NCBI GenBank assembly: GCA_030390025.1
Contig: CM059439.1
Span: 55,428,001 to 55,492,000, forward strand
Direction: 5' to 3'
Source: Squalus acanthias
Lineage: Eukaryota
DNA: 64,000 nucleotides
A program made the position numbers and the translations under genes. Below the pieces are notes generated by a model that was given only the letters and a program-made list of their open reading frames with translations, had not been told where the DNA came from and did no database searches. Shown one piece after another: positions 1 through 64,000 of the stretch. Numbering within the stretch: the first letter of the stretch is position 1; every line of letters starts with the position of its first letter.

Positions 1-199
1 GTGTCTGTATGGCACAAAGCATCTGATTGCTCAAATTTCACATGAAGAATGCTCACTGACTTAAATTTCACTGAGCCAGTTTACAAACAATTATTTCCAT
101 ATTGCATCGATTAGTTCAATTTTTTTATTCACTAAAATGCAAAAAAAATCAACCAGCACAAAACCAAACAAATCACTAACATTATTTATCATCTAACTG

Positions 200-545
200 T
201 GAAAGATTGTGTGCGCAAGACAGATTGGGAGATACAAAGACAAAGAGAAAGTGTATGAGGCGTAACGATAGGGTGGCAGAGATAGGAACAGAGGGAAGGA
301 AAGACCGATGGAATCAGGCAGAGAAAGAATAGGAACAAGATTACAGACAAACAAAAATACAGAGACAACAATGAAAGAAACTATGAGGAACATAAAGAGA
401 GAGAAACTGAAAGATAGAGTGGGAAACAAAAATAATTCAAGACTGGAAGACAAACAGAAACAGTTACAGGAGAGAAAAAGCAATGCTTCAGGAGATCAAG
501 TTGACAAAATATGGGAATCCAAATGGTTGGAAAGTGACAGATGAG
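200..545. repeat. Purine-rich (GA/AGAC) low-complexity tract
   Basis: Degenerate gaga/agac/aaag repeats producing spurious ORFs on both strands. Confidence 0.6.
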
Positions 546-699
546 ATTAATCAAAAGGGGGTCAAATGACTTTGCTCTGACCCCCACATTTTGTGACAAT
601 TTTGAGGGAGAAAAATGAGGCAAAGCAGACTGTGCGAAAGTGCAGCATTTCCTGTCACGGAAGATCAACTAATATAGTAAACTATTAAGGCTTACTTAC

Positions 700-765
700 A
701 AAGAGTCTAGCTTCTTGAAGTTGAATATGTTCCCTTTCCAGTAACAAGTAAGCCTTGGATTGCAT
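700..765 (-). CDS. UBE2U: First coding exon of ubiquitin-conjugating enzyme E2 U (gene continues beyond the left edge)
   Basis: Minus strand gaggccATG...CTCTTT|gtaagt translates to MQSKAYLLLEREHIQLQEARLF (22 codons, phase 0, strong donor). Resembles the recalled human N-terminus MHGRAYLLLHRDFCDLKE. UBE2U follows ROR1 on the same strand in mammals. Confidence 0.85.
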
Positions 766-2029
766 GGCCTCACAGGCTGATGACTATTCATCAAATGAAT
801 AATCTTCTTAATCACATAAGTGTAAAATAAGACATTTTATCCTTCCTCCATCTTTGCAGTATCAAACAAATCAGAAAGCACAGTTTAATATTTTACAATA
901 ATCTTATATAAACAAATTAATTAAATGTAATTAATATTTAAAACCAAACAATATTGCTAATAGGTTATAATGGGAGAGTAATAGAGTGCAAAGTGATGCT
1001 GTATAAAGTGGCTAGCTGCCATTTGGAGTTCTTGTGCAAACCTGGTTATCTAATCATAGGGAGTTATCTAGTTTAATATGTTTGCACTGAGAGTTAGCCT
1101 TGCTGTACAGTGATGGACTGGCATCATGTAATCTGAATTGACATGCGATTATACCATGTGATGTAATTTTTTATTCTTACTTTTGCGAGTATTTTGGTGT
1201 AAGATTCCTTCTTTACCCTTGTATTTTTATCCCCTTTCTCTGCCTGACTTCTGCAGGTGGCATGGCTTGTTCCCAAGCCACCACCAGAACCCGTAAAGTT
1301 GAATGCCAGCAGGTTTCAAAGACCAAAACGTGACACTTTGCTGTGCTACTAACTCCAACTGAGACCTTGCAGGCTCTGCTCACCACACCTCCATTCAATA
1401 AGCCTCTGATGGGGAACTAAATGGAGCAGAACTTGCACCTGTATCCTTGGCGGTTCTGTGGCCTGCTAACATTCAGCATCTCAATGCTGCATAGAAAATC
1501 CTTTTAATCTGGCAATTATAAGAAAAAGTTTCATGATTTAAAAGACATTTTTGAGTGGCATCTCTCCTTTATTTTTTGGGCTCCACTTCCCATCTTCAAA
1601 GTCTCTATCAATGACATTCAAAAGCCAGCTTCACAAAGAGTCTCAAGGTGTTGCACCACACAACAACATGACACAAGCTTGTGGATGTCATTCTCTAACA
1701 TCTCTGTTGAAAGTTTACATTCCAACAGTGACTACATTTCAAAAAGTATTTAATTGGGAGTGAAGTGCTTTGGTGAGACCTGTGTAGTGAAAGTCACTAT
1801 ATAAATGCAAATTCTTTCTTTCTCTGCTACTGTACGGGGCATTGAGATCAGGGCAGATGTAGGGGCACAGGGGGCCGGCGTTGGGGGGGGGGGGGGGCAC
1901 TGAGCGTAATTCACTACCCAGTTGCTGAATGAGAAGTCAGTTGTTTCCATTCCCATCGCCAGCCTAAGTGTGTGCACAACCTTAAAACAGATTTATCGAC
2001 ACTTAATAAAACGTTGCACAATGTTTAAA

Positions 2030-2450
2030 GACGTCGCCCTTCTACAGGCGCGACAACGATGTAAAACAGAGTGGACGCGGATTTATTTTTACCAATAAAT
2101 GAAAGGTTAAAGTTTATGCACATTAATTATAAGCGGAAACCTGCAGTAATCTCCGCCTGGTCCCCGGGTCGCTTCACTGGGCCATCGCGGTGCTTCAGTA
2201 AACAGCGCTCACCACTGGCGACAGGCGCTGAATCCGCCAGCTCTCCGCTCCTGCCCCCGGTTTCCAGGAGCGTCTCGCCCGAAATTCGCTGCCCGGGGAC
2301 CGGAAGTATTGTGTCGGTTGCCAGGTAACGAGTGGCGGATTGTTCCGGCAGGAGGAGAGGGCGCCCCCTGCTGGTTCCAAGCAGTCAGTGCGGCCCAGAG
2401 ACCTAAACCACCGCAAATAAAGGGCAGGATGTGGCTGTCCGGAATTGACT
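2030..2450 (-). promoter_or_regulatory. CpG-rich putative UBE2U promoter and non-coding first exon
   Basis: High CpG density; ETS motif ACCGGAAGT 2299-2307; X-box GTTGCCAGGTAAC 2317-2329; candidate minus-strand donor GTG|GTGAGC at 2213/2212; about 1.5 kb upstream of the UBE2U ATG. Confidence 0.6.
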
Positions 2451-2885
2451 CTAAACCCATCTCTAATTCCACTCAAACCGAACTCTTAATTCCTACAAAA
2501 CAAATATCAACACAACGCAAAATCCACCCAAACCCATCTCCAGTCGAGCGATTATAATCTGAGGGTTCCGATGGTAAACACAAATCTCCTAATGATGCCA
2601 TCTGCCCTCGAAATTTGGTTCCTGTCTTTTAATAAATTGACTGCAATCATCCACTTCAAACTAACAAGTCTCAGGTAAGACTGAAACGAGAAGATTATTT
2701 TCCTTCCATCAAGTGATATATTTAATAAACTCTCAGCTAAAGTAGTTAATATTATGGCAATTCTTATTTTTTAAACAAGCTGGATAAATATCCGGCTAGG
2801 AACAGCATTGTAGGTTATAAAAGTATGCACAGTGCGACGTGTGTCAGATGATAGTTATTGGGCTGATAGAACCAGGGAAACGCAA

Positions 2886-3378
2886 TAGCAAAATACTGCA
2901 GATGCTGCAAGTCTGAAATAAAATAGAAAATGCTGGAAATACTCAGCAGGTCAGGCAACATCTGTGGAGAGAGAAACAGAGTTAACCTTGCAGGTCGATG
3001 ACTTTTCATCAGAACTGGAAAAAGTTATAGATGTAATCGGGTTTAAGCAAGTACAGCGGCGGGGGAGGGGAGGAAAGAATAACGGGGAAGGTCTGTGATA
3101 GGATGGAAGGCAGGAGAGATTAAATGACAAAAGGGATGATGGTAATGGAACAAGTAAAGAAACAAAAGATGGGTCCAGAGGAGGTGTAAATGGGGGTAGC
3201 AGAATCATCAACAGCTGCTGTCTGTTAAAATGGGGGCAGAGGTTATGATTTGAAATTGTTGAACTCAATGTTGAGTCCGGAAGGCTGTAAAGTGCCTAAT
3301 CGAAAGATCCGTTCAGTCCGCAAGCGTGATCCCGAGCTTCTGGTCGCCAGTCACTTTAATTCTCTGACCTCTCTGTCT
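2886..3378 (-). mobile_element. Penelope-like element family A, 3' end with pseudo-LTR and short 5' inversion
   Basis: 2886-3307 is the reverse complement of the 61050-61507 end. 3308-3378 matches 60905-60990 in plus orientation. Degenerate hammerhead at about 2980-3017. Confidence 0.8.
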
Positions 3379-3666
3379 AAAGAGGGCTAAATTGGATAGC
3401 CCACGAAAATGGGCGCAGGGATCGCAAAGCACAATTACCCCACGCCCGTTTGATGTAATGCAGGCAGCAGATTAGCATGATTTCTGCGTGCAGCCAGCAC
3501 TAACCATGCTGTTGATTGGCTGCATGCATCAGCAGGGGCCCCAAAATCGATACTTGCAAACACTACTTAAAGCTAGCCTGCAACTCTTAAAGGGGAGGTG
3601 CATTCTGGCAAGAGCAGATGCTGGGAGTCCTGTGTGAGTTGAATCTGAACTGGGCAAAACAGAAGA

Positions 3667-6600
3667 ATGGTTGAAATTGGGATAGAGCGGGCACCCAGGT
3701 TTTCCGACACTGCACTGGAGGTCTTGGTGGAGGAAATGGAAAGGAGGAGAGACGTCCTGTATCCACAGGAAGCCCTCCAGATACACGGTGAACAGGCAGT
3801 GGGAGCAGATAGCCCTGGAGGTAAATGCCAGGAGTTTTTTTTAAAAATTCGTTCATGGGATCTGGGTGTCGCTGGCAAGGCCAGCATTTATTGCCCATCC
3901 CTAATTGCCCTTGAGAAGGTGATGGTGAGCCGCCTTCTTGAACCGCTGCAGTCCGTGCGGTGAAGGTACTCCCACAATGCTGTTAGGGAGGGAGTTCCAG
4001 GATTTTGACCCAGTGACGATGAAGGAATGGCAATATACTTCCAAGTCAGGATGGTGTGTGACTTGGAGGGAAACTTGGAGTTGGTGGTGGTCCCATGCGC
4101 CTGCTGCCCTTGTCCTTCTAGGTGGTAGAGGTCACGGGTTTGGGAGGTGCTGCCGAAGGAGTCTTGGCAAGTTGCTGCAGTGCATCTTGTAGATGGTACA
4201 AACTGCAGCCACGGTACGCCGGTGGTGGAGGGCGTGAATGTTTAAGGTGGTGGATGGGTGCTAATCAAGTGGGCTGCTTTGTCCTGGATGGTGTCGAGTT
4301 TCTTGAGTGTTGTTGGAGCTGCACTCATCCAGGCAAGTGGAGAGTATTCCATCACACTCCTTACTTGTGCCTTGTAGATGGTGGAAAGGCTTTGGGGAGT
4401 CAGGAGGTGAAACACTCGCCGCAGAATACCTAGCCTCTGACCTGCTCTTGTTGCCACAGTATTTATGTGGCTGGTCCAGTTAAGTTTCTGGTCAATGATG
4501 ACCCCCAGGATGTTGATGGTGGGAGAATTGGCGATGGTAATGCTGTTGAATGTCAAGGGGCGGTGGTTAGACTCTCGCTTGTTGGAGATGGTCATTGCCT
4601 GGTACTTGTGTGGCGCGAATGTTACCTGCCACTTATCAGCCCAAGCCTGAATGTCGTCCAGGTCTTGTTGCATGCGGGCATGGACTGCTTCATTATCTGA
4701 AGAGTTGCGAATGGCACTGAACACTGTGCAGTCATCAGCAAACATCCCCATTTTTGACCTTATGATGGAGGGAAGGTCATTGATGAAGCAGCTGAAGATG
4801 GTTGGGCCTAGGACACTGCCCTGAGGAACTCCTGCAGCGATGTCCTGGGGCTGTGATGATTGACCTTCAACCACCACAACCTTTGTGCTACGTATGACTC
4901 CAGCCAGTGGAGAGTTTTCCCCCCGATTCCCATTGACTTCAATTTTACTCGGGCTCCTTGATGCCACACCCGTTCAAATGCTGCCTTGGTGTCAAGGGCA
5001 GTCACTCCCACCTCACCTCTGGAATTCAGCTCCTTTGTCCATGTTTGGACCAAGGCTGTAATGAGGTCGGGAGCCAAGTGGTCTTGGCAGAACCCAAACT
5101 GGGCATCAGCGAGCAGGTTATTGGTAAGTGCCACTTGATAGCACTGTCGATGACGACACCTTCCATCACTTTGCTGATGAATCGAATTGCCTGAAGACTG
5201 GCTTTTGTGATGGTGGGGACCTCGGGAGTAGGCCAATATGGATCATCCATTCGGCACTTCTGGCTGAAGATGGTTGCAAATGCTTCAGCCTTGTCTTTTG
5301 CACTCACGTGCTGGGCTCCACCATCATTGAGGATGGGGATATTCATGGAGCCGCCTCCTCCCATTAGTTGTTTAATGGTCCACCACCATTCACGACTGGA
5401 TGTGGCAGGACTGCAGAGCTTTGATCTGATCAGTTGACTGTGGGATCGCTTAGCCTTGTCTATAGCATGCTGCTTCCGCTTTTTAGCATGCATGTAGTCC
5501 TGTGTTGCAGTTTCCCCAGGTTGGCACCTCATTTTTAGGTGCGCCTGGTGCTGCTCCTGGCATGCTCGTCTACACTCCTTATTGAACCAGGGTTGTCACC
5601 TGGCTTGATGGTAATGGTAGAGTGAGGGATATGTCGGGCCATGAGGTTACTGATTGTGGTGGAATACAATTCTGCTGCTGATGATGGCGCACACCGCCTC
5701 ATGGATGCCCAGTTTTGAGCTGCTAGATCTGTTCTGAATCTATCCCATTTAGCACGGTGGTAATGCCACACAACACGATGGAAGTGTGAAGTTTAGCCCC
5801 AAGGACCTGGATGCAGTGCTGGAAGAAGTTTGATGACCTCACACGAGTGGTCAAGGTCACTGAATGCATCTTCAAATGCCATATCCTACCACTAGCCTCA
5901 ACCACTGCTCAAATCACCACACACCCACCACTAACCTACCAACAATTTCTATCAATCAGGATTCATACCTAACATTTATATGCTACCTCACCCTCACACA
6001 CTTAGCACTGTTGCAAGCCTCACACTCACACTGCCAGCTATTCAACCATGACAGCCATATCACCCAAACATATTGCCCGGCACTCTCTGACACACTACCC
6101 TCTCTCTTGCAGGAGAAGGTGGCGCACAACTGAAGGCAGCAGGGGATAACCGGAGGGGAAGCAACGCGCCTGCATGCTCAAACCCCCATGGAGGAGACAG
6201 TGCTGGCCATTATTGGAAGGGCCATTGCTGAGCCCTTGGCCAGTGGCGGGGCTGAATCCATTGAAGATGACGGTATCTTCATATCTAATCCTCCTTCTCA
6301 CAATCCACTTATCCTCATCCCACAATTTCTTCTGACTTTCAAGCTGCAGATGGTGTAAACTTGCACCTCTTACTTTCCCCCCTCCCCTCAGCACCACCTT
6401 ATCCTTGTACCTTTCTCCTTTCAGATACCAAGAAGTGCAACGTGGTCAGGCGGTGTAGTAAGACCAAGAAGACAGTGATGATGAAGACATACCGTCTTGA
6501 TTTCACACTCGCAGCCACCAGCTCAGATATTGACACTACACGTACCTTAGAGGATAGATTAGAGGCGGGATCTGCACGTGGTGAGACACCGGGCACAAGG

Positions 6601-7452
6601 CAGGTGCTTCAGCCAGGGCAGGGGGCAAGGATAGCGCAGGTTCCAGCTCGCCAGAGGGCAAGGTCGCACACAAGTTCTGCTGCAGAGGACTCAGATGAGG
6701 AATTTGATGGGCCAGGCTACAGAAGGCGGCTGATGGGTGTACACAACAAAATGCTTGGTGCATTGAGAAGCCTGCCTGAAAGCCTGTGTTCAATGTCAAG
6801 GAGTATGGAGGAGTTTGGCACCAACTTGGCACATTTTTGCGCAGAGCTTGGAGCCCATCCTTTCCAGCACGAAAGTGGTGGCCAACTCCATCAACACAGT
6901 TGTGGACCCAACCATGATGCAGCACTAGCAGCTTCCACCAAAAGTCTGAGTGCTGCTGTGGAAGCTGAGACTGCTGTCATGCAAGCTCAGACTGCTGCCA
7001 TCATGGCTGTGGATACCCGTGTTCAAAGGGGCTAGCAGGGTGTCACAACAATCCAGCAATCTGTCTACCAACAGATTACTAGGATTGCTGAGGCACCACC
7101 CCGGGGATTGTGGCAGTGGCTCCATGCAGCACGAGCCTACAGTCCTCTCTCAGGATGACAGCATTCATGCTCCCACCCCCTGCCACTCCGCCACTGCCCT
7201 TACTGTTGCCTATCAGCCAGCCAGCCCAGACTGCTGCCGCCCATGCCAACATGGTGCAGTCTGAAGCCAGGCCTTCTAGGCCCAGAACTGCTTGACGTCG
7301 TCCTCCAAGGCTGTCTGCAGTCTCCTGTACTGAAAGTCAGCAACCTTCCACCAGCCTATGCTTTAGCCAGTGGGGTTGCCCTACGTAGGAGCACTAGGAT
7401 AGGCAAAGGCACATGGAAGACAGGCACGAAGGGAATGCACAAATGTGATTAG
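3667..7452 (+). pseudogene. Harbinger Myb/SANT-like DNA-binding gene, three exons, decayed and LINE-interrupted
   Basis: ERAPRFSDTALEVLVEEMERRRDVLYP at 3667, then PRTWMQCWKKFDDLTRVVK to 5855. Splice-like junctions at 5855/5856, 6112/6113, 6272/6273 and 6424/6425. Internal stops and frameshifts. Confidence 0.7.
3838..5789 (-). mobile_element. 5'-truncated non-LTR retrotransposon (CR1/L2-group family B), RT region, nested in Harbinger
   Basis: RT motifs GVPQGSVLGP and FADD in ORF 4242-4967; further ORF2 pieces 4808-5771; A-rich 3' end at 3838; AGTTT repeated at both junctions; near-identical family copy at 35750-36660. Confidence 0.9.
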
Positions 7453-7543
7453 TTTAAGTTTGTATGTAATATGGCATGATTTCATTCATAAATTTGGTTT
7501 GAAATGTTAATTTTGTGTTGGTTTTTATTTTGTATTTTGGCCA

Positions 7544-10500
7544 TAGAAGATAAGAACATAAGAAATAGGAGCAGGAGGAGGCCATTTGGCCCTTCGAGCC
7601 TGCTCAGCCATTCAATAAGATCATGGCTGATCTTCTACCTCATCTCCACTTTCCTGCACTATCCCCATAATATTCAAAAATCTATCTATCTCTGTCTTGA
7701 ATATACTCAACGACTGAGCCTCCACAGCCCTCTGGGGTAGAGAATTCCAAAGATTCACCACCCTCTGAGTGAAGAAATTTCTCCTCATCTCAGTCCTAAA
7801 TGGCCGACCCCTTATTCTGAGACTGTGACCCCTGGTTCTAGACTCCCCAGCCAGGGGAAACAACCTCCCTGCATCTACCCGGTCATCTCCTGTAAGAATT
7901 TTGTATGATTCAATGAGATCACCTCTCTTTCTTCTAAACTCTAGAGAATATCGGCCTAGTCTACTCAATCTCTCCTCATAGGACAATTCTCCCATCCCAG
8001 GAACCAGTCTAGTGAACCTTCGTTGCACTCCCTCTCTGGCAAGTATATGCTTCCTTAGGTAAGGAGACCAAAACTGTACACAATACTCCAGGTGTGGTCT
8101 CACCAGGCCCTATATAATTGCAGTAAGACATCTTTACTCTTATACTCAAATCCTCTTGTAATAAAGGCCAACATACCAATTGCTTGCTGTACCTGCATGT
8201 TAACTTTCAGTGATTCGTGTACAAGGACACCCAGGTCCCTCTGAACACCAACATTTCCCAATCTCTCACCATTTAAAAAATACTCTGCTTTTCTATTTTT
8301 CCTACCAAAGTGGATAACTTCACATTTCTCCACATTATATTCCATTTGCCATGTTCTTGCCCACTCACTTAGCCTGTCTATAACCCCTTGAAGCCTCCTT
8401 GCATCATCCTCACAACTTACATTCCTCCCATCCAGCTTTGTATCATCAGCAAATTTGGATATATTACATTTGGTCCCCTCATCCAAATCGTTGATGTAGA
8501 TTGTGAATAGCTGAGGCCCAAGCACTGATCCTTGCGGTACCCCACTAGTTACCTTAAAGCTAAAGGTATCAAGGGATATGGGGAGAAGGCAGGTACAGGG
8601 TACTGAGTTTAGATGATCAGCCATGATCTCATCGAATGGCGGAGCAGGCTCGAGGGGCCGAATGGCCTACTCCTGCTCTTATCTTCTATGTTTCTATGTT
8701 ACAGCCTGCCAACCCGAACATGACCCGTTTATTCCTACTTTCTGTTTTCTGTCCGTTAACCAATCCTCAATCCATGCTAGTATATTACCCTCAATCCCAT
8801 GAGCCCTAATTTTGTTTAATAACCTCTTGTGTGGCACCTTATTGAATGCCTTCTGAAAATCCAAATACACCACATCTACTGGTTCCCCCTTATCTATTCA
8901 GCTAGTTACAACTTCAAAACACTAACAGATTCGTCAAACACGATTTCCCTTTCATAAATCCGTGTTAACTCTGCCCAATCCTATTATTTTTTTCTCAGTG
9001 CCCTGTTACCACGTTCTTATTAATAAATTCTAGCATTTTCCCTACTACTGATGTCAGGCTAACTGGTCTGTAGTTCCCCATTTTCTCTCTCCCTCCTTAA
9101 ATACATTTGCCACCTTCCAATCCACGGGAACCGTTCTGGAGTCTATGGAATTTTGGAAAATGACAACCAATGCATCCACTATCTCTATAGCCACCTCTTT
9201 CAAAACCCTAGGATGCAGGGCATCAGGTCCAGGAGATTTATCAGCTTTCAGTCCCAATAATTTCTCCAGTACTATTTTTTTTTTACTAATACTAATTTCT
9301 TTCAGTTCCTCATTCTCGCTAGAGCCTTGGTTCTCCAATATTTCTGGTAAGTTTTTTGCATCTTCTTCTGTGAAGACAGACACAAAGTATTTGTTTAATG
9401 TCTCTGCCATTTCTTTATTCCCCATTATAATTTCTCTTGTCTCGGCCTGTAAGGGACCCACATTTACTTTCACTAATCTTTTCCTTTTTACATACCTATA
9501 GAAGTTTTTACAGTCTGTTTTTATGTCTGTCGCTAGTTTACGCTCATATTCTATTTTCCCTTTCTTTATCAATTTCTTGATCCTCCTTTGCTGAATTCTA
9601 AAATCCTCCCAATCCTCAGTCCTATTACTCTTTTTGGCAGCATTATAAGCCTCTTCCTTTGATCTAATACTATCTTTAACTTCTCTTGTTAGCCACGGTT
9701 GGACCACTTTTCCGGTGGGGTTTTTGTGCCTTAAAGGAATATATACTTGTTGTAAATTATGTATTAATTCTTTAAATGCTAGCCATTGCTTGTCTACCAT
9801 CATACCTTTTAATGTAGTTTCCCAATCTACCTTAGCCAACTCACCCCTCATACTTACGTAGTTTGCTTGGTTTAGATTTAAGACCCTAGTTTCAGATTTA
9901 ACTGAATCACTTTCAAACTCAATATAAAATTCTGTCATATTATAGTCACTCTTCCCTAAAGGCCCCTTTACTACAAGGTTATTAATTAACCCTTTCTCAT
10001 TGCACAATACTAGATCTAAAATGGCCTGTTCCCTAGTTGGTTCCTCAACATACTGATCTAGAAAATTATCTTGCATACATTCCATGAATTCGTCCTCCAC
10101 ACTATTACTGCAAATTTGGTTTGCCCAGTCTATATGTAGATTAAAGTTCCCCATGATTACTGTATTACCCTTGTTACATGCGCCTCTAATTTCCTGATTT
10201 ATACTCTGCCCTACATTACAACTACTGTTTGGGGGCCTATAAACAACTCCCACCAATGTTTTCTGCCCTTTGCTGTTTCTTAGCTCCACCCAAACTGATT
10301 CTACTTCTTGATTTTTGGAACTAAGATCCTTTCTCTCTATTGTCTTTATCCCATCCTTATTGTCAGGGCTACCCCTCCTCCTTTTCTATTTTGCCTATCT
10401 TTTCTAAAAGTTAAGTATCCTGGAATATTTAGTTCCCAACCTTGGCCACTTCGCAACAACGTCTCAGTTATGGCTGTTAGATCAAACCTGTTGATTTCTA

Positions 10501-11982
10501 TCTGCGCTATTAATTCATCTATTTTGTTGCGACTGCTTCGCGCATTCAGATATAGTGCCTTTAGCTTTGACTTATTTCTCTTTTCCCTTATGTCACCTTA
10601 GTCACTGATGCCATATTACCTTTGTTACTCTCTCTGTCCCTTCCTGACCCACTCTGCTTATTTTTACCCAAAACTCTACTCTGCTCTAGAGCCTTGACAT
10701 TTCTCTCGCTGCTTTTAAATTTACTCTTTCCTGAATTCTCCCACCCCACCTTCATTAGTTTAAAGCCCTGTCTACTGCTCTAGTTATTCGGTTCGCCAGG
10801 ACACTGGTCCCAGCCCGGTTTAAGTGGAGCCCGTTCCAACGGAACAGCTCCCTCTTTCCCCAGTACTGGTGCCAGTGCCCCATGAACTGAAATCCCTTCC
10901 TCCCACACCACTCTTTGAGCCACGCATTTAAACCTCTAATCTGTTTGTCCCTATGCCAATTTGCGCGTGGCTCAGGTAACAATCCAGAGATTATTACCTT
11001 TGAGCTTCTGCTTTTTAATTTGGATCCTAGCTCCTCAAACTCCCTCAGCAGAACCTCATTCCTAGTTCTACCTATGTCATTGGTTCCTACGTGGACCACG
11101 ACAACTGGATCCTCCCCCTCCCACTCCAAGTTCTTCTCCAGCCACGAGGAGATGTCTTTAATCCTGGCACCGGGCAGGCAACACAACCTTCGGAACTCTC
11201 GGTCGCGGCTGCAGAGAACAGTATCTATCCCCCTGACTATACTGTCCCCTACCACAACTACATTCCCTTTCACTTTCCCCACTTGAATGGCCTACTGCAC
11301 CATGGTGCCATGGTCAGCTTGCTCATCCATCCTGCAGGCATTTCCCTCATCCACACAGGCAGCAAGAACCTCATACCTGTTGGACAAGGGCAAAGGCTGA
11401 GGCTCCTCCAGCCATGCACCTGGGGTCCCCTTACCTGCCTGAGTTGCAGTCACACCCTCCTGTCCCTGACCACTAACCAGACCTTGTACCACTACGTAAC
11501 CTAAGGGATGTGACTGCCTCCTGGATCAAAGTGTCCAGGTAACTCTCCCCATCCCTGATGCCCTGCAATGTCTGCACCTCAGACTCCAGCTCAAAATCTC
11601 TGAGCTGAAGTTCCTCAAGCTGTGGGCACTTACTGCAAACGTGGTTGTCCGGGATCACAATGCTCTCCACAAACTCCCACATGCTGCAGTTGCGGCACAC
11701 CACCTGCACTGCCATCCTTATATGACCTTGTTTTATTTAATTAAATGTAATTAAATTTGTAATTAGGCAACTTAGTTTACAGTGTAGTTTCTTGACTACT
11801 TACTTGATCTAGATTAAGTTAAGGGTACTGAAATTAAATATCTACCTGTAACACAAAGCACTACAAGTAGTGTAGGCAAAAAGCAACAACTCCTTCCCCC
11901 TCTTCTCCGAATTCCCACTCTTTCCAAATTCCCAACTAAAACACTCTGTTAAAGTCCACTCTGTTTAATCCTGCTCTGTGCA
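7544..11982 (-). mobile_element. Essentially full-length CR1 LINE (ORF1 Zn-finger plus SGNH esterase; ORF2 APE-RT), frameshifted, nested in Harbinger
   Basis: ORF1 pieces CRNC...CSKC (11473-11715) and VVVGDSIVR...HVGTND...GLHLN (10755-11282). ORF2 pieces VYRPP, GVPQGSVLGP, FADD, RPHLEYCVQFWSP. (TAAGAACA)n tail at 7544-7565. GGCCA at both junctions (7539-7543, 11983-11987). Confidence 0.95.
8553..8697 (+). mobile_element. Short CR1 3'-end fragment inserted in opposite orientation inside the CR1 RT
   Basis: Matches 54368-54510; (TTTCTATG)n tail; GTTAC at 8548-8552 and 8698-8702. Confidence 0.9.
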
Positions 11983-12080
11983 GGCCAAGAGGACAATGTG
12001 ATGGTCAGTGACAGAGGGAGGGTAATGAGTGTGGTACTGTTGGTGAACGGGGAATTGGGGTTACTGGTATCACACTTGAA

Positions 12081-13200
12081 TTAGTTCTTCACGTACAGTC
12101 CAGGCAGAAAGGGGCTGTCTAGGTTGCCGCCTCCCTTCCTCTTCCGCCTCCTCCTCCACATCCTCCTCGTGCTCCTGCAGCTCAGCTTCTCACCTGATGA
12201 GTGGACAGCCCATGCACCACCTATTATGACAAGGTTGTGCAACATGCAGTTTACCGCCACGAATCTTGATACCCGCTCAGTCAAGTACTGCAGGGCCGCT
12301 CCAGAGCGGGCCAGGCAGCGTTGTTTCACCACGCCAATGGTCTGCTCTATCACATTTCTTGTGGCAGCATGGATCTCATTGTATGCATACTATGCACGTG
12401 TGCGTGGGTTGCGAACCTGAGTCGTGGGCCATGTCATCAGCAGATAGCCCTTGTCGCCCAGTAGCCGCCCTTTGGTTTGCCGTGGTGGCTGAAATACAGC
12501 TGGCACAGCGGACTGCCACAGAATGAAGGCATCATGACTGCTGCCCGGATACTGGGCATTGACCTACATGATGCGCTGCCTATGATCACACACCATGCAC
12601 GTTGAGGGAGTGGAATCCCTTTCGGTTCCGGTACATGGCAGAGTTGACATGCAGCGCCTGCAAAGCAATGTGCGTGCAGTTAGTGGTACCTGCACCAGGG
12701 GAAAGCCTGTAAACCTTGCAAACCCTCCTGCTTACTCCCACTGCTTGTCTCTGGCAAGAGGGAATGAAATGAAGTTAGCTCTCTTTGAATAGAGAGCCTC
12801 AGTGACCTCCCTTAAGCAACATTGGACGGCAAACTGTGAACTGTTGCTAATATCTCCAGCACCAGCCTGGAAGGAGACGCGTAAAACTTAGAGCCACGGT
12901 CACCTTCACAACCACTGGCAATGCGGTCCTTGCCCTGCTCTGAAGTTGGAGTCGGGGCAGTGGCAGGTGGTAGATTTCAGTGAGGACCTCCTTACTGAAG
13001 TGCAGACATCTCAAACATTGTTCGCCACTGAGGTTCAGGTAGGAGAATTGCTCTTTGAACACCCTGGGTGATATGGCCTCCTGCTGAGAGCCCTTCTCCC
13101 CTTCCTCCTCCCTCTTCTAGCAGCTTGTCCTGCTCTGTGTGACCTCTGCTCATTCTCCCAGTCATGCTCTATTCCAAGAGGAAGGCCTACTAGTGAACAC
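12081..13200 (-). pseudogene. Harbinger DDE transposase (HARBI1-like), decayed
   Basis: Minus-strand motifs NRKGFHSLNV (about 12600-12627), YPGSSHDAFIL (about 12520-12552), GDKGY (about 12444-12458) and IEQTIGVVKQR...CMLHNL; multiple frameshifts. Confidence 0.9.
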
Positions 13201-13660
13201 ATGTCTGGGAGCAACTGGTTTGTGCAGCAGCCTTGAAGTCAGCAAAAAGTACTTCAGCACCTGCCACACCACTCCCTGTAGATTTTTGAAACTTGAAACA
13301 ACTATGGAAAGCACCAGAAATGTGTAGTATTGTAGCAACTGCCAGAGTAATCAACCAGCAACTAACCCGTAAGTAGTTGATGATTCCTTTGAACAGCGCT
13401 GGTGGGGGGGTACTTCCTGCTGCTTAAAGTGTGTTCAACTGTGCGAGGTTAAGAGAGGGCGTCAGCTGGAACGTTGAGCTCCAAAATGGCAGCGCTGGCG
13501 TCAAATCAGCGTTGCACACCGATTGACGCCATGATCTGCCTGCTCTGCATACTTCTGGCGGACGTTAACTGCGCGCTTTATGTCACGGATGCCATTTTCG
13601 AACCCTAAGGGCACTTGTAGTGCCCAAAAAATGGGCGCTACCGAGCACAATTTCTCACCC

Positions 13661-14607
13661 CTAGAAAAGGTAAGAGACCAGAGGAAGTGATCCAGGTGGA
13701 TCGTGAATTCCGAAGACAGGAGAAAGGGGGGAAGATCCCTGACCAAAGAAGTGGGCGCAGAGGCGAAGGCGATGGAAGAAGAGCTCAGCATCGTGCAGAG
13801 ATCAAAATTCATTGAGGTGGGGGGCATAAGAGGATGAAGCTGAGGCCTTTGCTGAGGACTGATCTTCGGATCAGAGTGGGGAAGGTCAGGAGGGGGGATA
13901 GTGAAAACACGGCAAGGGGTGAGATTGGAAGGAGGGATGGGATCAGAGAGTAAGAAGGATCCAGAGGGGCGTTGGTATCCAAGAGTTGTTGAAGCTTGCT
14001 GAAAGGAAGATAAAATGTTTTTTGTTAAAGCGTCGGATGAGGCGAAGGATGAAATGGAACTGAAGACCAGGACAACTCTGAGATAGTGAGTCGGTACTGC
14101 TGAAGAGAGAGTTCGAGAGCGTGCATGGGTGGCACATGGCGTTGAGCGTGGATCTCAGGAAGCGGCGAGAGCAGTGGTTCGAGAAATGCCGAATATCATG
14201 CAGATATCTATAATCATGGGTGAACCCGAAACATGAAGGGTGGAATTTCAGTTGGAATCCACGTGGAATAAGTCGGAGTTGGAGACAGTTGCTGAGGAAA
14301 GAGATATGGCTGTGAAAGCGAGTTTTAGTAGATACCTGGTCAAACACGAGAAGGGAAACAGAAAGCAATGAAGGTGAACAAGGTAAAAGAGACAAACGGA
14401 GATCCCGTCGGAGAGAAGAGCAGAACTTCTTCAAGGTGGGCATTCCTGGAAGAGAAGTGGCAGTGAATTAAGCACTAATACAAAAGCAAAATACTGCAGA
14501 TAATGGATATCTGAAATGAAAACAGAAACTGCTGGAAGTGCTCAGCAGGTCAGGCAGCATCTGTAGAGAGAAACAGAGGTAACATTTCAGGTCGATGACC
14601 TTTCATC
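13661..14607 (-). mobile_element. Penelope-like family A, 5' part: pseudo-LTR with tail followed by ORF N-terminus
   Basis: 14480-14607 matches the pLTR at 61380-61507. ORF 13943-14443 (SHISFLSNCLQLRLIPRGF) resembles a PLE N-terminal domain and starts just after the pLTR. Confidence 0.8.
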
Positions 14608-14609
14608 CA

Positions 14610-15230
14610 AGACCATGGAAACATCGTGCCAAGGAAGGCAAGTCATGTTGAGTCCATGGTACTGGAGTGTAGAAGCATTTGGTTGAAGAGAGGCAAAATG
14701 GTAATGCTTAACATGGTAGAACCAGATCTGACAAATAATCGCCTGGCCAGTCGTGCATTAGGTGCACTTAAGTTTGCAGCTCTCAAACTTAATGGAGTGA
14801 AGGTGAGGACTACATTAGGGCAAACAGCACGTACAGTGAATGATTTGATGGGAATGAGAGTGTTGAATTCAGAGTTCAGCATGTCAATAGTGGTAGAGGT
14901 GTCATGATGGGTGGAGGGCCAGAGAAGGGGTACCTGGCAGTTTCATAGATAATTAATAAGAGAACTGAGGAAAAAGTAATTTCTGGGGATGGATGGTGAG
15001 GTTAGGGGGTTGGGGAAAGTTAGGGAGATATGGGTGGCAAGGGAGACAAGGAAATGGCCACAGAATGTCTAGTTGGTGATCAAAACAGGGAATGAAGAGA
15101 TGTTGAGTTCAAGGGGATGGCCATGGGTATGGGTGGGAGAGTTTGTGTAGTGGGTGAGATTGAGTGAGGATAGATGAGTTGCAGATAAATGAGATTTCCT
15201 GACTTACTTTGTGAAATGGATCAACTAACA
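14610..15230 (-). mobile_element. Old L2-like LINE fragment (endonuclease and linker region)
   Basis: Minus strand encodes an NSPTHTHGHPLEL-like APE motif near 15100-15150; heavily decayed. Confidence 0.5.
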
Positions 15231-15879
15231 GCCCTCATCTCATAATCCAGAAACAGAGAGCCCTCTCACTTACATCCACCTGCAGCCCATTAGGCAGCTC
15301 CTGTTGACTGACATACAAAAGTTCCATTGCGAGAGTCTTGTGCAGGAATCAATTGTTGCTTCAGCCTCCACTCTTTCCACATTGAAGGCAATGATTGCAG
15401 AAATGGCCTGATCATTACAAGCTACTATACCAAACACTCCGTGTAAACATGATTAACAAAACATTTTTACGAGGTTAAAAGGTGTGTCAAAATGGCACAC
15501 AACACTGCAAGAGTATTGTGTTTGCAGAAAGTCAGGACAAGGGATCAATTTTAAGAGTTGCATGACCATTAAAAATAACACACCAATACTAACAGAAGGA
15601 AATGTCACTTAAAAGTTGCATGAACCCCAAAGTGAAATTATTAACATTTATCAAGGTATTGGAATTATAAACAAACTGTAATATAAATCAAGCAAATTTA
15701 TAATTTAGAGGCTATTTAAAATTGTTGCAATATTTATTTTAAAATATTTTTGTGCCCCAGTGGTATTATTACTGATGGATATCCAATGACAACAGTGCAA
15801 AGCATTCCGATCTCCGAAATTGGTCTTTAGTTTGTCTACATGTGCAACATTCAAAGAACATTTTAAAATAGGAGCATTG

Positions 15880-16295
15880 AGCAACTCTCAATATCTCAGT
15901 GGATAAACACACTATCCAATGTCAAGCTCCATTGTACAAAGCAGGAAGGTCCCAGGTTTGATCTATGGTCTGTGCTGAATTAGCTGATGTCAGCAGGAGT
16001 GGTAATGGGTCATTACAATTGGTCTTATTGCCCATGAATTAGGGAGGGAAACAGCAGTCAGGGTTTCTGCTCCTGACCACTATCCAGTAACCCCTGTTGG
16101 AAAGTATGCATATGTGCACATCAGGTGAGGACAGAATTAGCTTTGGTATTAAGGTCCCCCATAGTCAAATCGCCTTCCAACCCTCACTAGGTTTATACAT
16201 GAAATATAATCATTTGTGCAAGGTACTGGAGAGCTATTGGCAACTGTGGAATTGTACCCTGACATAAGTCAGCGTCTTCAGGAGAGGAAAATAAT
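15880..16295 (+). mobile_element. LF-SINE-like tRNA-derived SINE
   Basis: caggaaggtcccaggtttgatc...tgtgctgaattagctga...ctcctgaccactatccagt...cttcaggagagg; homologous to many copies in the window. Confidence 0.85.
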
Positions 16296-16669
16296 AAAAT
16301 GGAAGAAAACTGGAGAAAAAGGGAACCGTTGTAATTTTATATTTGTTGTTACAGCTCTTTTGATAGAAGACATCGTTTCACTAAGTTTCTCTCATCTTTC
16401 CTCACCTACTCATTAATCACTAGTTCATCCACTGCTTAGGAAAAGAAACCATGTGAGCCTCTCTAACTTCAGAGAACTGCAAAGTGATGACATAAACTTG
16501 GTGCACAGTGAGTGCAAGAACTAAACGCAACAGGAAGCAGCAAATAAGACAAGATTGCATTTTATCCAATGAAGCGGTACCTTTAAAATAAAACTAATTT
16601 TAATTGTAGTAGTTTAATTCATAGTTTGCTAAGTGCTACCAATTTGTGACTTTCCATCCCTCCACCTTG

Positions 16670-17030
16670 TTATTTTCTCACCTCAAAAATGCTGACTTAT
16701 GCTGGGGTAGGGTTTTTCTATGTAGGACAGGCTCCAGTACCTTGCAAAAGTGGCCATTCTTCATCATGTGAGTAATAGGGAGTGTTGGAAAGCTTTTGAC
16801 CGTGGGTTATGGAAGGAGCCAAAAGAGATGGGGGAAATCAGCCAAGCTTGATCCAACAAAGACACAATCCAACACGTCAATGATAGTGATCAGGAGTGGG
16901 GAGCCCTGACAGATTTTTGTCCTCTCCAGCTCAGACAGACTGTAGCCAATTATAGCATCCTTAATGCTGCACAGACCAGGAATTGAATCTGGGATCTTCT
17001 GGTGTATATGGCTCAGTATCCCACTGAACC
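16670..17030 (-). mobile_element. LF-SINE-like copy
   Basis: Reverse-complement match (agtggccattcttca, gatcaggagtgg, cacagaccagg). Confidence 0.7.
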
Positions 17031-17724
17031 ATCTAAAGAACATTATCAAATGATAATGAGAAAAATGTGTATGATCTCCCAATGTTCAGTTTATGTTGAA
17101 ATTAACTTCAAGTCAGAGCAAACCCTCAGCTGGTTGACAGAAACAAAATCAAAAGGAATTTATAGTTAGGGTCAAAAATAGTTGACCCTGACCCCAATCT
17201 CTCATTAAAGCTATTTCCATTTATAATGTTGCAGTCTACTTTGGTAAATGCAAGACCTGATGTAATTCTTCTTTATACAATTACATAAATCACTCACAAG
17301 AGCAGTTATTTGAGGACTGCTAAAGCACATCTGAAATGCTATTGATCTTATCTTTTGGATGAGAGATTCAATCTCATTCAGAAGTATAGCCAGGATTTCC
17401 AGGTGGAAGATTATTGTCCTGTTTTGTGATCATCATTGCAACGCCTGAACTATTTTCTCCAATTTTGCTGTAGCAGTGGTAATAATTTACCAGTCCTATT
17501 GACATTTTAGGTAAATTGGGGTCAGAGGGGAGCAAAATAGCAGTAATTGGTGCCTACATAACATTTTCTGATATTGGTACATGAACAGTTTCAAGATAAC
17601 TTCAGGGTGCCCTCAACACTGCTCTGCCAACTTAATTTGTTTAATATGCCTGAATAAATCAGTGGAGTCTTGTCATCAGTGATTCAACACTCCAGCTATG
17701 TGGGATAACAGCAACCAAGAAAGT

Positions 17725-18000
17725 GTTTTCTTTTCCCTTACCTCCTTTCCTGAAGGTGTTGACTCATCACTGGAATACAGTTCCACAGGTGCTGGCTGCC
17801 ATCTGGTACTTTGTTCAAGTATTGCTTATTCATGTGCGATCCTTTACAGCAAGTGTTGGCCGGCTATTTGATTGTAGAGGGCAACATAATTGTGTCCAGT
17901 CCTGTCCTCACTCGACATTTCCAGCAGACTCTGAGCAATGATCAAGGACTGGAACTTCGGCTAATTCCCCCCTCACTAACCCAGGTGTTAAGTGCCTGAA
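17725..18000 (-). mobile_element. LF-SINE-like copy (3' part)
   Basis: tcctgaaggtgttgactca...cctgtcctcac...tttccagcag. Confidence 0.7.
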
Positions 18001-18477
18001 CACCACCAGTAGTAAATTAAAATATTTAAGGGTCATACTACACGTATATTGTCGTTTTCCCAATGTTCTGCAGCTTTCCATTTTCCCTTCTGAATTTTGT
18101 TTTAAATTTCTGCGATTGGATGTATGGCTTTCTCTAATTCCCATGTCTTTCAAGTTTCAACCTCAACAAAGTAAATGCAGATGAAATTTCATCTGGGAAT
18201 TTCACCCCAATTTATTATGCTTGATCAAAACAAAGTTTCATAAGAAAATTGTCTATGTATGGGTTTGGTTTTCTTTACTCAGTTTTGCCTTCCTTTTACA
18301 TTTCCTGACAATATTGTACATTGTTTCCACATTTTTGAGAACTTTGTGATTTGATTTGAATTAAAAAAAGCTTGTTCAATTAACTCAATTTCAAAAACAT
18401 GTATAAATAACTAACATCTGCTGTTGCATTGAGGGGGACAAAACTTAAAATGTCTCCATCTTCCTGCAACTGGAGGA

Positions 18478-18660
18478 GGGTCCATTTTCACCTTCACCGC
18501 CTGTGTGGTGATCTGGCAGAGCAGATCGCCTATCTGTTGTAGAACCCGCCTGAGATTTGTTCTGTTGAAATCAATGGAATGGAAATCGTGCAGGTTCTAT
18601 AATAGGCAGGCGATCCAGCTCACCAGATTACCACCTGGGAGTGAAGACGAAAATTGACCC
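18478..18660. mobile_element. Palindromic MITE (Harbinger-type termini)
   Basis: GGGTCCATTTTC...GAAAATTGACCC termini; imperfect inverted symmetry across the whole 183 bp. Confidence 0.75.
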
Positions 18661-21049
18661 GTTTCTATGCCTTTCTTCCTCTTCAGTCTCTCTTTCTTTA
18701 TTTCAGCCTCCCTCTGTATGCCTCACACACTCTTGTCTTTATATTTTTCCATTTATCTCCAACTCATTTCCTCAGTCTTTCTTCCTTAATCTATAATTCT
18801 CTCATTTCCTCTTTCAAGTATATATTGCACTCCCTTTATATGCTGCTGAGATAAGGCGCTTTACTGATTGGCATCTTTTGCATTTTTTAATGTTGAGTAG
18901 GCAGCAAGGTGACAGCTAACATATATTGGTTGGAAATGGGTGCTGGGGTGGGTGCAGACAGACTATATGAGAGCTGTCAGGAGGGAAAAGCAGACACGAT
19001 GTGGATGTGAAAATTTACTTAGTATAGTTAATACAATATTTCTAAATTAATTTTTACATTGTATTTATATTTTAATGCATTGATTTTGCATTAGAACAAG
19101 ATAGTTGCAGAAGGAAATTTCAACAAGTATCCATAACTATTACATTAGTTCCCCTTCTGCTTTATTTTATTGGTAGCTGTTTGCTGACCGTCACTTTTTG
19201 ATTAAAAGTTTTTAGAATTTTTGATTGGCAGTTTTTGTTCTCACTTGCTACTTAATAATTGGTATGTTCCTGACCTTTACAGTTGTCATTTGTTTCTGTT
19301 TGACATTTGAGCCAATCAGATGCAAGCGTGATATGTGCTTTACATATTGAGTGTGATGCCTGAGTTGCGATGTACACAGACAAATGCTGGTCACAAGACC
19401 TTGGAGAGGGTAGATTTTCCTCCATGGGTCCCCAACAGTGCAGTGCTTCCAAGATGCCCATCACCTCTGGGGAAGCAGCTGCCTGCATTTCTCCTACCCA
19501 AGGCTATTTACATGGCACAGGCCTAGGCCTGCCCTCTGGCTGGGCCTTCTGACTGAACATTGGGGAGCTGAAAGGCCTGTAGGTGTGCTATTGGTCACTG
19601 ACATCAGGGCCTTCTGGCTGCCTCCATGACCTTTCCTCTTCACTGCACCTGAAGAATTACAACTTTGATTGTTGCACTGTATTTGTTTTGGAATTTAATT
19701 CACTATTTCTATTGGAATCTATTTATTAGCTTTCTATTAGAATTTATTGCACTGTTTGTATTATATTTAGACTGTGATTATGTTTACTTTTTGTAAGGTA
19801 GCACAGTTCACACAAGAGCACATCAGAGTGCTCTGATTAAACATATGAGAGATGTGGGGAGTTTAGGTATACACAAAGGCTTTGCAAAAACAACTGTTAC
19901 GTAGTTCAAAATTATGAGGAAGTGGTGGCAATGACGGGGTGGGGTTTGGAGGAAGAGGCTAGAAAGTAAGAAGTGGCAAAGAGAATTAGAAAATGCTACA
20001 GAGGGAAATGAAAATAAAGAACAAAATTGGGTTCAAATACATTCTGAAGAAAGAATGGTTTAAAGCAAGGATTTGATTCGGAGAAAGCCCACAAGAAGGT
20101 GACTGTGGTTCAACAATCAGTTCTCAAAACCTTGCGATTCAATAGAAGAATGTGTTGGCCTGTAGACTGGTGACAGATCATATTGTGGGAGTTATTGGTG
20201 AGCTGAACAGTGGCTGTGAGGCGAACCACTCCAGCCAGGTCAACTTCATGTTCAGATATAAAAAAGAAACTGATGGGGTAGGAGCACATCATGAATTCAG
20301 CAAGATTCCAAGATTTTCTGTACATTAACTTTAATAGACTGAGAATCAAGCAGGGCATGCTCCAGAGTCCTTAATAAGCATTCCTGGTGGACAAATTCCA
20401 TAAATTTTAATGGATAGAAAATCATGCGGGTGTGTGCCTGAATTCCTGATATGTGCTCCTGACACATGAAGCTTCATGCCAGGAGCACAAGGCTAACAAA
20501 CCGATCTCTTTTTAATAAATCTCACCTATGCATCATATCCATCAATTCTTTTCTCTCCTGTTGAATAATTTATACTGTCTGTGTCAATGATCATCCCAGG
20601 TAACTCTTTTGCAAATTCTATTAACCCTGTGTTCCCTGGTATTTCAACAGCTCACCATAGTGAACAACTGGTCTGGATTAACTTTGTGAATTCTCTTCAT
20701 AATCTTGAAAACTTCAATTTTCACCTCATCTCAAAATCTCTTTTTCAAAGAGGCAAGGCCAACTTCCTTAACTTATTTGTATAATTTAGAATCTTGTTGC
20801 CTGTACTCATCTTGGTTGCTTACCTCCTATAATGTGTGATCAGAACAGTACAGTACTCCATATGAAGTTTGACATACTTTTGCTTGTAATGTACAATATG
20901 ACCTATTTTGTTTTACACAATCCCCCCCCCCCCCACTTAGGCAAACTAGTACATTATTTGCCTTTGTTGTTGTAGCCAAGTACTGGACCGTTGGTTTAAT
21001 GGATTGATCTTGATAAACATACATTATTAATAACAATACACTCATTAGC

Positions 21050-21465
21050 CTGTTGTCTCCCGGTCCCCCAATGCTGTAACTTTAAAATTCTCATCCTCAT
21101 GTTCAAATACCTCCATGGCCTCACCCCTCCCTATCTCGGTAACCTTCTCCAGCCCTACTACCCTCAGAGAGCTCTGTGTTCCTCCAACTTTGGCGTCTTC
21201 TGCATCCACCACTCCCTTCGACACCATTGGCGACCATGCCTAGTCGTCTAGGCCCTAAGCTCTGAAATTACCTCCCTACACCTCTTAGCCTCTCCTCCTT
21301 TAAGACCATCCTTAAAACCCACCTTTTTAACCAAGCTTTAATCATCCCGCCTAAAATATCCTTCTTCAGCTCAGTGTTGATTTTTGTCTGATTATGCTTC
21401 CGCTAACCCCCTTGGGATGTTTTTCTATGTTAAAGGCGTTATATAAATAGTTGTTGTTGCTGTTG
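21050..21465 (+). mobile_element. L2 LINE 3' end
   Basis: FKILILMFKYLHGLTPPYL-like C-terminal coding remnant; tail ttaaaggcgttatataaatag(ttg)n. Confidence 0.75.
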
Positions 21466-21579
21466 TGCTTCAGCATCAGCTGTCTGTGTTAATTCACCTT
21501 CCTTCTGGATTCAGTAACTCTTCCAAGCTATTGAGGGAGTGAGTATTTGGCTGCAAGCAACACTTTTTTACCCTCCAAA

Positions 21580-21840
21580 TTTTCTCCCTTTTCTCCTGAA
21601 GGCAGAAAGGGGAACAAAATTGCAATGGGTAAAGGGCCATAGGTGTCAGTACCCCTCTGCGGCTATTCTTCATATGTGAGTCTTAGATAGTAAGTATCAG
21701 CAAGCTATATGACAACAGGGCTATCACAGCTAAAATTCTAACAAACACGGACTTTTTTGAACATTAGGTTGTGAACAGGAGTGGGAGTCATGGCTAACTT
21801 TTCTCCAAGCCCAAGAGCCCGAAGGACAATTGTAGCAAAC
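21580..21840 (-). mobile_element. LF-SINE-like copy
   Basis: ttttctccct..ctcctgaagg, ggctattcttcatatgtgag, caggagtggga. Confidence 0.6.
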
Positions 21841-23410
21841 CAACTCCTAGAATCATAAAATGTTACAACACAGAAATAGGCCTTTTGGCTCATCTATACC
21901 AGTGTTTTTCTCCACATGAGCCATTTGGTCCAATCTTACTCTCCTGTTCACTCCCCATACCCATTAATACTCCTCTTCTCCGTGTAGCTATCTAATTCCC
22001 TTTTTAAGGAATTAATGGACACTGCTTCAGCAAGATTTGTGTTACTAGAATTTTACATTCTAACCACCTTGTATGTGAAGACATTTTTTCTAATCTCTCT
22101 ATAGATCAGGTATTGAACCTGTGGCTTTCCTGGTATGTATGATTCAGCAGCACACAAGATGGTTCATTTTTTCCCTCAACCTTCAAGGAAGTCCCCATTT
22201 TAAGCGATCAGGCCATGAGTTACAATGAGAAAGAATGCTACTAATTATGTTAATCCATCATGTCACTAATGTTAATGTAGCAGTAAAATACACCAACGAT
22301 GAAATGCAGGGATGTATTTGAAGTTCTTCATACAAAACAATTTAAAAACATTTGTGCAAAAACATTTGTGGAGAAATAAATCCTGTTACAATATAACCCA
22401 CATTGAGTACTAGCCATTCCATTGATGCTTGCCTTCTGGTTACAAACATATCAACAAGGCTGTGTCCTAATAAAATATACATACAACAGATATTCAAAAA
22501 TAAAACAAAAATAAAGCACACCTCGTCACAAATTATTTGTAGGAAGTGGTTTTGAAAATGAAAACGTCTGCCAGAAGGACAAAACGAATTCTGAACATAC
22601 TGCGAGTTGGAACTGCTAGTCTAGTTATGTTTCCATTTAAAAAAAATTTATACATCCTCAGTGACTGCGCGACATGGCAGCTCACTTGCTCAAGCAAAGA
22701 AAAATGTGTCCAGTTCTTCGTAATGGATTAAGAAAGTCGAGGCTCATCTAGATCATCTTATTAGCCAGATGTTTAGATACATGAGATTAAGGACAAATTG
22801 CCCTCAACTTGTTTTATGACAAGCTGCAATATTCCCTAGCATACTCTCCCTTCAGCATCAAATTGAATAATGTATAAAAGAAGGGTGGTCCTTACTATGC
22901 CCCACCTCCCTCAGTTCATTCACCAAACCGAACTGCCCAACACAAAAAAAATCTCCCCAATAAGAAAAGTTGATTGTCATCTCAAAGCTTGCATTTTGGA
23001 CCAATTTATATTAAATAGTTGCATAGCAACAAATATAAGTGAAATTTAAACTTACTATTTATATAAATTTAAAATTCTAATTTAAAATGTGTCTTGAACC
23101 AGATATATGTTACAGTTGTAGTCTTTTACCGTGTTGTCATTAGCTTTTTCCCCATATCCTGTGAATTCCATAAAAGTCCAATCCAGCCTTGGTAGGCGAA
23201 AGCTTAAAGAACTGCACATTTCAGATATCTGCTTACAGAAGGAGATATTTTCAAAAATGTTGACTTCAAAGAAAATCTGCAGAATTCTATTTGTTTTTTG
23301 TACTTTGCTAGAAATCTAGGCTTTTCTGTAAAATATCACATTTGTTGCTGGTTAAGTAGTTTTTTTCCCCACCATACCACATATGTTAAACACTTTTATA
23401 GTTAGGTGGT

Positions 23411-23487
23411 TTTTTTTATTCATTCATGGGATGTGGGCGTTGCTGGCAAGGCCAGCGTTTATTGCCCATCGCTAATTGCCCTCGAGA
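23411..23487 (-). mobile_element. LINE family B extreme 3' end in the presumptive ROR1 3' UTR
   Basis: Matches 3845-3917 and 35755-35825; carries AATAAA on the minus strand at 23415-23420 and 23458-23463. Confidence 0.85.
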
Positions 23488-23554
23488 CGAGTTGATTCTT
23501 TATGGAACAACAAATATCTGAAAAAGCTTATTCATTAAAAAAATATTTGGTACA

Positions 23555-23990
23555 GCTCTCCCAATGGTCTAATGGGTAAAGGCACTGCCCAGTGTGGTAC
23601 TGAGACTTACAGACCTGAAGCTCCTAGGCTCCTTCCCTATTCTGTGCTGCACATGATGATCTCATCCAGGTCAGCAGCTGGGATACTACAACTGGTCTCA
23701 GCACTTTAGGCTAGAGAATGGGGGAACAAATATGAATCAAGGTTCTTGCTGCTGACCACTATTCAGTGACCCCTGTTGAAAGGCAAGTGTGTGTGTGGAC
23801 ATCACATGAGGACTATTTACAGCACAGCTATGATGTCCTCTACAGTCAAATAGCCCGTTGACACAGAGTGCAGGCTTACCCATGATGAATGGCTACTTGG
23901 AAGAGGTACTGGAAGCTGCTGGTGTCTGTGACACACAACCCAGCAAAAATCAGCACCTTTAGGACAAGAGGGGAGAAAATAGGGGGAAAA
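23555..23990 (+). mobile_element. Full-length LF-SINE-like copy, antisense in the ROR1 3' UTR
   Basis: gggtaaaggcactgcccagtgtggtactgag...tctgtgctg...gaatggctacttgg...gaggggagaaaat. Confidence 0.85.
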
Positions 23991-24196
23991 AATACTTGCT
24001 GTAATAGTGCAGAAAAGCACCTATCACAGTTTGGTCAGGACAAGGATGGTAGGTGGCTGACAAACTACATCAAAGCTTCACTTATGTGTTGTGTTGTTGT
24101 GTATATAAATCTTTTCATTCCCTATTTTCTTTCTAAAATCAGATTATACACAATTATAAAAACTGTTGAAACAAGTTCTAAGAATATATATATATA

Positions 24197-25621
24197 TTAC
24201 AATTCTGCTCTAATAACAGATTCATTTGCCAATTGGCCATCACTGTCCCCCATTAGTGTTGTCTGTATTGGGTCCATTTGCATTGTTTTATGGGATATAT
24301 GTGCAAAGATTGGCACGCTAGTTCCGCTAGGATGGCTTGACATGGATAGATGATGAGATAGCAATGGAGTGTTTGCATCATGATTTGATCCCGAGGAAGG
24401 CAAGCTCGTCACATGACCTGTGCTTGTTGATCCACTCCCGCTGCTAGGCGATCGGCTCTTCGGCGGTGGACCATGTGGAATCATTCGCGGTGGCCCTTGT
24501 TGATAATGTGCAGCTGGGTAGGCAGCATACCCTGCAGGTACAGGGTAACTGTTAACTTGAATGAATCTCTGATGCTGGGCTAGTGGTGGACCAATTAGGC
24601 CACCAATCTGGGTCTGGGGTAGGCCCTGTGCTTGATATATGTGTATAGGATACCTTGGGTTACTGAGATTACTAACCGGGCTTGCACTGAGAGATGTTGT
24701 CTGGGTTGTGGCATTCCCTCCAGATGGCGTTGTAGAACTGGTATGGCTTGATAGCCCTTCCCAGGACCTCAGCCTGGCATGAATATCCTTAAATCGTGGT
24801 CTTCTGGCTGGAATCTCATGCCAGGTTTCAGTCATTAAATCATACATTCTAGGGGGACAATCTTCTGGGCATGGGAGCAACTGCCTCTTCCGTATCATTT
24901 CTATTACCTCTTGATTAGAAAATCCATAATATGGTTGCAGTCCAAAACTAAAAATCTCCCATAAAACCACACCAAAAGACCAAATATCGGAGTCACTGGA
25001 AAACTTCCCAAACAGTATAGCTTCAGGAGGCATCCAGCGAATCGGGAGGAGGGACTTATTTTGCACTCTGTAATAATCAGCTGCATATATCTCTCTTGAA
25101 AGGCCAAGGTCAGATATCTTCACTCTCAGTTGCTCTCCAATAATGATGTTACGTGCTGCAAGGTCCTTGTGAACAAAAAAATGACTGGATAGGTATTCCA
25201 TTCCCGCTGCTATCTGTATGGAGATGTGCAAAAAATCTGCGTGGTCCAGACTGGATTTGACAGTTCCATCTTCATCGCTGCTGCATCCAACATCAGAATG
25301 GGGCGATCTCATGATGAGGAATTCATGCAGGTCACCATGGTTCATGTACTCAAAGAGCATGCACACTGGTTGCTCCTGTGTCACCACCCCAAGTAGGCAG
25401 ACAACATTGGGATGATGCAGCTCCGACATCAAAGATGCCTCCTGCTGGAACTCTGCCCAAAGCTGGGGGTTACTGAAGTCCTTCAGGGTCTTTATAGCAA
25501 CAAGTTGGGCATGATCCATCCCTGGTAGGTAAAGATGACCTTTGTAGATTTTTCCAAAGGCACATTCTCCTAATTCTTCCATAAAACGTACAGCAGAAAG
25601 AGGCAGCTCCTTAGCTTTACT
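24197..25621 (-). CDS. ROR1: ROR1 last coding exon: tyrosine pseudokinase, Ser/Thr-rich and Pro-rich domains
   Basis: Acceptor tagcag|AGT ([26 protein letters not shown]); [15 protein letters not shown] and YAADYY motifs; tail [24 protein letters not shown]...AEL then TAA; ROR1-type rather than ROR2-type. Confidence 0.97.
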
Positions 25622-25874
25622 CTGCTAGATGAATGAAAAACAAAACTTTTAAGTTATGAGATTAAGAAAGTAAAATAAAATTCAAAACAAAATATATGAA
25701 TCATTTCATTGATGTAATATAATTATGGGTTTAATCATTTTATTTTTGGTATTGTGTTAAATTATTTAATGAGCTCTTTGTTTCAAAGTATGCATACAGA
25801 TGCATGAAATGAGAAATTTCACCTTAAATGATAATATGAAAGTCTGCAACGGATATCTCCCCACCCTACCCTAA

Positions 25875-26255
25875 TTTTCTCCCTTCCTTTTCCATTCTTA
25901 TTGGAGTACGGCTGCACCGGTGCCCTATCATATCTTACCCAAGTGGCTATTTTCCATCTGTAAATCCAAACAGTTTGTGTCAGCAGGATATTGAATCACA
26001 GCAGAGCCTAACCCTGTCCTCAGCTGATATCCACTGTCTCACTTGCAGGCAGGGTCATTAAATAGTGACCAGGAGTGGGAAAACTTGGTTAATTTTTCCT
26101 TTCCCTGGATCAGAAGCACTAAGAATATTGCAGCCACCCCAAATAAGGATCAGCTGGCTCAGCACAGACCAAGGATCACCCAGGACCTTGCTGGTCTGTA
26201 TGACGCAGTTTAACACCAGATAACGTGTTTATCCACTGAGCCAACAGAGGAGGCC
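25875..26255 (-). mobile_element. LF-SINE-like copy
   Basis: cccaagtggcta..., cctgtcctca, gatcagctggctcagcacagaccaaggatc, tttatccactgagcca. Confidence 0.8.
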
Positions 26256-27519
26256 GCAATGACCATGTTAAACTTTAAACCTGATTCGAGAACAGCTGGA
26301 AAGTTTTTTTTTTAAAAACACACCCATATTCCATCCTTGACACCTCAGCTAAAAGAATTACAATGTTTAGTTAAAGCAAAGATTCTGATTTATATTGAAA
26401 ACATTGGAAGTTACATTTTCTGATTGCATGGACTGTCAGAAGTGCATTTCGGGAGAACGATGCAAACAGCTAACAATTTTTCATTTGTTTAAACTACGCA
26501 TGCACCATTTCCTGATCTGCACTCTCGGCAGGTTGAGACACTGTGCCGGGAGTGCGCAATTGGAAATTTTACCCTTTTGAAGCTGACACTTTACTCAGGA
26601 ATGCCGTGCCATCAGGAAAAAGAGAAAAGCAAGCACAGGCGTTAACCTCTATTGTGACTTTCTGCAGGTTTTTCCAAAATAGCCTGCATAAAACTAACTT
26701 GTAATAGAGGATTTAAAAAAAAAAATGAAAAACACATTCTGTGCTTCTTGCAGCACCTCATAACTCAGGGCCTTGTTTTAGAATACACTGCAGGCTCTAC
26801 CACTTAATAAACACCATTAAAATCCTTCCAAAGCTGCAACAGATTTGAAAAACGAACCCATGCATTGCATAGCGATGGCAGGAAATAAAGTTTCATTATA
26901 AGTGCACAGCTGGTCTGTATTAAGAGCAAATACTCAAGGGCAAGGTTGTTTTAAGCTGACATACACTATATTATATACCCAGTAATAAAAGAAAATTGAC
27001 CTCTGCATGACTCCTGGTGGATTTTATTTTTGTCTCTTCACACCAATACTGGATGACTATCAAAAGAGAAAAGAGGAGCCATAACTTTGGAGATCCAAGA
27101 AAGCTTACAACACGACAGGAGGCTGTAAATCTGCTTGTTTTTGTTTGACAGACTGGTCTTGTACCCAGCCGATCAAACTGTACAGCAAATGTAAGATACA
27201 CGCTCGGTTCCCAGCCAAGATAAACTGAACCCAGTGGAAGAAAAACAACTGACTCCAGACAGGCCAAATTTCCGCATTTTCTTTCCCTCTTTCTTAAAAA
27301 ACCACTTATGTTAAGTACCAGGCAAGTCTGGGTTTCATTTACCATGTTTCAAAAAAGAAACAATTAAAGAGACCATATTCCTTTCTGTTTTTTGTTCCCT
27401 GGACCTTCCTAAATTCTCCTTTTGAAATATTGAAATGAAAACTTTCCATACATAACTTTAATAAAAAACTTTTCTCCTCTCTTACCCTCTGTACACAAAA
27501 TAAAACGTTATACAGCTAA

Positions 27520-27950
27520 TCCTGAGTTCTGTAGGTAAGTGCACGAAGTGACATAAAGCCGAGACCTACAGACCAGGAAGAACCTTAGACTTCATTCACA
27601 GTGTTTGCTGAGTTAGCTGATTTCAGCTGCAGCAGCTGTGGGGCTGCTACAATTACCCTCTGTGCTCCCGGGCAAGAGAGAAGAGAGAAAACAAAAATCA
27701 GCCAAGATTACTGTTCGTTATTCAGTTATTTCTACTGGAAAGTATGCTATCTGGACACCGGGCGAGGAGAGGGTCAGGCTTAGCGGTGATGTGTCCTTGC
27801 AGTCAAATAGACCATCAACACTTTCTGTCCAGACTGTTAACATGAAGAACAGCCATTTGGATCAGGTACTAGATAGCTGCTGGTGCCTATGGAACCGTAT
27901 CCCAGCGTGAATCAGGGCCTTCGGGAGAAGAGTGGAACAAAATTTGCCAA
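27520..27950 (+). mobile_element. LF-SINE-like copy
   Basis: cagaccaggaag...gctgagttagctgat...aaaatcagcca...ggaaccgtatcccagc. Confidence 0.8.
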
Positions 27951-29215
27951 ATAAAATTATAGATCAATCTCATTTCCGCAGGCTTTGGGAGTAGAGCTAC
28001 TTGACAGTTATGGAGGAGGGTGTTACAGTGACAATCTCATATAATGGAGAACGTAAAACAAAAAACTTGACAGGCAAAGTCCATGGGTTTATAACCAAGA
28101 CCAATAATACTTGTACCAGATGTATCTAATTTCTGAATACATTATCTTTTCTTAAGGTTCAAGGAAACCTTGGCCTCCTCTCCCCCAGGCTTTCCTTCCT
28201 CCCTTTTCTCATCTCCAGCCACGATCAGCTAGGATCCCTCTCCCTCACTTACCTTGCCACGGACCATTCCCTTGGGTCCCTGGCAGCGTCCCGCCCACCA
28301 TCTGTTACATCATTTCTGTCGGCTTCATGCAAGAGACAGTCCAGAGAAAAGCAAATGGGGCCCAGGAGTTAAAATGACCCAAGCATCACGCTCTGCTGTC
28401 CATGGGGGTTTCCCACTAACCCCCCAATCCACCCGGCCTGAACAAGTTAATGTTGGATTCCTGCCGAGTCAATCTTTAGATGCCACTGTTCCAATATGTA
28501 AACCATTAATGGGCAGGGACCCAGCTCTCGTGCCACAGTGGTAAGATGTGGGTTTGCATCCGACATCCTCAGCATCTCTAATTTCCCAATCTCAAAGACA
28601 CATTGCTGTAGGGAGATGCAAATAACTTCAGTAAAGTGCTTTCCACATCTCCTCCCCAAGCACCACTCACAGGAAAAGAAGAAAGATCAAAAGGAGGGAG
28701 GGAGTCAGGAGGGTGTCTGAGTAGGTCACTCAGCTGTGCTCTCAGCTACACGATGCAGGGAGACCTAAGGAAGAGGTCATCCAGATCCCTGATCGCTCCA
28801 GTGATAAGAGAGGTCCACAGAGTACATAAGAACATAAGAAATAGGAGCAGGAGTAGGCCATTTGGAGTAAAATTTAGCCACATAGATCGGGAAGGCCTCA
28901 AGCTCAGTTCCAATCTGTACTAAGTTAGCTGATTACAGTTGGAAGCACTCCAACTGGTCTCCGTGACCCTGGAGTAAAAGTTGGCTAGGCCCTGCCTAAA
29001 ATCAGCACAGACCATTTTATTTATTTGTTTAAATTGAGAAACCGAGATGCAAGGTCAAAGTTTGTAATACAGAACCCCATCAAGGTTGAAAATGATACGG
29101 AAGAAAACAAGGTCAATCAGAATTAGGTGATGTCAAGCTTGGGTTTCAAAAGCCTGAAGATTGTTGGAGATGGGGAGGATTGAATAGTTTTAAGATTCTG
29201 GAAAGAGTAAGTCTT

Positions 29216-32200
29216 AACATAAGAAATAGGAGCAGGAGTAGGCCATTCGGCCCTTCGAGCCTGCTCCACCATTCAACGAGATGATGCTGATCTTCTGCCT
29301 CAACTTCATTCACCAGCCCTATCGCCATATCCCTTGATGCCTTTACTAGTCAGAAATCTATCGACTTCTGTTTTGAATATACCCAATGACTGAGTCTCCA
29401 CAGCCCTCTGGGGTAGAGAATTCCAAAGATTCACCACCCTGTGTGTGAAGAAATTTCTTCTCATCTCAGTCCTGAATGGCCTACCCTTTATCCTGAGACT
29501 GTGGCCCCTGGTTCTAGACTCCCCAGCCAAGGGAAACATTCTCCCAGCATCCACCCCATCAAGCCCTGTAATAATTTTGTATGCTTCAATGAGATCCCCT
29601 CTCATTCCTCTGAATTCAAGAGAATACAGGCCTAGTTTACTCAATCTCTTCTCATACGACAGTCCCACCATCCCAGGAATCAATCTCGTGAATCTTCGTT
29701 GCACTCCCTCTATGGCAAGTATATCCTTCCTTAGGTAAGGAGACCAAAATTGTACACAGTACTCCAGGTGTGGTCTCACCAAGGCCCTATATAATTTGAG
29801 TAAGACTTCTTTACTCCTGTACTCAAATCCTCTTGTAATGAAGGCCAACATTCCATTTGCCTTCCTAATGGCTTGCTGCACCTGCACATTCACTTTCAGT
29901 GACTCATGTACAAGGACACCCAGGTTCCTTTGAGCATCTGCATTCCCCAATCTTTCACCATTTAGGAAATACACTGCCTTTCTGTTTTTTCTACTAAAGT
30001 GGATAACTTCACATTTATCCACATTATATTCCATCTGCCATGTTCTCGCCCACTCACTGAGCCTGTCGAGATCCCCTTGAAGCCTCTTCACAACTGACAC
30101 TGCCACCTAGCTTTGTATCATCAGCAAATTTGGAAATGTTACATTTAGTCCCCTCATCCAAATCATTGCTATAGATTGTGAATAGCTGGGGCCCAAGCAC
30201 TGATTCTTGCGGTACCCCACTAGTCACAGCCTGCCATCCTGAAAAAGACCCATTTATCCCTACTATTTGTTTTCTGTCTGTTAACCAATTCTCAATCCAT
30301 GCTAGTATGTTACCCCCAATTCCATGTGCCCTAACTTTGTTCACCAACCTCTTATGTGGGGCCTTATCGAAGGCCTTCTGAAAATCCAAATACACCACAT
30401 CTACCGGTTCCCCTTTGTCTACTCCACTAGTTACATCCTCAAAGAACTCCAATAGGTTTGTTAAACAGGATTTCCCTTTCATAAATCCATGTGGACTCTG
30501 TCCAATCTTACTATTAGTTTCTAAGTGCCCAGTTATTGCATCCTTTATAATAGATTCCAGCATTTTCCCAACTACTGATGTGAGGCTAACAGGTCTGTAG
30601 TTCCCCGTTTTCTCTCTCCCTCCTTTCTTAAATAGCGGGGTTACATTTGCTGTCCTCCAATCTGCAGGAACTGTTCCAGAATCTATAGAATTTTGGAAGA
30701 TGACAACCAATGCGTCCACCATCCCAATGGCCACCTCTTTCAAAACCCTAGGACGTAGGTCATTCGGTCCTTGGGATTTATCGACTTTTAGTCCCATTAA
30801 TTTTGCTGGTACTGTTTTTTTACTAATAGTAATTTCTTTAAGTTCCTCATTCTCGCCACACCCTTGGTTTTCTTGTATTTCTGGGAGGTTTTTTGTGTCT
30901 TCCTCCGTGAAGACAGAAACAAAGTATTTATTTAATTTCTCAGCCATTTCCTCATTCCCCATTATAAATTCTCCCGTCTCTGACTGTAAAGGACCTACAT
31001 TTATCTTCACCAGTCTTTTCCTTTTCACATACCTATAGACGCTTTTACAATCCGTTTTAATATTTTTCGCTAGTTTGTGCTCATATTCCATTTTCCCTTT
31101 CTTTATCAATTTCTTGGTCCCCCTTTGCTGATTTCTAACAAGATCCCAATCCTCAGGCTGACCGCTTTTTCTGGCAACTTTATAAGCTTCCTCCTTTGAC
31201 TTAATACTAGCTTTAATTTCTTTTGTTAGCCATGGTTGGATCACTTTTTCTTTTTGGGATTTTATGCCCTAGAGGAATATATGTTTGTTGCAAATTATGC
31301 ATTATTTCCTTGAATATTAGCCATTGTATGTCCACCTTCATACCTTTTAGTGTAGTCTCCCAATCTACCATGGCCATCTTGTCCCTCATACCCTTGTAGT
31401 TTCCTCTGTTTAGATTGAAGACCTTAGTTTCAGATTGGACTACATCACTCTCAAACTTAATGTAAAATTCAATCATATTATGGTCACTTGTCCCTAAAGG
31501 CCCCTTTACCACAAGATTATTGATTAGCCCTTTCTCATTACACAGCACCAGATCCAGAATCGCCTGTTCCCTGGTTGGTTCCTCCACATACTGATCCAGG
31601 AAACCATCTCGCATGCATTCCAAGAATTTGTCCTCCACACCATTAGTGGTAATTTGATTTGCCCAGTCAATATGTAGATTAAAGTCCCCCATGATTACCG
31701 TATTACCCTTGTTACATGCACTTCTAATTTCTTGATTGATACTGTGCCCTACATTACCACTACTGTTTGGTGGCCTATACACAACTCCCACCAATGTTTT
31801 CCACCCTTTGCTGTTTCTTAGCTCCACCCAAACTGATTCCAGTTCTACATCACGATCTGCCAAGCCAAGATCTTTTATCTCTACCGTACCGATCTCATCC
31901 CTTATTAACAGCGCTACGCCACCTCCTTTTCCTTTTTGTCTGTCCTTCCTAAATGTTGAGTACCCTGGAACATTCAGTTCCCAGCTTTGGTTACCCTGCA
32001 ACCATGTCTCTGTAATGGCAATTACATCATACCTATTTACTTCTATTTGTGCCATTAATTCATCCACCTTGTTGTGAATGCTATGTGCATTTAGATAAAG
32101 TGCCTTCAACTTTGCCTGTTTAATATTTTTCTGCATTTTGACCCTCTTTACTGTTGGCCTTTGTTTCTGCTCCCTACTAATTTTGCTGACGACGTTTCTA

Positions 32201-32280
32201 ACTTGCACTTCCAGCTTTGTTTCTCTCCATTCTGGGCCTACACTTAGGTTCCCAGCCCCCTGACAAACTAGTTTAAATCC
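29216..32280 (-). mobile_element. CR1 LINE with complete ORF2 (APE-RT, two frameshifts), truncated at the end of ORF1; ROR1 intron 8
   Basis: ORFs 31213-32208 (LYLNAHSI, ITETWL, GDFN, SDHN), 30054-31244 ([21 protein letters not shown]) and 29306-30106; CR1 3' tail at 29216. Confidence 0.95.
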
Positions 32281-32289
32281 TTGATTTCA

Positions 32290-33250
32290 ACAGAGTAAGG
32301 ATGTGCAGGGAAGAGGAAAGGTATGTACATTACAGATTAGGAGAAACAAGGCAATAAAGTTCAGAGCAGCATTGACCATAATTGTATAAATAAAAGATAA
32401 AGACAAGTTTGCAACAGAGAGAGAGATTGGAGGCTTTGGGTGAGAGAGGTGTTGTCTATCAGACGACAAGCTTTTTGTTAAATCTTGTCCACATGTGTGA
32501 GACAGGTGCTAAAACAGCCTCAGATATGGGAGCAGTATTCAAGTCTTGGGACAGGCCTGAACTTTACAAAGTGTTAAGAGGTGTTGAGGCAAAAAGTGTC
32601 TGGAATGAAAGATGAAATGACGCTTTTGGAGGCAGTTTTAGCAATGGAAGAGATGGGAAGTCTATTTGAAGTCAGAGCAAGGGAATCCAATAATGTTGAT
32701 AAATGAAGTGTGTGAATCCACCAAAGGTAAGAGGTGACAGCTGCTGGTTAGACTAGCGAGAAACACAGAAAGACTCTTTTTGAACCACTGAAAGAAACAA
32801 GACTTTCATTGTCCCACTTCAGGGCACGGAGGAGATCAGGATGTAGTGACACAGACATTATGCTGTGAGATGTCTGGAGGTTTAGAGCACCGAGGCCATG
32901 TGATCTAAAAACAAACTGATGAATATATAATGGAATTATAAGAAAAAGAATGGATAAGGTTAAATAGTGAGTGATGGCAGTATGAAGAATGAGTAATGGG
33001 AAAGAGGACAGCACTGAGGAAACCCTGAGTTAATGAAAATAAAAGTCAGAGGGTGAGCCATCAACAGCACATATAGACTGATTTGAGGCAAAACTAGATA
33101 GGCACTAGATAGAACAAAGTTTTGGTGTGAGGTCATATGATGGTAACTGTTTTAGAATTATATAGGCTTTGGGAATTTCTGAGAAAATAAAGAATAATTC
33201 ACCAAAGTATCCAAGAGCAGAGCTCTATAGGCGCATAATGTAGACTGCAA
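32290..33250 (-). mobile_element. Ancient LINE RT remnant
   Basis: Minus strand INSGFPQCCPLS near 33000-33035 resembles GVPQG; otherwise highly decayed. Confidence 0.4.
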
Positions 33251-33689
33251 GATCATCAATGGAACGGCCGTGCCAAAACCCATATAGGCGATGGTCATTA
33301 GGTCAGAACTCTCAAATCATGCATTGCATGGAAAGTTAACAGCAGCTCTGATAACATTAGAAAGTATTTTATAACAACAATAGGGAAATTGGTTAAAGGG
33401 TAAGAGCTGGATTAAGCACGAGCAAATTTCCAAGTGAAGGAAAGGTGGTCTGGGAGTAAAAAAGATTGAAGAGAAGATGAAGATGCTGAAGCATCCTGGT
33501 ATTAATGATGGCCTCTTGTTAATACAACTCACTCCCAGTCAGCATCAGGTGCTCCTCCAAGCCAAATCCCAGAACGATGTCTTCATAACTCATTGTTTGA
33601 AAAAAATTCTCACGATAAATCAACAGAAAGCCAGATAAAAACAAAAAGGGATGTCAAGTTACTAAGTTTTTGATGTTTGCTCTTTAATT

Positions 33690-34265
33690 AAAATCATATA
33701 ATACCCTTCGAGCACAGGGTCGAGATGTGGTGACTCTCCACTGGGAGCAGGGGGAAAGAAAGAGGAAATTTTTTCTTGTCTTAGTTCAGCTCCCAAGTTC
33801 CTTTCTGGGCCTGGAAACTTAGAGAAGGTGTACTGGGGAATACTCGCTCCCAGTCGGGGCGGAACTTAGCACTTTTTATGTTGATTGGGTTACATGAAAG
33901 GGGGAATTGCAGGGATAAAGGTGGAACATTTGTATTGTGCTTTGTTGACATTGATATTACAATTATTGGACTGGATATCAGGCTTTGATGATCGGGCTTG
34001 GCTGTGATGCTCCTTATGGTCGAATAGCATGTCTCCACTCATTGTTTCAACTCACTTGGGTCAGCTATACTAAAAAGTATAGAGAATGAGCAGGAGAGTG
34101 GGATCAAACTAGGTGGCCCACGAAGATAAACATTATGCAATTTTGAAGAGCCAAATGCTCTGTTTCTGTGCTGTATCATTCTGTGATTCTATGAGGTACT
34201 AGGGACGGGTGTAATGCAACCATACCTCAGCAAGGGTCAGCGCCTCAGGAGAAGAAAACTGGAGG
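33690..34265 (+). mobile_element. Degenerate LF-SINE-like copy with an internal old CR1 tail fragment
   Basis: gatcgggcttggctgtgatgctcc..tggtcgaatagc; gtcagcgcctcaggagaag; CR1-like tail at about 34070-34190. Confidence 0.55.
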
Positions 34266-34439
34266 AACAAATCGACCTAATTTGGCCCAAAAAAAGGGCA
34301 GTGTTCTCTGTCACATCTTTAGAGCTGCGTCATGGAGTTGTCTGATATGGATTTGCACCAACAATCCCCTACAAGTTCCGAATAGCAGCTGTACTGAGCG
34401 TCTATCAGAAAATTGTAAAGGAGGGTAATTTTCTGTTGT

Positions 34440-34479
34440 GGGGGGGGGGGGGGGGGGGGGGGGGGGAGGGAGGGAGGGG
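34440..34479 (+). repeat. Poly-G/(GGGA)n tract (G-quadruplex-capable)
   Basis: About 27 consecutive G followed by agggagggagggg. Confidence 0.9.
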
Positions 34480-35444
34480 AATCACCATTACTCACCCTCA
34501 CCTCTATCAGTTACAAGACGATACGTAGCACGCAAGATCCAAGCAAAGTGAGGAAAAAACAATATCTTATAAAAGATCGAATCTTGTCCCTAACAATATC
34601 TAAAATGGCTTCTGCTCTGTCTTGTAAGGCTGCACAACATAGAGTATCATTATTGGATGACTCCATTTCACTTCAGCGGTGACATTCAGAAAAATGTAAA
34701 AGTAAAAGATGTCAGGATAATTTATATTGGCAGAGATTAATTGATTTATGTTGCAGCCATAATACTACAAGTGTTGATCCAAAATTTCAACACACAGAGA
34801 CTCACTTAAGACCATGTTATATTGTTGAAACATAATACTTAACCATTAGGATCAGATCCATCTTATAGAAACTTCTTTCAGATTGCTTGCTGACTATTTT
34901 TCTTTGGGAAAATGCCACAGCAATATTAATCTGACACTCAACTGCTTGCATGTGAGCGAGTGACCACACAGCGAGACTGATTTTCATCTCAAGCAAGACA
35001 GAACTGGGCATATAACCCAGGCCCACACAGGGAGAGCAGCTCCCCTCATACCTGGGAATGCATACTTCCCCCATCTTGTTTGCATTTCAAGCTAATTGCA
35101 CTATTGTCTGAACTCTTAATAGTACTCCGTGATACACTGCCAGTGATATTTAGAAGAATTTTTTTTTGCAGATGAATTACATCAGGCAAAGTCTGTTGTG
35201 GTTTGTTTTTTGAACTTAGTGTATCTCTTCCAGGAAGTTTTACGATGCCAATTTATGCAGACAATGCACTGACTATTGTGTTACAGGCACTTTGTGGCTA
35301 TCTGAGAACCGGATTTCAGTTTTAATTTTGGGCTCATCAAGGTGAGGGATGACAGTTGCTGGGAAATGGGACTCTTTCCCATTTCTGGCACCCAGTGTCT
35401 GCATCAAGCATTCCCTGGTCAAGTATAGTGCAAGTTAGATGTCA

Positions 35445-35715
35445 AGTAAAGCGCATGTCGACAGTTCCCCGGAAGCGGCTCGCGGGCGAGCCCAGTCCTA
35501 GAATATTGAACCAGCGCACGCACGAGCGGCAGACGCGAAGGAGTCTTGGCTCCGGCTCCGATCGAGCAATGTATGGTGGGCGGAGGAGGCCGCGGGTAAC
35601 GGGCAGCGCAGTGACGGTAGCTGTTCATTAGAGCAAGCAGCTCCTTCCCGTGCGGGTCAGCAACCGGAGGCAGTGCAGCGCACGGCTGGCTGCTCAGATA
35701 AGAACCGATCATCTA
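35445..35715. promoter_or_regulatory. Small intronic CpG island with promoter-type motifs
   Basis: Dense CpG in an AT-rich, CpG-depleted intron; GCGCATG (NRF1-like), CCGGAAG (ETS), GTGGGCGGAG (GC box); no similarity seen to other repeats in the window. Confidence 0.5.
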
Positions 35716-35749
35716 CATCAAAGAACTGTATAAGACAAATAGGAAGTTT

Positions 35750-36660
35750 TAAAAATTCGTTTTATGGGATGTGGGCGTCGCTGGCAAGGCCAGCATTTAT
35801 TGCCCATCCCTAATTGCCCTTGAGAAGGTGGTGGTGAGCCGCCTTCTTGAACCGCTGCAGTCCGTGTGGTGATGGTACTCCCACAGTGTTGTTAGGGAGG
35901 GAGTTCCAGGATTTTGACCCAGCGACGATGAAGGATCGGTGATATACTTCTAAGTCAGGATGGTGTGTGACTTGGACGGGAACTTGGAGGTGGTGGTGTT
36001 CCCATGCGCCTGCTGCCCTTGTCCTTCTAGGTGGAAGAGGTCACGGGTTTGGGAGGTGCTGCCGAAGGAGTCTTGGCGAGTTGCTGCAGTGCATCTTGTA
36101 GATGGTACACACTGCACCCACGGTATGCCGGTGGTGGAAGGAGTGAATGTTTAAGGTGGTAGATGGGGTGCGAATCAAGCGGGCCGCTTTGTCCTGTATG
36201 GTGTCGAGCTTCGAGTGTTGTTGGAGCTGCACACAACCCGGCAAGTGGAGAGTATTCCATCACACTCCTGACTTGTAGATGGTAGAAAGGCTTTAGGGAG
36301 TCAGGAGGTGAGACACTTGCCGCAGAATACCTAGCTTCTGACCTGCTCTTGTTGCCACAGTATTTAAGTGGCTGGTCCAGTTAAGTTTCTGGTCAATGGT
36401 GACCCCCTGGATGTTGATGGCGGGGGATTCGGTGATGGTAATGCCATTGAATGTCAAGGGGAGGTGGTTAGACTCTCGCTTGTTGGAGATAGTCATTGCC
36501 TGGCACTTCTGTGGCGCAAATGTCACCTGCCACTTATCAGCCCAAGTCTGAATGTCGTCCAGGTCTTGTTGCATGCGGGCATGGACTGCTTCATTATCTG
36601 AGGAGTTGTGAATGGCACTGAACACTGTGCAGTCATCAGCGAACATCCCCATTTTTGACC
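35750..36660 (-). mobile_element. LINE family B, 5'-truncated RT C-terminus and 3' UTR
   Basis: Nearly the same peptide as 4242-4967 (MGMFADDCTVFSAI...QQDLDDIQ); same 3' end. Confidence 0.92.
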
Positions 36661-36674
36661 TGTTCACCCATTTC

Positions 36675-37045
36675 CCCTGTAGTGGGCTGCCCAGTGTGGA
36701 ACTGAGTCATACACACCTGGAAAATATCAGCTTTGAGAGTTAATTGAACTTAGCTGGGGCAATGGCAAATGTGCTGCACGTGGCCTTAGCACTAAAGAGG
36801 GGGGAGGTGAAATATGCCAGCATTCCCATTCCTGATCTCCGCATGGAAAATGCATGTGTGTGGGCGTTAGGAGAGAACAGCTTTGAGCTCAGCTGTGATG
36901 GTCCCCTCAGTCAAACTGCTCACCATCACTGGCGGTCTACGCTCAAACATGAAGAATGCTCACTTGGGTGAGGCACTGGAATGCTGGCAGCACCTGTGAA
37001 ACTGTATTCCAACAAGAGTCAGTGATTTCAGGAAAAGAGGGAAGA
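36675..37045 (+). mobile_element. LF-SINE-like copy
   Basis: ctgcccagtgtggaactgag...agctgtgatg...catgaagaatg...gagtcagtgatttcagga. Confidence 0.7.
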
Positions 37046-37994
37046 AAGTTGAAAAAAACCCATAAAATGCTCCAATTTCTCCTGGCTGCTGCAGAGTAGT
37101 GCCAGCGCACTGCCCTGAAGAGGGTTCTTCTCAAAGTAATCAAGGTAACAATTTCACAAATCGAGCCAATCCATTCCATCACAATTATAAGTGTTCAGTT
37201 AAACCGAGGAAGCTGATATTGATCCATTTGTTGCAAATCTTACATCTTACAAATATTTAAAATTCTGAGTAATATGGTGGATAATCTATTAATTAACCGA
37301 TAAACCCCATGGTTACCTTTTTCATTCTTTTCCCATTGTTTTATGTTGGTTTATATGGTGATGCACATCATCTGACACAGTATAAGATCGATAATTTGGT
37401 GACAGGCACCCTGTAATACTGGGCACAGAGATCTGCAACTTACCACGTCCCTGACATGCTTAACACCCCAAAATGTGACCAACCAGCGACGGACGCAAAC
37501 TGTGCATGAGGCTTATTAAAAGGTCCCAAACATGAAACAAATTAGGGGGGGGCCTTCTCATAATGTGAATGAAGCATCCACGCAGTGCTCCAGACACAGC
37601 AGCCATTCCCAACAGATGCTTTGGTAAAGCCTGCAAGACATTTTCAAATTTTGACCCAGCAGTCCTCTCTCCTTGTTGTAGGATCAAATTTTCTTTTTTT
37701 GCCACTTTTTTGGGGGGCTTTAATGGACAAATACCTGCAAGAGCACCTTAGTTCCCACCACATTTTAAAGAAAAATCAGTACTGGCAGTTTCTGGGCAAA
37801 CAGCAACCCTTTACCTGTTGCTGGTGCCCAACATTCCAGTCCCCAACCCATTTGGTGCTCCCTGTATGTCATGAACTGTGCACTGGGAGCACCACTGAAT
37901 ATTTAAAAAAAACGCCCGTGCATTATTCTGCGCTATGCAAGGAATGCATTATCCCGCCTCCCCCGCCATATGAATTTGGCACGGTTGTAGATAC

Positions 37995-38458
37995 TAGTAT
38001 AACATCGATCAGCTCTGATGGACGGGCCACATCGTCCGCATGCCCGATACGAGACTCCCAAAACAAGTGCTCTACTTGGAGCTCCGACACGGCAAGAGAG
38101 CCCCAGGTGGGCAGAGGAAACGCTTCAAGGACACCCTCAAAGCCTCCTTGGAAAAAGTGCAGCATTGCCACCGACACCTGGGAATCCCTGGCCCAAGACC
38201 GCACAAAGTGGAGGAGAAGCATCTGGGAAGGCGCCAAACACCGAGTCTCTTCGCTGGGAGCAAGCGGAAGCCAAGCGCAAACAGCGGAAGGAGCGCACGT
38301 CAACCCAACACCCCACCCACCCGCCCCTTCAACCACCGTCTGCCCCACCTGTGACAGAGACTGTAGGTCCCGCATTGGACTCATCAGTCACCTGAGAACT
38401 CATTTTTAGTGTGGAAGCAAGTCATCCTCGGTTCCGAGGGACTGCCTAAGAAGAAGAG
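37995..38458 (+). mobile_element. RTE (BovB-like) LINE 3' end
   Basis: MPDTRLPKQVLY.EL..GKR..GGQRKRFKDTLKASL, WESLAQDRTKWR, C-terminal C2H2 CPTCDRDCRSRIGLISHLRTH, (AAG)n tail. Confidence 0.9.
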
Positions 38459-39387
38459 AACATTGTACAACCCCTACAGTCGTTATACCTTTAACCAGTG
38501 AGGTTGGCTGAGTGAGGAAAGGGACCTACATTGCCGTGGCACTTTCCCAGCTGTAGTTGGAGTCTGACATCACTTATTCTAACTAATGTACAGCCCACAT
38601 ATTTTATCCACATATGTGGTAGATTTCATGATACTCATTGTCTGACATTCTCCCACAGGGGGCACTATTGTCAGTTTTATCAATGCTCCTTGGAGAATTA
38701 CGAGACATACTTCTGTCAAGATATTAGTACCACTCGTTTAAAAAGCAACAAACCATCACTTAAACCACCTAGGTCAAGGAAGTTAATAGAAAATGATCAA
38801 ATGTTGATTAAATATCACAAATGATCAACTGAAGAAAATGCTGATCAAAACTTTCAATATATCAGTGCAGATATTGCCCTCTAGTGGTCACATAATAATC
38901 TTGTAACTTTTTTTGCAGCAACCACACAGCACTTTACAGAGGAAGATGGGCCCAAAATCCATGTGTGCATTATATATGTGTGCACAAGCTTTTACCAACA
39001 TGGGAGGGAAATGCATGTCATGCGTAGTTATAGATGATGATTACAATGATAAAGCTCCTCTATGGCCGCAAAATTCCTCGGAGCTGCTCCCGATCCATTG
39101 GGGGGTTGCTTTGCCTGAAGTGCGACAGAAACCCCCTTTACATGCATAAACGGGGTTTCCAACGCATTACCGGCGAAGTAATGCCGGTGGAACAGGAACA
39201 ACTCTGAGGAATTTCCCGGCCAAAGTTTTTGCTTTCTATACCTGTGGAAAAGCGACTGAAGGGAGGACACAATCCAAGTTTTTTAAATAATGGAGGGAAC
39301 TTATAATGTGGATGTAAAGAAATGCCTTTTGCAAAAACAGGATGGAAGAGAAAAATAACACACTTAGCGCAAAAAAAAATTTCTTAC

Positions 39388-39590
39388 CTTCGGTTTGTAT
39401 GCATTCAGCATGGACATTTCGACATTTTGCCCTCGCACAGGTTTCGGCTGTCGTTGGATAACGGGTGTTGATGACTTTTGATTATTACGACAAATACAGA
39501 TAAAGAAGAACAAAAGAGCAATTGCCAGGGGAATTGCCACACTAGGGACCAGGATGTAAAGAATCTCCATCTTGTTGTTTTCTTTGGAGT
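39388..39590 (-). CDS. ROR1: ROR1 exon 8: transmembrane and juxtamembrane
   Basis: ccag|AC...AAG|gtaaga, 203 nt, phase 1 to 0; DSKENNKMEILYILVPSVAIPLAIALLFFFICICRNNQK...EMSMLNAYKPK. Confidence 0.96.
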
Positions 39591-39998
39591 CTGGTTTGCA
39601 AAGAAAAAACATATCTTAGTGCCTTACTAATAAGACACAACACTGCATTCCGCAGTAAGAAAAAAGGAAGAAAGAACTTTCAGTTATGTAGCACTTTTCA
39701 TGACTTCTGGAAATCCCAATGGAGTACTTTTAAAGTGTAATTACTGTTGTAATTCAGGGAGATGGTGCAGCCAATTTGTGCACTGCAAGGTCCCACAAAC
39801 AGCAATCAGATAAATTGCCAGATAATCTGTTTTGGTGATGTTGGTTGAGGGGGGTAAATGTTGGCAAGGACACCAGGAGAACTTCCCTGCTTTTCTTCAA
39901 ATAGTGGTCATGATGCGGAGATGCCGGTGTTGGACTGGGGTGGACAAAAATGAGAAGTCGCACAACACCAGGTTATAGTCCAACAGTTTTATTTGAAA

Positions 39999-40036
39999 TC
40001 ACAAGCTTTCGGAGCTATCGCCCCTTCCTCAGGTGA
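39999..40036 (-). ncRNA. Minimal type I hammerhead ribozyme motif (ROR1-sense copy)
   Basis: Mirror of 40346-40383: TCAC-CTGAGGA-A-GGGGC(GATA)GCTCC-GAAA-GCTT-GTGA. Confidence 0.7.
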
Positions 40037-40345
40037 AGTAAAGAAATACAGAATCGACAAAGCATATATAGATAGAGAACAATGCATCTGTAACTTACAA
40101 TGGCAGACGACTACATTTAAATCATCCTGACTGTTTATCTGCCGAGGTGTGACAAAAGGCAATTTGTCTCAGTTGTATCTTGCTATGTCTTTGATGTGGT
40201 ACCTTCCTGGCTGACTTGATTGCCTTTTGTCACACCTCGGCAGATAAACAGTCAGGATGATTTAAATGTAGTCGTCTGCCATTGTAAGTTACAGATGCAT
40301 TGTTCTCTATCTATATATGCTTTGTCGATTCTGTATTTCTTTACT

Positions 40346-40383
40346 TCACCTGAGGAAGGGGCGATAGCTCCGAAAGCTTGTGA
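40346..40383 (+). ncRNA. Minimal type I hammerhead ribozyme motif
   Basis: Stem I TCAC/GTGA, core CUGAGGA...GAAA, 5-bp stem II with GAUA loop, palindromic AAGCTT helix III, CUU cleavage triplet. Confidence 0.7.
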
Positions 40384-40654
40384 TTTCAAATAAAACTGTT
40401 GGACTATAACCTGGTGTTGTGCGACTTCTCATTTTTTTCTTCAAATAGTGCCATGGGATCTTTTACGTCCACCTGTAAGGACAGCCAGGGCTGCAGTTTG
40501 TCTCATCCGAAAGACGGCACCTCCAACGGTCCAGCACTCCTTCAGTACAGTACTGAGGTCAGCCTAGTTTATGTGCTCAAGTCTCTGGATTGTGGCTTGA
40601 AACCCCAACCTTCTGACTCTGAGGTGAGAGTGCTACCACTGAGCCAAGGCTGAC

Positions 40655-41035
40655 ACATCAGTAACAAAGCACAACCAACATCAGTAATAAAACACAACAC
40701 TCCATCATACTTCAATAGTAAAACACAACATTCCTAAAGTACTTCAGCAAAAAAATACAACACTGCTCAGTACTTCAGTAGTAAAACACAGCACAGCACT
40801 CTTCAGTACTTCAGGAATAAAGCACAACACAAGTAATAAAATATACATGAACTGCAGGAATAAAGTATAATGCTTCTTAGTAATAAAACTATGATGAATT
40901 TCAGTAATGAAAGTACCGTACACCAATGTAACAAAATACAATACCCACTGTATAAAAACATCACACACCTCAATAATAAAGTTCAATGTACTCCGTCTTA
41001 AAGTACAATGCATCTCAATAAGAAAAGTACAACAT
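40655..41035. repeat. Degenerate minisatellite, 22-36-bp units
   Basis: About 14 diverged copies of (ac)ttcagtaataaaacacaacac. Confidence 0.7.
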
Positions 41036-41657
41036 ATTTTAGCTATAAAATTGTTATCTCTTTACACAGTGAAATAACTATTGGCATCAACAGTGACCTG
41101 AATTCAGTGGCAGTAAGATTATGGATATTGCTGCTCATCCAGTGAGACCCTTAACTTTAAAGGTTCACTTTCAGAAAAAGCTGAACAGGCGATCCTTCTC
41201 GCACCTCCACCTCTCTCTTTGTCAAATCTTTCTTGTCTGTCTCTATTTTATCAATACTTCTACAGTCACTGCTCCCCCAAACTTTCCTCTATTATTCCCC
41301 GTGAGCCTCAAAGATACTATCCTGCAGACTGTCGCTGCTCCTTGCATATTCCCTGCACCACCCCACACTCTGACTTGTGCTTTCTCAGAGCCCTCAAGGC
41401 TGTGGAACACCTAATCCTTCCTTGGCCTTTCCTTCTTTTATAATGTCCAGGTTTTGAAAGTCAAACTTAGCATCACCTGACCACTACTTGTTGATTTATC
41501 CCATCTTCTGCTCTTTGTAACCTTGTTACCGTCCTGAACTACGGATCCTGGCCCTCCCTGATGCTTCTCAATTTGAAAAAAAGGATAAAAGTACAGTGTA
41601 CTAACTCACTGCACTATATCCAGTTCCCCTTCAGAAATTTCAATTGATGGTCCTTAC

Positions 41658-41903
41658 CACACAGTGGAATTTCACACAACTCCAACTTGACTGATTCATC
41701 CAGAGTAAAGCACCACGGAGCATCCTTGTGGTTCCCTGGATTCCGGCAATATGAGTGGCCACCATTCAGTTCGGGATATTTAACCGCAGTGTAAGAATGA
41801 CTGTGTGGATACTGGGAGTTCCATGGCTGACACTGTCGCCCTGATTTGGTTACACTCACGGTGCCACGATAATCAATACCGCTAATATTAAAACATTTGT
41901 GAT
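41658..41903 (-). CDS. ROR1: ROR1 exon 7: kringle domain
   Basis: cacag|AT...TG|gtaagg, 246 nt; [33 protein letters not shown]...[19 protein letters not shown]. Confidence 0.97.
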
Positions 41904-42004
41904 CTGTGGGGAAAAAACACACAGTATAGGAATACCACTCAGCAAAGAGATTTAAAAAAATCACGAGGAGTTTTCTTGACGGCTCAATTAATTTACCCAG
42001 CAAG

Positions 42005-42360
42005 TACCTAAGCCATAGACTAGGAAAGTCTCAGGTTCGGTCCCTAAATTTGTGCTAAGTAAGCTGAGCTCAGCTGGAGCTGCCAGTGAAGCATTAAAAT
42101 GGCCACAGCAGCTCTAGGTTTGGAAAGGGCAAATCAGCTGGGGCTCATGCTCTCGATGTCGATACAGCAGTCCTTGCTGGAAAGGTATGTATGTGGACAT
42201 CTGGTGAACGAAGGATCAGTTTCAGCTGTGATGCCCCTTGTGGTCACACAGTTTGCTGACATTCATTACCACATGTGAAGAATGGCCAATCGCTGCCTGT
42301 GAAACAATATCCCAGCAAGGAGTCAACGTGTTCAGGAGAGGAGGGGAGAAAACTGGCAAG
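42005..42360 (+). mobile_element. LF-SINE-like copy
   Basis: agactaggaaagtctcaggttcg...tgctggaaag...gaagaatggcca...ttcaggagaggaggggagaaa. Confidence 0.8.
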
Positions 42361-42559
42361 AAAGAAAAAATTGTGCATCTAAGTATTCCCAAACCTCTCA
42401 ATACCCATGTTTATATTAGCAGAGAGAAACTGCATTATAATGCAACAATATCGTTCCCAATCTTTTCCAGTTTTCTTCTTTCCTTGTTTGAATGCAGCTC
42501 CATATTTTTACTTCAGGTTTAATCCTAGTTGGCAGGCTATTTGACCATGAAAGCTGAGC

Positions 42560-42940
42560 CTGATTGCCCAATGGCTCAGTAGCTGATTACATTTTACGTG
42601 TTCTACTGAGCTATACACGCCAGGACTGTCTCTGTTGAGTTAACTGACCTCAGCTTGGGCAGTGGTAGGGACATTATTATTGACCTCAGCGCCTCTGGGT
42701 TAGGGATGAGGGGAAAGAAATCAATCAGGATTCCTACTCCTGATTGCAATGCACTGCTGGTAGTATGTCTGATGTCCATACATCCAACAGGGTCAGGCGC
42801 AGCTGTTGCAACCCCCATGGTGGAATAGTTCTGTTGCCATAACACTGATCTCTTGAATGAGATAATTACCAACACTTGTGGAATTAGCCCCTGCACCAGA
42901 TACTGCCTTCGGAAAAGGAGGGGTAAAGGGAGAAAATTGG
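42560..42940 (+). mobile_element. LF-SINE-like copy
   Basis: gagttaactgacctcagc...ggattcctactcctgat...tggtggaatag...ccttcggaaaaggagggg. Confidence 0.7.
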
Positions 42941-43036
42941 ATGAGAAGAAATGTAAAAAAGAATTCCACAGAAACTTCTCAATACTGTAGAACTGACCAA
43001 TATTCTCTTTCAGTCGAGGTTCACATCTTTACTTAC

Positions 43037-43354
43037 TCTTATTGATAGGTTCTGCCATAGGAATTCCGATGCGCATGCAGTTTGCTGCCTCCGGACTGTC
43101 TGGCATGGGGAGATCTTCACAGTTTGGCAGCTTCAATCTCATTAGGATCAAAGGATTTGATCTGGCGAAAATATATTCGGTCTTGCAAAGGTCATTTTCC
43201 AGGATCTCGCACTCATCTCTGCAAAGGTCACGAGGTTTGGGTATCGACGAGGTATCGTCGCAGTAAGGGAAAGCAAAGTGGCACAGCGAGGGGATGGCGA
43301 ACTGGGAACAACGGTCTGTTAGGTGATTTGAGGTTCCAATCATCGTAAAAGCAG
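43037..43354 (-). CDS. ROR1: ROR1 exon 6: Frizzled-like CRD, C-terminal part
   Basis: ctgtag|CT...GA|gtaagt, 318 nt; [32 protein letters not shown]...[10 protein letters not shown]...[14 protein letters not shown]. Confidence 0.97.
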
Positions 43355-43619
43355 CTACAGGGTAAATGAGCAAGATTATCAACTTGCTTAGTGCTTTAAA
43401 TCATTCAAATTTTCCAAATCAGTAACAGTAATTATATTAAATAAAACAGCCTGACTCAGAGCTCAATTCAAGTTTATGGAAAAATCAGAATGACAGAGAT
43501 TCTTTACTAATTGCATCAACACATATTTCTTCAAGGAACTTGCAAGAGGCTCTGCTATTCCAAGAAAATGATTCTAGGACAGCTAGTTTCAATGTAAATA
43601 ACTCTTTCCTTTAAATGTT

Positions 43620-44025
43620 CCAACGATCCCCTGATAACTCATTGGGTTAATACACTGCTGAGTGTGGAACTAAGCCCCGAAGGTCCGAGGTTTAATTCCA
43701 AGTCAGTGCTGAGTTATCTAATCTCAACTGGAATAGCGAGAGAAGCACTACAATTGCCGAAAAGGTTACTGGGCTAGTGGAGGTAAAAAATAAAAATCAG
43801 CCACGGTTCTCACTCCTGATGGCTCTTCAACAACACTTGTTGGAAAATGTGCATCTTTGGGATATCAGGCTAGAAAACAAATTGGACTTGTCTGCAATGC
43901 ACGCTCTCCTTCTACTGCGGTTGAATAATGTCTAGACTCGCACATTTAGAATGGCCTCTTGGGCAGGATACTGGAAGGTGACCAGTGCCCATGGAACCAC
44001 ATGCCACTATGAATCAGCACTTTAC
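43620..44025 (+). mobile_element. LF-SINE-like copy
   Basis: actcattgggttaatacactgc...gtgctgagtta...aaatcagcca...gaatggcctcttgggc. Confidence 0.75.
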
Positions 44026-44159
44026 CCAACTTGGCAAATGCCAGAGACAGAATCCATAATTTACTAACTGCAGTAAAAGCTTTTAACTTTCAGTGTGACG
44101 GCAGCTTGAGGTCAGCACCTTTATCACAGCTCATCATTATCATCCAATATCTCCCTTAC

Positions 44160-44287
44160 CTGTGATTTGATTTTCAATTTCCCCTTGCATCTGTAGCGAG
44201 TCCACGTAAATGCTGCTGTTTGCGATGAACCTCGCACAGGCGATGCCCCTGTAGGGCTGACAAAAGCCATCTTCTTCAAATATATCT
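44160..44287 (-). CDS. ROR1: ROR1 exon 5: start of the Frizzled-like CRD (not in ORF track)
   Basis: ctccag|AG...CAG|gtaagg, 128 nt; [42 protein letters not shown]. Confidence 0.96.
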
Positions 44288-44749
44288 CTGGAGGGTGAAA
44301 GGAAAGGCAGCAGTGAGTTTCATTTTAAAGTGTTCATTTAAATCACAACTTGATGGTCACTAGAGGGCACTGTTATAAACATCTTTACCGATTTCAAATC
44401 CAGTTCTCTTGTTGCAATATTCAAAAATCATCCAAGAACATCTTGAAAAAATTAAGTTCTTAAAAAAAATAAAGACCTTCAGTGAGCTTCTAATTTTAGC
44501 TCTTTTAGCCAGTAGAAAAACAAAATTCTCAAGTGCTTCATACTTGCAGTATTATGTTGAGTTTCTTTTTCTTTCCAATTATTCTGCCCCCCCTCCCCTG
44601 ATGTCACTGATTCTACTAGGGTTTGGGCCCACAAGCACTGGCATCCTTCATACAAGTGGTGATTCTTCATGACTGTATCCAGACAGTGAGTGAAGACAGG
44701 TTATTTACAGCCAAGCCCAATCCTGCCCAAAGAATGTGCCCAGGGACCA

Positions 44750-45088
44750 CTCCAAGAAATGAGCACAGAATCTAAACTGATGGTTTAGTGCTGCCTTATC
44801 AGAGGTGTCATCTTTTGGATGAGATGTTAAACTGAGGTCCTGTCTGCCTGTTCAGGTGCATATTAAAGATCCAATGGCAGGGTGTTGGCCAACACCATCA
44901 AAAACAGATTAACTGGTCATTCATCTCATTACTGTTTATGAGATCTTGCTTTACACAGTTTGATTGCCGTGTTTGCTGAAATAATAATAGTAACCCCACT
45001 AGAAAAGTAACTTGTGTGAAGCATTTTGAGACAATTCTCAGAGACATGATAAAGCAATATATACGTGCAAGGTGGTTTTTCTTTCTTT
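44750..45088 (+). mobile_element. Deu-domain SINE inside a minus-strand LF-SINE (about 44590-45170)
   Basis: ggtgtcatcttttggatgagatgttaaac...caggtgcatattaaagatccaatggca; tail atatacgtgcaag..tttctttctt; LF-SINE halves on both sides. Confidence 0.7.
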
Positions 45089-45336
45089 AGGGGGCCATTG
45101 GATAGCAATCATCAACAAGTACCCTGACTGAATTTCCTCTTCCTATTCCTTCTGAGGCCAATTGTAGTGTTGAGTTTTAAAGATATATGAATACAGGTAA
45201 GAAGGGTCTGTAAATGACATGATCACGTACTGTGGAAAATAGAGAATAAACATTCAATTTGATTATGATAGCTCTTTTTTTAAAGTTGTATATGTCAGTA
45301 TTGAGGATTCCCCAATGGCTTAGTGGACAAACACAT

Positions 45337-46385
45337 TATAAGAACATAGAACATAAGACATAGGAGCAGGAGTAGGAGTAGGTCATTTGGCCCCTCGAGC
45401 CTGCTCCGCCATTCAATAAGATCATGGCTGATCTGATCTTGGCTTCAACTCCACTTCCCTGCCCGCTCCACATAACCCTCGACTCCCTTACCATTCAAAA
45501 ATCTGTCTATTTCCACCTTAAATATATTTAATGACCCAGCCTCCACAGCTCTCTGTGAAGAGAATGCCAAAGATTCACGACCCTCTGAGAGAAGAAATTC
45601 CTCCTCATTTCCGTTTTAAAAGGGTGCCCCTTTATTCTGAAATTATGCCCCCTAGTTTGAGATTCCCCCACGAGAGGAAACATCCTCTCTGCATCTACCC
45701 TGTCAAGCCCCTTCAGAATCATATATGTTTGAATAAGATCCCCTCTCATTCTTCTAAACTCCAATGAGTATAGGCCCAACCTGCTCAACCTTTCTTCATA
45801 AGACAACCCTTTCATCTCCGGAATCAACCTCGTGAACCTTCTCTGAACTGCCTCCAATGCAAGTATATCCTTTCTTAAATAAGGAGACCAAAACTGTACG
45901 CAGTACTCCAGGTGTGGTCTCACCAACGCCCTGTACAGCTGTAACAGGACATCCCTACTTTTATACTCCATTCCCTTTGCAATAAAGGCCAACATTCCAT
46001 TTGCCTTCCTAATTACTTGCTGTACCTGAAAGCTAACTTTTTGTGATTCATGTACAAGGACCCCCAGATCCCTCTGTACCTCAGCATTTTGTAATCTCTC
46101 CCCATTTAAATAATAATTTGCTTTTTTATTTTTCCTACCAAAGTGGATAACCTCGCATTTTCCCACATTATACTCCATCTGCCAGATTCCTGCCCACTCA
46201 CTTAGCCTATCTATATCCCTTTGGAGATTCTTTGTGTCCTCCACACAATTTGCTTTCCCACCTATCTTTGTATCAGCAGCAAATTTGGCTACATTACACT
46301 CGGTCCCTTCATCTAAGTCATTAATATAGATTGTAAATAGTTGAGGCCCTAGCACTGATCCCTGCGGCACCCCACTAGTTACAGT
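45337..46385 (-). mobile_element. 5'-truncated CR1 LINE
   Basis: ORF 45528-46403 TSGVPQGSVLGP...RPHLEYCVQFWSP; (TAAGAACA)n tail. Confidence 0.95.
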
Positions 46386-47641
46386 TGTGACATATCGAGC
46401 CATCTAGACCAAGGAGTACCCTGTAACGTGGCCACATGTAATATTTCTATCACTTGCTTGGGTGAGATCAGCTAACTCAGCGCAGATCAAAGATCAGGAC
46501 CTTCCTCGCCTGTATAGCTTAGTGCTCCATCAAGCAATGCCTTTACCAACAGGGATTCTAAAAGTACAGTATAACTTTTCAGATCACATTTTAAAGACAA
46601 AACTGATGCATCTAATTCTGTTGTACAACCCATTGTACCTATTGCTGTTACCACCTTGTTTCCTCTTTTGTTGTTCAGCTGTGGTTGTGACCTTGGGTGG
46701 AAGACCTGCTCCCATCTCTGTACCAATGCTACTTGGACTGGCAACTGGGAGTTGGTCAAGTCTGGAACCAAGGGCACAGGAGTGACTGTTTCTCCAATTT
46801 TTCCTCCCTCCTTTTGAGAAAGTGACTTGTCTCCACTCAAAAACTCCTGAGTGATGTGGCTAAGATGAGGATCTCGGCAAGTGACAGATTATGGGGCCTT
46901 ACCACCCCTGGCACTGCTAGTGTTTTGCTACTCTGTCTACTTCAATGGATATGGAGAAATCATAGGCTGTATTTCAAATGAATTCTATTTACAATAACAG
47001 CATTAGTGGCTCATTCATTGCCCCTCAGTCCCCCACAATGGCTGGTCCTGTACAAATTTTCAAGCTGGGGTCTCCAAAACCCTAAGAAATCCACCAAGGG
47101 ATCGTGGGGTCCCTGAAGTCTTTAGATTTCTTTATTTTTATTTTGTAGTTTTTGTCTTGCACACTGATTCCATTCTAAATATAATAAAAACATTTTCTGC
47201 AATGATGATACTGTTTCCTGTGGGTAGCTGACCTGTTCAGAAGGAGACGGTCCCTGACACAGAAAAGCTTGAAAACCATTACTATATACAAATAATTGTG
47301 CATCCCTAGATTGATCTGTACTTGGAGTCAACCTCTAATCTAGCTGCTTCAGCTGTGGAATTCACGTTGCTACAATCGGTGCTCTAGAGCTGGGGAAATT
47401 TTAGGAGTGACTTTTGTGAAATACAGGAAACTCTCGTTTAAACGGCACCTAAATATCCGGAATTCTCTATTAACCGGCAAAATTCATACTCCGAAAACTC
47501 CTCTCCAATAACCGGCAATGTTTCCGAGTCCGAGTCTCCCGCGAACGCCGAGTTAGTCAGTGGGGGTAGTTCTCCAAAGTGCCACTACTCGGCTTCCTGG
47601 TGCTGTCGGAAGTCCGAACACCGCAATAACAGGAGTCTGAT

Positions 47642-47790
47642 TCTCCCGCGCTGCCCGTAGTCTCTTCAGATCCGCCATTTTACTGCGTGTCTCCCGCGCT
47701 GCTGGTAGTCTCTTCTGATCCGCCATTTTACTGTGTGTCTCCCGTGCTGCTGGTAGTCTCTTCCTAGCCACCATTTTTCTGTGTGTCTCT
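47642..47790 (+). repeat. Three 48-bp tandem repeats in the Tigger 5' region
   Basis: Units start at 47642, 47690 and 47738; each contains C(C/A)GCCATTTT or CACCATTTT. Confidence 0.9.
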
Positions 47791-47827
47791 CCATCTTTAT
47801 CGGGAATTATCTCCCCCATCTTGCATT

Positions 47828-49585
47828 ATGGAATTCCCAAAAGCTGGTCCAAGCAAAAGGAAGAGAGTGGTCTTAACTTTAAAACAGAAAATCGAGATAT
47901 GCCAACGACTAGAAAGGGGAGAGAAGCGTATCAACATTATGAATGAATTCAAAATCGGTTCGTCAACAATCTACGACATCAAATCGCAGAAGGATAAGCT
48001 GCTCAAGTTTTATTCAAGCTCGGAGACATCCAAGAGTGTAGAGAAACGGCGTACGCTTCGTAAGCCTAAGCTTGAAGAGCTGGATACCGTGCTTTATGAG
48101 TGGTTTTCTCTTAAGCGTTCAGAGGGTGTTCCACTTTCCGGACCCATGTTAATCGAGAAAGTGAAGGATTTCTACGAAAGGATGGAGCTCACTGACAAGT
48201 GTGCTTTCTCTGAGGGATGGCTAACGTGCTTCAAGTCACGGCAGAGATACGACGACTCGATATTTCCGGGGAGAAGAAATCAGCTGATCACGACGCCGCA
48301 GAAGAATACTGCGATTATTTCAATCAGATTGTGCAGCAACATGATTTGTCGCCAGCAGAGATATATAATGCCGATGAAACTGGCTTGTTTTGGAGGTTTT
48401 TGCCAGAATCAACGCTTGCTGGGGCTAGTGAGGCTAATGCTTCAGGTTACAAGAAAAATAAAGATCGTGTAACCGTGCTAACATGTGCGAACGCTGCTGG
48501 ATCACACCGGGTTAAACTTCTTGTTAGCGGGAAGTATAAAAATCCCTGTGCATTTAAAAATGTGAGGCACTTACCTGTTGGGTACAAAGATCAAAAAAAA
48601 TGCTTGGATGGATAAGGAAATCTTCTCCTATTGGTTCCATCATATTTTTGTTCCATCTGTGAGGGAACATTTCCGTAAAATAGGGAAACCTGAAGATAGC
48701 AAATGCATTTTATTGCTTGATAATTGTAGAGCCCATCCGCATGAATCCGAGTTGGTTTCGGGAAATATTTTCACCATTTATTTGCCACCAAATGTAACTT
48801 CTCTCATACAACCCATGGACCAGGACGTTATCCAAAATCTGAAGTGTCATTACAAGAAAGACTTCCTACGTAAACTGATAAACCAAGATGACAATATTCA
48901 CGCATTTCAGAAGGAATACAGTATTAAAGATGCCATCTATAATGTTGCATGTTCCTGGAACTTGGTGAAAGGTCACACTCTGAGGCAAGCCTGGCGCAAA
49001 TTGTGGCCTTCTGTAATGTTTGCTGAAGGTTCTTCTTCAGAGGAGGAATTTCATGGGTTCAATGTTCGTCCCAAGAAGAGTACAATAATGGAAATGGCTG
49101 GTATGGTGAAAAATGTAGGCCCAGCAAACCCTCTACGTCACCTCAGTGAAAGTGATATCGAGCAGTGGGTTGATACAGATAGAGAAGTTGGTGTTGTGCA
49201 TATGCTGAGTGATGATGAAATAATTGAGAGTGTTTTGAATCCAAAGAAAGAAAAGGAAAGTGAGATGGAAAGTGAAGAGGATGAGATTTCTGAAGAGAAC
49301 AAGATTTCTTGGGCTAAAGCTGCTGAAGGATTTTCTTCAATCCTCCAATTTGCTGAAAGACAGCCTTGCTACTCTGCCCAAGAAATTATGCAACTCCATA
49401 TTCTGCATTCCACGTTTCTACAGAAAAGGCAAGAGTCCACTAAGCAAGCTGACATCCGGGACATGTTTAAGAAAGCTTCCAAAAGAGTCGAAGCAGTGGA
49501 AGTGCCTGAAAAATCTGTGGAAGTGCATGATCCTGATGACCCAGCTGGCATGGATATTCCTGATGAACCAGTTGACTTGGAATAA
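47828..49585 (+). pseudogene. Tigger/Jerky-like transposase (HTH-psq, CENP-B HTH, DDE_1) with two single-base indels
   Basis: [50 protein letters not shown] (DD32D); shifts at about 48243 and in the A8 run at 48593-48600; reconstructs to about 585 aa. Confidence 0.92.
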
Positions 49586-50479
49586 GTGTACAGTCAACTA
49601 CAGTACTGTATACAGTCGTTTATAAGTTTTGTTTTACTGTTAAGTAATGAGAGAGTTATGGATTACCCTCAACTGGCATTACTGTACTTAATCAAGCATC
49701 TTCCACCATCCATTTAACACAACATTCTGTAGGTGAGTACCCAATTACTGTATACTGCACATTTCTTGATTTTTTTATTTTTGTTTGTTAAAAATAGCCT
49801 CGGTAGATAACCCTCTCCATCATCCGGAATTTTTTTTCAACCAGCACCACCCTGGTCCCGTCGGTGCCGGATACCAAAGAGTTTCCTGTACATCTTTATG
49901 CATTATGCTTATATTAATAACTTCCAAATCTTGGCATAGCATACCACAAAATTCTAAAAGCTGAAATAATTAAAGGACAACTGAAAATACCACACAGAAA
50001 AATTCTGACAAAAAAGGTAGTAATTTGGGGAAGAACTGACTCGTTTTCAACCGATGTGGATTCAACAATCGCTCCCAAGCCCATTATTGCAAATCACATC
50101 TTCCTGAAATGGAATACACTAGCCACAACTGATATCAAATGTAACTGATGAAAGGATATTTCATTTGAAATAGATGTGATTACACTGGAATGTTGTAGGT
50201 ATTCTCTACACAACCGCAGAAAAGAAAATGAGCTGCTCAGAGAAAGCAAACAGTGAGAAATATTTGGGCTCACAACTGGATTCTGGCCATTCCTTCTCAA
50301 ACAGCTGCAAAAATCTATCACACTGTTTCCCCAAAGTAAATTAAAAGGACCATTAAACCATCTACTATGTCCGGGACTCTTACAGTCCAGACAATCTGTC
50401 CAATGTATCTGAGGTACATACTTGGCAACTAACATTTCTTAAAGCAGACAGTTGGGGGAGAGGGGGGGGAGAGGGAAGA

Positions 50480-51085
50480 TATTTGTATAGCACCACAGAC
50501 CAGCGCAAAATGGGCATCATGCCTGTAATGCTCGCCCGAAGATGTCAGCCCAGGCATGCAGCCAATGCCAACCAGGCGTCCTGATGCAGCACATCAGTTG
50601 GGGTCTTGGAAAATTTAGCTGTCTCCGCAGGTAAAACCTGGGGTGGGGGGGGGTGTGGCGGGAAACAGGAGGCGGGGGGACGGGACGGGACGGGACGAGC
50701 CTGGGCTAGCTGCGGCCCTCAGTAATTTTGTGGAGCTAGGAGGAGCACTCCTGCTACTCCTGGCTCCACAGAAACAGAAGCATAACGAAGTCAGCTTACC
50801 TTATTGTGGGTGGTCTCCAATGGTCCCTTTAAGGATTGCTGGCCAGGCCACTATAGACCCAGAAAACTGAGCGGCGCAAGGGAGCAAGCTCTGCCCAGTT
50901 GATGACGAATTTGGAGCTCAGCCCTAAAACAGGTTTTAGAATCCTAGTTTGCAAATTCAAGGGCCTGATGCTTGCTTCAGGCGAGCACCCTGCTGGACAC
51001 TTGGAAATTACCCTCTTCCAATTTGAAGCCGGTGCACCTCCACGAGAAAACAAGGCCCAAAATTGGGCAAGTTTTCTGCCCAAAA
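50480..51085. mobile_element. Probable non-autonomous Harbinger-type DNA element
   Basis: GC-rich; ends in AAGTTTTCTGCCC; shares actcctgct.ctcctggc.ccaca..cttacct with 52685-52740. Confidence 0.45.
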
Positions 51086-51402
51086 AACGGTTGCGACGAG
51101 GACCAAATCACTCCCCCTTGGTGTTTCAACCCATATGTCAGCTTGTCAATGTCTCACAAGAAAAATGAACATTTTGCCACTGGGATTGGAGATTGTCAGT
51201 ATTGGCAAATTAGATTGGTTGGAAAACAGAACTAAAGATTGTTAGAAGTAATCAGATTGGTTGGTGATTGGGATGGAACCTGTAAGGACCATTCAGATGT
51301 TACTTTCTTGCACTGTTGGTTGTGCATGAACTTAAGGCAGAAAGATTTTAAGATGACTTGATGGTTTCTGAGAGTTGCAGTTACAATTATGTTTATTTCG
51401 TA

Positions 51403-51500
51403 TAAAAACAGAAAATGCTAGAAATACTCAGCAGGTCAGGCAGCATCTGTGGAGAGAGAAACAGAGTTAACGTTTCAGGTCGATGACCTTTCGTCAGAAC
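51403..51500 (-). mobile_element. Solo Penelope family A pseudo-LTR fragment
   Basis: Reverse complement of 61373-61470; begins at the hammerhead stem I. Confidence 0.85.
51466..51500 (-). ncRNA. Minimal hammerhead ribozyme motif, consensus-intact
   Basis: GTT-CTGACGA-A-AGGTC(ATC)GACCT-GAAA-CGTT-AAC; palindromic AACGTT helix III; GUU triplet. Confidence 0.75.
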
Positions 51501-52589
51501 CCTGGCACAGACACGATGGGCCAAATAGCCTTCTTCCAAGCTGTATGATTCTGTGATTTGTTACTATGCAGCAATGAGCACAGAGCTTATATAATACTTA
51601 TTAGAACAATCAACATCCACAGGGAACTGCGAAAAGTGATACTAATAAGGGTATAACAGATGACGAACCCAAAATGGGAGGCCACCAGAGCGAACAAAAT
51701 TTATCTCCCCATCTCTGTTCCCGCAAACCACATATTTGCGCACTTAAATTAAAAAAAAGATTGCAGTCTGTAGTGATTTTTATTTCTTTCTTGACAGACT
51801 CAAAAGAGAAATAAAGGCTAGAAATTATGGTTGGCAAGAAGAGGTCAAAAGCTTAACACTTTTTTATGGCATTCTTCTGTCCAATATTTTAATGGAGACA
51901 TTAATGTATTTATTATTGCCTCTGTTAAATGGACAAAGGAAGGTTGTAAAAACCCATCAAGTGTTCATCCACTATTATTGCAAGTGTAAATTCTAACCTC
52001 ATGTGGTTTAACATTTTAAAAACAGAAAATGTTTGAAATGCACAGCAGATTGATCAATATCTAAAATAGGAAAAGGAGGTGAAAGTTTGTATGCAACTCT
52101 TTGTTTCGATAATACTGAATCGTGCTCAACCCTTCTAAAGTTACTAAAATATAAAAATGTCTTATTTAAAATAGTTGTAGCAGCATACTGTCAATCCAGT
52201 TAATCCCCTAGTTGCTTCTGGGCTGCCACAGGCTCTGATGTGGGGACAGGTGTGATAATGAGCCAGTCTTGTCCTGTGAATGTAAAATGATTTGCTGGTT
52301 GGGATTATTGTTGCTGTGTGTTGTAAAATTTTTCGGTTTACAAATTAACTTGACATATACGGTGTTAGATTTCCATGAAAGAAAAAGGACTGTATTAAAG
52401 TTCCTACAACTATATGTAAATATTTAAAATATCACGACGATACACAAGATAAAGTGATTTAACTATGGATGAGTGTCTGGGTAAATTTGGGTTATAATCC
52501 TGGGGATGAGGAAGTTAATGGATAATCTGACTGAGGTGTTTAAAATAATGAAAGGAATTGAGTGGAATAGAGTGTGGTGGGAGGCAAAT

Positions 52590-52970
52590 CGGACATTATG
52601 GGGGGGCGGTTGGACATCACAAGGGGGAATCGGCAGATCACAAGGGTCTGATCGTGTGGAGGTAAGTTTGTTGGGCCTGGAGAAAACACTCCTGCTCCTC
52701 CTGGCCCACAAGCAGTGCAATAAAGGCACTTACCTCATGGATCCAGCCCTTCTTTCCTCCTTTTACCTGCCGGGATTCCCGAGGCCCGTTAAAAATAAAA
52801 ATCCTGTTAATCTTAAAAAAAAAGATTTCAGTGAGCGACTCACTTTGAGAGCAGATTGGTTGCCCGCCCCCCCGACCTGCCTCCATTAAAACCGGAAGTG
52901 GCCGGGTTGGAGTTGGGTTTGAGATTTAACATTTTTTTAACCTCCCACCCGTCCTTGGAGGTTAAAATTT
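52590..52970. mobile_element. Probable non-autonomous DNA element fragment
   Basis: Shares its core with 50740-50800; ends in gttaaaatt; GC-rich subterminal motifs. Confidence 0.45.
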
Positions 52971-53399
52971 TAAGCAATATGAAGAAAGTATGAGAAATTG
53001 AGATTTAAAGAGCTGCCGTCCCTAACAAAATGGCAGAGCAGCCTCAATAGGCTAACTGGCCTACTCCTGTTCCTATCTGTAACCCCTTCAGTAATTCCGA
53101 AATCACATCAGCTCAGCATGTCGTGAGTGGATTCAGCATTGAATTATTTCATGATCTGACAGCTGCCAAAGTTGTATAAAAGATCCCATATTACAGCTGT
53201 TCACTTTGAAAGCTCAGAAACTGTTGCTTACTGCATTTGGAAGACATATTGAGCTTTCTGCAGCTTGCAAGTGTTTGGAGTCAACTCTCTATCCAGTGCC
53301 ACCTCATTGGAACAACCTCTCTCACCATTGACAGATCGCTTCTGTCATCTCAACCTCAACTGCCATCTATTCCATTAGCATTGTTGCCCTTGAAAATAA

Positions 53400-54510
53400 G
53401 GTACTGATTTGGATAGAGAACTGGTTGGCAGACAGGAAGCAAGGAGTTGGAATAAACGGGTCTTTTTCCGAGTGGCAGGCAGTGACTAGTGGGGTACCGC
53501 AGGGATCGGTGCTAGGACCCCAGCTATTCACAATATATATTAATGATCTAGACGAGGGAACTAGATGTAATATCTCCAAGTTTGCAGACGACACAAAGCT
53601 GGGTGGGCGTGTGTGCTGTGAGGAGGATGCAGAGAAACTCCAGTATGATTTGGACAGGTTGGGTGATTGGGCAGATGCATGGCAGATGCAGTATAATGTG
53701 GATAAATGCGAGGTTATCCACTTTGGTGGCAAAAACAGGAAGACAGATTATTATCTGAACGGCAATAGATTGGGAAAAGAGGAAGTGCAACGAGACCTGG
53801 GTGTCCTTGTGCACCAGTCGCTGAAGGTAAGCATGCAGGTGCAGCAGGCGGTTAAGAAGGCAAATGGCATGTTGGCCTTCATAGCGAGAGGATTCGAGTA
53901 CAGGAGCAAGGATGTCTTGCTGCAGTTGTACAGGGCCTTGGTGAGACCACACCTTGAGTATTGTGTGCAGTTTTGGTTGCCTTATCTGAGGAAGGATGTT
54001 CTTGCCATGGAGGGAGTGCAGCGAAGATTTACCAGACTGATACCTGGGATGGCAGGAATGACGTATGAAGAGAGATTGGGGTCGATTCGGCTTATATTTG
54101 CTAGAGTTTAGAAGAATGAGAGGGGATCTCATTGAAACTTATAAAATTCTAACAGGACTAGACAGACTAGATGCAGGAAGGATGTTCCCGATGGCGGGGG
54201 AGTCCAGAACCAGAGGTCACAGTCTAAGGATAAGGGGTAAGCCATTTAGGACTGAGATGAGGAGGAATTTCTTCACCCAGAGAGTGGTGAACCTGTGGAA
54301 TTCTCTACCACAGAAGGCAGTTGAGGCCAATTCATTAAATATATTCAAGAAGGAGATAGATATATTTCTTAAGGCTAAAGGGATCAAGGGATATGGGGAG
54401 AAAGCAGGGACAGGGTACTGAATTTGGATGATCAGCCATGATCTCATTAAATGGCGGAGCAGGCTCGAGGGGCCGAATGGCCTACTCCTGCTCCTATCTT
54501 CTATGCTTCT
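53400..54510 (+). mobile_element. 5'-truncated CR1 LINE
   Basis: ORFs 53425-54111 and 54065-54421 (RT C-terminus, one frameshift); tail cttctatgcttctat. Confidence 0.95.
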
Positions 54511-54514
54511 ATCT

Positions 54515-55633
54515 CACCTTGGTCCTCAGAATCCCACCAAGATCAGCCCCAACACCAGCATCACCGGGCACACCAGCAGCAACAACACCACCAGCCTTCT
54601 CCGCAATCACCTGATGCTGCACAGGACACAGGGCATCAGCATCTGACCACATTGCTGCCCGGGACACCAGGGATGGCCTCACCATGGCCAGATTTACTTC
54701 ACTTGACACTGTACACCCTGGATGCCACATGATGCGCCAGGTTGGCACCACCCCACACCAACACCATAAAGCATCCCTACAATGCCCAAGCCACTCCCAA
54801 AGGTGCACACAAATCTGTCCAAGAATGCAAAGTGCTGAAAATAAAGGTTTCAATGTTTGACAGCACATTACCAGAAACTTCACATGAACATTGGCTAAAC
54901 CACACAAGTGCCTACCCTTGTGTGTTGTTAGTTGGTATGCTTGCAGTAGGATGAGGGTGAGTGTGAGGGGTGGCTAGTGAAATGGGAAAGTGATAATGTA
55001 GATAGAGAGGGATGGGTGGAGGTGCAAGGTAAGTTGGTGAGAGTAAAGATGTGCAGGAGTAGGGTATGGAAGGCAGAGTGATGGGGATGTGATGAGTTGC
55101 ACAGCAGGATGAGGTTGAGTGTGACCTGGCAGTAACGTTTTGTGATCTACTGAGATCATTGAAAGGCTTGCGCCACTGTAGCCTGGTCCTCCTGACGATA
55201 TCCCTGCTTGTCCCCTCCTGTGCAATGTGCAACCATGCTGTGTTGATCTCCTGGGGAGGTCTCTTCTGCCCATTGGAAGGGAAGAGGACCTCCCTGCGTG
55301 CTGTGACTCCCTCCATAAGCATATGGAGGGAGTCATGGGCGAGCCTGGGTACAGCTGTGCAGTGCTCGTCAGTGTTTGCAGCACCTCAATGCTGTAGAAC
55401 ACTGACAGCACAACTGACAAAGTCAATGTGACCGTGGCCCCTTTAAGGAAACCAGCTGATGACGCGTCATCAAATGACATCATCAGACCCGCTTCCTTTT
55501 AATTGGTCGGGCTTAACAAGCCCTTTTAATGTAAAATCACTTGGAGAGTGTGGGCTGCAGTAGGCAGTGAGCTGGGACCGCGACACCAACCCCGGCCACC
55601 TGGGACCCGCCTCGGTCGGCAAAATCGCGGCCT
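54515..55633 (-). mobile_element. Harbinger-type element fragment with Myb/SANT exon
   Basis: MEGVTARREVLFP...AWLHIAQE.TSR..VRRT.LQWRKPFNDL; terminus GGCCGCGATTTTG on the minus strand. Confidence 0.7.
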
Positions 55634-55714
55634 ACGTGTGCATCATTGACATCACAATTATCAGCATTTCTAAGGCGAAATAGTTAAAGGCCTGCTATTT
55701 TTTTTTGTTTCCTT

Positions 55715-56070
55715 CCACTTTTCTCCCTTCCTCTCCTGAAAACGCTGCCTCTTGATTGAGTTCGATGGGCACAGGCAGCCATACAGTACCACACTCACTT
55801 AAGTGGCCAATCTCCATGTGTAAGGCTAGAAAGTAGGAAATTCAGCTGTGAATAGCATCACCACTGAGCCCAGTCCTGTTCTCACCTGACATCTGCACAC
55901 ATTTTTCTGTAGGTGCCACTGGATAACAAACAGGAGTGGAAACTCTGCCTCATTTTCCCAACCCCCAGCTCAGGGGTCTGAGGCAAACTATAGTACCCCA
56001 ACTCCTTCCCCCCCCCCCCCCCCAAAGCCAGTTAACTAAACAAACTAGGGATCAAATCCAGGACCTTCCT
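55715..56070 (-). mobile_element. LF-SINE-like copy
   Basis: ttttctcccttcctctcctgaa...aagtggcca...cctgttctcacctgacatc...caggaccttcctg. Confidence 0.75.
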
Positions 56071-56075
56071 GAAAC

Positions 56076-56780
56076 AAGATCAGAAAATGCTGCAAACACT
56101 TAGCAGGTACTTTGCAGCTCTCTGACATTATTATTTACTTTAACAACTTCAGACCATAACTATAGCTCCCATTTTCTCTCTGGCAGGAAGCGCTGACAAT
56201 GTGAGATGGTTATGCTGGAATTTCAGGGGATGGGAGCAAGGAGTGTGTTGGTGCTTGGGGTGGGGACTCTGTCAGAACACTGTGCTGGTCAGGCGGTTTG
56301 CACCCTCAGTGTTGACCTGCTTTTTTCTTCTACCAGGCTCCTGGGACACTGGAAACTGTTCAGCTTTGCCAGTTTTTCATGTTTCCCTTTCCACCTACCG
56401 AAACCCCACCTCTTTAGCCATTCAGAAAAATCCTGTGTCTCAATATGTCCTTTATTTCTTTGATTTCTCTCATATGCCTCCTATTGTCTCCGACTAACAT
56501 CACTTCTGCCTTTTAACCATCTCCTCTTCTCTATTTAAGCAATTTACGAGTCATTCTATTTCTTTTCCTGTGTGGGTGCTTTTGTTTCTTTCTTTTCCTT
56601 CCTTCTTGTTCTGTTTCTTTTTAAATATTGCTCCTCTGTAATATCTTCTAGATTTGATGAAGAGTCCATACCTGAAACATCTTGTTTGCTTTCTCCACAG
56701 ATGCAGCCAGACCGGTTGAGTATTTCCAGCATTTTCTGTTTGTTTCAGATTTCCAGCACCTACAGTATTTTGCCTTTTGT
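56076..56780 (+). mobile_element. Older Penelope family A-related 3' fragment with inverted 5' pLTR piece
   Basis: cagaaaatgctgcaaacacttagcagg at the 5' side; degenerate hammerhead/pLTR at 56650-56780. Confidence 0.6.
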
Positions 56781-57292
56781 TCTAGGGTGTTCCTTGTTGG
56801 TTTGGCTTTGTATTTACCCACTGAGCCATCAGGGGAGCTGATCAATTTGCATTTTCATGACGCTAAACTTGCGCTTCATTGTTTTCCACTGTCCGATTAG
56901 ATTTTACTTTTGGCGGCATCTTTTAAAACCGCAGACATGCCAAAGTGCAATACACTGGAGGCCACGTGCATTGTGCCATGGAATGGTAAGAAGTGGTTTT
57001 GTATCCACACAAGGTGAGTTCCTGAGCGCAGCAGTACTACTGTGGGAAGATGTGGGACTTCCCAACAGGAAGGAAGAGAAAACTGGAAGGACGGAATCAG
57101 CCCCAGGCCACTCTTGCATTGCTCCTAGTGGATGGTTTTGCTATAGTAATGGCAGAGGCCAAGGAGCAAACGGTCTGCCTATTGTTTAGATCAGAAACAA
57201 TAAGCAGAGCAGGGGCATTCAAAAAGGGAGAAAGGGAGAAAACACACACTCTCAAAAATAAATAAAAAGCATTACAGTGCTGTGAAAAAGGA

Positions 57293-58455
57293 GGAACGCG
57301 ATGGACACCTACGGACACTGAAAGACGCCCTCGTAAGAACGGGATATGACGCTCGACTCGTCGATCGACAGTTCCGACGGGCCACAGCGAAAAACCGCAT
57401 AAACCTCCTCAGAAGGCGAACACGGGACACAACCAACAGAGTACCCTACGTCGTCCAGTACTTCCCCGGAGCGGAGAAACTACGCCATGTTCTTCGCAGC
57501 CTTCAACATGTCATCGATGACGACGAACACCTTGCTAAGGCCATCCCCACGCCTCCACTACTCGCCTTCAAGCAGCCGCCTAACATCAAAAGTACCATCG
57601 TTCGCAGCAAATTACCCAGCTGTCAGGAGAACAGCGACCACGACACCACACAACCCTGCCACGGCAACCTCTGCAAGACATGCCAGATCATCAACACAGA
57701 TACCATCATCACACGTGAGGACACTACCCACCAGGTACATGGTACATACTCATGTGACTCGGCCAACGTTGTCTACCTGATACGTTGCAGGAAAGGATGC
57801 CCCAGAGCATGGTACATCGGCGAGACCATGCAGACACTGAGACAACGTATGAACGGACACCGCGCAACAATCGCCAGGCAGGATGGTTGCCTCCCAGTCG
57901 GGGAACACTTCAGCAGTCAAGGGCATTCAGCCTCGGATCTGCGGGTTAGCGTTCTCCAAGGCGGCCTTCGAGACACACGACAACGCAAAATCATCGAGCA
58001 GAAACTGATAGCCAAGTTCCGCACTCATGAGGATGGCCTCAATAGGGATATCGGGTTCATGTCACGCTACAGAACGTGACTTGACATCGTTGTCTGTCTT
58101 TCCAGTTTTTAAAAAACACAAAAAAACAAACCCAAAAAACAAGGAGAGAAAGGAAGGGATATGGAGAGGATATGCAGACAGCAGGATTTGACACGTTGGA
58201 CCCCCTGGGACACATCTCATTGTCTTGGCTGTGCTCTTGGTGTGTCTTTGATGTAAGGAAAGATTGTATCTCTGCATTTTCTGTGTTTATATTCTGTGAA
58301 CTTTTGTAGATTCACTCATTGTAACTTTACCTGAAGAAGGGGCGATCGATAGCTCCGAAAACTTGTAATTTTAAATAAAACTGTTGGACTATAACCTGGT
58401 GTTGTGCGACTCCTCATTTTTGTCCACCCCAGTCCAACACCGGCATCTCCGCATC
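57293..58455 (+). mobile_element. Young 5'-truncated Penelope-like element family B (RT thumb, Cys linker, GIY-YIG, pLTR)
   Basis: Open frame to 58079 with PCHGNLCKTC and NVVYLIRC...WYIGET...QRMNGH; CpG-rich; GTGAAAAAGGA duplicated at 57282-57292 and 58456-58466. Confidence 0.92.
58327..58368 (+). ncRNA. Minimal hammerhead ribozyme motif in the Penelope B pLTR
   Basis: TTAC-CTGAAGA-A-GGGGC(GATCGATA)GCTCC-GAAA-ACTT-GTAA. Confidence 0.6.
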
Positions 58456-58784
58456 GTGAAAAAGGAAGGCATAGCAACTGATTGCTGGCATTGACACAGG
58501 CTTCTCTTTCAGGGCACACAGTCTGATATCATATGGATAAGTCTTCACAAAATTAAGCAAATACTCCATGCAACACAATGACTCAATTATGTTTGGACTG
58601 TCTGTGGAAAGCAACCAAACCAGGGCTGAATAATGGAGGTAGAAGCACAGATAAATATTCAGAAGTTTTCCACAACTATTTTTGGAGTACTAGGAGAGAT
58701 TAATTGTACACAGTCTGTAGAAGGAGGGGCCTTTTCCTCATTGCATGGTTTCTTATGTTTTTTTAAATTATATTTCTCCTCAAT

Positions 58785-59165
58785 TTTTTTCCCCATTCTC
58801 TCCTGAAGGCACTTAAATGCTGGGGCATAGTTGCACATATGACCTCCAATACCTTGCCCAAGTGACTGTTTATTATGTATAGGCCTAAAGGATGAATGTC
58901 AGTTATTTATTTAACAATGTGAATGTGGTCTCACCAGACACCCATAAATACACACTTTCTAACAGGGGTCACCGGATGACGATAAGGAGCAGGAACCCTA
59001 GCAGATTTTTTTCTCCTCCTCTTAGCCCAGGAGGTGCTGAGACTAATTGCAACACTCTGCCATCACCCTGGTTTAGATTAGCTAACCAAGCATAAACCAG
59101 ATCAAAGGCTGGTCTGCATGACTCAGTTCCACAAGAAGCATCACTTTATCAGCAAAGCCCTCTGG
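58785..59165 (-). mobile_element. LF-SINE-like copy
   Basis: ctctcctgaaggcac...ccttgcccaagtg...aggggtcaccggat...aggagcaggaaccct. Confidence 0.75.
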
Positions 59166-59352
59166 AGTACAGTCATTTACTAAAGAAATGTATAATTCTA
59201 TCAAAAAATACAGATGCCCGACAGCATAGATTCTTCGAGAGTCAAAACGCCCGGAGATTGAGAGATTGTGGGTTTTAACTAGAACCCAAATCAAGGACTC
59301 TGTAAATGTTTACACTGGATTGCATCGGTAACTTAACAGGTACTAATTCACA

Positions 59353-61507
59353 GAAAATGCTGGAAATACTCAGCAGGTCAGGCAGCATCTGTAGAGAGAG
59401 AAACTCTCCTACCTCCCTCTGGACCATGACCCCCACGACCGAACATCAAGCCATCGTTTCCAAGACTGTCACTGACTTCATCTCCCTCTGGAGATCTTCC
59501 CTCCACGGCCGCCAACCTCATAGGTCCCCAACCCCACACAGCCCGCTTCTACCTCCTTCCCAAGATCCACAAACAGGACTGCCAGGGTAGACCCATCGTT
59601 TCAGCCTGTTCTTGCCCCACGGAACTTATCTCTTCCTATCTCGACTCTATTTTTTCTCCCCTTGTCCAGTCTCTTCCCACCTACATCCACGACTCTTCCG
59701 GCGTCCTCCGCCACTTTAACAGTTTCCAGGCCCCAACCGTCTCCTTTTCACTATGGACGTCCAATCCCTCTACATCTTCATCCCCCACCAGGATGGCCTG
59801 AGGGCACTCTGCTTCTTCCTTGAACAGAGACCCAACCAGTCCCCATCCACCAGCACCCTCCTCCGCCTGGCTGAACTTGTTCTCATGTTGAATAACTTCT
59901 TATTTGACTCCACTCACTTCCTCCAAATTAAAGGTGTTGCTATGGGAACCCGCATGGGTCCTAGCTATGCCTACCTTTTCGTGGGATATATGGAACATTC
60001 TTTGTTCCAGTCCTACTCAGGTCCTCTCCCTCTCCTCTTTTTCTAGTACATTGATGAGGGTATTGGTGCCGTTTCCTGCTCTCGCCCTGAACTAGAAAAC
60101 TTCATTCACTTTGCTTTCAACTTCCACCCTTCCCTCACCTTCACATGGTCCATCTCCGACTCTTCCCTTCCCTTCCTCGACTTCTCTGTCTCCATCTCTG
60201 GGGATAGACGATTAACAAACATTCCATATAAGCCCACTGACTCCCACAGCTACCTGGACTACATTTCCTCCCACCTCGCTTCCTGTAAGGACTCTATTCC
60301 ATTCTCCCAGTTTCTCCGTCTCTGCCGTATCTGCTCTGATGATGCCACCTTCCATACTAGTGCTTCCGACATGTCTTCCTTTTTCCTCAACTGAGGATTC
60401 CCCTCTACCGTGGTTGATACGGCCCTGTTCTATTTGCCGTACTTTTGCTCTCACCCCTTCCCCTCACTCCCAGAACCACAATAGGGTTCCCCTTGTCCTC
60501 ACCTTTCACCCCACCAGCCTCCACATTCAACGGATCATCCTCTGCCATTTCCGCCACCTCCAGCGTAATCCCACCACCAAACACATCTTCCCCTCACCTC
60601 CCCTTTCAGCATTCCGAAGGGACCGCTCCCTCCACGACACCCTGGTCCACTCCTCTATCACCCCCAACACCCCTTCCCCTTCGCCTTCGCCCGGCACCTT
60701 CCCGTGCAAGCGCAGGAGATGCAACACATGCCCTTTTACCTCCTCCCTTCCCACTGTCCAGGGCCTCAAACACTCCTTCCAGGTGAAACAGCAATTTACT
60801 TGTACTTCTTGCAATTTAGTATACTGTATTCGCTGCTCACGATGTGGTCTCCTTTACATTGGGGAGACCAAACGCAGATTGGGTGACCGCTTTGCGTAAC
60901 ACCTCCGTTCAGTCCGTAAGGTTGACCCCAAGTTTCCGGTCGCCTGTCACTTTAATTCTCCGCTCCACTCCCACTCTGATCTCTCCATCCTCGGCCTCTT
61001 ACACTGTACCAACGAAGCTCAACGTAAGCTCGAGGAACAGCACCTCATCTTTCGATTAAGCACTTTATAGCCTTCTGGACTCAACATTGAGTTCAACAAT
61101 TTCAGACCATAATCTCTGCCCCTATCATTTTTTTTCTCTCTCTCTCTCGCATGGCAGCTGCCATTACCATTTACACTTCATCTAAAGTCATCTTTTGTTT
61201 CTTAACTTGTCCCATTACCATCTCCTTTTGCCTCGCACCATCATCCCTTTTGTCTCTTAATCTCTCCTGCCTTCCATCCTATCACAGACCTTCCCTTTTG
61301 TTCTTTCCTCCTCTCCCCCCTTCCCTGCCCCTACACGTGCTTAAAAACCTGTTACATCTCCAATTTTTTCCAGTTCTGACGAAGGATCATTGACCTGAAA
61401 TGTTAACTCTGTTTCTCTCTCTACAGATACTGCCCAACCTGCTGAGTATTTCCAGCATTTTCTGTTTTTATTTCAGATTTCCAGCATCCGCAGTATTTTG
61501 CTTTTGT
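59353..61507 (+). mobile_element. Penelope-like element family A: RT plus GIY-YIG (decayed), 3' pLTR, inverted partial pLTR at 5' end
   Basis: FYLLPKIHK, MDVQSLY, GVAMGTRMGPSYA, YIDE, PCKRRRCNTC, LVYCIRCSRCGLLYIGETKR; inverted pLTR 59353-59404; 15-bp TSD AGGTACTAATTCACA at 59338-59352 and 61508-61522. Confidence 0.95.
61373..61407 (+). ncRNA. Hammerhead ribozyme motif, slightly decayed
   Basis: GTT-CTGACGA-AGGATCATTGACCT-GAAA-TGTT-AAC. Confidence 0.55.
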
Positions 61508-64000
61508 AGGTACTAATTCACATTTGTTCTGAATCTTTAGCTATCCCAAATTAAAACATACAATGAGAGACAGTGAACTGTCTCATATCAAACAATATCA
61601 ATATTGTAGTACACACATGCATGGTCTGCCTGAATGGAATGAGTCCAGTTCTGTGGCAACGAACCCACTGAATCCTAATTTGGCTGGTCAGTTATTTTTG
61701 AGTCACATTCTATACTACATTACTTTGGAGAGTGGGCATGTGGGACAGTAGCAACCTTTTTTTTTACTGTATATTAAATAAATTAATAGCATAGAGGCAT
61801 TTGGATACATCCAAGGTTAATGATGAAGAACTGTTAATATCATCCATCCAAATAGGCCTGAAGCATCGGTCAGGATTAAGCATAGAGTGCCAGGTTGAGA
61901 AACTTGAAATACCTGTTGCAAGAAGGCTGGAGATTGGAGCCAGGGAATCTGAAGTAGGCATAGAGGTAAAACTGCAAAATGCATTAAAATGGTTTGGACC
62001 CACAGCAAGCCATTATTCAAGGATGGTCCAGGAAACAGTGAAGGGACGAGACTTGCTCAAGTACATAGTAAGTAAGGATTGAGTAAAAGCCATCAATCCT
62101 GCTCCTTCCATAGACCATGTGCAATCTACTCTAACCTAGGGGATGGTTAGAATCAATAGTCCCTGATCAACAAAGGTAATGTGTGTCTTTCAAAACAGAA
62201 TATATTTGATTCTTTTTTTCCAGTGATATATTTAGCCCAGATCTAAGAGCCCAGTGTTCTCGATTATAATCTCATTAATTGGAATGTACCAGAGAATCGC
62301 CAAGAATAGAGTCCTTTGATGCATCAGCTGCACAAATGTATTTCAACAAAGCCTGTAGCTCGTCTATCATCAGTGGAAACTGCTGAAAAATTTCAGCCAG
62401 CCTCCTGAGAATTAGGGTCAAAGATTTCAATTCTTTATAAACTTCTGGTTATCAGAAGCTCCAATGAATTATACACAGTGTATTAAAAAGTCCTTTTTAA
62501 TCCCTTTTAAAGCGTGGTTGATTTTACAAAGTTGGTCTGAATATTTGCATTTCTATTAACTAATTAACGACCATGTCGCTATTAAAAATTCAAGGTTTAG
62601 TTACAAAACCACCACACGGTAAATGTACTCTTCCCAATTTGTAGTGCAATAAAAATTTATATTTAATATTAATATTGTACAATATGAAGAGGGTGTTACC
62701 TGAATCCCAAAGACATGCATATTCCTAGTCTAACCTATTTTGCAATCTGCCAAAAACAATCAGGAATTTGTCCCTTGCCACGGTGCCAAATCTCAACCTA
62801 CTGCTGACTGCTGATTGAGCAAACAACTACAAGCTAGAAGTCTGTATATGGTTGGCAGGATGCCCTCAATCTGTTATCCTCAACATAAACAGATCCTGAA
62901 ACTCTCACTCAACAAGGCTGAAGTAGGCACAAAGCAGTGTGACTCAATACTAACGTATGCAAGCACAACATTAATTTCAGCTCTTAGAAGATGGTACAAT
63001 GTCTTTCGTCCGCTCCTTCTCTTCGCAAAGATATAAAAATACACTGCATGGTGATTCTCTCTATCCTACTGCAGCTAACTTCAACTGTTTTAAATTATGA
63101 ACCATTTTTGCAGTAGGGCCTTTTTGAATTAATCAACACAAGTACAAGGCCAAGGCTCATGGTAGAGAACACCACTAAGTTTGAAAAGAGTGGGCTACAA
63201 CATTAGATAAATAGTGGTGGTTAGGTTACATTAAACTTGAGTTTTAAAAACCTGCAGATTTAGGAAGAAGGAAAGCCTGAGGGAGATAAAGAGCTCCATA
63301 GTTTTTCAGAAGCTGGGAAAGAACAAGTTAAGAGTATGAGACAGTCCAACGAGTCTTAATTTCAATACAAATGATAAATAAGTTTCAAATATAAAGTCCT
63401 GAAGCTACTGTTTCAGCTAATCATGACTGCAAGAAACACAGGGGTTGAAATGTTCTCTTTTCCTTGATGCTGCCAGTATTCTTGGTGGAAAGTTGGCTGT
63501 ATTACTCTGCCTTGGCACAAAGTAGTGATTTTCTTCCCCTCTAGTTTGGGCACAAAGAACGTCAGTGGTATTCTGTGAAGATCATTCATCACACAGATGT
63601 AAAGCTTTAAGGGAAATGGATACAGTATGGCTTGCAGGTCTAATGTTTCAGGCTTATTTGTGACAAAGAAAAGTTTACATAATGGCTGATTCTGTGGCTC
63701 TCAAAATACTGCTTCCCCACAAAGGAACAAAACTTGAGTCCCAGCTGGTATTTCAGCAAAATGGATTACTTGGCTGAAGCAGCGAGTTTGGATACTGACC
63801 GAGTATAGAGCCATCGAGAGTACAAGCTGAGGAATTACCTGTACAGAATATCAGGCACTATCAGGGCTGGAGAGCAGTGAGCCAGCAAACAGTGTTCTCC
63901 TGTAAGTAAAGAGTTCAATTGAAATGAAGCCCAAGACTTACCCTTAATCATTCCACGAAATAGTACTAACATTTTTAAAATTGTGTTGCAATGATGGGAT

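Follow-up and report, generated by a model that had tools for sequence, protein, structure and literature searches.

How an exactly self-complementary hairpin of 218 bp came to lie in an intron of shark ROR1, and whether it is of any consequence to that gene, are the questions raised by the locus described here, which was analysed within a 64-kb window (the whole 64,000-nucleotide stretch of DNA). The host gene was identified from its kinase exon, encoded on the minus strand, which scores 630 bits against ROR1 (6tu9) as opposed to 453 bits against ROR2 (4gt4). The exon upstream of the insert is that of the kringle, and the exon downstream reads as the transmembrane segment. The intron between them extends from 41657 to 39592 (2066 nt) with in-frame GT/AG ends, and the insertion adds 544 nt to it. 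The labels intron 7 and exon 8 are ones that we assume from human exon numbering. A previous sequence-only reading of this DNA had placed the insert within a SINE of the ROR1 intron, approximately 355 nt ahead of the transmembrane-exon acceptor, and both statements are confirmed, in that SINE sequence flanks the insert on both sides and the acceptor AG (39593-39592) lies 355 nt from the nearer arm and 315 nt from the edge of the insert. The features of the host locus are as follows.

39388..39591, minus strand: ROR1 transmembrane exon, downstream of the insert.
41658..41898, minus strand: ROR1 kringle exon, upstream of the insert; the upstream limit is approximate.
39660..40655, minus strand: host SINE, split by the insertion; limits are approximate, with a tRNA-type head near 40655.

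The host repeat, which we take to be a member of the Deu SINE family, bears a tRNA-type A box (40646, minus strand) but lacks an intact B box, and both of the flanks match one further copy, at 44802-44957, at 74-78%. Adjoining the SINE head, between 40655 and 41000, is a degenerate tandem array of A/C-rich units of ∼20-30 nt, in which several plus-strand AATAAA hexamers are present.

Positions 39946-40163 and 40219-40436 form an exact inverted repeat of 218 bp without a single mismatch, the two arms being separated by a spacer of 55 nt (40164-40218). Outward of the arms the first pair is mismatched, and inward the first 11 positions are mismatched; the repeat finder lengthened the inverted repeat to 221 nt by passing one mismatch. 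By comparison, the next-longest perfect inverted repeat in the 64-kb window, with spacers of up to 2 kb, is 15 bp, and the longest perfect inverted repeats in ten base-shuffled control windows were of 12-15 bp. The insert is bounded by a 16-bp direct repeat (target-site duplication, TSD; 39891-39906 and 40435-40450), the two copies of which are 100% identical and the right-hand copy of which shares 2 nt with the right arm. The inverted-repeat search, together with position-by-position pairing, therefore bears out the hairpin as originally described, with its exact 218-bp arms, 55-nt loop and 16-bp TSD. A tail was also correctly assigned to one arm, being present outside the left arm only (39907-39945), although its length is 39 nt rather than the ∼36 nt claimed, or up to 43 nt if the overlap with the TSD is counted, which fits the 30-40-bp one-ended tail of endonuclease-bearing (EN+) Penelope-like elements (PLEs). 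Similarly, each arm does contain a hammerhead, with cores that start at 40350 on the plus strand and 40032 on the minus strand, but being on opposite strands these provide only one sense copy per transcript. The AATAAA at 39993-39988 is the sole AATAAA or ATTAAA on the minus strand of 39600-41640. The insert comprises 3' UTR and tail only, and is devoid of the ORF by which an autonomous PLE is recognised. Its component parts are listed below.

39891..39906, unstranded: left TSD copy; the last 4 nt (39903-39906) are probably also a continuation of the element, according to a depth-bin fit.
39907..39945, minus strand: PLE tail of 39 nt, present on arm A only; the same tail ends an ORF-bearing sibling copy.
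39946..40163, minus strand: arm A, 218 nt of PLE 3' end (pLTR), tail-bearing and in the sense orientation with respect to ROR1.
39988..39993, minus strand: AATAAA hexamer, ROR1-sense and within the duplex.
39999..40036, minus strand: minimal type I hammerhead, the sense copy in ROR1 pre-mRNA (features as given in the accessible text of PMC4209133).
40164..40218, plus strand: spacer of 55 nt, the upstream continuation of arm B, with a head-to-head junction between 40163 and 40164.
40219..40436, plus strand: arm B, the inverted tail-less copy, ending in the T-run directly before the tail.
40346..40383, plus strand: second hammerhead copy, antisense in ROR1 pre-mRNA.
40435..40450, unstranded: right TSD copy, with a 2-nt overlap with arm B.

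Inverted structures of PLEs are noted, in the accessible part of PMC8557442, to trouble assemblies, and the hairpin could feasibly be an artefact, either a fold-back chimera or the result of polishing that equalised two slightly different arms. A chimeric read, however, would not give rise to a clean 16-bp TSD, a one-sided tail, ends coinciding with the two boundaries of the tail and flanks of SINE on either side; polishing could still have erased one or two mismatches between the arms. Overall, an artefactual origin is considered very unlikely.

The identity of the insert was addressed by comparison with a second copy of the element located elsewhere in the window.

57282..58468, plus strand: sibling PLE copy (reference), with a 5'-truncated ORF that has a GIY-YIG-type end, a 3' UTR, a hammerhead, a tail and a 13-bp TSD.

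The last 133 nt of the insert are 92% identical to the sequence behind the truncated ORF of this sibling, which is ∼1.16 kb in length, 5'-truncated, bounded by a 13-bp TSD with one mismatch, and has no inverted arm. Pfam returned no match to the sibling ORF. A search with this ORF among longer proteins identified 16 relatives from 1196 candidates, nine of which contain PF00078 (reverse transcriptase), the best being a shark protein with 91% identity. A CX4CxxC linker precedes the GIY-YIG-type core of the sibling ORF, the core having been read by eye, and the linker is found also in the relatives. According to the accessible text of PMC8557442, a CX2-5CxxC motif upstream of GIY-YIG marks PLEs of the Neptune/Nematis type. 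The insert thus appears to be composed of 3'-end pieces of a Neptune-type PLE, with the caveat that the motif alone does not separate Neptune from Nematis. Of the characters of EN+ PLEs, the insert displays a terminal repeat tied to an ORF with RT and GIY-YIG, a one-ended tail, and an inverted truncated copy within a TSD.

The hammerhead in each arm has the core boxes, an extra base between positions 9 and 10.1, the G10.1-C11.1 pair and a palindromic remnant of helix III, which is the set of features that defines minimal PLE hammerheads in the available portion of PMC4209133. Because folding of the hammerhead in isolation is no more favourable than that of shuffled sequences (z -1.0), its identification rests on these motif features. 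Rfam yielded no hammerhead match at the insert and nothing at gathering score in the 64-kb window. A miRNA or hairpin-RNA locus was set aside as a candidate identity for the hairpin, the seven Rfam miRNA matches all being far below the gathering score and driven by pairing alone. In the sibling, loop II of the hammerhead is longer by an insertion of 4 nt and the palindrome of helix III is broken; the end of the tail likewise runs into similar target letters.

Other mobile elements were observed in the window. A second PLE family is represented at 60216-61508 (plus strand), 2883-3364, 14479-14621, 51402-51500, 56640-56780 and 59350-59404, and has its own hammerhead-like core at 61376 (plus strand) and 51497 (minus strand). 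In the copy at 2883-3364 a short reversed segment abuts at 3308, whereas 59350-59404 is an inverted 55-nt end situated 2 kb from the end at 61411-61465. Between 47420 and 49890 on the plus strand, pieces of a transposase-like ORF (47768-48469, 48214-48612 and 48566-49582) are enclosed by inverted ends of 28 nt (at 47422 and 49890), in what is presumably a DNA transposon of the pogo/Tigger type. Finally, a repeat fragment at 7547-8700, which we take to be CR1-like, has 91-nt inverted ends that are 85% identical and 972 nt apart.

The age and abundance of the family were gauged from sequencing runs. A word search returned five of the 24 runs listed with at least half of the words (0.72-0.73), these being from two samples of one organism (organism A), and contig depth was used as a rough guide to copy number; runs X1 and X4 were from one sample, and run X3 was read to 55%. 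Contigs of organism A that match the family exactly have depths of ∼2,300-18,000, as against ∼9-31 for contigs of the flanks, a contrast equivalent to roughly hundreds of identical copies. Across 39951-40218, four positions vary in at least 5% of depth in these runs. Because the window departs from the majority letter at just one position (40088) in this interval, the insert is judged to be a near-consensus copy of a young, multi-copy subfamily. Its near-consensus sequence and its anatomy both support the earlier proposal of a recent, ORF-less, 5'-truncated PLE insertion that carries an inverted, tail-less copy.

The rare base is common to both arms, at 40088 and at its partner, 40294. The other letter at 40088 accounts for 789,083 of 789,182 depth in X1 (99.99%) and 597,355 of 598,635 in X3 (99.8%), leaving the rare base with at most 0.013% and 0.2% of depth, respectively. 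These values bear upon the idea, raised in the sequence-only reading, of a non-autonomous fold-back derivative, in which a parent locus would have given rise to the hairpin by being copied whole. Such a parent would account for the identical arms and for the rare base that they share, and sequence other than that of the element can be moved in trans by PLE ends (PMC3846280, accessible text). Conversely, so scarce a base leaves little room for many copies of the unit, no second 40163/40164 junction is present within the 64-kb window, and the asymmetry of the ends is that of PLE insertions in general. It seems quite improbable that the hairpin was mobilised as such.

Among the 24 contig pieces listed at 99% from X1, X3 and X4 (there being 16,503 further), none bridges the 40163/40164 junction or covers 40088, contigs being apt to drop rare variants, and none bridges the left junction with 31 letters per side, which cannot show absence. 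No strand-change joint appears among the 15 of 103 contig joints listed. In organisms C and D there was no contig cover at 90% over 40041-40218, which is not evidence of absence. Contigs from X1 and X4 (depth 82-91) at 39911-39942 have part of the tail repeated, with 15 other letters between, and represent a tail-duplication variant of the family. In addition, a 34-nt contig from X4 (39894-39927) joins 13 nt of the TSD to the tail at a depth of 111, compared with 10-13 for single-locus pieces. This contig hints at several loci with the same SINE-to-tail junction, whether by a hotspot, duplication or a chimeric donor. Its length is insufficient for it to be scored as a bridge, and some 4 nt out of the 13 could belong to the element.

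Next, the question of which arm owns the spacer was considered. When aligned to the 3' UTR of the sibling, the score obtained with the plus strand of the spacer was equalled in 2 of 2000 shuffles, whereas that obtained with the minus strand was equalled in 1298 of 2000. Loose ends before 40164 continue into common upstream sequence in 19 contigs from X1 and 13 from X3, and the consensus of these loose ends resembles the upstream 3' UTR of the sibling. Since the plus strand aligns to the sibling and contigs run on before 40164, the spacer is a continuation of the tail-less arm B, which places the junction between 40163 and 40164. The pieces joined are then of 257 nt (tail and arm A) and 273 nt (spacer and arm B), and by eye the junction shows no homology on either side, or no more than 2 nt if a slip of one base is allowed.

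Given this position of the spacer, a cDNA primed in the target at the tail-less end and then folding back would be unable to supply the tail. The other route considered is a simple fold-back of the first-strand cDNA, whereby the tailed cDNA ran through the arm and spacer, turned and copied itself. Identical arms and a shared rare base would be expected of this route, but it needs the spacer to be on the tailed arm, and it was rejected on the grounds that the spacer continues the arm without the tail; unless the spacer was re-inverted at some later point, we give it almost no credence.

The explanation that we favour, and consider somewhat more likely than not, is that the insert is an ORF-less head-to-head PLE pair, that it likely arose in one recent event with reverse transcription primed separately from each of the two DNA ends, and that it is likely inert. 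In this scheme the endonuclease would nick both strands, ∼12-16 nt apart. The 3' end of the top strand, with a match of ∼4 nt to the RNA, would start at the distal boundary of the tail, giving a cDNA of ∼257 nt, and the 3' end of the bottom strand, with a 2-nt match to the U-run, would start at the proximal boundary of the tail, giving a cDNA of ∼273 nt. The RNA of one donor would serve for both cDNAs, which would then be joined bluntly head to head, with no clear microhomology, and then filled in. The hairpin itself would be a by-product of the similar lengths of the two cDNAs.

Several observations bear upon this scheme. The outer junctions of the insert coincide with both boundaries of the tail, and in vitro these boundaries are the two start sites of reverse transcription, at least in the accessible text of PMC11167929, where the PLE protein is also described as cleaving and extending both strands and as a predicted dimer. 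On the tail side, the primer and the RNA probably have a match of 4 nt. For family words starting at 39903, a uniform-abundance model predicts a depth-bin ratio of 0.0256, and the ratios observed were 0.0256 in X1 and 0.0240 in X4; the fit fails in X3 (0.289, with 55% of the run read), and hence holds in two of three runs, both from one sample. The bottom-strand primer has a 2-nt overlap with the T-run. Given that the start sites are reported not to be homologous to the cut DNA (PMC11167929, same part), the overlaps of 4 and 2 nt may be incidental. Counting against priming from both ends is the rare base, the presence of which in both arms needs an origin in the donor RNA or later conversion from arm to arm. 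Moreover, the steps are inferred from one copy, which cannot establish a mechanism.

The shared base is explained directly by self-priming, in which an antisense strand comprising tail, arm and spacer folds back and is extended, and the endonuclease resolves the product such that one end keeps the tail. Self-priming on an antisense template has been proposed for head-to-head repeats, and the tail has been attributed to endonuclease-mediated resolution (PMC3846280 and PMC8557442, respectively, in their accessible parts); this route also tolerates a spacer on the tail-less arm. The proposal was, however, built on junction palindromes, as opposed to the unpaired 55-nt spacer seen here, which offers no homology to prime on, and the short pairing predicted at the ends of the spacer would yield junction letters other than those observed. 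Furthermore, the enzyme in vitro uses the cut target DNA as its primer, and does so on both strands (PMC11167929, accessible text). Self-priming, the main alternative, is accordingly regarded as unlikely.

Priming from both ends could conceivably be the rule as opposed to an exception. In that event PLEs would integrate by obligate two-ended priming, with both ends choosing between two fixed start sites on one donor RNA with the help of 2-4 nt of pairing; sites that complement both would be hotspots, the host SINE position being one, with ∼10 hits in the species, and each event would plant a long dsRNA in an intron. This generalisation is offered tentatively and is doubtful. Among open papers, no statement of two-ended priming for PLE inverted repeats was found; within the same open-paper coverage, no study of these shark elements was found by title, and no structural study of a PLE was found.

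With respect to ROR1, the entire insert is predicted to fold into one duplex (-416.8 kcal/mol, z -45.6), and the predicted pair probability of hammerhead stem II falls from 0.97-0.98 in the tailed arm alone to at most 1e-16 in the full duplex. Long duplexes are plausibly edited or diced, and ADAR editing of such a duplex would be expected. The arms are predicted to pair in ROR1 pre-mRNA, which would hide both the sole sense hammerhead and the AATAAA. The hexamer is indeed paired in the predicted fold, as had been suggested for the sense AATAAA at 39988-39993. The accompanying suggestion that the duplex masks its own ribozyme holds in so far as stem II is predicted to be lost, but there is one sense hammerhead only and masking it changes little. 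Minimal PLE hammerheads are reported to be inactive as monomers, and little activity would thus be forfeited: a single minimal PLE hammerhead showed no cleavage as a monomer (PMC4209133), and the Anolis hammerhead needed protein (PMC11167929), according to the accessible text of each.

Whether the hairpin takes part in regulating ROR1, by way of transmembrane-exon splicing, polyadenylation within the intron, editing or small RNAs, can be judged from its position and history. A predicted duplex of 218 bp that lies 315-355 nt from the acceptor, in an insertion that contributes 544 nt to an intron of 2066 nt, could feasibly exert some influence. Nevertheless, the splice sites are untouched, closure of the hairpin would bring the effective intron towards its length prior to insertion, and the near identity of the insert to a multi-copy family gives no sign of conservation or selection. 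A regulatory role is thus deemed highly improbable, and the insertion is most likely an inert passenger in ROR1.

When set against known systems, the head-to-head layout, one-sided tail and opposite-strand hammerheads are all already in print, and the object is ordinary for its class. In L1 twin priming, the two ends left by a staggered cut each serve as a primer on the RNA, giving an inversion within one TSD. Two-ended priming and an inversion inside a single TSD would be shared with the present insert; the L1 cDNAs, however, cover different parts of the RNA, whereas here both cover the same 218 nt. Among PLEs, an inverted 5'-truncated copy with a one-sided tail of 30-40 bp and a TSD is described in the accessible parts of PMC8557442, PMC3846280 (Pen2a_Av) and PMC2377424 (Drosophila Penelope). 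The present insert resembles these EN+ PLE insertions in its head-to-head copy, tail on one end, TSD and hammerhead in the repeat, but there is no ORF or body between the repeats, the pieces are shorter than 300 nt such that a near-complete hairpin results, and the junction is marked by a spacer as opposed to a palindrome. Pairs of opposite-strand minimal hammerheads, 100-700 bp apart, are described in Schistosoma mansoni (PMC4209133, accessible text). The hammerheads here are likewise on opposite strands, ∼320 bp apart and in a truncated PLE, the difference being that they belong to a shark family of the Neptune type, with junctions and tail resolved. Poseidon_Ac in vitro (PMC11167929) is alike in having two start sites that bound the tail and in the cutting and extension of both strands; it is of another clade, and in the accessible part of that paper no head-to-head product is reconstructed and no homology between primer and start site is reported. 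Non-LTR retrozymes (bioRxiv 10.64898/2026.07.22.740005, accessible part) are also ORF-less and PLE-derived, with a type I hammerhead, but are organised as direct tandem units with hammerheads on the same strand. The insert, as one inverted pair, was rejected as a retrozyme on that basis. The origin of PLE inverted repeats and of the one-sided tail is described as unresolved in the accessible text of PMC8557442 and PMC11167929. The copy in ROR1 provides a useful test case, in that it is young, its spacer is long and not palindromic, its junction is blunt and its two arms share a rare base, and in ruling out a simple cDNA fold-back it constitutes a modest mechanistic data point for comparison with these systems.
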